DNA from: Trichodesmium erythraeum IMS101
Lineage (GTDB): Bacteria; Cyanobacteriota; Cyanobacteriia; Cyanobacteriales; Microcoleaceae
DNA: 32,000 nt
Assembly (NCBI RefSeq): GCF_000014265.1
Contig: NC_008312.1
Span: 7,590,001 to 7,622,000, forward strand
Direction of reading: 5' to 3'
Shown here: positions 1-32,000 of the stretch, in pieces
Layout of the letters: every line of letters begins with the position of its first letter
How positions within the stretch are numbered: the stretch's first letter is position 1
Notes under the pieces: generated by a model
What the model saw: the letters and a program-made list of their open reading frames with translations, nothing else
The model's database searches: none
Told to the model about the DNA's origin: nothing
Program-made: the position numbers and the translations under genes

Positions 1-924
1 AAAGGCTAATCCTACATTATTCCATTCGGAGATTCCCGTATCTCCAATTACAGACCAATCATCAGTATTGGGGTTGTAGAACATCAAATCTTTATTAGAA
101 CCCAACCCATATACTCCTTCGTTACCAAAGGCTAATCCATGTAGTGAACTGAAAGGGGAGCTTAGGTTAGAAATTGGCTCTCCTGTATTGGGGTTGATCC
201 TATAGAAATCATTACCATTTGTTCCATAGAGAATATTTTTGGAACTATCGTATGCTAGTCCGTCATAGTTAGAAGGATAGTCATCACTAATTTGATTAGC
301 AACGCTACCATCAGCATTGATTTTGGATAAGTGCCAATTACCACCATAGATGAAATTTGAAGATTCGCTGGGAGCTAAACCATCCCATTGAAAATTTGGA
401 TCAGTGGTCAAAAGACGAGTAGCATTACCTGTTTTTCTATTGAGAGTGTATAAATCTTCAGTATTGCCTGAGCTAAAGTACAATTTACCTTTAGCACCTC
501 CTATCTGACGACCAATAGTTTCAATAGTCAAGTCATATTTTCCAGGAGTTCCTGGACTACCGCTACCTTCTTGCTCAAAGTTATAATTCGTGTTACCATC
601 ACCGCTAATACCAACATAGAAAGTCCCCGCCTGGTTAGCTTGGTAAATAATATAGTTCGGGTCAACAGGATCATATAACTCCAAGAGCTTCGAGTTATCA
701 AACATTTTTAATTCTGCATCACCAATATTATTGTCGTTTTCGTCTAACAAATCAATAGTTTTTGGTAACCGGAGGCGATCGCCTACACCTAAGTCGAACT
801 TAAATAAATCAACATCTTTCTCAGGGTCAACATTAGGGTTATCTCCAATTTCACCAGAATAGGTAAAAGTACCATCATCACGAAGAGTTAGTCCAGTATG
901 AATAGCACGAATAGGAAATGTCAT
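1..924 (-). CDS. hypothetical protein, 3' end outside window; N-terminal pre-peptidase C-terminal (PPC)-like domain followed by beta-propeller-like repeats
   Basis: Minus-strand frame is open for all 308 codons from ATG (922-924) to the window edge. It is absent from the ORF track because no stop lies in the window. My translation: MTFPIRAIHTGLTLRDDGTFTYSGEIGDNPNVDPEKDVDLFKFDLGVGDRLRLPKTIDLL...AGTFYVGISGDG...GKYDLTIETIG (PPC-like pattern). Recurring propeller-like motifs follow (DLYTLNRKTGNAT, NILYGTNGNDFYRINPNTGEP, DLMFYNPNTDDW). Domain names are from memory of family patterns. Confidence 0.6.
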   Translation of the reverse strand, partial: MTFPIRAIHTGLTLRDDGTFTYSGEIGDNPNVDPEKDVDLFKFDLGVGDRLRLPKTIDLLDENDNNIGDAELKMFDNSKLLELYDPVDPNYIIYQANQAGTFYVGISGDGNTNYNFEQEGSGSPGTPGKYDLTIETIGRQIGGAKGKLYFSSGNTEDLYTLNRKTGNATRLLTTDPNFQWDGLAPSESSNFIYGGNWHLSKINADGSVANQISDDYPSNYDGLAYDSSKNILYGTNGNDFYRINPNTGEPISNLSSPFSSLHGLAFGNEGVYGLGSNKDLMFYNPNTDDWSVIGDTGISEWNNVGLAF

Positions 925-1516
925 TAGGTTCTTTTATCATTATGAATAATCCTATAAATTCTACAACTACCAATATCGGGGTTACTATCTAATTAAGCAT
1001 CGAGGCTCATCTTCAAGGTCACCAAACCCTTTGAGCAACTGATAAAAGCATGAAAATGAAAAACTTGCTGTCCTCAAATAAATACATTTTTTTACCAGTC
1101 AATATTAGTACCACTGACATCAAAAACTTTACTTTTGACTACACTGATTTTAAATATATTATATCAGACAATGTCTTGTTTTTATAACAAGTTAAATAAA
1201 ATTAAAGATTTTTGACATCCTCTCTTGAGTTTTTTTTCGATATCGATATTACACCTACCTCCTCTTGCTTCCTTCTTGCGAAAGAATAGAGTACAGTTAT
1301 ACCTCCTTCCTTGTACATTTTTTGTCTCAGAATGCCCACATAAGATTTATTAACTCTATTATATTATTATATTATAATACTATGTACTTAAAACAACAAC
1401 CCAAATTTATAAATTTATTGATCAAATGGGGAAAGTTTTGGTCCTTATGTAAAAATTATGTTGCAACTCAACAGGGTAGGGACTTGTAGACTTTTACATC
1501 ACATTACAACCACCTG

Positions 1517-1558
1517 ATCAGTTTTCAATTATCAGTTTTCAGTTACCAGTTTTTAGTT
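1517..1558. repeat. 3 x 14-bp tandem repeat (atcagttttcaatt / atcagttttcagtt / accagtttttagtt), STRR-like
   Basis: Read directly. It lies in the ~750-bp AT-rich spacer between the divergent PPC-propeller gene and the Trypco2-like gene. A related heptamer run tgataac/taataac/tgataac occurs at 12317-12337. Confidence 0.6.
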
Positions 1559-1677
1559 TTTGATAACCCATTTATTGGTGACTCAAAGTTGAAAATAATT
1601 ATTATATGTTAGTTTTTGATAATTTGATATGACATCCTAAAATAAATACCAGTTAAACTTACCAATAATAATTACAT

Positions 1678-1992
1678 ATGGCCACGAGATTAATTGAGTT
1701 AGAAGGTGGTATTTTGGTTGAGGCAGAAGTTTCCGAAAATGAAGCCCAGCCTATTTCTAGTAATGAAATTAAAGCAGTTAAATCTACTTTTGCTAGGGTT
1801 AAACCTATATTAATTAGTATTAGCCGCCCTATTGCTGAAGCTTGGCAAGAAATTAATCAAGATATGGAAGTAGAACACGCTGAAGTTGAAGTAGGTTTTA
1901 ATTTTGAGGGGGAGGGTAATGTTGATGTTGCGAAAGCCAAGACTGGTAAAAATTTAAAGGTTAAGTTAGTTCTCAAACCTAAAAAAATCTGA
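1678..1992 (+). CDS. Trypco2-like (trypsin-co-occurring domain 2 / CU044_2847-family-like) small protein
   Basis: 104-aa ORF. Its stop TGA (1990-1992) lies 2 nt before the ATG (1995) of a protease-like frame, an operon-type junction. It has an N-terminal strand LIELEGGILVEAEV, an acidic/helical middle and a C-terminal AEVEVGFNFEGEGNVDVAKAKTGKNLKVKLVLKP. This matches the family pattern as I remember it. No HMM search was run. Confidence 0.7.
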   Translation: MATRLIELEGGILVEAEVSENEAQPISSNEIKAVKSTFARVKPILISISRPIAEAWQEINQDMEVEHAEVEVGFNFEGEGNVDVAKAKTGKNLKVKLVLKPKKI

Positions 1993-1994
1993 GA

Positions 1995-2452
1995 ATGAGT
2001 AACTTAGAAGAATTTATTGTTTCAATTACTAGCGCTAGTGCCAATGCTCTCAAGGCAGGTGTTATTAGAACTGGAACTACATTTTATCGGGAGCATCATT
2101 ATGTTTATTTGCTTACCTGGGCTCATATTGTTGAGGATGTCGGTAGCAAAGAAAATGTTTGAGTCAGTAATATTGCGGTAGCAGTTTTTGCAATAGGAGA
2201 TCTTAAGATTTTTTTTACTTCCTTCCTGGGAAGGGGTGGCGGTGGGTTAGCAGTTTTGGGGTTAGAAAAGCTGAATATCAAAACTTTTCTCCCTCACAAG
2301 TTTATCGGTAGCAGTCAACCTCAAGTTTCCGACAGCAGGTTATTTTCTCTATGGTGAGGAGCAAAAAAATCTTGCTTTCAACTGTTGATGGAACTTTAGG
2401 AAAAAAGGGTTTTCTCTGTCAAAATGATCAAAGAGTGGTAGTAAAAGTCTGA
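1995..2452 (+). pseudogene. decayed tandem duplicate of the 5' ~400 nt of the downstream trypsin-like protease gene
   Basis: From ATG 1995: MSNLEEFIVSITSASANALKAGVIRTGTTFYREHHYVYLLTWAHIVEDVGSKENV, then TGA at 2160-2162. The intact gene reads MSNLEKSIVLITSASDNSRKADVIGTGFAFYRKDNYTYLLTCAHVVEDVGGKENV. DNA similarity continues (gcaataggagat, ttagcagttttgggg, cttttctccctcacaagtttatc, ttttctctatggtgaggag, ggaactttaggaaaaaag) with an insertion, frameshifts and more stops. The 22-mer tctgagaatgagtaacttagaa occurs at 1988-2009 and again at 2448-2469, a 460-bp duplication period. Confidence 0.8.
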
Positions 2453-2454
2453 GA

Positions 2455-3471
2455 ATGAGTAACTTAGAAAAATCTATTGTTTTAATTACTAGTGCTAGTG
2501 ACAACTCTCGCAAGGCAGATGTTATTGGCACAGGATTTGCTTTTTATCGAAAGGATAATTATACTTATTTGCTAACCTGCGCCCATGTTGTTGAGGATGT
2601 AGGCGGTAAAGAAAATGTTTTAGTCAATGATATTCCGACAGAGGTTTTAGCAATAGGAGATGTGAAGAATTTTGATTTAGCAGTTTTGGGGGTGAAAAAC
2701 CTGAAGGTGGAACTTTTCTCCCTCACAAGTTTATCCGCGTCAGAAAATGTCAAGTTTTGGATAGCAGGTCATTTTCTCTATGGTGAGGAGAAAAAAATCT
2801 TGCTGGAAACTGTTGAGGGAACTTTAGGAAAAAAGCGTTTTGTTCGTCAAAATAATCAAACAGTGGCAGCTTGGAAATTGTTAATTAATGAGGGCGATCG
2901 CCTTCGTAAAGGTTATAGTGGGGCACCTGTTGTGGACTTGAAAGCTGACCGTGTGTTCGGTATCACTACAGATATGGAGAAAGATGGAAGGGAGGGGTTA
3001 GCTATTTCCGTAGAAGCTATGGAAAAAATTTGGCCTCAAGTGCCTCCTGTTATTTCTGATGTTATTTATGACTATGATAAATTAAAAAAATTACTTAGTG
3101 AGGGAAAATGGCAAGAAGCAGATGAAGAAACAGCTTGTTGTATGTTGAAAGTTGCAGGGCGAGAGGAGGAAGGTTGGCTAAGAGTAGAAGATATAGAAAA
3201 GTTTCCTTGTAGTGACCTCCGCACAATTGACCAACTTTGGGTAAAATATAGCGACGGTAAGTTTGGCTTTTCTGTGCAAAAGAAAATTTACCAGAGTTTG
3301 GGTGGTACGAAAGAGTATGACGAGAAAGTATATTGTTCCTTTGGGGATAAAGTCGGATGGCGTCAAGGAAGAAAATGGTTGTCTGAATTACAATTAACTT
3401 TTAGCTTAGATACGCATTTTGTGGAGCACCTACCTCCTAAGGTGGTCGGGGTACCTAGGCTACCTGGTTAG
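2455..3471 (+). CDS. trypsin-like (S1 fold) serine protease fused to a C-terminal GUN4 domain
   Basis: 338-aa ORF. Triad motifs occur in order: LLTCAHVV (His), NFDLAVL (Asp), KGYSGAPVV (Ser). The C-terminal half reads as GUN4: LSEGKWQEADEETACCMLKVAGREEEGWLRVEDIEKFPCSDLRTIDQLWVKYSDGKFGFSVQKKIY. It ends at TAG 3469-3471, after which the same frame stays open to 3570. Confidence 0.85.
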   Translation: MSNLEKSIVLITSASDNSRKADVIGTGFAFYRKDNYTYLLTCAHVVEDVGGKENVLVNDIPTEVLAIGDVKNFDLAVLGVKNLKVELFSLTSLSASENVKFWIAGHFLYGEEKKILLETVEGTLGKKRFVRQNNQTVAAWKLLINEGDRLRKGYSGAPVVDLKADRVFGITTDMEKDGREGLAISVEAMEKIWPQVPPVISDVIYDYDKLKKLLSEGKWQEADEETACCMLKVAGREEEGWLRVEDIEKFPCSDLRTIDQLWVKYSDGKFGFSVQKKIYQSLGGTKEYDEKVYCSFGDKVGWRQGRKWLSELQLTFSLDTHFVEHLPPKVVGVPRLPG

Positions 3472-3947
3472 GGGGAACCTTACATTATTGTGCGTTCGTG
3501 GCAGTATGGCGACTGGCGTCGACTGGCGCGAGGAGGCGCGAGTTCTCTTCTCTCCCGCAGAGACTTGTAGAGCTTAACATATAAGCGTTTCAGCCGTAAA
3601 GACAAATAACTTTAGCGAACCCAATTTTAGGAGTTTCCTTGAATTCAGCATTTTGATACCTGGCACCAACAGGCAGGCATCCCCCGAATGTCAAAAGTCC
3701 ATAAAAAAATCATCAAAAAACAGCATTGCCGCCTCTGGGTCATAACATTTGGCCAGAACAAACTGCCTCGTAACCTCCATTACCTCAGACTCCACAGGTT
3801 CCCATGTAGCCCAGGGAAGCCACATTTGTCCTGGAGACTGCTTATTTTCACGTTTTTTCTGCAAGACCTTCGGTAAAAACTTACTTCCTGATCAATTACC
3901 TCTTTTTTTTGTTTATACCTATACTTATACCTTTGGTAAAGCCCCCA

Positions 3948-4133
3948 TTAATTCTTAGCACATTTATCTAAAGTATTACCAAAGTACAAAAAAGCCGGAT
4001 GCCACTTGATCAAACCATCATCAGTCAAGCGGTCATAAGTGCCATAGTTCGAGAAATTATAAAAGAAACCCTGCTGCATATTAGCCGCTTTAGGGTTAGC
4101 GTGAATATATCGCAGAGAAATTATTCGTACAGT
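3948..4133 (-). pseudogene. possible C-terminal remnant of a REP-associated tyrosine transposase (RAYT / IS200-like Y1 transposase)
   Basis: The minus-strand frame is open from 4133 to 3948 and is closed upstream by TAA (4136-4134). It translates TVRIISLRYIHANPKAANMQQGFFYNFSNYGTYDRLTDDGLIKWHPAFLYFGNTLDKCAKN. LRYIHANPKAANM...FYNFSNY resembles the catalytic-tyrosine region of RAYTs as I recall it (RYIhlNPVRAnmV...Y.WSSY). The HUH-containing N-terminal part is absent. Motif-level evidence only. Confidence 0.35.
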
Positions 4134-4184
4134 TTACCCAGAGAAATGTCGCGATCGCGCGCTGAAAATATTGAAGTCATTTTT

Positions 4185-6368
4185 GAGGAAGCATTTTTGG
4201 GAGTTATTTTTGACGAGGTTTGAATTTTTCTCCATCAACATTTGACTAGATAATTTTCGTGATGTTGGGTTTTGTGACTTTTTTTGACTATAGAGTTTTA
4301 ATGATGTTGGGTTTGGTGACTAGAGAATTTTAGTGATGTTGGGTTTGGTGACTAGAGAATTTTAGTGATGTTGGGTTTGGCTAACTCAACCCCACCTACA
4401 AAATTGCGGAAGCGTTTTTGGGAATTATTTCTGATGAGGTTTGAATATTTCTCTGTCAACATTTGACTAGATAATTTTCGTGATGTTGGGTTTGGTAAAC
4501 TAAACCCCACCTACAAAATTGCGGAAGCGTTTTTGGAAATTATTTCTGATGAGGTTTGAATATTTCTCTGTCAACATTTGACTAGATAATTTTCGTGATG
4601 TTGGGTTTGGCTAACTCAACCCCACCTACAAAATTGCGGAAGCGTTTTTGGGAATTATTTCTGATGAGGTTTGAATATTTCTCTGTCAACATTTGACTAG
4701 ATAATTTTCGTGATGTTGGGTTTGGCTAACTCAACCCCACCTACAAAATTGCGGAAGCGTTTTTGGGAATTATTTCTGATGAGGTTTGAATATTTCTCTG
4801 TCAACATTTGACTAGATAATTTTCGTGATGTTGGGTTTGGTAAACTAAACCCCACCTACAAAATTGCGGAAGCGTTTTTGGGAATTATTTCTGATGAGGT
4901 TTGAATATTTCTCTGTCAACATTTGACTAGATAATTTTCGTGATGTTGGGTTTGGTAAACTAAACCCCACCTACAAAATTGCGGAAGCGTTTTTGGGAAT
5001 TATTTCTGATGAGGTTTGAATATTTCTCTGTCAACATTTGACTAGATAATTTTCGTGATGTTGGGTTTGGTCAACTAAACCCCACCTACAAAATTGCGGA
5101 AGCGTTTTTGGGAATTATTTCTGATGAGGTTTGAATATTTCTCTGTCAACATTTGACTAGATAATTTTCGTGATGTTGGGTTTGGTAAACTAAACCCCAC
5201 CTACAAAATTGCGGAAGCGTTTTTGGGAATTATTTCTGATGAGGTTTGAATATTTCTCTGTCAACATTTGACTAGATAATTTTCGTGATGTTGGGTTTGG
5301 CTAACTCAACCCCACCTACAAAATTGCGGAAGCGTTTTTGGGAATTATTTCTGATGAGGTTTGAATATTTCTCTGTCAACATTTGACTAGATAATTTTAG
5401 TGATGTTGGGTTTGGTCAACTCAACCCCACCTACAAAATTGCGGAAGCGTTTTTAGGAATTATTTCTGATGAGGTTTGAATATTTCTCTGTCAACATTTG
5501 ACTAGATAATTTTCGTGATGTTGGGTTTGGCTAACTCAACCCCACCTACAAAATTGCGGAAGCGTTTTTAGGAATTATTTCTGATGAGGTTTGAATATTT
5601 CTCTGTCAACATTTGACTAGATAATTTTCGTGATGTTGGGTTTGGTAAACTAAACCCCACCTACAAAATTGCGGAAGCGTTTTTGGGAATTATTTCTGAT
5701 GAGGTTTGAATATTTCTCTGTCAACATTTGACTAGATAATTTTCGTGATGTTGGGTTTGGTAAACTAAACCCCACCTACAAAATTGCGGAAGCGTTTTTA
5801 GGAATTATTTCTGATGAGGTTTGAATATTTCTCTGTCAACATTTGACTAGATAATTTTCGTGATGTTGGGTTTGGCTAACTCAACCCCACCTACAAAATT
5901 GCGGAAGCGTTTTTGGGAATTATTTCTGATGAGGTTTGAATATTTCTCTGTCAACATTTGACTAGATAATTTTCGTGATGTTGGGTTTGGCTAACTCAAC
6001 CCCACCTACAAAATTGCGGAAGCGTTTTTGGGAATTATTTCTGATGAGGTTTGAATATTTCTCTGTCAACATTTGACTAGATAATTTTCGTGATGTTGGG
6101 TTTGGTCAACTAAACCCCACCTACAAAATTGCGGAAGCGTTTTTGGGAATTATTTCTGATGAGGTTTGAATATTTCTCTGTCAACATTTGACTAGATAAT
6201 TTTAGTGATGTTGGGTTTGGCTAACTCAACCCCACCTACAAAATTGCGGAAGCGTTTTTGGGAATTATTTCTGATGAGGTTTGAATATTTCTCTGTCAAC
6301 ATTTGACTAGAGAATTTTCGTGATGTTGGGTTTGGTAAACTAAACCCCACCTACAAATTTGCGGAAGT
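4185..6368. repeat. non-coding tandem array: 17 regular 115-bp units (4406-6360), a diverged seed copy (4185-4405) and a terminal 8-nt stub
   Basis: Unit starts (gcggaagcg) are at 4406, 4521, 4636, 4751 ... 6246, an exact 115-bp period. The unit is gcggaagcgtttttgggaattatttctgatgaggtttgaatatttctctgtcaacatttgactagataattttcgtgatgttgggtttggNNaactNaaccccacctacaaaatt. Every unit has stops in all six frames. The seed contains three 30-32-bp sub-repeats (tagag(a)attttaRtgatgttgggtttggtgac, 4291-4380). Each unit has the palindrome GTCAAcatTTGAC (first at 4455-4467) and the hairpin GTTGGGTT-N10-AACCCCAC (first at 4485-4510). Confidence 0.95.
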
Positions 6369-7821
6369 AAATTAAAAGACTACGCAAAGTTACAAATTTC
6401 TTCTTATGTTATCTAGGCTCCGCTGCCAAAACTCAGCCAAACTGTACTGGAAATATTTCAACTAGAAATTAATTATTATATTCCTAAAAATGATTCTTGG
6501 TTTGCCAAAATGAACTTAGAATTAACTTGATATAATGGTGTATTGAAAATATTAATAGTACTTATTTTTGTTGGTGCGATACTGATAGAAATGTCATCAA
6601 AAAAAAGAAAATAAAGAGTAATAGTAAAAATATTGAAATATCTAAAAAATACACTCAAGTTAAACAGGAGTTATTATTAGTAATTAAAATGGGATTAAAA
6701 CTAAAATTGGGATATAAATCTGTGGAAAGTTTATCAGCTATTTCAAAAATAGATAGTCTGAAATTGTTAGAGAGAATAGTATTCCAAATTCCCCAAATTT
6801 CTCAAAATATGAGTTGCAAAAACTATATAATCAATAGTTAAAAAACATTGAATATTAGCCATTTGTTTACTGATATGATGAGATAACTTAAATATCTAAT
6901 ATAGTAAAAGTGATACATTTAATCAACCTGTTTCCTGATTACTAGAAATTCTACCTGAAGACTGAAAGATCAAAGCCGCTTTAAGGCAGGAAGTAAGAGG
7001 CATTATCCTAAAGTAATATAACTTAGATGAGTTCGAGCTTTTTTTTAACAAGTCCAGTGATTTTAAATAAGATTTAAGATTGTTAAATCTAGGTTTAAGG
7101 GATTTTCACCCAAAAAAAGCAATTGCTTGAGTACTATAAACTATCAAAGGATTGAAATATAAAGCTTACAGCTTTTTTTTTGGAAAAAAGTACTAGCTTT
7201 CTAGTGGCTTAAGCTCAGAGGTTATCATATTTTATGTAAGCAAATTGCAAAACTTTGATTATAACACAAAAAATCTGGAAATTTACAATCATTAATCAGG
7301 TTGGAAATTAAGGTTTAGTCATATAAAAAATGCAAAATTAAATTTTAAACAACTGATATCACAAAATCAGATATAGTTATAGTAGAATGATATAAATTAT
7401 TTTCACTTAATATCAAAAATAGGATGATTTAGGCGGCCATTTGTCGAGACTTACAAAAACTTGAATTAAGCTATAAAAAAAACGTTGTACAGTAGCTAGG
7501 GAGCGATACCAAGAGTGCAAAAATTAAGAGGAGAATACTAGAAAAATGTGAAAGATATAAATCCAGAAAACTTAGTATTTTTTAGATTAAATAAGTGTAA
7601 TACTAGGTAAAAAAAGAACTTATGAAAATTTGGAGGGACTAGGATACATGAAATAAAGCTATTTTATCCAGGCTAAAAAAATAAACACATTAATTGGTAT
7701 TGGTACAGAAATGTTGAATGCGGTAATAAAAGTTTACATATAAGCTTAACCTAGTCTATAGGTAACATTTTCATCTTATCCAATTCAAAAATAATAACGT
7801 ATATAGAATAGAGAAATAAAA

Positions 7822-8313
7822 ATGCCAGCACCCAACCACCTTAGTCAAAAACAACGTCAAAATTTACTGAAAATTTTTAGAGAAAGTGAAAGTCCTTTAA
7901 TTAGGAACAGAGTAATGATTTTGTTATTGATGAATGACGGAAAGACTTATGAAGAAATCAGTGATTTTTTACAAATATCTTATCCTACAGTAGCATATTG
8001 GGCTATGCAAGCAGACCCAGATCAACCGGAAAGTTTTACAGATGGAAGGTCCAAAGGAAATTATAGAAAAGCTACAGAACAATATATCAATTTGCTATTA
8101 AAAATAGTTGATAATAAACCATCGAAATACGGGTATCAATTTGGTAGTTGGACAGCAGAAAAATTAGTAAATCACCTGGAAAAAGAAACTGGCATTAAGT
8201 TGAGTAGTTCTCAAGTAAGGAGGATTTTAAAACAAAAAAAAGCAGATTTATTATCTGAGCAAAACAAAGCCAAGAATAGCGACAAAAATCAAAAAGAAAA
8301 AAAAATGACTTGA
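7822..8313 (+). CDS. IS630-family-like transposase N-terminal HTH/winged-helix fragment (no DDE domain)
   Basis: 163-aa ORF with the typical two-HTH N-terminus: RNRVMILLLMNDGKTYEEISDFLQISYPTVAYW and FGSWTAEKLVNHLEKETGIKLSSSQVRRILKQKK. A low-complexity K-rich tail follows. An A8 run lies at 8234-8241, where similarity ends. No catalytic domain follows in any frame. Confidence 0.55.
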   Translation: MPAPNHLSQKQRQNLLKIFRESESPLIRNRVMILLLMNDGKTYEEISDFLQISYPTVAYWAMQADPDQPESFTDGRSKGNYRKATEQYINLLLKIVDNKPSKYGYQFGSWTAEKLVNHLEKETGIKLSSSQVRRILKQKKADLLSEQNKAKNSDKNQKEKKMT

Positions 8314-8421
8314 GTTTTAATAAGAAAAAGCATTCCTTTTATTTTAATTGTTTGACCAGAGATTTTTTTTAGTCATTCCAACTTAATTATCCAAGATTTT
8401 TATATTACTCTTGAGCACTAA

Positions 8422-8534
8422 TATAGCAGTAAGCTCTGGCATATTTACAGTCCCAACCCTCTAAAGACAGTCCAAAGCCTCTAAAGTAAGTCCTTATAAC
8501 AAAAATTGTAAATACACCAGCGCACTTTGCTATA
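8422..8534. mobile_element. ~113-bp hairpin-forming MITE-like element, copy A
   Basis: tatagcagtaagctctggcatatttacag...ttgtaaatacaccagcgcactttgctata has imperfect ~29-nt inverted arms with termini TATAGCA/TGCTATA. It contains an internal direct duplication (ccctctaaagacagtcc / gcctctaaagtaagtcc). A second, clearly homologous copy lies at 16603-16714. Confidence 0.6.
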
Positions 8535-8975
8535 TCATCTATCCTTGCTATTTACAGTAGATGAGCTATTAAATGACGTACAGGATAAATAATAAAAACA
8601 TTGTAGTGAAAATTTTGCCCCTGGTTATTGTACCTAACCGGCAGCAACAAACCCCTGTATTTTTAAGGGGCAATAATATATTTTTCCTCAGTTATCTAGT
8701 CATTCCATTAATCTTTGTGTTACAAACTAACTATTTATTAACATAATTTTAAATGATAACTTCTACATTTATTTAAATATATTCATGTTTAAACGAGGAA
8801 AATAAACTATATTTAGTATTTGAGTTTAGGTTATAAATTTTGTGTTTTAGGGGATCTAGAGAACTTAGTAAAGAGCAGCAATATCGAGATAGTCTTAAGG
8901 GTTAAGACTATATAAACACCCTTGGGTAATTTCTGTCATTATATTGTGAACTACCCAACCTTAAAGGTACAGTAA

Positions 8976-10523
8976 CTAATTACCTGGAGTTGATATTACT
9001 AATCTTTCCAACATTTCTCTGTGCTTCGATACAGGAGCAAGAGTATTTGCTGCTATCATCCCACTTACTGCCACTGCAGGTAAACCAATACCAGGAAAAG
9101 TAGAGTCACCACAACATAATAACCCCGGTAATGCTATAGGTCCAGGGAATAACCCCTCCCCAGCACGAATTGCCGGACCATAAGACCCCCGATGACGACG
9201 AAGAAAACGTTCGTGAGTTATGGGAGTTCCTACTAATTTAACTTCACAACGGGAACGAATATCAGGTATTATTCTCTCTAACCCTCGCCACATTACCTCA
9301 GCTCTTTCCTGCTTTTGTTGTGCATATTCTTGACTCTTTCTATCCATACCCTGCCATAGTTGATATGGTTCATTTCCTGGAGTATAAACATGAATAACGT
9401 GCTTTTTTGGGGGTGCAAGAGTAGAGTCTATTAAGGATGGAATAGATACTAATACAACATTTTGGGGCGCATCTATTTGATCCCAATGATTGACAATAAT
9501 ATGATGACAGGATAGATCTGGTTTGATATCTGTAGCATCAATACCTAAATGTAAGTGCATAAAACTATTACATTCTGGTGTTGCTTGTCGTTCTTCCCGC
9601 CAAGATGTTGAAACAGCATCCTCTGAAAGTAATTTCAAAGTATCCCAGACAGAAGCATTTGAAACTACTGCTTGCTTTGCCCGAATTTCCTCTCCATTCT
9701 GCAACAATACCCCAACAGCACGCCCACCTCTAATTACTATCTCTTCCACATGAGCATTTAACATTAGTTGACCGCCATGACGTTTTAACCCCCTCACTAA
9801 AGCATCAACTATTGCTCCACTACCACCTATAGGATAGTCAAGTACAACTCCCGGTCGATACCATTCAGCAAACATAAATGCAACTTCAGCAGCACTGGTA
9901 CCATTTGCTGGCAAGCCTGAAAGTAGGAAGCAAAGCAAATCAAACCAATTTCGGATAAAAGGGTCTGTGACAACCTCTTCAAGAATTTCGGAAAACGCTC
10001 CCGTTAACTTAGCAATGTTAAAAGTGTGCTTTGCCATAGTAGGTAGAAATTGCCCCATTGTCATTATTGCTCCTAGGTCAAAACGGACAGAAGCAGGAGG
10101 AAGAGCGATCGCTGCTTCTGCTAGTGGAGCCATAATTTTTTGTAGTTTACGCCACTCTGCTACAGCACCTTCACCTCTCAGCTTTTGGAGAACATCACAA
10201 AATTGGTCTGCACCCACTGATGTATTAAAGTTACCTTCTGGTAAACAACAACCCCAAGTCTTATAAGTTACACAGGGTACTGACTCACCGATAGCATCCA
10301 AAACTTGTGCTAGTGGGTTAGTAGAAGGGCGATAGGAAAGACCAGAATGTAAAGATGGTCCTGAGTCAAATTTAAATCCCTGACGCTCAAAACTATGAGC
10401 AGCACCTCCAGCAATAGAATGACTTTCGCAAACTACGACATCAAAACCATAGTGCGCTAGTAAAGCAGCACAGCTTAAACCACCAATTCCACTACCAATT
10501 ACAATTACATCTGTTTGAGACAT
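8976..10523 (-). CDS. phytoene-desaturase-family NAD(P)/FAD-dependent oxidoreductase (carotenoid-isomerase-like)
   Basis: 515-aa ORF. N-terminal dinucleotide-binding motif DVIVIGSGIGGLSCAALLAHYGFDVVVCESHSIAGGAAHSF. The length and the C-terminal GDSTFPGIGLPAVAVSG motif are typical of the CrtI/CrtISO superfamily. Exact substrate is unknown. Confidence 0.8.
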   Translation of the reverse strand: MSQTDVIVIGSGIGGLSCAALLAHYGFDVVVCESHSIAGGAAHSFERQGFKFDSGPSLHSGLSYRPSTNPLAQVLDAIGESVPCVTYKTWGCCLPEGNFNTSVGADQFCDVLQKLRGEGAVAEWRKLQKIMAPLAEAAIALPPASVRFDLGAIMTMGQFLPTMAKHTFNIAKLTGAFSEILEEVVTDPFIRNWFDLLCFLLSGLPANGTSAAEVAFMFAEWYRPGVVLDYPIGGSGAIVDALVRGLKRHGGQLMLNAHVEEIVIRGGRAVGVLLQNGEEIRAKQAVVSNASVWDTLKLLSEDAVSTSWREERQATPECNSFMHLHLGIDATDIKPDLSCHHIIVNHWDQIDAPQNVVLVSIPSLIDSTLAPPKKHVIHVYTPGNEPYQLWQGMDRKSQEYAQQKQERAEVMWRGLERIIPDIRSRCEVKLVGTPITHERFLRRHRGSYGPAIRAGEGLFPGPIALPGLLCCGDSTFPGIGLPAVAVSGMIAANTLAPVSKHREMLERLVISTPGN

Positions 10524-10849
10524 TTTATTTGGTTAATTATTTTATTTGGTTAATTATTTAATTTAGCGTTTTATTGATCAGGATAACAGCAAAAGTCTAA
10601 AATTTGTAGAAAATGTGCTAAACCTTAGTCCAATAATATAGACGGGTGGGTTAGTAATCTTGGATAGTTAACTTTCTACAGTTGAAAACTAGTATTTTTG
10701 TACACAGTATGGTAGAGTAGTAATAAAAATAACACTCCACCTCAAGTGTCAGAATTAATCCAACAGTGGAAAAGGTTGTATTCAAAATCTCTATCCATGA
10801 GCACTGATGTTTTTCAATTTTGATGACAGAATGTTCCACCAACAGCATT

Positions 10850-12076
10850 TTAAAATAAAGGTAAAGGTTGATTGAAATCATAACCAGGAAACACCCGTGC
10901 TATTTGCGATTTACTGAAACCAAAGTGCTGTTGAAAAATACTAGCGATCGGATTTCGGAAATCTGTCGTTACAGTTAAATCACGTTTTTGGAATAATTCT
11001 GATTCATCTAAACCAGGCCATTCTCCATAAACCTGACCCCCACGCAAGCCACCACCTAAGATCCACATCACATTACCATGACCATGATCGGTGCCACCAT
11101 TACCATTTTCTTTAACTGTGCGACCAAACTCTGATATTACTAAAATCACGGTATTTGAGTAAAGTGAACCCAATTCCTGAACTAGAGTAGCTAAACCTTC
11201 CCCAAGAGGTTTTAATCGTCTTGCTAACACACCTTGACTGTTGCCTTGGTTAACGTGAGTATCCCAACTACCCAGAGCCAAAAACCCTAATTGCGTTCTG
11301 GAATCACCAACCATAATTTGAGCCAAATTTTTAGCATCACTTGCAAAGCCTGTTGGCGGTGGTGCGCCACCCGAAGATTCTACCATTTCTTTCTCCAAGT
11401 CAGCTAATAATAAGTCCCTTGCTTGACGACCTTCTTGGTAAACTATACTCAGTTCATCATTGCCGTTATAAAGGCGATCGAATGCTGCATAAACTTTGGG
11501 GCGATCTATTGGCAAACTGCGGGTAGACTTTTTACCTGTGGGGAGACTGGCAACTGGCATTTCACCCATGAGAATGCGAGGTGGTGTATTGCCTAAGTTT
11601 ACTGCTTGAGTAGGTCTATCTTTTGGGATGTTTGCTAACAGACGATTCATCCATCCATCAAGTATTTTTTTGTTACCTGGTATGCCTGTTTCCATATAAT
11701 ATTGAGCATCAAAATGAGAGCGAGTATCGTTGTTTAAACCACAAGCGTGAATAAAAGCTAAACTACGATTTTGCCAGAAAGGCATGATGCTTCCTAAAGC
11801 TGGATGTAAACCAAATTGACCGTCTAAATTTATTGCTCCATTTTCTTCTCCTGGGGCGGGAATGGCTATTTTGGGTCGCACATCATAATAAGCGTCTTCT
11901 TGATAGGGAATAACTACATTTAACCCATCGACTCCTCCTCGGAGAAAAACAACTATTAATTTTTGACGATTATTGGTTTGAGCTAATCCTTTTGCCACCC
12001 AAGCATGACTACCAATAGAGATAATTCCTGAAGCAGATAATAAACTAGCTAATTGTAAAAATTTTCTTCTTTTCAT
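10850..12076 (-). CDS. DUF1501 family protein (sulfatase-like fold), Tat-type signal
   Basis: 408-aa ORF. N-terminus MKRRKFLQLASLLSASG carries a twin-arginine-type motif. LIVVFLRGGVDGLNVVIPY and SEFGRTVKENGNGGTDHGHGN are characteristic of DUF1501. It lies downstream of a DUF1800 gene, the usual pairing. Confidence 0.85.
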   Translation of the reverse strand: MKRRKFLQLASLLSASGIISIGSHAWVAKGLAQTNNRQKLIVVFLRGGVDGLNVVIPYQEDAYYDVRPKIAIPAPGEENGAINLDGQFGLHPALGSIMPFWQNRSLAFIHACGLNNDTRSHFDAQYYMETGIPGNKKILDGWMNRLLANIPKDRPTQAVNLGNTPPRILMGEMPVASLPTGKKSTRSLPIDRPKVYAAFDRLYNGNDELSIVYQEGRQARDLLLADLEKEMVESSGGAPPPTGFASDAKNLAQIMVGDSRTQLGFLALGSWDTHVNQGNSQGVLARRLKPLGEGLATLVQELGSLYSNTVILVISEFGRTVKENGNGGTDHGHGNVMWILGGGLRGGQVYGEWPGLDESELFQKRDLTVTTDFRNPIASIFQQHFGFSKSQIARVFPGYDFNQPLPLF

Positions 12077-12383
12077 ACTTCCTCCAAAATATTAAATATT
12101 GTCAAGTTTATTTTCAAATTTTAGGTATTTTTTGCTTCTAAAAATAGCGGTATCTATAGTTAATTTTTAATTTTTAATATCATCACAACTGGAAGATAAT
12201 TCTCCTTGTAATTAAAAGTTGAATCTTGAGCTAAAAATCAGGTCTCAAGCCTCCCATTTCAAGAGGATAAAAAAATTAACTTCACTATTTCAAGCTATAT
12301 CTTCAGTCATAGGTATTGATAACTAATAACTGATAACTAAAATGACAGATTAATCAGTAGAAAAATTGACCATAACTTTTAAT

Positions 12384-13871
12384 TTATTTTTTCATCATTT
12401 CTGGACTACCTAAAATTAATGCTGCCTGTAAATTATCTGGACTATTGTTAATAACGGCTTGAGTTTGGGTAGAAAATCTATTTCCTAAAGTTGCCCTAAG
12501 TTGCTGATAATTTACCAGTTTAGGCTTTCCTTGATTCAACTGACCACGGGATATAATTGTAGCAAAACTAATCCGACGCATTATAGCATCAGGATTTAAC
12601 CATGCTTCTTGAGTGTTTTTATAGCCGTCAGGAGTCTTACAGCCATAAAGGTTCATTCCTAATTGACCTAAAATTCTTTTAATTCTGCCGAATCTTGGGT
12701 TTTCGGTACCCGTTGATCTAGCAGCAGAAATAATATATTGATAAGGGTTTTTAAACTTACTATCATAATATTTTTCATTCCAAAACTCAGAACTATTAAA
12801 TAAGGTTTCTAATACATAACGAATATTGCCATTAGTTTCTTGAAATCTTTGATCTAGTTTATTAACTAAGCTACTGGGAGGTACATCGGCAACAAAATAT
12901 TGAGCTAATTTATAACTAATAAAATGGGCAGTAGATGGATGTTTTGCTAAAATATCTAAAGCCTTTTCTCCCTCTTCTACTCCACCACCTTTAATGGGTA
13001 CTCCTAGGAATATTTTGTCACTATTATCATGGCGATTTTGATAAAACTTAAACCCACTACCATCTTCACTAAGGTACTTTATTCCCCAACCTGTAAAAAT
13101 TCTTGCTAAAGTTATTATCTCTTGTTGTGTATAACCTCCATTAATTCCCATACTATGAAGCTCCATAAGCTCACGGGCATAGTTTTCATTTAAGCCTTTA
13201 AATTTGCCACGGGCACCTTTACTACCAGGGGCAGTATTTAGCCAATTATCTAAATAAAATAGCATTGCTGGATGATGGGCTGTTGCTCCTAATAAATTAC
13301 GAAAATTACCAAGTGCATAAGGTCGAATAGCGTCTCTTTCGTAAGTCCCTACCCAGAGGCGAGTTAAGTAACCTTTACCTACAGAAATATTGAAGTGGTT
13401 AAACCAAAAATCTACCATTACTTCTTGTAGTTGTTTGTTGCTCAATATTCCTTGAAGTAAACGTGCATTTTCTGATTCCCGTAAAATTTTTCTGATATTT
13501 TTATTTCTTATTTCTATTCGTTGTTTTTGAGTCAAATTTTTATCTCTTTTTTTAACTGGAGAGACAGTTTTTTGATATAATTCTGTTGGTGATAAGTAGA
13601 AATTGGTTAACTTAGCCATTTTTTGTGTAAGTTGAGGAGATTCTCTAATAGTTTCTGGTCTCAGTTGAGATTTAATATAATTATCAATTCCTATAGACTC
13701 AACTCGTTCTATATCTCCTGGCCTAGGGCCCAAAGTCAGACGATTTAAAACATGGATTGTTTTGGTAGTAATAGATTGACTATAGGCGTAGCTAGGACTT
13801 GATATACCTAGGCAGATAATTAAGCTTAATAGCAAAGATATAATCCAGTATCTAAAGGTTTTTGGTATCAA
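12384..13871 (-). CDS. DUF1800 family protein, signal peptide
   Basis: 495-aa ORF with a hydrophobic N-terminus (YWIISLLLSLIICLGISSPSYAYS). Motifs HVLNRLTLGPRPGD, MVDFWFNHFN and NENYARELMELHSMG are typical of DUF1800. It pairs with DUF1501 downstream on the same strand. Confidence 0.85.
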   Translation of the reverse strand: MIPKTFRYWIISLLLSLIICLGISSPSYAYSQSITTKTIHVLNRLTLGPRPGDIERVESIGIDNYIKSQLRPETIRESPQLTQKMAKLTNFYLSPTELYQKTVSPVKKRDKNLTQKQRIEIRNKNIRKILRESENARLLQGILSNKQLQEVMVDFWFNHFNISVGKGYLTRLWVGTYERDAIRPYALGNFRNLLGATAHHPAMLFYLDNWLNTAPGSKGARGKFKGLNENYARELMELHSMGINGGYTQQEIITLARIFTGWGIKYLSEDGSGFKFYQNRHDNSDKIFLGVPIKGGGVEEGEKALDILAKHPSTAHFISYKLAQYFVADVPPSSLVNKLDQRFQETNGNIRYVLETLFNSSEFWNEKYYDSKFKNPYQYIISAARSTGTENPRFGRIKRILGQLGMNLYGCKTPDGYKNTQEAWLNPDAIMRRISFATIISRGQLNQGKPKLVNYQQLRATLGNRFSTQTQAVINNSPDNLQAALILGSPEMMKK

Positions 13872-14595
13872 CTATTCCTCCTGAAATACTCTAATTTTTT
13901 TGACTTGTATTATTTAACTTTTATATATTTTATAGCAGTTTTAATTCTAATTTTTTTTGCTTTTAGTCAACATTATTTACAATACAGCATATTTAAAGGA
14001 TATAAATTACAAATATTAACAATAAAATGTTTGTTATGTCGGCTTTTTACCTGCGTATGTCTGCCTCACCAAGGTTGAATTTACTATATCATTCACAAAA
14101 CAATTAAGTAATACCAATTCACCTTAGGGATGTCAGAAATAGTTTCCAATTTCAAATGTAAAATAATAATTTGCTTAAGCTATTGTTTAATCAAAATTTT
14201 TAGTCAATTAAATTGAGCCTTGTAACTTATTTTTTTTTTAATTCTGACTTTAGTCAAACAGTATAAGTTGGCGTTAAAATCTGTCGCTATATAACAAAAT
14301 GTCAATACTACTCAAGTCAACTTTTTAAATAAGCTTGGACTTAGTATACAAATCTTAATATAGTTCAGTTTTTTCATACCTATCTAACTTATAACTCCAA
14401 TATTTTAATTTTACCACTACAATATTTATTACAGTATTTCTAAAAAAGTTTTGAGCCTATAAAATCTTAATGTATGGCTTTTGACTCTGCCCTTTGGTCG
14501 GAATAAAAATGTTAGTTGACTTGCATAAAATTATATAACTCATTTATTTGTGCCATAACCTATGTCTAGCTTTGCCTCAATCTAATAAACTCTAA

Positions 14596-16332
14596 TTAGG
14601 GAGCTTTCCAAATATTAATCTTCCGGTCCCAACCACCACTAACGATGATTTGCCCATTAGGACTAATTGCTACGACACTAATATAACTGTTGTGTCCCCT
14701 TAAACTTCCTTTTAATTTACCTGTACTCAGTTCCCAAAATTTGATTGTTTTATCCCAACTACCACTAATTAAAGTTTTTCCATCAGGAGTAATAACTATT
14801 GACCAAACTCCATCTAAATGTTCTTTTAAATTATGGATTAATTTACCTGTCTGTAAGTTCCAAATATTAATTGTGCCATTACTACTACTACTAGCTAAGA
14901 TTTGACTATCAGGACTAAAAACTACAGACAAAATTGAAACAGAATTAGTATTAATAGTACGAACAAGTTGTCCTGTCTGCAAATTCCACAATTTAATCTG
15001 ATTATCCTTGCTACCACTAGCTAAAAATTGCCCATCTGGACTAATGGCGATCCCATTGACTATCTCAGAATGTCCGGCTATTGTTTGCAGCAACTCCCCG
15101 CTAGCCAAATTCCAAATTTTAATAGTCCCATCCCAACTCCCACTAGCAAAAATCTTACTATTGGGAGCGATCGCAACTCCATCTACCACATCAGTATGTC
15201 CTGTGAGAGTTTGCACCAAGCTAATATCATTGATATTTTTATTTTTAGGTAGTTTCCATATTTTAATAGTTTTGTCATCACTTCCACTAATAACAAATTG
15301 TTCATCAGGAGTTACTGCAACTGAGTTTACTGACTCTGGATGTGCTTTCCAGATAGCTATAATTTCTCTATTCTCGATATCCCAAACTGAAATCATACCA
15401 TTACTGCTTCCCATAACGATGTAAGCATTTAGAACAACTATTGAATTAACTATTCCACTAATTTCATCAGTAATTGCTTTTGCGAGAGTAAAGTCCAGGA
15501 CAGTTTCAGTATCGTCCTCTCTGGTAGCAGTATTTGTAGCAACAGGATTTGTTGTTTCTGTTGGACTTGCTGGAGCTTGGATATTTTCAGGTATTTGAGA
15601 AACAATGGGCAATGAAACTCCTTGTCGCCAGTCCCAAAAAGTATTAATTTCAATCCCTCCTGAGACAATGACATCAGAGTTTTCTTGCAATTTGACAATA
15701 CCATTAATAGCTACTAAGCGACCTTCTTCATTAAGTACAGGTCCACCACTCATCCCCGCTCTGACTAAATTATCATATAGTAAACTATAACCAGCAACAG
15801 GTTGCTGACGACCTTTCACCACTCCTGGGGTGCTCAGAAAAATTCGTTGCTTGAGATTGCTACCAGAACGAGGCCATCCCCCCACAAATACCTTAGTTCC
15901 AGAAACTAATTTAGTGGAGTCTCCTGTTTCGGCAATGGGGTAGTTTTGAGAACTGCTAAATGGTATGATGGCTAAGTCTATATTTGGCAATTGCTTGATT
16001 AAGGTATAGTAAACAGGGTGCATTTTTCCATCAGGTGTACGTACTTGGTAATCTCCTACTGTATTAACAACGTGCCAGTTGGTGAGTACATAATATGTGT
16101 CTCCTTGTTTTTCAACAATTACTCCTGAGCCACTTCTGTTTCTTCCGTCAATTCTAACTGTAATTTCGGCTGCAATTTTATTAATTTCTGATGCTGTTGA
16201 TCCCAGAGCAATTTTTTGTGTTATTAGTGAATTAGTGATGGTAATAGCAACAATAAAATTCCTGATATTGGTTGTGTTTATATTGAGTAAGTTGCTAATA
16301 ATAATTATGACAATTGTTTTCTTTAAATTCAT
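14596..16332 (-). CDS. membrane-anchored or exported trypsin-like serine protease fused to a 7-bladed WD40 propeller
   Basis: 578-aa ORF. Hydrophobic N-terminus (TIVIIIISNLL, FIVAITITNSLI). S1 triad motifs VLTNWHVV, NIDLAII, AGMSGGPVL. P/T-rich linker (QAPASPTETTNPVATNTA). Seven WD repeats end in VWDI, IWKL, IWNL, LWNL, IWNL, FWEL, IWKA. Confidence 0.9.
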   Translation of the reverse strand: MNLKKTIVIIIISNLLNINTTNIRNFIVAITITNSLITQKIALGSTASEINKIAAEITVRIDGRNRSGSGVIVEKQGDTYYVLTNWHVVNTVGDYQVRTPDGKMHPVYYTLIKQLPNIDLAIIPFSSSQNYPIAETGDSTKLVSGTKVFVGGWPRSGSNLKQRIFLSTPGVVKGRQQPVAGYSLLYDNLVRAGMSGGPVLNEEGRLVAINGIVKLQENSDVIVSGGIEINTFWDWRQGVSLPIVSQIPENIQAPASPTETTNPVATNTATREDDTETVLDFTLAKAITDEISGIVNSIVVLNAYIVMGSSNGMISVWDIENREIIAIWKAHPESVNSVAVTPDEQFVISGSDDKTIKIWKLPKNKNINDISLVQTLTGHTDVVDGVAIAPNSKIFASGSWDGTIKIWNLASGELLQTIAGHSEIVNGIAISPDGQFLASGSKDNQIKLWNLQTGQLVRTINTNSVSILSVVFSPDSQILASSSSNGTINIWNLQTGKLIHNLKEHLDGVWSIVITPDGKTLISGSWDKTIKFWELSTGKLKGSLRGHNSYISVVAISPNGQIIVSGGWDRKINIWKAP

Positions 16333-16602
16333 TTTTTTTTAGTCATACAGCAATCCTATTTTTACTTTTTCCAAAATCTTGGCGCTTTCGGGAAATAGGG
16401 GATAGGTTTGGAAGAAATTGGCAAAAGTTTTGCAGTTTATTTCTTTTTAAATTTTCACAATCATTTGATAGGATTGCTATGGGTAATTTTTTAAGCTAGA
16501 TGTTTAATCCTATATTTTCAAATCCAAAATATAGCTCAAATGCTATCTATACATAATTAATTCCTCCTCAAATATTCAGGATAAAGGATATGAGAACTAT
16601 TC

Positions 16603-16714
16603 TATCGCAGTGAGTCCTGGCATATTTACAGTTCAAACCCTCTAAAGATACTCCAAACCCTTTACAGTAAGTCTTTATTAAAAAGCTTTAAATATACCAG
16701 ATAACTTCGCTATA
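16603..16714. mobile_element. ~112-bp hairpin-forming MITE-like element, copy B
   Basis: tatcgcagtgagtcctggcatatttacagttcaaaccctctaaagatactccaaaccctttacagtaagtc...aaatataccagataacttcgctata aligns along its full length with 8422-8534. It lies in the divergent intergenic region between the trypsin-WD40 gene and the GGDEF/EAL gene. Confidence 0.6.
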
Positions 16715-17097
16715 AATTGTTTTAGGGAGTACATAAGGACTTTCTATACACAGTTCCTAGTTCGTAGCAGGGCAAGCTCATCTAAAATTTTATTGACAAA
16801 TCAATATTTTTGTCACCTGCTTGCAATACAAGCTTTTCAAGGAATTATAAATATCACAGAATTTTCATATTATCGGTTTTCGCGGTTTAACAATTGGAAT
16901 GTATTTTCGTCACTAAATTAATCCCAAAACCTTTCAGAGCAATAGGTTCAGAAAATATACTATTTGTTAATGATTGTTAAGATGAGCTGACCCTATAGCT
17001 CGTAGTAATTTGGGAAACAGGAAGTAAAAAAAACAAAAATTTTCTAATTGTAATATAATAGTATAAATAAAGTGCTAAATCTTATAAATTCTTAACA

Positions 17098-19413
17098 ATG
17101 ATAGAGATCAAACATGGGATGTATCAAATTAGACCAGCAGCTAGCCAAGAGTTACACTTGCTAATTGTGGAAGACGTTATGGAAGATGTGGAGTTAATCA
17201 TACAGATCTTAAAATCTGATGGTATAAAGTTTACTTACGATTATGATATTGCAAAAAGTTATCTAGACTATCGACAATTGCTTAAAGATAATGTATATGA
17301 TGCAATATTATCAGATTATCATGTAGTTCATTCTGATATCTTTGAAGTGCTAGGATTACTACAACAATCAGAGCAAGAAATTCCTTTAATTTTAATTGCA
17401 GAGGAGTTAGAAGAAAAGGAAGCTTTGAAAGTTTTAAAAGCTGGAGTTAATAGCTATGTTTTAAAAAATAAATTATTTACTTTATCAATTATTTTAGAGC
17501 GGGCGATCGCTGAATATAAATTAAAAAAAGAACAGCAACTGACAATTAAAAAATTAGAACAACAAGTTCAACAGAAAGCCAAAGAAACTGCTATTACTAG
17601 TCAACTAGAGCCGATCAAAATGCTTAAAGATATGCATAATATTACTGAGGGCAAACAAGCAAGAAAAGCAAAGCTAGAAAATGAACGAAGATTGCGTGCT
17701 CTGATAGAAAATACTACAGATTTAACATGGATTATTGATGCTCATGGAACTTCTAGTTATGTCAGTCCATCAGTAATGAAAACTTTGGGGTATGTACCAG
17801 AAGAAGTTGTGAGCCAAAGTATATTCGATCTAATTCACATTAATGATTTATTATTAGTGACTTGCACTATCAATAAAGCAATTAAAAATCCCAATATAAG
17901 TCAAACAGCTATTAAATACCGAGTTAAGAATAGTTCGGGTTCTTGGTGTTTCTTTGAAGGTATTTTAACTAACTTTTTAGACGATCCAGGAGTTAGAGGC
18001 ATCATTATCAACAGTCACGATATTACTCAACGTAAGCTAACTGAAGAACGATGGAAATATAACGTATTCCACGATGCACTAACTCATCTCCCTAACCATG
18101 ACCTGTTTATAGATCGTTTGGAGGAAAAAATCAAGGAAACTAAGTGTCGAAAAAAACTTTTGTTTGCAGTCCTACTGGTAGATATTGATAGATTTAAAGT
18201 TTTGAATAATCGTTTTGGTCATCAAATAACAAACAAACTGATAGTTATGATAGCCAAGAAGTTAAAAACATTGTTGAATCATGGAAATACAGTTGCTCGT
18301 TTGAGTCCAGATGAATTTGGAATTTTGTTAGAAAATATTTCAGATATTAGCGATGCTACGTATATTGCTGATCAAATCAACAAACAGCTAACTTTACCAA
18401 TTATTTTAGATGGAAATGAGATATTTATTAATCCTAGTATCGGTATTGCTGTCGGTTCCAGAAATATCAGTTCAGCAGAACATATTTTGCAAGATGCAGA
18501 AATAGCGATGTACCATGCCAAAAATTTAAGTAGAGGGTCTCATCAAGTTTTTTGTAATTCTATGCGGAGTCAATTTTTACAGCGTGTTCAGTTAGAGAAT
18601 GATTTACAAAGTGCTCTCAACAATATTCAGAGTCAATCACTTAGAAAGCAATCTGAGTTTATACTTTATTATCAACCAATTGTTTCCCTAGCTACAAATG
18701 AGATTACTGGTTTTGAAGCACTGGTACGTTGGCAACATCCAAAACTTGGTTTCATTTCTCCTGATGAATTTATTCCTCTTGCAGAGGAAACAGGATTAAT
18801 TATACCTCTCGGTTTGTGGATATTAAGAGAAGCTTGTTTCCAATTACGTAAATGGCAAAATCAATTGCCGAATAATTATCATTTAAACATTAATGTTAAT
18901 CTTTCTGCGAAGCAGTTTGCTCAAGTAGATTTAATTGATCAAATAGACAAAATTCTGCTAGAAACTCAGCTTGATGGTAAGAGTTTAAAACTGGAAATTA
19001 CTGAAAGTACTTTGATCGAAAATAATGAGTCTATCAGAGGAAAAATGTCTCGGTTAAGAGCGAGGAATATTGATTTATATATTGATGATTTTGGCACGGG
19101 ATATTCTTCTTTCAATTATTTATACAACTTTCCAATGAATACTTTAAAAATTGACCGTTCGTTTATCAATAGAATAGGCCTTACTAATTTAGTAAATAAT
19201 AAGTCAATTAAAACAATAGAAATTCTTCGTTCAATTATTACTTTATCTCATAATTTGGGTATAAACGTTGTTGCTGAGGGGGTAGAAACTCCAGAGCAAG
19301 CACTTCAGCTTCAAGCTTTAAAGTGTGAATATGCTCAAGGTTATTTATTTTCTAAACCCCTTGATATGACTGCAGCAACAGGTTTAGTCGCTCAGATAAA
19401 TAACCAGAAATAA
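17098..19413 (+). CDS. response-regulator receiver - PAS - degenerate GGDEF - EAL protein (probable c-di-GMP phosphodiesterase)
   Basis: 771-aa ORF. REC-like N-terminus (LLIVEDVMEDVELI, AILSDYHV). Coiled region, then PAS (RLRALIENTTDLTWIIDAHG...). The GGDEF domain has SPDEF in place of GGDEF (VARLSPDEFGILL). EAL motifs are intact: FEALVRW, LEITES, DDFGTGYSS, KIDRSF, AEGVET, QGYLFSKP. Confidence 0.9.
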   Translation: MIEIKHGMYQIRPAASQELHLLIVEDVMEDVELIIQILKSDGIKFTYDYDIAKSYLDYRQLLKDNVYDAILSDYHVVHSDIFEVLGLLQQSEQEIPLILIAEELEEKEALKVLKAGVNSYVLKNKLFTLSIILERAIAEYKLKKEQQLTIKKLEQQVQQKAKETAITSQLEPIKMLKDMHNITEGKQARKAKLENERRLRALIENTTDLTWIIDAHGTSSYVSPSVMKTLGYVPEEVVSQSIFDLIHINDLLLVTCTINKAIKNPNISQTAIKYRVKNSSGSWCFFEGILTNFLDDPGVRGIIINSHDITQRKLTEERWKYNVFHDALTHLPNHDLFIDRLEEKIKETKCRKKLLFAVLLVDIDRFKVLNNRFGHQITNKLIVMIAKKLKTLLNHGNTVARLSPDEFGILLENISDISDATYIADQINKQLTLPIILDGNEIFINPSIGIAVGSRNISSAEHILQDAEIAMYHAKNLSRGSHQVFCNSMRSQFLQRVQLENDLQSALNNIQSQSLRKQSEFILYYQPIVSLATNEITGFEALVRWQHPKLGFISPDEFIPLAEETGLIIPLGLWILREACFQLRKWQNQLPNNYHLNINVNLSAKQFAQVDLIDQIDKILLETQLDGKSLKLEITESTLIENNESIRGKMSRLRARNIDLYIDDFGTGYSSFNYLYNFPMNTLKIDRSFINRIGLTNLVNNKSIKTIEILRSIITLSHNLGINVVAEGVETPEQALQLQALKCEYAQGYLFSKPLDMTAATGLVAQINNQK

Positions 19414-19929
19414 GTAATCTCTTTTCTTCATAATCAGGACTTAGGTAAAAGCAATATATGTTGTAGGATTTAATAATTATAATTTTTCTTTATTTGGACT
19501 GCATATGTGTGACCAAGTTTTGTTAGAGAGTTGATTTTGTTAGAGAATTGAATTGCTCTACCAAGTCTTAGAAATAGCCTTTCTGCAAAAATATTTTACC
19601 TGGAGTATTTGCTTGGTGAATATTAGTAATAATTAACATTCGATTATGTAGCAGCTATTTCCCCACTATAATAATGTCCTGCTCACTTCATACATACTAC
19701 AATACATCCTTTTGTATTTATCGGGTTATTCTTTTATCTTCAAAATAGCAGCTCCCGTATCAATATATTTTCCTTATTGCTTATTATTTGCCCGGAGAAC
19801 TATAAATTAAAAAACTGCTTAGAACCAGGTCAATAAATTTGTAAAAAAACAAGTTTCATGTCTTATCTTGCCTAGTTCTAGCAAATAGTTACCAACCCAC
19901 TAAATCCTTTGTAATGACTTAATAATAAG

Positions 19930-20943
19930 TTATATTGTTATCCAAATACCTTCATTATGACTAGAATAATTTGCTTTCTCAATTATATCAAGAACTAGAC
20001 CAGCTTCGATTAATGGGAATGGTTTAGTGTCTTCAGTCTTAATACAATCTAATAAATTATCAATCAATCCATTAAACCAATTTGCATGACCAGGATTGTC
20101 AAAATGTGTAGGTACAAAAATCTGTTGAACAGGCTGATTTTTCACGCTTAAAAATATATCGTTATTTTCGATACTAATTTCTCCTTCTGTTCCCTGAATT
20201 CTGTAATAAGCTTTTGGTGTTGATCCTAAAGAGCTAACACTAATGTTAATTAATTTTTCCTCCCAATCTAAACAAAAAACAGCTAAGTCTTCTAATTTAT
20301 TATGTGTTTGATTGAGATTTTTAATATGTGCAGATATGCGTTGAGGAGAACCTCCAAATAGAGTTTGAGCAACAGAAATTGCATCTAAACCATGGTCAAT
20401 CATAATACCATCACCAGATAGTTCTTGATTTTCTTCCAAGCCTGGTTTGTACTGGGATACCTCACTTTGCAAATCTGCACCAAATATATTAAAAGACGCA
20501 AATAAAGGTTTGCCTATTTTACCCGAGTTAATTAAGTAAGCAGCATGTACTATTGAAGGAGCAAATTTATAATTATGACATGGATATAAAATACGTTTTC
20601 TGTTATTTGCTATATTTACTAATTCAGAGTATTCATCTTTCTTTAATACTAATGGTTTCTCGCATAAGACGTGTTTATCTGCTTCTAATGCTTGTTTAGC
20701 ACTTTGGAGATGAAAAGCATTAGGCAAACAAATATCAACTATATCTATTTCATCAGAGTTTTCTTCTAGTAAATCATCAAATTTCTCATAAACTCGGATG
20801 TTTGGGTATTGTCGCAGTGCAGCTGCACGTCTTGCTGTTACAGGATCTACTACTGCTGTGAGATGAATATCAGAACGATTCTTGTAAGCTGGTAAGTGGC
20901 TTTTCTCAGCACTAAATCCAAAACCAACAATAGCTATTTTCAC
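19930..20943 (-). CDS. Gfo/Idh/MocA family oxidoreductase
   Basis: 337-aa ORF. N-terminal Rossmann motif MKIAIVGFGFSAEKSHLPAY. The hallmark DIVDICLPNAFHLQSAKQALEADKHVLCEKP is present. Confidence 0.85.
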   Translation of the reverse strand: MKIAIVGFGFSAEKSHLPAYKNRSDIHLTAVVDPVTARRAAALRQYPNIRVYEKFDDLLEENSDEIDIVDICLPNAFHLQSAKQALEADKHVLCEKPLVLKKDEYSELVNIANNRKRILYPCHNYKFAPSIVHAAYLINSGKIGKPLFASFNIFGADLQSEVSQYKPGLEENQELSGDGIMIDHGLDAISVAQTLFGGSPQRISAHIKNLNQTHNKLEDLAVFCLDWEEKLINISVSSLGSTPKAYYRIQGTEGEISIENNDIFLSVKNQPVQQIFVPTHFDNPGHANWFNGLIDNLLDCIKTEDTKPFPLIEAGLVLDIIEKANYSSHNEGIWITI

Positions 20944-22358
20944 AATCTAAGATCCTCTTAACTATATGAGTTTTTAACATTTTTTAACAAAAGTTATAAT
21001 TTTTGTCAAGTCTAGTTCAATAATTAGTTAAGCTTATAGGTCTATAAATTTGATTACTAGAAATATAGAAGCTTTCAGTTATTAAATAGTCTTGCAAACA
21101 AAATAAATTTCTGATCAGAGTTTTCCTATTTTTTTTATCTAAGCTAATCTTAAAAAACCAGATGATTTTAACATGATTTGATTTTATCAAATAAATTAAG
21201 CCTGATGAAAATTATAATTTCCCACACCGGAATGTGAGATTTTTACTACTTACTTAAAAAGCCCTGCTTTTACACCTGTTCCGAGATTAATTTTTATCCC
21301 ATAAATTTTCTGATTTCATGAGGTAATGGATAAGATAGTTAATAGATATGTTCAGGGAAATTATGTACCAATTGTACCTGAATTATTTTGGCGTTAAAAA
21401 CTATAAATTTAAATGTAAAACCAATCTAAATATAACTAAAAAAACATTTAAAATTAATCTATTTTTGATAAAATTAAATAGTTAATAAATAATTTAATTT
21501 TTATTATTAAGAATCTCAAATAATTACTATAATTATCTCCATAATTTTCAATTTATCTTTTGGTTTAAGAGGTAAAATTGCTGATTTTAGAGAGAATTGT
21601 TCCCTAGCAAGATGTAATGTTAGTGATTATGGAGTTTGGATGAAAAAAATATTGATGAAGCAGCTAATATCCAACATCCATTAATGCTTAATATTGCAAA
21701 AAAAAATGATTATATTTATCCATAAATTAAAACTCATTTCAAAGTATAATTAAGGGATTTTCCACTAGTATAAATACATTTTTATCCAAATATTAATTAT
21801 GTTTTACATCGGATAGGTGGAAAAGATTATGACTTAGAAGCAGCTAATCTTGCTCATAGTCGCATTATGAATTTTTCTAAAATATTTTGGTTAGATTTTT
21901 TGTCAGGAAAAAGAAAGACTAAATCTTGAAGACCAAAGTTGGAGTAAATTTTGAAAAAATGACTAAGGTTAGCTGATCAACTTTTTCCTTCTTGGGTTAT
22001 GCTATAAAACATAACATTTAATTTTCCTTGGAGACTAATTTTTTATTCCAAGATCATGAGTTCATGATTCATAGTTGAGTGGTGAAGTTCCCACCCAGGA
22101 AGCTAGCTGATAGCTTTTAGCTGAATACTTCAAATAACCGAAGTTAAGGTAGATAATAAATTGTAAAGGGAATATAGGTAAGCAAACTAATTAATGAGTC
22201 TGACAATGAACAATATATAAAAACCATTTATAATCATAATTTCCAGGACTTCCCAAGTATACTTGCAGAACTTTTTTCTTAAAATCCATTACTGGCACTC
22301 AATAAGTATATATAAGTTTATAAAATGTTTGTAGTGTTATACATATAGATTATAGTCC

Positions 22359-22811
22359 ATGAAAATTTTATCATTAACTTCTATTTTTACTGCCACAATA
22401 ATTGGTTTTTTAAATCTCTCTATCAGTAACCTTTCTGCTAAGGCTCAAACTCCTAATTTTTTTTGTGGTAAAATTGGGAATACTCCAGCTACAATAGCTA
22501 ATAAACAAGGTAATAATATTCCGATTATTCTCTGGAGCGCTAATAATTATTTTGCTCAATCAGGAGAAGATACTCTTACCAGATGTACCAGAGTATCTGG
22601 AATTTTATCTACTCAAAAACAAAATGGATATAGGAATATTACTGTTAGTATATACAAACAGGGACAACCCATTATTTGTGCTGCTATAGGTGGTTCTTGT
22701 CGATTATTATATCAAGTTCCTCATGGTCAAAATCCTCAACAAGCTCAACAAGAATTATTGAAAAGAATTGTTGATCCTAAACCAAATTTACTACCCATTA
22801 ATATTCATTAA
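22359..22811 (+). CDS. COP23 (circadian oscillating protein 23)-family secreted protein
   Basis: 150-aa ORF with a signal peptide (MKILSLTSIFTATIIGFLNLSISNLSAKA). Family-like pattern FFCGKIGNTPATIANKQGNNIPIILWSANNYFAQSGEDTLTRCTRVSG with conserved Cys spacing. Confidence 0.7.
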   Translation: MKILSLTSIFTATIIGFLNLSISNLSAKAQTPNFFCGKIGNTPATIANKQGNNIPIILWSANNYFAQSGEDTLTRCTRVSGILSTQKQNGYRNITVSIYKQGQPIICAAIGGSCRLLYQVPHGQNPQQAQQELLKRIVDPKPNLLPINIH

Positions 22812-23118
22812 TATAACAAATAGTACCTATTTTATTCATTAATTGTATACTTAGGTAATATTTCAGTTATTAAGTCATTAATACTAGATAAGTTACCTTC
22901 AATGTAATTAGATTGCATTGCAATATTAATTATTCTTCTGATGCTAGGCATCTTACATACTTCCCTACTTTCAAAATGGTACAAGAAGTAAAAAGGTAAG
23001 AGAGAATCAGGAATAAATATTGAATAAAAAAAGACAAGAATGATAGCTATAAAGGCTCTGTAATGTTTTAACTAACCATGAAGTGAAGATATTTTATTCC
23101 TAAAAACCCTAATCCCTA

Positions 23119-25794
23119 CTACCTACTATTCTGACAAAATTCTTCTACCCTCATAAAATAGTTTGGTCTTTTTAATAAAAACCTACATCCTTTACTCAAA
23201 AGCTCCTCTAAATTTTCCAAATAAATCAACCAAATTTGACCGTTACTATCAGCTACAGCAATTTTTTTTCCATCTGAACTAAAGGCTATATCAATTACAT
23301 TTTCGGAAAATTCAAATTGGTTAATTTGTCGCCCTGATAAATTCCAAAGTCTTACAATACTATCAATTCCAACAGTAGCTATTAATCTTCCATCAGGACT
23401 AAAATTAACTAGCTTAGTATCTAAATGTAAACTTTGAAAATTATTGACTAATCTCCCAGTATAAGTCTGCCACATTTCTACTATTCCATTTGACGTTGCT
23501 GTTAGTAATATCTGAGGTTTATTAATGCTAAAATTCATACTAATAGCTTCTACATCTAGGATTTTAAATTTATTTTCAGATAAATTCCATAATCTAATAG
23601 TAGATTTCCCATCTAATGTAGCTAGAAAATTATCATTAGGGCTAAAATGAATGTTTCTAATTAAACCATGATCATCCAAAACTTGATCAGATGATATATT
23701 TATCGGCAGCGATGATAAGTTCCAAATTTGTACAGGAATATTTATGCCAGCAGTTGCTAAATACTTACCATTAGCACTAAAACTAATACTATTAACTTCA
23801 GTTTGAGATATTTCTAATACATATAATTTTATCCCTAAATTTTTCTTTAATAGACTCCATATTTTTACTGTGCCGTTACTACCAGCAGTTGCTAAATATT
23901 TATTATCAGGATGAAAAATTAGACTATTAATTGATTTTTGTTCTGTTTCCCATTCTGTAATTTTTTTGCCTTCCAGATTCCAAATAATTACTTTTCCATC
24001 TACTCCTGCTGAAGCTAAAAATTCTTGATTTGGACTAAATTTTACACTGGTAACTGCACCATTATGCCCTTGCAAAATAATTTTTCTTTTCTGAAGTATA
24101 CTATCTTGAAATTGTTCTTGTTCGTCAAGTTTATCAAGAATCATTTGTAAAGCTAATATTGGTCGAGTCCCAGGATATTCTGCTAGAGGAGTATTGTTAT
24201 TTACTAAAGATTTTAATCTTTTTCCTGCAGATATAGCTTTGGGTAAAGCTTCTAATAATTCCTGATTTGTTGCTGACTTTTCGATAGCTAATAATAAAGC
24301 GTCAGTGCCAATTTGTTCAATTTCATGACTAGATTGTGCTAGTTTAAATTTTTGATAGGCTAATATAGAAAAACCTATGGATAAAATCAAAGATATGCTA
24401 AAAATAGTGGAGCCTATTTGAATCCAAAGTTGAGCTTTTTGTTGTGCTTTTACAACTTCTGCTTGAGCTTTTTTAGTTTCAATTTTTGTTAATTCTAGAG
24501 CTTGTGTCTGAGCATCTAATACTAATTTTTGGCTAGTAGTCAAAAATTGGAAATCTTGATTTCTTAAACTTTTTCCTGTTGCCCAAACTAAAGCTGATTG
24601 TAAATGTTTTCCTTGCAATAGATATGATTTATCTGCACAGTTAGAATTAATCCATGCTTTAATTTCTTCTGAATAGGGAGGTAATTTTTCCAATTCTTCA
24701 AGAATCATATTTTCATGAAAAACAGTCCTATATATTAGATTAGCAACTATTAACTTATTATCTCGTTTAACTACTAATCCAGATAACCTAAGTTCCATTT
24801 GTTCTGAACTATTATCTGCTATTATTCCAGTCAAGTTATTCTGTAAAATTTCTTGATATAACCCTAATCTTCTGACTATTCGTTTATTCTTTCTTAAAAT
24901 GCGGTTGCGAATAGTCTTTAAATGTTCTGGCATGTCTTGTGCTTCCCAATTATGAACAATTTTTGACCTAACAATTCCTGCTACTTCTTCCGCTGGGTTA
25001 ATAATTAACTCTCCATTTTCAATTAAGAGTTTACAGACTTTTTGAGTTAAAAATGGTTGCCCTCCAGTCCAAAGTAAAACCTCTTTTAAAACTGCTTCTG
25101 GTTTCTGACAAATTCCCACTAGTCCATCTATTAATGAGAAAGCTTCATCTAATTGAAAGCCAGTTAATTCAATTGCTCTTCCAATATTAAAAGGTGTACT
25201 ACTTTTATCCTGACATAAATCTTGAGGTGTACTAACTCCTAACAAAGCAAAAGTTAGACGATTATATTCATTATTATGAGCACGTTTGTTGTAACAAGCT
25301 CGAATAAATCCTAAAAAATCATCGACTGGAAAATCTAGGGCTAGAATACTATCAATTTCATCAATAAAAATTACAATATTCTGATTTATTTTTGTTAGTA
25401 ATACAGTGTTAATAAATTCACTTAATCTTTGCACGGGGGCAAGATAATCTCGCTCTCGCCACCAAGTACGAATATTTACATATTCTGACAGATTAAAATT
25501 ATTTTCTAATATCCGCAGAATACCTGCATACCACTGTTCGATGGTTACTCCCCGATTACCTATTTCTGAAATGTCGATTGCTGCACAACAAATACCTTGT
25601 TTTTGTAATCTTTGAATTGTTCTAACTTGCAAACTAGATTTTCCCATTTGACGAGAATTAAGAACATAACAAAACTCACCTGCTTTCAGACCTTCATAAA
25701 AGTATTCATCTGCTCGTCTTTGAACATAATTCGGTGCATTTATAGGAAGACAACCACCAACTTGATAATAAGATTTTTGCCTTGAAGTGTTCAT
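23119..25794 (-). CDS. AAA_35 (AAA-like domain) NTPase - coiled coil - TM helix - 7-bladed WD40 protein
   Basis: 891-aa ORF. The N-terminus matches the cyanobacterial AAA-like domain almost motif for motif: [109 protein letters not shown]. Then a coiled coil ([23 protein letters not shown]), a TM helix ([25 protein letters not shown]), a helical spacer and seven WD repeats (IIWNL, KIWSL, QIWNL, RLWNL, EMWQT, RLWNL, IWLIYL). Confidence 0.9.
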
Positions 25795-26498
25795 ATTATA
25801 GAAGTATTTATTGCCTAAATGAATAGTTATTTATATGATACTAATTAATAATAGTTTTGATAGTAAATTCTGATGATTGATAAACCAATATATTTTAGTA
25901 ATAGATTCTTTTTTAAAGTTCTGGAATTTGAAAGGCTTATGATTTTGCTTCTATACCAGAATAGTTTTGGTTTTATCTAAATCCTATTACATTTAACCTT
26001 TGCCAATAACTTTTGATAAAAAGCAGCGATCGCTTTTTTCTGCTTGACTAAATTTATAAGTAAATATTTATAGAATTATTTAATTAACATATTGTATATT
26101 CTAGCTAACTTTTGTAAAGATTATGTAATAATTTGATAGTTGAAATACATTCATGCTTGACCTACCGTAATATTATCTGAGGCTAGCAAATATATATTAA
26201 GGGTTACCCCTGAAAAAGTCTGTCATTTTGTATATACTGATTAAGCTTAATTTATTTAGATAACTTGATTTATTTAAACCGATATGATAAAGTATTTGAA
26301 AGTAAATATATAAACCATTAAACCGTTAACACAATTGATGTAGATAAAAAATAATTTTAAGTTGTAACGGTTGATATGGACTTTACAGGGTCATCTACGT
26401 GAGGAAAGTGATCGATTATTTCCACTAGTGAAAGTTAGTCTTATTACTTTCTAATGTTGAATTGTTGATATTTCATACCCCTGATAAAGTAGAAAAAG

Positions 26499-26936
26499 AT
26501 GCCTAAAAAAGCCTATCTCAAATCCTACTTGAGTGAGACAGAAATCAAAAACCGCTATCTCCAAATTAGAGATAGGGTTGAATCTCGGCGCTGGCACCTG
26601 CTGTGGTTAGTGTCTCAAAACTGGACTATTAAAGAAGCAGCTCAAGCTTTGGGTCTTAACTATGATTATGCTAAGGATATAGTTAAAAACTATAATCAAA
26701 AAGGGCCCGAGGGTATTTTGAACCGACGGAAAACCCGAAAGTTTTACCCTTCTCATGCTTTACTGACTCAAGAACAACAAGAACAATTACGCATAGTACT
26801 GAAAAGTCCACCTCAAGACCAAGCAGTATGGACAGGGCCAAAAGTAGCAGAATGGATTGCTAAGACAATTGGACGCGATCGCGTTTCTCCCCAGCGTGGC
26901 TGGGAATATATGAAAAAATGTAGTTCAAATGTCTGA
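26499..26936 (+). CDS. IS630-family-like transposase N-terminal HTH/winged-helix fragment (no DDE domain)
   Basis: 145-aa ORF: RRWHLLWLVSQNWTIKEAAQALGLNYDYAKDIVKNYNQKGPEGILNRRK and WTGPKVAEWIAKTIGRDRVSPQRGWEYMKKC. It stops just where full-length relatives continue into the catalytic domain. An A6 run lies at 26913-26918. Nothing transposase-like follows. Confidence 0.55.
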   Translation: MPKKAYLKSYLSETEIKNRYLQIRDRVESRRWHLLWLVSQNWTIKEAAQALGLNYDYAKDIVKNYNQKGPEGILNRRKTRKFYPSHALLTQEQQEQLRIVLKSPPQDQAVWTGPKVAEWIAKTIGRDRVSPQRGWEYMKKCSSNV

Positions 26937-27414
26937 TATAGGCTTAAAGAGTCAGCTATCAACTATCAGCTGAGTCCCAAACTATTAAACCTCTCTAAAA
27001 ATACCGATTTTAAGGATATATTAAGGACTTAAGAACCTGTTGGAGGAGAAGTATAATGGTTGTAAAGGATTTCAATTCTATCAATGTCTAATATTGTATT
27101 GCTATGAATAAATATTAACAGAATAAACATTAACGAAAAATTTGGTTTGCAGCTTTGCCCATAAGGGAGTGACTTTTTAGTTGTTTTTTTTGAATATATA
27201 TCTTGTCCTAAATTTTCATTAATTAGTTGCCCTAGGAGAGTCCGAAACAAAAAACGGACGCGAAGACTAGCACAAACCACCCCAACCAACCCCCAAGAGG
27301 GTTGGCAAATTTCCAATGCTTTTCAGTTATATCACTAGGCGTTTTCGGCTATTGTCGAGATGAAACCCTAGGCTACATGAAATGCGGTAAGGATATAGTT
27401 TAAAGATGGTCACA

Positions 27415-30400
27415 CTAGCTATTTTCTAATCCCTGCAATTTCTTTTTTGCCCAGTGGCGTAGTTGTTCGTCTGGGTCGTTTGCGACTCTGTCTTGTAATA
27501 GTGGGAGAATTTGCGGATGGTCTGGATATTGTTTGACTATTGCCGCTAGTACAATTTGTCGAGGGTTCTTATCCAAATATTCTTCACGTTGAAAGGGGTC
27601 ATTGAGAGCGATGTGATAAAACAGCTCAAAAATTCCCGGTTCATGTTTCCAACCAGTAACTATTTGTCGCACTGCTTCACCTCGCACAGTGGAACTATGA
27701 TCAGAGCTCACCCTTTCCTTGAGTAAATCTAAAATTCCCGGTTCATGTTTCCAACCAGTAACTATTTGTCGCAGTGCTTCACCTCGCACAGTGGAACTAT
27801 GATCAGAGCTCATCCTTTCCTTGAGTAAATCTAAAATTCCCGGTTCATCTTTCCAACCCGCAGCTATTTGTCGCAGTGCTTCACGTCGCACAGTAGAACT
27901 ATGATCAGAGCTCACCCTTTCCTTGAGTAAATCTAAAATTCCCGGTTCATCTTTCCAACCAGTAACTATTTGTCGCAGTGCTTCACGTCGCACAGTAGAA
28001 CTATGATCAGAGCTCACCCTTTCCTTGAGTAAATCTAAAATTCCCGGTTCATCTTTCCAACCAGTAACTATTTGTCGCAGTGCTTCATGTCGCACAGTGG
28101 AACTATTATCAGAGTCTACCCATTGTTTGAGTAAACCAAAAGTTCCCCGCTGATGTTTCCAACCAGTAGCTATTTGTCGCACCGCTTCACGTCGCACATC
28201 CCAATTTTTATCAGACTCTACCCTTTGTTTGAGTAAATCAAAAATTCCTGGCTGATGTTTCCAACCAGCAGCTATTTGTCGCGCTGCTTCACGTCGTACA
28301 TTTGGGTCATCATCAGACTCTACCCTTTGTTTGAGTAAATCAAAAATTATCGGCTGATATTTCCAACCAGTAGCTATTTGTCGCAGGGCTTCAACCCTCA
28401 CATACCAGTCATCATCAGATACCAGCCTTTGTTTGAGTAAATCAAAAATTCCCGGCTGATGTTTCCAACCAGTAGCTATTTGTCGCACTGCTTCACGTCG
28501 CACATCCCAATTTTTATCAGATACTACCCTTTGTTTGAGCAAATCAAAAATTCCCGGCTGATGTTTCCAACCAGTAGCTATTTGTCGCACTGCTTCACGT
28601 CGCACATCTGGGTCATCATCAGAGACTACCCATTGTTTAAGTAAATCAAAAATTCCCGGCTGATGTTTCCAACCAGTAGCTATTTGTCGCACTGCTTCAC
28701 GTCGCACATCCCAATTCTCATCAGACTCTACTCTTTGTTTGAGTAAATCAAAAATTTCCGGCTGATGTTTCCAACCAGTAGCTATTTGTCGCAGGGCTTC
28801 ACGTCGCACATCCGAATTTTCATCAGAGAATACCCATTGTTTAAGTAAATCAAAAATTTCCGGCTGATGTTTCCAACCAGTAGCTATTTGTCGCACTGCT
28901 TCACGTCGCACATCCGAATTTTCATCAGAGAATACCCATTGTTTAAGTAAGTCAAAAATTTCCGGCTGATGCTTCCAACCAGTAGCTATTTGTCGCAGAG
29001 CTTCACGTCGCACATCCTGGTCATTCTCAGAGAATACCCATTGTTTAAGTAAGTCAAAAATTTCCGGCTGATGCTTCCAACCAGTAGCTATTTGTCGCAG
29101 AGCTTCACGTCGCACATCCTGGTCATTGTCAGAAGCTACCCTTTGTTTGAGCCAAGTATAGGTTAAACGCTCATCTCTCCAGGTTGTAGCTACTACTTGC
29201 ACAGCTTGAGTACGAATTTCATAAACTAAGGCTGCATTTTTCTGATAAATTTCTTTAGAATAATTGTCATATTCTTCATAAGAATAACCAAGGTCATACC
29301 CAGTCAAGTGTTTTAATTTATTTAATAACCGATATCCGATATCACTAAAACTAATATTCTGATTATTTCTGACTTCAAACAAACACTTACCAGCTAAAAA
29401 TAAATTCAGAAATTTTTTCTCTTCTCCATCTTGCTCCATTAAATAATAAATTATTTTTCTCGCAAACTTAGTATCTATCATCCCTACAATTAACCGCAAA
29501 ACTTCATGCCATTTTTCATCCTGCCAGTGCTGACCAAAAACTTCTTCTATAAGTCTGTCTGGAGACATTTTCTGTTCTTTTTCAAACAGCCAAACAAAAC
29601 TCCAAGCACAAAAATATTCTAAAAAAGTTCTATGCACAAAAGCATAATATTCTGCGCCAACAAAACACAAAATAAAATTGCGACTTCGCAACTGTTCCAT
29701 CAGGGCTCTAGCCACAGTTTTTGGATCATTAATATCTTCACTTTTTAGATAAGCTCTGATAATCTTTTCTAAATCATTTCCATGAATCAAATTACCAGCT
29801 AAACCTGCCTTATTTTCCTGCATAAAAAAAGCTACCTGACGCAAAATTGCTTGCTTATCTTTATAGTCAATAGTCATGGGGTTAAGATTCGCATCAATTA
29901 ATGCCCTTTCCATATCCCATTGCTGCAGTAAAATCCGGGAAGCTTGATGATAAAGTTCTGCTCTATCTCTGGGTAATTCTTGATGACGATTCAAAATAGC
30001 CATCATTGTTAATAACAAGGGATTTTCTGACAATTGCTTAATAGCTGAAGAATCTTTAATTGCCCGTTTTAACCTTTCTCTTTTCCGCTCCTTTTCTCGC
30101 TCATCTTGATAAGTCAAATCGTGCCAACGTTGAATAAAAGTTTCAATTTGTTCCGACTCCAAATCTTGCAATATAAAATGATAAAATTCTGCATCCCGGA
30201 GTTTTTGTGGCTTATAACCAATTACCCGAGAAGTAACAATAACTTGCACATTTTTATAGTCATTAGTAAACCTATGAATATCAGTAATTATCTGTTCTCT
30301 TTTGGCAAGCTCGAAAACTTCATCTAACCCATCAAACATCATAATTGCATTACCATTTTGCAATTTAGTATGAAGTTCTTCCTGAGGTAAATGGCAACTT

Positions 30401-31452
30401 ACACCACTACCTTTTTCCAAAAAATCTAGAAAACTATTACATTTATTCTCATTATGGTTGCGTACATAAGTCCGCAGTTCAATTAATAGAGGAATTGGGT
30501 TTAAAGATAAATCTTTCAGAGGTAATTCTGCCCATTGCAAAGCGATATATTGTAATAAAGTAGATTTACCAGAACCGGGGTCTCCCAGAATAACTAAATA
30601 TTTATAGTTGTTATATTCTATTAATTCTAAAACTGAGTGAGTCTGTTGCTCAAAATACCTACGCCGGACACTTTTCAGTTGTTCTTGAGAAAGTTCTGCT
30701 TCTAATTGTCTAGTGTCTCTTAATTTGGAGAGATATTCTTTAGGAATTTCATGTATTTGAGGCATAAATTCCTGAGATTCTCGGACATTTTGAGGAATAA
30801 ACATTTTCCATAATTTCAATTCATTATAACTATAACCACTGGTCTCTAAACTTTCTAATTTGAGATTTCCATATTGTTCTAGGATTCCTTCTTGATATTT
30901 TTTTAAGTCAAATTCTGGTCTGATTTTAATGTCTTTGTTTACAATCTCTTCCAGATTTTTTGAATCTAATATTGACCGTAGTTCTTGGGAATTTCGGATA
31001 ATATTTTTGACATTTCTCTGATGTTGCTTTGCTAGAAATTCCCAGTCAAAATTATCTGGTAAAGGTGGGTTTATTTGTTTCCATGAAATAGCCAGCTTGT
31101 GAGTATCTAAAATTTTGATTTTATTATCAAAAGCACTAATCAAAACCTCTAAAACAGATCCTTCTTTAATAAAAGATTTGAAATATTGAGAATACTTATT
31201 TAAGTCACTTTCACTCAATTCAGCATTTTCTAACTCTTGATATCCTAAGTCTAAAAAATCTTTAATTGCTTGTTTAGTAGCTTTTTTTAAAGGTTCTCCA
31301 TTTGCTATTCCACCAAAAGCATCAGAGAAACTTTGCTTAAAAAAATCTTTAACATAGTCTTCGGCAGCGCCCTTAGCTAATACTCCGACAACTTCATTCG
31401 CAATACATTTAACCGCTTCACTACTTCCCCAAGTAATTAACCATTCAATCAT
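27415..31452 (-). CDS. STAND NTPase: helical N-terminal domain - NACHT - helical/winged-helix region - ~15 HEAT-like 34-aa repeats
   Basis: 1345-aa ORF. Walker A is LVILGDPGSGKSTLLQYI and Walker B is AIMMFDGLDEV, with NACHT-type downstream motifs (VIVTSRVIGY, NPLLLTMMAIL). The C-terminal third is near-identical units of the form DVRREALRQIATGWKHQPEIFDLLKQWVFSxxxx. Confidence 0.9.
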   Translation of the reverse strand: MIEWLITWGSSEAVKCIANEVVGVLAKGAAEDYVKDFFKQSFSDAFGGIANGEPLKKATKQAIKDFLDLGYQELENAELSESDLNKYSQYFKSFIKEGSVLEVLISAFDNKIKILDTHKLAISWKQINPPLPDNFDWEFLAKQHQRNVKNIIRNSQELRSILDSKNLEEIVNKDIKIRPEFDLKKYQEGILEQYGNLKLESLETSGYSYNELKLWKMFIPQNVRESQEFMPQIHEIPKEYLSKLRDTRQLEAELSQEQLKSVRRRYFEQQTHSVLELIEYNNYKYLVILGDPGSGKSTLLQYIALQWAELPLKDLSLNPIPLLIELRTYVRNHNENKCNSFLDFLEKGSGVSCHLPQEELHTKLQNGNAIMMFDGLDEVFELAKREQIITDIHRFTNDYKNVQVIVTSRVIGYKPQKLRDAEFYHFILQDLESEQIETFIQRWHDLTYQDEREKERKRERLKRAIKDSSAIKQLSENPLLLTMMAILNRHQELPRDRAELYHQASRILLQQWDMERALIDANLNPMTIDYKDKQAILRQVAFFMQENKAGLAGNLIHGNDLEKIIRAYLKSEDINDPKTVARALMEQLRSRNFILCFVGAEYYAFVHRTFLEYFCAWSFVWLFEKEQKMSPDRLIEEVFGQHWQDEKWHEVLRLIVGMIDTKFARKIIYYLMEQDGEEKKFLNLFLAGKCLFEVRNNQNISFSDIGYRLLNKLKHLTGYDLGYSYEEYDNYSKEIYQKNAALVYEIRTQAVQVVATTWRDERLTYTWLKQRVASDNDQDVRREALRQIATGWKHQPEIFDLLKQWVFSENDQDVRREALRQIATGWKHQPEIFDLLKQWVFSDENSDVRREAVRQIATGWKHQPEIFDLLKQWVFSDENSDVRREALRQIATGWKHQPEIFDLLKQRVESDENWDVRREAVRQIATGWKHQPGIFDLLKQWVVSDDDPDVRREAVRQIATGWKHQPGIFDLLKQRVVSDKNWDVRREAVRQIATGWKHQPGIFDLLKQRLVSDDDWYVRVEALRQIATGWKYQPIIFDLLKQRVESDDDPNVRREAARQIAAGWKHQPGIFDLLKQRVESDKNWDVRREAVRQIATGWKHQRGTFGLLKQWVDSDNSSTVRHEALRQIVTGWKDEPGILDLLKERVSSDHSSTVRREALRQIVTGWKDEPGILDLLKERVSSDHSSTVRREALRQIAAGWKDEPGILDLLKERMSSDHSSTVRGEALRQIVTGWKHEPGILDLLKERVSSDHSSTVRGEAVRQIVTGWKHEPGIFELFYHIALNDPFQREEYLDKNPRQIVLAAIVKQYPDHPQILPLLQDRVANDPDEQLRHWAKKKLQGLENS
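27621..29150 (-). repeat. 15 tandem 102-bp coding repeats (34-aa HEAT-like units) inside the NACHT gene
   Basis: The 102-bp period is seen directly: ccaaccagtaactatttgtcgc recurs at about 27650, 27752, 27956, 28058. Neighbouring units are almost identical at DNA level. Differences concentrate in the codons for the 5 residues preceding VRRE. Confidence 0.9.
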
Positions 31453-32000
31453 AATTATTTAACATCATTGGTATAGTTATTATTAATTATAACCAAAAAT
31501 ATCTATTTGTAGTTACCCTTTAACATCAGTTTATTTAAGTAGTTCAGTGAGACTACTTGGACAAAAGAATTCATTAAACAGGTACATCTTAATCAGGTTA
31601 ACTGAAATGGTTTATACATAATTTTTCTAGTCTGATGCTATATTTCTATTCAGTTCCTCTTTTTTTCAATATTTACTCTAATTTCAGTTTTTCTTATTCT
31701 CTATTACGTTTATAATAAACATTTATAACCTTTGGTATAACAAAACTGAAATAGTGTATGATAAGAGGTTAGATATTCCTAAGTATTTTTGATGATTTAA
31801 ATTTTTATTTAAACATTTTATTGTAGCACATCTAGATTTATTTTGTGGGTAAGTTTCATGATTTAAGGTCTATTCCTCGACCCAACTCCAGGGAGGAGAG
31901 GGGAGAGATACTGTCCATACCCTAATAGGGAATGGGGTCTCAGGTCTAGGTCTTACTAGAATTTAAGCTAAGAGGTTTAACTACAATAATGAATGAAACA

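Follow-up and report, generated by a model that had tools for sequence, protein, structure and literature searches.

Two plus-strand genes of Trichodesmium erythraeum IMS101 probably form a stand-alone cassette of the bacterial conflict or programmed cell death type, in which a protease is paired with a latent effector. The upstream gene (1678-1992; all positions refer to the window, i.e., the whole 32,000-nt stretch of DNA analyzed) encodes a 104-aa Trypco1 protein that would act as a protoxin activated by the protease. The downstream gene (2455-3471) encodes a 338-aa fusion of a trypsin-like protease with a GUN4-like domain, the putative switch, and this copy of the cassette is partly decayed. 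Both products are identical to annotated IMS101 proteins (ABG53886.1 for Trypco1; ABG53887.1 / WP_011614181.1 / Q10V37 for the protease-GUN4 fusion).

The small protein matches the Pfam profile Trypco1 (PF19493; 32.4 bits, cut-off 24.6, E 1.5e-7) and the NCBIfam profile CU044_2847 (NF041216; 46.4 bits, cut-off 23, E 4.9e-12). A first-pass annotation of this DNA had correctly placed a Trypco-family ORF here and proposed the comparison with CU044_2847, but its assignment to Trypco2 has to be corrected: the protein has no match to Trypco2 (PF19631) at E ≤ 1, while SsPepco, a Trypco2 protein used as control, matches at 5e-18. Aligning the Trypco1 family with SsPepco (hhalign) yields 20 columns only, at a probability of 5%. 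The AF2 model of the Trypco1 monomer, with strands at residues 2-8, 12-18, 68-76 and 91-99 and a helix at 37-62, has a low pLDDT (56) and was judged too uncertain for a fold search. Upstream of the gene lies a weak promoter-like site, TTGATA-16-TAAAAT (1616-1643, plus strand), about 35 nt 5′ of the start codon. Promoter and terminator scans gave counts in the region that do not exceed chance (the shuffled expectation in the case of promoter-like sites), no plus-strand promoter-like site was seen between 1992 and 2455, and an Rfam scan of the window returned no match. A literature search for Tery_4971-4974 found no expression or phenotype data.

In the fusion protein, Trypsin_2 covers residues 25-170 (Pfam, E 3e-8; protease domain at about 2455-3039) and GUN4 (PF05419) residues 202-327 (E 1.4e-39, 135.9 bits; about 3049-3435). 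The catalytic triad His44/Asp74/Ser155, encoded by cat, gat and agt at 2584, 2674 and 2917, is invariant among homologues. The earlier description of an intact protease gene with a full triad and a C-terminal GUN4 domain is thus right about the triad and the domain, but the gene itself has lost 41 residues through a 17-nt deletion. In an AF2 model of a full-length relative (poorly modeled at residues 321-370, pLDDT below 50), the protease fold is closest to MarP and HtrA/DegP/DegS; the top Foldseek matches are Rv3671c (E about 3e-9, TM about 0.65), MucD, HtrA and DegP. The proximity to the allosterically regulated MarP, HtrA and DegS counts in favor of the cassette reading. The fusion shares with these S1 proteases the design of a chymotrypsin-fold domain followed by a C-terminal regulatory, ligand-binding domain, but differs from them by an identity of about 20%, the lack of a PDZ domain and a signal peptide, and the coupled Trypco1 gene. 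The protein looks modular: its protease domain shares 72-81% identity with paralogues of the GUN4 type and of the FGE type alike, and its GUN4 domain shares 72-76% with caspase-GUN4 proteins.

The GUN4 region is homologous to the core domain of the Mg-chelatase cofactor, as seen in matches to the solved structures from T. elongatus (1Z3X, E 8e-19) and of SynGUN4 (1Y6I, E 8e-15). Helices α1-α6 and the HLP motif are kept up to Pro208 of SynGUN4, whereas the protease takes the place of the N-terminal helical domain of GUN4 orthologues. In GUN4, the LxNxLR motif contains Arg214, which SynGUN4 needs to bind porphyrins, and Asn211, which serves bilin binding. This motif (SynGUN4 L209-R214) is absent from the 379-aa relative, where it aligns to LAATFL. 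In the window protein the region is frameshifted to PKVVGV, and the chain ends 11 residues past the Pro208 equivalent, without helices α7-α8 (the “greasy palm”). The conserved end of GUN4-paralogue proteins, Cx[LIVMF], also differs from that of the orthologues and is readable here only out of frame, in a plus-strand remnant of the ancestral 3′ end (3419-3577, encoding ...RWSGYLGYL...LFSPAETCRA). The domain is a paralogue of GUN4 and lacks both the porphyrin-essential Arg214 and the LxNxLR motif around it. A tblastn search with the domain returned no phage matches; the plasmid matches were cyanobacterial, in addition to a weakly matching Streptomyces TIR protein. In PADLOC, the GUN4 part hit “PD-T4-6” (E 8e-41), the name of an E. 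coli defense kinase. This match was not counted for a defense role; the S. thermophilus protein bearing that name is a PASTA kinase.

Between the two genes lies a decayed partial tandem duplicate of the 5′ part of the protease gene (1983-2442, plus strand), recognized by DNA alignment, by repeat families D9-D11 and by blastx. Compared with 2443-2869 it retains 81-86% DNA identity, with a 30-nt insert, a stop at 2160 and a sequence broken over three reading frames. The duplicated segment runs from the final 9 nt of Trypco1 across the gene junction to roughly codon 140 of the protease; in blastx, it aligns to residues 1-138 of protease paralogues, with the alignment split among frames 1, 2 and 3. 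The ATG at 1995, 2 nt behind the Trypco1 stop, had been taken for a protease-type start, but it belongs to this dead copy and opens a plus-strand stub ORF of 55 aa (1995-2162), while the live protease gene starts 462 nt downstream of Trypco1. The fragment is also present in contigs L080 and L081 and absent in L082. It is equally distant (55-59% aa identity) from GUN4-type and FGE-type paralogues, and could stem either from a tandem duplication in situ or from a deletion between two paralogous operons. At the other end of the fusion gene, DNA and protein alignments with the 99%-identical contig L080 show that 17 nt are missing (junction at 3436-3440), which shifts the frame after Pro327 and leaves 338 aa instead of the 379-385 aa of other Trichodesmium. 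In Trypco1, position 83 is Y or F in 98 of 100 homologues and D here, a lineage-specific change, and an extra base in an A-run at the 3′ end of the gene turns ...KKLENE* into ...KKI*.

The IMS101 copy is decaying and probably impaired, given the 460-nt dead duplicate between its genes, the deletion of the sensor end and the Y83D exchange. Decay could be complete, so that the locus would be a dead relic with neither product active, one of many decaying Trichodesmium genes. This is a possible but unlikely explanation. It fits the three independent lesions within 1.9 kb, the independent loss of the first 45 Trypco1 codons through a rearrangement in the sister lineage L082, a dN/dS of 0.50 compared to 0.13 for the neighboring oxidoreductase gene, and the low gene content of the window (only 14 ORFs of at least 100 aa in 32 kb). 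However, both ORFs are open, the triad is complete, the GUN4 core still scores 136 bits, and both the 338-aa allele and this Trypco1 recur unchanged on many contigs. The short Trypco1 C-terminus is evidently tolerated, as natural 103-aa variants exist. Moreover, dN/dS lies below 1 (0.19 for Trypco1 codons 46-104), meaning that some constraint persists, and impairment is therefore not proven.

The pairing of the two genes is conserved well beyond Trichodesmium. As full-length alignment searches of the contigs gave mostly single-domain matches, full-length homologues were collected individually. In 7 of the 14 trypsin-GUN4 loci examined, Trypco1 lies directly 5′ of the fusion gene, and an eighth (L082-84) holds a Trypco1 remnant upstream; the distance is 5 nt in Scytonema (L168), Brasilonema (L173), the JGI contigs L170-172, the ENA contig L174, and in L102 and L005. 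The linkage noted in the first-pass annotation hence recurs in distant cyanobacteria, and with the CU044_2847 match and the GUN4 domain also confirmed, the core of that annotation holds in substance. Conversely, among 60 genes located just 3′ of Trypco1 homologues, 55 match Trypsin_2, usually at a gap of -23 to +35 nt. The C-terminal domains of these proteases are interchangeable and include the NTPase-free FGE-sulfatase, CHASE2, WD40, TPR and GUN4. Trypsin-GUN4 genes are patchily distributed and often lost or truncated, have relatives on plasmids, and are otherwise flanked by unrelated housekeeping genes. An adjacent NTPase or a conserved third gene was found at none of the 14 loci (including L086-L088, L168, L170-L174 and L010), and MoxR, vWA and VMAP-C components are lacking both in this cassette and at the homologous loci. 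The absence of a neighboring NTPase, as had been noted for the window, is therefore true of every homologous locus examined; it is the norm and not, as had been assumed, the loss of a usual STAND/AAA partner, since the homologous loci do without one and the Trypco1 partners are proteases with exchangeable C-terminal domains.

The closest characterized counterpart is the pair SsPepco and SsAvs4 of Streptomyces subrutilus, in which a small Trypco-family gene likewise lies directly 5′ of a sensor-fused trypsin-like serine protease. Pepco proteins were described as protease-activated pore toxins on the basis of a tested Trypco2; the name covers both Trypco1 and Trypco2, and cyanobacteria as well as NTPase-free sensors such as FGE are listed (Evans et al., 2025; 10.1101/2025.11.14.688446). 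Pepco toxins of this kind are described by an unstructured C-terminal tail that is cut off after a conserved Ile, a detergent-stable β-barrel of 9-10 subunits, and toxicity after cleavage (Evans et al., 2025). The earlier statement that no Trypco2/trypsin-GUN4 system had been characterized therefore needs updating with respect to Trypco2 and trypsin. GUN4 is unmentioned in that study, where the sensor is the STAND ATPase Avs4. The window protease has a complete triad and is fused to a candidate sensor, as in Pepco modules. In contrast, the window effector is a Trypco1 with an additional N-terminal β-hairpin and no tail or Ile97-type site. In 87 of 100 Trypco1 homologues the chain continues for just 2-6 residues beyond the last strand; in the window protein, three residues remain after Pro101.

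By analogy to this system, Trypco1 is most likely a small, oligomerizing, membrane-active protoxin, and the GUN4-like domain a ligand- or protein-binding switch in the position that PDZ, FGE-sulfatase, WD40, STAND or other sensors occupy in paralogues. Binding of a cue to the GUN4-like domain would switch on the HtrA/MarP-like protease, which would then cut Trypco1; cut Trypco1 might permeabilize the membrane and lead to cell death or arrest, and an NTPase would not be required. That Trypco1 is substrate and pore former is extrapolated from a Trypco2, and the sensor function of GUN4 and the nature of its cue are likewise argued from related systems. Because Trypco1 has no cleavable C-terminal tail, its activation, if any, must differ from that of Trypco2.

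The missing tail, together with the only marginal similarity to Trypco2, would also suit a Trypco1 that serves the protease as inhibitor, chaperone or adaptor, with another cellular protein as the lethal or regulatory substrate. Trypco1 is missing from six of the 14 trypsin-GUN4 loci (those of Okeania, Dapis and Tychonema), so that the protease need not act on it, and in one DGR study Trypco domains are regarded as adaptors. We nevertheless consider such a role rather improbable: Evans et al. class Trypco1 with Trypco2 as Pepco, the strand motif “EVExAE..F..G.GN” is common to both families, and the predicted strand-strand-helix-strand-strand layout, with strands of alternating charged and hydrophobic residues, suits a barrel former.

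The first-pass annotation had suggested a conflict-type protease gated by a porphyrin. Read as part of an NTPase-centered conflict system, the protease would have its NTPase supplied in trans by one of the STAND or AAA genes elsewhere in the window. Porphyrin gating is not a new idea: Kaur, Burroughs, Iyer and Aravind described trypsin-GUN4 fusions and proposed tetrapyrrole-dependent allostery, listed cyanobacterial GUN4 fusions to kinases, caspases, trypsin and TIR, and placed Trypco genes in MoxR-vWA/VMAP ternary systems (Kaur et al., 2020; PMC7159879). The Trypco1 family is linked to a trypsin peptidase in those systems too, and some of the proteases linked to Trypco1 carry an iSTAND, nSTAND1 or AAA_16 fusion. 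The cassette, however, stands alone, without MoxR, vWA or VMAP-C, and the window protease has no Pfam match to VMAP-C, whereas the paralogue in L006 has one. AAA_35-WD40 and NNH2-NACHT-HEAT genes do exist in the window. The three NTPase or sensor genes that had been pointed out there, however, are 11-25 kb from the cassette, on the other strand and separated from it by genes for oxidoreductase, DUF1501/DUF1800, GGDEF-EAL and COP23 proteins, and share no adaptor domain with it; within 11 kb of the cassette, the window holds no MoxR/STAND NTPase, vWA or VMAP-C. With no NTPase adjacent at 14 of 14 loci, and with the porphyrin-binding motif absent from the full-length relative and deleted here, an NTPase-driven, porphyrin-gated system is very unlikely.

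Equally remote is a housekeeping function in pigment metabolism, with the GUN4-like domain docking the protease on Mg-chelatase H or another tetrapyrrole handler for turnover and Trypco1 as a cofactor: orthologous GUN4 does bind ChlH and porphyrins, and hemE (URO-D) lies 4.5 kb upstream in L082, but this linkage is not seen at other loci, a Synechocystis paralogue has no gun4 phenotype, the domain is shuffled among TIR, caspase, CHAT and kinase modules, and the patchy distribution, plasmid relatives, missing ligand motif and elevated dN/dS also speak against it.

A more specific version of the protease-protoxin cassette can be imagined, which we regard as speculative and rather unlikely as a whole. 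The GUN4-like domain would be a genuine sensor of small molecules, responding to a tetrapyrrole, bilin or breakdown product that builds up during photo-oxidative stress or upon expression of cyanophage pigment genes, and would license the HtrA-like protease without an NTPase. Trypco1 would then be activated in a manner distinct from Trypco2, e.g., by cutting off the N-terminal hairpin at Ile26-Ser27, a conserved site in the linker. Where Trichodesmium strains have kept the intact 379-aa allele, this could contribute to the programmed cell death that terminates blooms.

The IMS101 copy itself is an annotated and partly degraded member of an already described family. Should the proposed mechanism hold, the cassette would represent a minimal, NTPase-free, protease-gated pore system in multicellular cyanobacteria, and the use of a pigment-domain paralogue as sensor would offer a handle on what GUN4-like fusions with kinases, caspases, TIR domains and proteases sense. 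Trypco1, which does without the gating tail of Trypco2, could reveal a second way to license Pepco-type pores, and the natural polymorphism between 338-aa and 379-aa proteins in Trichodesmium provides a ready comparison for cell-death or phage-resistance phenotypes.

The gene pair is real and belongs to a described class, in which a Trypco/Pepco gene accompanies a trypsin-like protease whose sensor is exchangeable. Both genes match T. erythraeum IMS101 proteins letter for letter and are therefore already in the public annotation: the 104-aa product of 1678–1992 (+ strand; its TGA ends at 1992) is ABG53886.1, annotated as “CU044_2847 family protein,” and the 338-aa product of 2455–3471 (+ strand) is ABG53887.1 (WP_011614181.1; UniProt Q10V37, labeled “GUN4-like”), annotated as “GUN4 domain-containing protein.” The first-pass annotation had called the 104-aa protein Trypco2-like, which holds for the family but not for the subfamily: in Pfam, the protein matches Trypco1 (PF19493; E = 1.5e-7; 32.4 bits, gathering score 24.6; profile positions 5–95 of 98), whereas the Trypco2 profile gives no match at E ≤ 1. 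The CU044_2847 profile of NCBIfam, named by the same annotation, is matched as well (E = 4.9e-12).

The protease-type start that had been placed 2 nt after the Trypco1 gene exists, as an ATG at 1995 just past the TGA, but it opens merely a 55-aa stub. The stub lies in a decayed tandem copy of 2443–2869, which occupies 1983–2442 (+ strand) and comprises the last nine Trypco1 bases, the TCTGAGAATGAG junction and about the first 140 protease codons. The two stretches are 81–86% identical in DNA; the copy differs by a 30-nt insertion and small indels and is interrupted by a stop, and its remnants match protease residues 1–138, spread over three reading frames. The dead copy is also present in the metagenomic contigs L080 and L081 (99% identical to the window) and is not found in L082, a related Trichodesmium-like TARA contig.

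The domain architecture of the protease gene agrees with what had been read from the sequence. Trypsin_2 covers residues 25–170 and GUN4 residues 202–327 (E = 1.4e-39), the latter also matching the solved GUN4 structures 1Z3X (E = 8e-19) and 1Y6I (E = 8e-15). The catalytic triad His44/Asp74/Ser155, set in the motifs TCAHV, FDLAVL, and GYSGAPV, is invariant across close homologues and at least 90% conserved among the 60 proteases located after Trypco1 genes elsewhere. However, the gene is not intact, as had been claimed, but truncated: its counterpart in L080 and L081 encodes 379 aa, of whose gene 17 nt are missing from the window near 3436–3440, which shifts the frame after Pro327 and leads to a stop 11 codons on. 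In another frame, 3419–3577 still encodes the lost GUN4 tail, which ends in LFSPAETCRA. Since the 338-aa allele recurs in IMS101, strain GBRTRLIN201 and several ENA contigs, it is genuine and no one-off error; other Trichodesmium carry versions of 379–385 aa. In the AlphaFold2 (AF2) model of the 379-aa protein, the protease is well defined (pLDDT about 90) and the GUN4 core less so (70–87), while residues 321–370 are poorly defined and a terminal helix is placed at 366–378. The protease domain is nearest in structure to MarP (Rv3671c), MucD, HtrA, DegP, and DegS (Foldseek, E about 3e-9). Enzymes of this type are activated by ligand binding at a C-terminal regulatory domain. A role of the GUN4-like module as sensor would fit these ligand-switched neighbors in fold.

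Linkage of the two gene families is widespread. Among 79 metagenomic loci with Trypco1 homologues, 60 had a readable gene of at least 150 aa directly downstream, and 55 of these 60 match Trypsin_2, the spacing from Trypco1 mostly falling between -23 and +35 nt. At their C-termini these proteases carry interchangeable modules: FGE-sulfatase (7), iSTAND (6), CHASE2 (3), AAA_16 (3), WD40, TPR, SAVED, and TIR (2 each), nSTAND1 (1), and GUN4 (1, locus L102), and many have no recognized C-terminal domain. A survey starting from the trypsin-GUN4 protein yielded 14 loci. An intact Trypco1 gene lies directly upstream at seven: T. erythraeum (window, L080/L081), Scytonema tolypothrichoides (L168), Brasilonema octagenarum (L173), JGI contigs (L170–172), an ENA contig with a 587-aa version (L174), L102, and a Microcoleaceae MAG with an Ig-like insert (L005). 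One (L082–84) retains a remnant (profile positions 46–106; rearrangement break at window position 1814), and six have none: Okeania SIO2B3 and KiyG1 (L086, L088), Dapis M229 (L087), two Tychonema (L010, L056), and Okeania SIO2F4 (L062). The expected linkage thus recurs, and Trypco1 plus trypsin-GUN4 is a recurrent cassette in at least two cyanobacterial orders, yet not an obligatory one.

The absence of an adjacent NTPase is confirmed for the window, and no MoxR, STAND or other NTPase adjoins trypsin-GUN4 at any of the 14 loci; the neighbors are transaldolase, hydrolase, ParA, P450, peptide ABC transporter, deformylase, hydrogenase, and toxin-antitoxin genes. The three candidate NTPase or sensor genes noted elsewhere are present and of conflict type, but unlinked to the cassette: a Trypsin_2-WD40 protein whose N-terminus is hydrophobic (14596–16332, minus strand), an AAA_35-WD40 protein (23119–25794, minus strand), and an NNH2-NACHT-HEAT-repeat STAND protein (27415–31452, minus strand) lie 11–25 kb away on the opposite strand, with oxidoreductase, DUF1501/DUF1800, GGDEF-EAL, and COP23 genes (the last at 22359–22811, Tery_4982) in between. 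No link to the cassette was found by position or shared adaptor domain, and upstream of the WD40 protease there is no Trypco gene.

Toxin-antitoxin pairs (DUF433 + Mut7-C/DUF5615, ParDE, nucleotidyltransferase + HEPN) adjoin the Trypco1-less orthologues of Okeania and Dapis (L086 7367–7956, L088 5367–5956, L087 7284–7851) and a VMAP-type paralogue (L006 817–1832); these surroundings look like variable, island-like regions. Downstream of the window cassette, about 760 nt past the protease-GUN4 stop, a 115-nt unit is repeated in tandem about 19 times (4234–6488), with copies 94–98% identical. The minus strand of this array contains identical 52-aa ORFs, and no Rfam family matches it. The array and an HTH_32/HTH_23 transposase-like ORF (7822–8313) are part of extra DNA in the window (3845–8999, about 5.1 kb, vs. 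0.9 kb at L082 8305–9197), suggesting that, relative to L082, DNA has been inserted between the cassette and the gene for the FAD oxidoreductase.

Trypco1 and Trypco2 were defined in VMAP ternary systems, where they neighbor trypsin-like peptidases in a mutually exclusive way (Kaur et al., 2020, PMC7159879), and have been renamed “Pepco” (Evans et al., bioRxiv 10.1101/2025.11.14.688446). The Streptomyces subrutilus protein SsPepco forms pre-assembled, denaturation-resistant 9–10-mer beta-barrels; the adjacent Avs4 uses its trypsin domain to cut it after Ile97, which lies within a C-terminal tail of 20 residues, and truncated SsPepco kills E. coli, for which its amphipathic N-terminal helix is needed. 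Sensors named in that study are FGE, transmembrane STAND, and peptidoglycan-binding domains; GUN4 is not mentioned. SsPepco, taken from its supplementary table, is a Trypco2 protein by Pfam (E = 5e-18), and the window Trypco1-family profile aligns with it over 20 columns only, the EVExAE..F..G.GN strand motif (hhalign probability 5%). The AF2 monomer of Trypco1, of low confidence (pLDDT 56), places strands at 2–8 and 12–18, a linker, a helix at 37–62, and strands at 68–76 and 91–99. Helix and hairpin would be common to both subfamilies, whereas an additional N-terminal hairpin would precede them in Trypco1. Only 2–6 residues follow the last strand in 87 of 100 Trypco1 homologues, so Trypco1 lacks a counterpart to the cleavable C-terminal tail that defines activation in the SsPepco system and, judging from its sequence, cannot be gated in the Trypco2 manner. 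Trypco1 may still work like Pepco, by analogy rather than demonstrated membership. Ile26 and Ser27 (1753–1758) are each 92% conserved within the otherwise variable, low-pLDDT linker between N-terminal hairpin and helix, and in the work of Evans et al. (10.1101/2025.11.14.688446) the proteases cleaved each of the two substrates after an Ile; from this we infer a candidate cleavage site, with removal of the hairpin as candidate activation step.

Porphyrin-gated proteolysis, the main proposal of the first-pass annotation, had already been published as a hypothesis, namely that tetrapyrrole binding by GUN4 regulates fused enzymes allosterically (Kaur, Burroughs, Iyer, Aravind, eLife 2020, PMC7159879), and fares poorly here. 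By its sequence, the GUN4-like domain is a paralogue of the Mg-chelatase cofactor. Porphyrin binding by SynGUN4 (1Y6I) depends on Arg214, described as “absolutely essential,” and the binding palm is completed by helices alpha7/alpha8 (Verdecia et al., 2005, PMC1084334); bilin binding needs Asn211, and cyanobacterial GUN4 paralogues lack the LxNxLR motif (PMC10156173). SynGUN4 204–209 (GHLPL) aligns with EHLPL at 323–328 of the 379-aa relative, which makes LAATFL the counterpart of LxNxLR (L209–R214); in IMS101, 11 frameshifted residues replace everything past the Pro208 equivalent. Porphyrin gating may still operate in full-length proteins, but sequence lends it no support, and in the IMS101 allele it is unlikely.

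Full-length GUN4 paralogues commonly end in [LF]FSRxETCx[LIVM], SLAxRLVxCNI or a related Cx[LIVMF]-COOH (C-termini of the homologue set P0001–P0120). Such a terminus occurs in 36 of 59 GUN4 fusions (trypsin, kinase, caspase/CHAT, TIR) and in none of 24 FGE fusions; its out-of-frame position in the window is 3545–3577. The GUN4 part (3052–3444) also matches positions 304–426 of the PADLOC kinase model PDLC04062, “PD-T4-6” (E = 8e-41), which would imply a GUN4-like C-terminal domain in this model, and a Streptomyces clavuligerus TIR protein shows a weak GUN4-like match.

Decay extends to the IMS101 Trypco1 gene, which has Asp83 in place of Tyr/Phe (98 of 100 homologues), rare residues at positions 10 and 91, and an extra base in an A-run that shortens the end from KKLENE to KKI. 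Against L082, dN/dS is 0.50 for protease-GUN4 (protease 0.40, GUN4 0.56), 0.19 for Trypco1 codons 46–104 and 0.13 for the neighboring FAD oxidoreductase, a pattern pointing to selection that is relaxed or diversifying, though some constraint is left. Two sister lineages damaged the cassette independently, and the IMS101 copy is probably impaired, though not certainly dead. A threefold difference in dS against L082 between protease-GUN4 (2455–3435; 0.145) and oxidoreductase (8976–10523; 0.454) hints that the cassette has recently undergone recombination or gene conversion between Trichodesmium lineages.

The window protease domain is 72–81% identical to GUN4-type orthologues and to Okeania FGE-sulfatase-type paralogues alike, and the GUN4 domain is 72–76% identical to caspase-fused GUN4 domains. 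As judged from these identities, Trypco1 with its protease and the GUN4-like domain are two units shuffled independently of each other, as expected for effector and sensor modules. The GUN4 fusion and its speculative meaning have been in print since 2020, and a mechanistic template since 2025. What is added is modest: Trypco1 and trypsin-GUN4 form a conserved, NTPase-free, stand-alone cassette, to which Trypco2-type gating would not apply, and the IMS101 copy is in decay, whereas a full-length allele persists in other Trichodesmium.

Follow-up and report, generated by a model that had tools for sequence, protein, structure and literature searches.

Intergenic minisatellites, or VNTR loci, are known in bacteria as the MIRU-VNTRs of mycobacteria and the SIRUs of staphylococci; such loci expand through slippage or unequal recombination and serve no dedicated function. 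The tandem array analyzed here, a run of about 2.2 kb within a gene-poor interval in the genome of Trichodesmium erythraeum IMS101, is like these VNTRs in its near-identical head-to-tail intergenic units (tens to ~150 bp) and in its strain-variable sub-repeats. On the other hand, 17 units of 115 bp stand at the long end for a typical VNTR, and the unit was seen at a single locus, whereas MIRUs are a dispersed family at many loci. We read the array, with moderate confidence, as a lineage-restricted neutral non-coding minisatellite (VNTR-like) that would have grown by slippage or unequal recombination.

A second array of the same genome, at 103,000-110,200, consists of seven units of 736-973 bp, of which the interior ones are more than 96% identical (Pfreundt et al., 2014, PMC4143802). 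Each of its repeats has one mapped transcription start site (TSS) for a ~260-nt transcript, which makes up 44.7% of the primary reads (PMC4143802). Like the 115-bp array, it is non-coding, with diverged edge units and no similarity to other genomes (PMC4143802), but its units are 8 times longer and hold a duplicated gene 3' end, while the 115-bp unit has no coding-derived part. The NsiR1 array of heterocystous cyanobacteria is also intergenic and has about a dozen direct repeats of the size of a small RNA (sRNA) gene (PMC4030482). The 115-bp unit differs from it in matching no Rfam model, that of NsiR1 among them, and in lacking the DIF (TCCGGA) motif and an intrinsic terminator per unit. Moreover, Trichodesmium forms no heterocysts, unlike the hosts of NsiR1.

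Tandem direct repeats with an internal inverted repeat, as seen here, are also found in iteron arrays and in sopC of the F plasmid. The latter has 12 repeats of 43 bp beside sopAB on a plasmid, whereas the present units are of 115 bp and chromosomal, with no partition or replication genes within 32 kb. ToxI of the type III toxin-antitoxin systems, likewise a non-coding tandem repeat array, has 2-5.5 repeats of ~36 nt immediately upstream of the toxin gene; here the unit is 115 nt and no + strand ORF of at least 60 aa lies in the 1.45 kb downstream.

Anatomy of the array and its unit

The main array occupies 4406-6360 (+ strand) of the window, that is, of the whole 32-kb stretch of DNA that was analyzed. 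Tandem Repeats Finder (TRF) reported a period of 115 with 17.6 copies at 4349-6367 (97% matches, 0% indels, score 3779). When cut at 4406, 17 units fall in register, with nine distinct sequences and a pairwise identity of 97.7% on average (minimum 94.8%). Variation is limited to eight of the 115 positions in the unit (15, 17, 67, 74, 91, 92, 97 and 113), leaving 107 invariant. The array ends in a partial 18th unit, GCGGAAGT, read directly from the sequence at 6361-6368. The original prediction of 17 units after a seed at 4185-4405, with the array end at 6361-6368, was thus matched almost to the letter by TRF and the register cut, and its order of loop alleles (seed A, then B A A B B C B A D A B B A A C A B) was exact.

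The array had been called non-coding, which agrees with stops in all frames and a longest stop-to-stop stretch of 30-47 codons in any frame of the homogeneous part. Six-frame translation of three units gave no match among 5.8 billion protein clusters; therefore, the unit is not a recognisable gene fragment. An exact look-up of two ORFs within the array found neither on record. A CRISPR array, already rejected in the original prediction, is ruled out because the whole 115 bp is repeated without unique spacers; only the eight positions vary, and Pfam scans of the window ORFs gave no cas domains.

The seed (4185-4405, + strand) is a diverged first copy of the unit, beginning with GAGGAAGCATTTTTGGGAG, as recognized from the TRF rows 4241-4321 and 4285-4380 and from the sequence. 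Its interior holds 42-bp and 32-bp (three times) sub-repeats, the re-duplicated segment running from the right half of the palindrome to the 5' arm of the hairpin, and its 3' end is an allele-A hairpin. A GGAAG microhomology frames the array, in GAGGAAGC at 4185 and in GCGGAAGT at 6361. Within IMS101, the edge copies (seed and last unit) are the only ones with private variants, among which is tagaGaat (G67), limited to these copies as had been noted.

Each unit carries a palindrome, an AT-rich box and a hairpin, and a further small stem lies at the unit junction; unit 4 (4751-4865) serves as the example here. The palindrome GTCAACATTTGAC (5+3+5; GTCAA-CAT-TTGAC at 4800-4812) had been predicted for every unit, and 17 exact copies were found at 115-bp spacing. 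Its counterpart in the seed, ATCAACATTTGAC, keeps 12 of the 13 positions. Next to it lies the box TAGATAAT (4813-4820), which is -10-like on either strand and for which the + strand offers no -35 partner at a distance of 16-18 bp. There are 17 copies of the junction AAAATTGCGGAAGCGTTTTT, and in the example (4745-4764, + strand) AAAATTGC-GGAA-GCGTTTTT gives a weak stem, a GGAA loop and a U5 run. A-U pairs and three central ones (G-C, C-G and a U-G wobble) make up this stem, which resembles a terminator on the + strand only, where it falls short of the criteria of the terminator scan.

The polymorphic hairpin, GTTGGGTTTGG-NNAACTN-AACCCCAC (4830-4855, + strand), was found 18 times vs 0 expected, which bears out the predicted motif, although GTTGGGTT-N10-AACCCCAC as originally written contains a T-C mismatch. 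RNAfold gave a perfect 8-bp register for allele B (GGGUUUGG/CUAAACCC, UAAA loop) and a different one for allele A (GUUGGGUU/AACUCAAC, UGGCU loop). The C/A site, once proposed to alter the stem length by one pair, therefore switches the register instead, and through this switch the perfect 8-bp stem is kept by all four loop alleles. Both registers use G-U pairs, which are valid in + strand RNA only. The retention of a predicted stem across the alleles, together with these strand-specific pairs, is weakly suggestive of a constraint at the RNA level. The + strand is also predicted to fold better (-25 vs -18 kcal/mol), while the z-scores of folding are weak (-0.8 to -1.8). In the test for helical phasing, a T-tract signal at 11.5 bp was marginal (uncorrected 0.004 among ~24 tests).

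Genomic setting and distribution among strains

The locus is chromosomal, since the flanking proteins are exact matches to IMS101 proteins, the longest contig that carries these being 7,750,108 bp. Its neighborhood has a GC content of 27-31%, with no ORF of at least 80 aa at 3471-7822, and a tRNA/tmRNA search found none. The upstream neighbor (2455-3471, + strand) encodes a Trypsin_2 + GUN4 protease that is C-terminally short here, 338 aa vs 379-381 aa in other strains; the array falls in the intergenic region downstream of the gene for the GUN4-like protein ABG53887. Downstream, 6369-7821 contains no + strand ORF of at least 60 aa and one 60-aa ORF on the minus strand (6476-6658). At 7822-8313 (+ strand), 1.45 kb from the array, lies an IS630-family transposase orfA, which has hundreds of paralogues and is therefore of no help in tracing synteny; it retains only the HTH, with no DDE part after it, and is thus a mobile-element remnant. 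In T. erythraeum the protein-coding fraction is only ~60% of the genome (PMC4143802), and the genus is repeat-rich (PMC9950141).

The array lies in a lineage-specific segment of 5.15 kb (3846-8998; BLAST breakpoints 3845 and 8999), which contains pseudogene scraps, AT-rich DNA and the IS630 orfA remnant. At the orthologous site of the sister lineage L030, whose genes and flanking DNA are 87-91% identical to those of IMS101 (protease, 85% aa identity), BLAST showed that the entire segment is absent and that ~0.9 kb of unrelated DNA stands in its place. Unit-like sequence was absent from the sister-lineage loci.

All the T. erythraeum-clade assemblies examined, on the other hand, carry the seed, the same last unit and at least one unit. 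Many samples gave short-read assemblies that are interrupted within the seed or array or carry N gaps at that point, and in several short-read contigs that span the locus only the seed and one unit are present. Since the breaks and gaps recur in independent assemblies, the repeat is real; the count of 17 is that of the IMS101 assembly, and the broken assemblies would point to a main array of variable copy number. The seed itself is polymorphic: the distance from its start to the 3' arm of the first hairpin is 171 or 203 bp, the number and variants of its sub-repeats differ from strain to strain, and in some strains a G-to-T change in the hairpin arm breaks one pair. In MAG_R01, which differs from IMS101 by ~1% in the flanks, the seed hairpin and both readable units have allele D, and both units have T113, the remaining unit positions being the same as in IMS101. 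These own variants of MAG_R01 indicate concerted evolution and, where readable, agree with the homogenisation of interior units that the original prediction proposed.

Searches for known elements were negative. Rfam returned no family at the gathering threshold and only three chance matches to snoRNAs at E<=10, and full-text literature searches brought up no described function, those for the array sequences themselves yielding unrelated primer matches only; the earlier statement that no function has been described thus holds for Rfam and these searches. The 18-mer palindrome core gave four unrelated single matches among 185,579 species genomes, in a search in which IMS101 itself was not among the returns. 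The hairpin had two unrelated, eukaryotic-looking matches in the JGI metagenomes. Three scans of viral contigs gave single chance matches extending over at most 26 nt, and BLASTN against plasmids and phages gave no match. Copies of the unit outside the array were found neither in the window nor in the other Trichodesmium loci examined, and the unit resembles nothing else in the window, the IS630 remnant included. Pfam scans of 20 ORFs of the window revealed no par, rep, cas or RAYT genes.

Origin of the array and alternative explanations

The minisatellite reading is favored by the absence of the element from the sister lineage, the junk context and the slippage footprints of the seed, and by the concerted evolution, the lack of a functional signature and the fact that the unit is neither dispersed nor borrowed. 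Near-identical head-to-tail units of more than 10 bp in non-coding DNA, and concerted evolution with diverged edge units (the alleles of MAG_R01 and the edge variants of IMS101), are what characterizes a minisatellite. The original prediction had taken the lack of a conserved neighborhood as a sign of neutral slippage. This is what we found in part, as the element, VNTR-like in its behavior, is restricted to a single species-level clade.

A possible course of events is as follows. A single intergenic stretch of ~115 bp, framed by the GGAAG microhomology, would first have been duplicated through illegitimate recombination or slippage, giving two founder copies, one of allele A (now embedded in the seed) and a terminal one of allele B. 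With 115 bp of homology, the founders would allow chromosome copies (sister or polyploid) to undergo unequal crossing-over and gene conversion, which may have expanded the array to ~17 units in IMS101 and held its interior homogeneous, while the edge copies (seed and last unit) would escape homogenisation and drift. The palindrome, hairpin and junction stem would then be ancestral intergenic features copied along, and the array would have no dedicated cellular function, with passive transcription being possible.

While the anatomy, the restriction to one lineage, the strain polymorphism, the concerted evolution and the lack of a match to known classes of elements were observed, this recombination mechanism and the neutrality of the array are our interpretation. 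Direct repeats in bacteria are usually lost quickly. The persistence of the seed, the unit(s) and multi-copy signs in all the clade assemblies examined could therefore reflect selection. Transcribed tandem arrays also have a precedent in T. erythraeum, the 7-unit array, which by analogy may count against neutrality. With relatives only 0.3-1% diverged near the array, substitution rates have no power on this question.

The alternative that fares best, which we regard as possible though doubtful, is that the array is an amplified cluster of sRNA genes, with every unit a miniature + strand transcription unit. The box TAGATAAT would be the -10 element, the palindrome just upstream an operator, and transcription would start near GUGAUG to give a ~55-nt RNA consisting of the 8-bp polymorphic hairpin and a weak AAAAUUGC-GGAA-GCGUUUUU stem with the U-run as terminator. 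Seventeen copies would provide a high dosage, as for NsiR1 in Nostoc, which is encoded by a tandem direct-repeat array, or for the 7 x 973-bp array of T. erythraeum. The succession of AT box, hairpin and stem with U5 suits a minimal sRNA gene, as do the stem retained in every loop allele, its + strand-only G-U pairs and the better folding of that strand. Moreover, a tandem array is the source of the RNA that is most abundant in T. erythraeum, and ncRNAs arise from 27% of the TSS of this organism (PMC4143802).

Against this, consensus promoter-like sites were no more frequent than expected (15 found vs 15.6 expected), with none on the + strand of the units. The best -35/-10 score in the array was 8-9 of 12, and no pair on the + strand reached 9/12. 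Terminator-like sites were also not in excess (1 found vs 2.9 expected) and none lay in the units, where the junction stem has just three central pairs. The fold z-scores of the units (-1.0 to -1.8) stay within the shuffle range, no Rfam family matches, and 4101-6400 has no instance of the DIF motif TCCGGA. What is duplicated in the seed is just the box with the 5' arm, a combination that would be of no use to an sRNA, and the seed varies freely between strains, including the stem-breaking change. In addition, the sister lineage does without the element. It is unlikely, in our judgment, that the locus represents a recently amplified, species-specific family of ~17 tandem sRNA genes or a processed repeat RNA, with a ~55-nt RNA per unit whose hairpin would come in four allelic forms alternating between two stem registers.

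An architectural role, with a dimeric protein on GTCAA-CAT-TTGAC and the array as a nucleation, titration or partition-like site, appears improbable. All 17 units hold the palindrome in perfect, unchanged form, and the seed nearly so, but most of the unit is just as invariant, and elsewhere the 18-mer around the palindrome has only the four chance matches in the species-genome collection. By eye, neither the palindrome nor the hairpin fits the cyanobacterial consensus sites of NtcA (GTA-N8-TAC), HetR, LexA, Fur or RpaB (HLR1) or the DnaA box. The original prediction had also placed all the palindromes on one face of the helix. The arithmetic stands, as 115/10.5 is 10.95 turns and neighboring palindromes would be roughly in phase; at 10.5 bp per turn, however, the drift is ~17 degrees per unit and nearly a full turn over the array. 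A helical-phase A-tract signal is absent too, and AA/TT dinucleotides show no 10.45-bp periodicity in the array (power 1.3 vs a shuffle mean of 24). The window has no par, rep or plausible partner gene, the sole nearby HTH being that of the truncated IS630 orfA. As the site is chromosomal and its segment is lineage-specific and absent in the sister lineage, the centromere- or iteron-like array once put forward is not supported.

A derivative of a mobile element (REPIN/RAYT, tandem MITE, phage or plasmid remnant) amplified by a transposase is highly improbable. The IS630 orfA remnant 1.45 kb downstream and the lineage specificity of the segment would suit such an origin, but the unit is not spanned by terminal inverted repeats and resembles neither plasmids, phages and viral contigs nor the rest of the window with the IS630 remnant. 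The REPIN/RAYT candidate of the original prediction is not supported, given the lack of solo, dispersed or inverted-pair copies in the window and other Trichodesmium loci and of a RAYT (Y1 transposase) gene in the window. The label of a REP-like hairpin is likewise withdrawn, since no further copy exists in the window or related loci and the hairpin is not dispersed.

Equally hard to credit is an array length that stems from mis-assembly of a shorter repeat: the exact copy number is that of the IMS101 assembly, and there are several short-read contigs in which the seed and a single unit are all that spans the locus, but breaks and N gaps in independent assemblies are expected of a genuine multi-copy repeat, and nine distinct sequences in aperiodic order would not be a product of artefactual collapse or expansion.

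If the units were transcribed, they would represent a lineage-specific multi-copy sRNA family of very recent birth, born and expanded within one species-level clade, and a second highly repeated ncRNA locus beside the 7 x 973-bp array. This would bear on why T. erythraeum, with its many ncRNAs, retains so much non-coding DNA. If the minisatellite is neutral, its value would be practical and descriptive: a clean example of how local tandem amplification, together with concerted evolution, enlarges the non-coding fraction of Trichodesmium (~40%), a potential high-resolution VNTR marker for field strains of T. erythraeum, and a site at which the short-read MAGs of this nitrogen fixer of global importance always break.

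Structure of the 115-bp repeat array

Tandem Repeats Finder reports a 115-bp period in 17.6 copies at 4349-6367, with 97% matches, no indels and a score of 3779, and cutting the array at 4406 leaves 17 units in register, a count that holds for IMS101 as assembled. The array described in the original prediction is real and was accurately described, and the order of loop alleles given there was exactly reproduced (seed A, then B A A B B C B A D A B B A A C A B). There are nine distinct sequences among the 17 units, whose pairwise identity is 97.7% on average and 94.8% at minimum. Variation is confined to eight unit positions (15, 17, 67, 74, 91, 92, 97 and 113), with 91, 92 and 97 setting the four loop alleles. 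The first copy of the unit, recognised from the sequence and by Tandem Repeats Finder, is the diverged seed (4185-4405), in which a segment reaching from the right half-palindrome to the hairpin 5' arm is re-duplicated to yield a 42-bp repeat and a 32-bp repeat in three copies; a partial unit, GCGGAAGT (6361-6368), closes the array.

The array is non-coding, as had been claimed, the longest stop-to-stop stretch in any frame of a homogeneous array being 30-47 codons, and the earlier judgement that it is not a CRISPR was correct. On the other hand, the hairpin as first written contains a T-C mismatch; RNAfold gives two alternative perfect 8-bp registers, one taken by the A97 alleles and the other by the C97 alleles. 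The idea that all palindromes lie on one face of the helix is sound in its arithmetic (115/10.5 = 10.95), but the 10.45-bp periodicity of AA/TT dinucleotides is absent within the unit.

The unit had no match in Rfam or, by BLASTN, in plasmids and phages, and viral-contig scans and a JGI metagenome scan returned chance matches only. Its 18-mer core gave four unrelated single matches in 185,579 species genomes, a scan that does not exclude solo copies in IMS101, since IMS101 itself was not among the returns. Six-frame translation of three units had zero matches in 5.8 billion protein clusters, so the unit is not recognisable as a piece of a gene. A full-text literature search for the unit sequence found no relevant paper.

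Comparison among Trichodesmium contigs

Exact-protein look-up supplied 24 Trichodesmium contigs for comparison, drawn from isolates, from MAGs and from ocean metagenomes. In the T. erythraeum clade, the flanks are 96.7-99.9% identical to IMS101, every contig reaching the region has the same seed, and all that cross the array have the same last unit. The seed contains the ends of five contigs, N gaps interrupt the array in four scaffolds, and further contigs stop after 1.3 units or span the locus with the seed and one unit. Such breaks and gaps are expected when short reads are assembled across a genuine multi-copy repeat, so that an assembly artefact is hardly credible.

The seed itself varies by strain. 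Between its start and the 3' arm of the first hairpin lie 171 or 203 bp, a difference of one 32-bp sub-repeat, sub-repeat variants swap places between strains, and several seeds have GTTGGTTTTGG, which disrupts one stem pair. In MAG_R01, whose divergence from IMS101 near the array is about 1%, allele D occupies the seed hairpin and both readable units, both of which also have T113, while their other positions are the same as in IMS101. This allele pattern is, on the sequences compared, concerted evolution, and together with the diverged edge copies it upholds the earlier claim that interior units are homogenised.

A more distant lineage, probably the T. thiebautii clade, keeps the order from the protease to the amine oxidase, with 85% amino acid identity in the protease and 87-91% identity in the flanking DNA, but lacks the whole of 3846-8998 (5.15 kb). 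Contig L030 has in its place (8306-9196) some 0.9 kb of DNA that includes an antitoxin-like ORF and a PIN-like pseudogene, and in this lineage the 3544-3683 region is locally duplicated as well. No unit-like sequence was found in any contig of this sister lineage.

Possible origin of the array

The simplest account, to which we give about an even chance, is that the array is a lineage-restricted bacterial minisatellite in a long-published genome. It is supported by the GGAAG microhomology framing the array (GAGGAAGC at 4185 and GCGGAAGT at 6361), by the nested slippage products in the seed, by diverged edges around a homogenised interior, and by the variation between strains in sub-repeat number and in the allele that has spread. 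Moreover, the array sits in pseudogene and IS debris absent from the sister lineage, in a genome that is about 40% non-coding (PMC4143802) and a genus called repeat-rich (PMC9950141). Amplification would have started from two founders, one of A type, now within the seed, and one of B type at the terminus, an arrangement that collapsed contigs such as L015 show. Unequal crossing-over and gene conversion between these homologous copies may have given rise to the mixture of A and B without a period and, as derived forms, to alleles C and D. In that case the three structures of each unit (palindrome, hairpin and junction stem) would have been inherited from the amplified sequence and not be designed parts.

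The main rival, an amplified small-RNA gene, is rather unlikely. On the plus strand each unit runs from an AT-rich box (TAGATAAT) through the 8-bp hairpin to a weak, GGAA-looped stem and a U5 run, a hairpin stem is preserved in all four alleles, and the stems of both registers contain G-U pairs possible only in plus-strand RNA, which folds better. There is also a precedent, as another tandem array of the same genome, with a single TSS in each repeat, is the source of its most abundant RNA, in a study that lists 6,080 TSSs for T. erythraeum (PMC4143802). However, no plus-strand -35/-10 pair reached the scan threshold, the region has no more promoter-like sites than chance gives (15 found versus 15.6 expected), no unit has a terminator-like site, and fold z-scores are only -1.0 to -1.8. 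Moreover, the seed re-duplicates a portion that would be of no use to a small RNA, and the array is missing in the sister lineage.

The more exotic candidates of the original prediction, among them REPIN/RAYT-driven amplification and a centromere/iteron-like array, are unsupported. For a protein-binding array, the only favourable point is the invariant palindrome, which is no more invariant than the 107 of 115 unit positions that never vary, and we regard such an array as improbable. A REPIN or MITE origin is very improbable. Genes of the par, rep, cas and Y1-transposase kinds are all absent from the window.

Surrounding genes and other repeats

The flanking proteins are identical to ABG53887 and ABG53891 of T. 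erythraeum IMS101. Upstream of the array lie genes for a Trypco1 protein (1678-1992) and a Trypsin_2 plus GUN4 protease (2455-3471), and no ORF of at least 80 aa occurs between 3471 and 7822. Downstream are an IS630-family transposase orfA without a following DDE part (7822-8313) and a minus-strand amine-oxidase gene (8976-10523). Elsewhere the window has genes for DUF1501/DUF1800, trypsin-WD40, GGDEF-EAL, AAA-WD40, COP23 and NACHT-HEAT proteins.

The 3' end of the protease gene is unstable; the protein has 338 aa in IMS101 versus 379-381 aa in other contigs of the clade, and MAG_R01 has lost the gene end, together with about 616 bp in all (window 3375-3988), by deletion; the comparison took in L012, L015 and L025 (MAG_R01). 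A 55-aa ORF (1995-2162), which all related contigs carry as a called gene, repeats the protease N-terminus (2455-2620; MSNLEEFIVSITSAS... versus MSNLEKSIVLITSAS...), so that the 5' end of the gene is partly duplicated in tandem. A minus-strand 43-aa ORF just upstream of the seed (3948-4079) has a sub-threshold Pfam match to CTD7 of ABC-three-component systems (E=0.008) and may be what is left of a decayed gene for a conflict-system effector. Two stand-alone IS630-type orfA genes are HTH-only and lack a DDE part (7822-8313, whose product has a conserved length of 163 aa throughout the T. erythraeum-clade contigs, and 26499-26936), and both could be domesticated or merely decayed. Between IMS101 and MAG_R01, divergence is about 1% over 1-16332 and 5-7% over 16333-22101, a jump that suggests a recombination breakpoint and mosaic ancestry.

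Among short motifs, the only HIP1 octamer in 4101-6400 (GCGATCGC at 4151-4158, inside cgcgatcgcgcgc) lies 26 bp upstream of the seed, and about six copies of TCAGTTT upstream of Trypco1 (1517-1560) resemble cyanobacterial STRR sequences. On the minus strand, the loop change in the three units with allele C or D creates TTGACC (5046-5074, 5391-5419 and 6081-6109), and TTGACC-17-AATTAT is the sole 9/12 promoter-like match inside units. A second long tandem repeat (27626-29117; 102 bp x 14.6, 88% match) is coding and corresponds to 34-aa HEAT repeats in a 1345-aa NNH2-NACHT-HEAT protein (27415-31452, minus strand). Farther upstream than the window region, another tandem repeat (1743-4084 of contig L001, 403-2137 of L002), with 4-5 copies of 438-444 bp, lies in a gene whose product has about 2,200 aa, and short-read contigs also break at this repeat.
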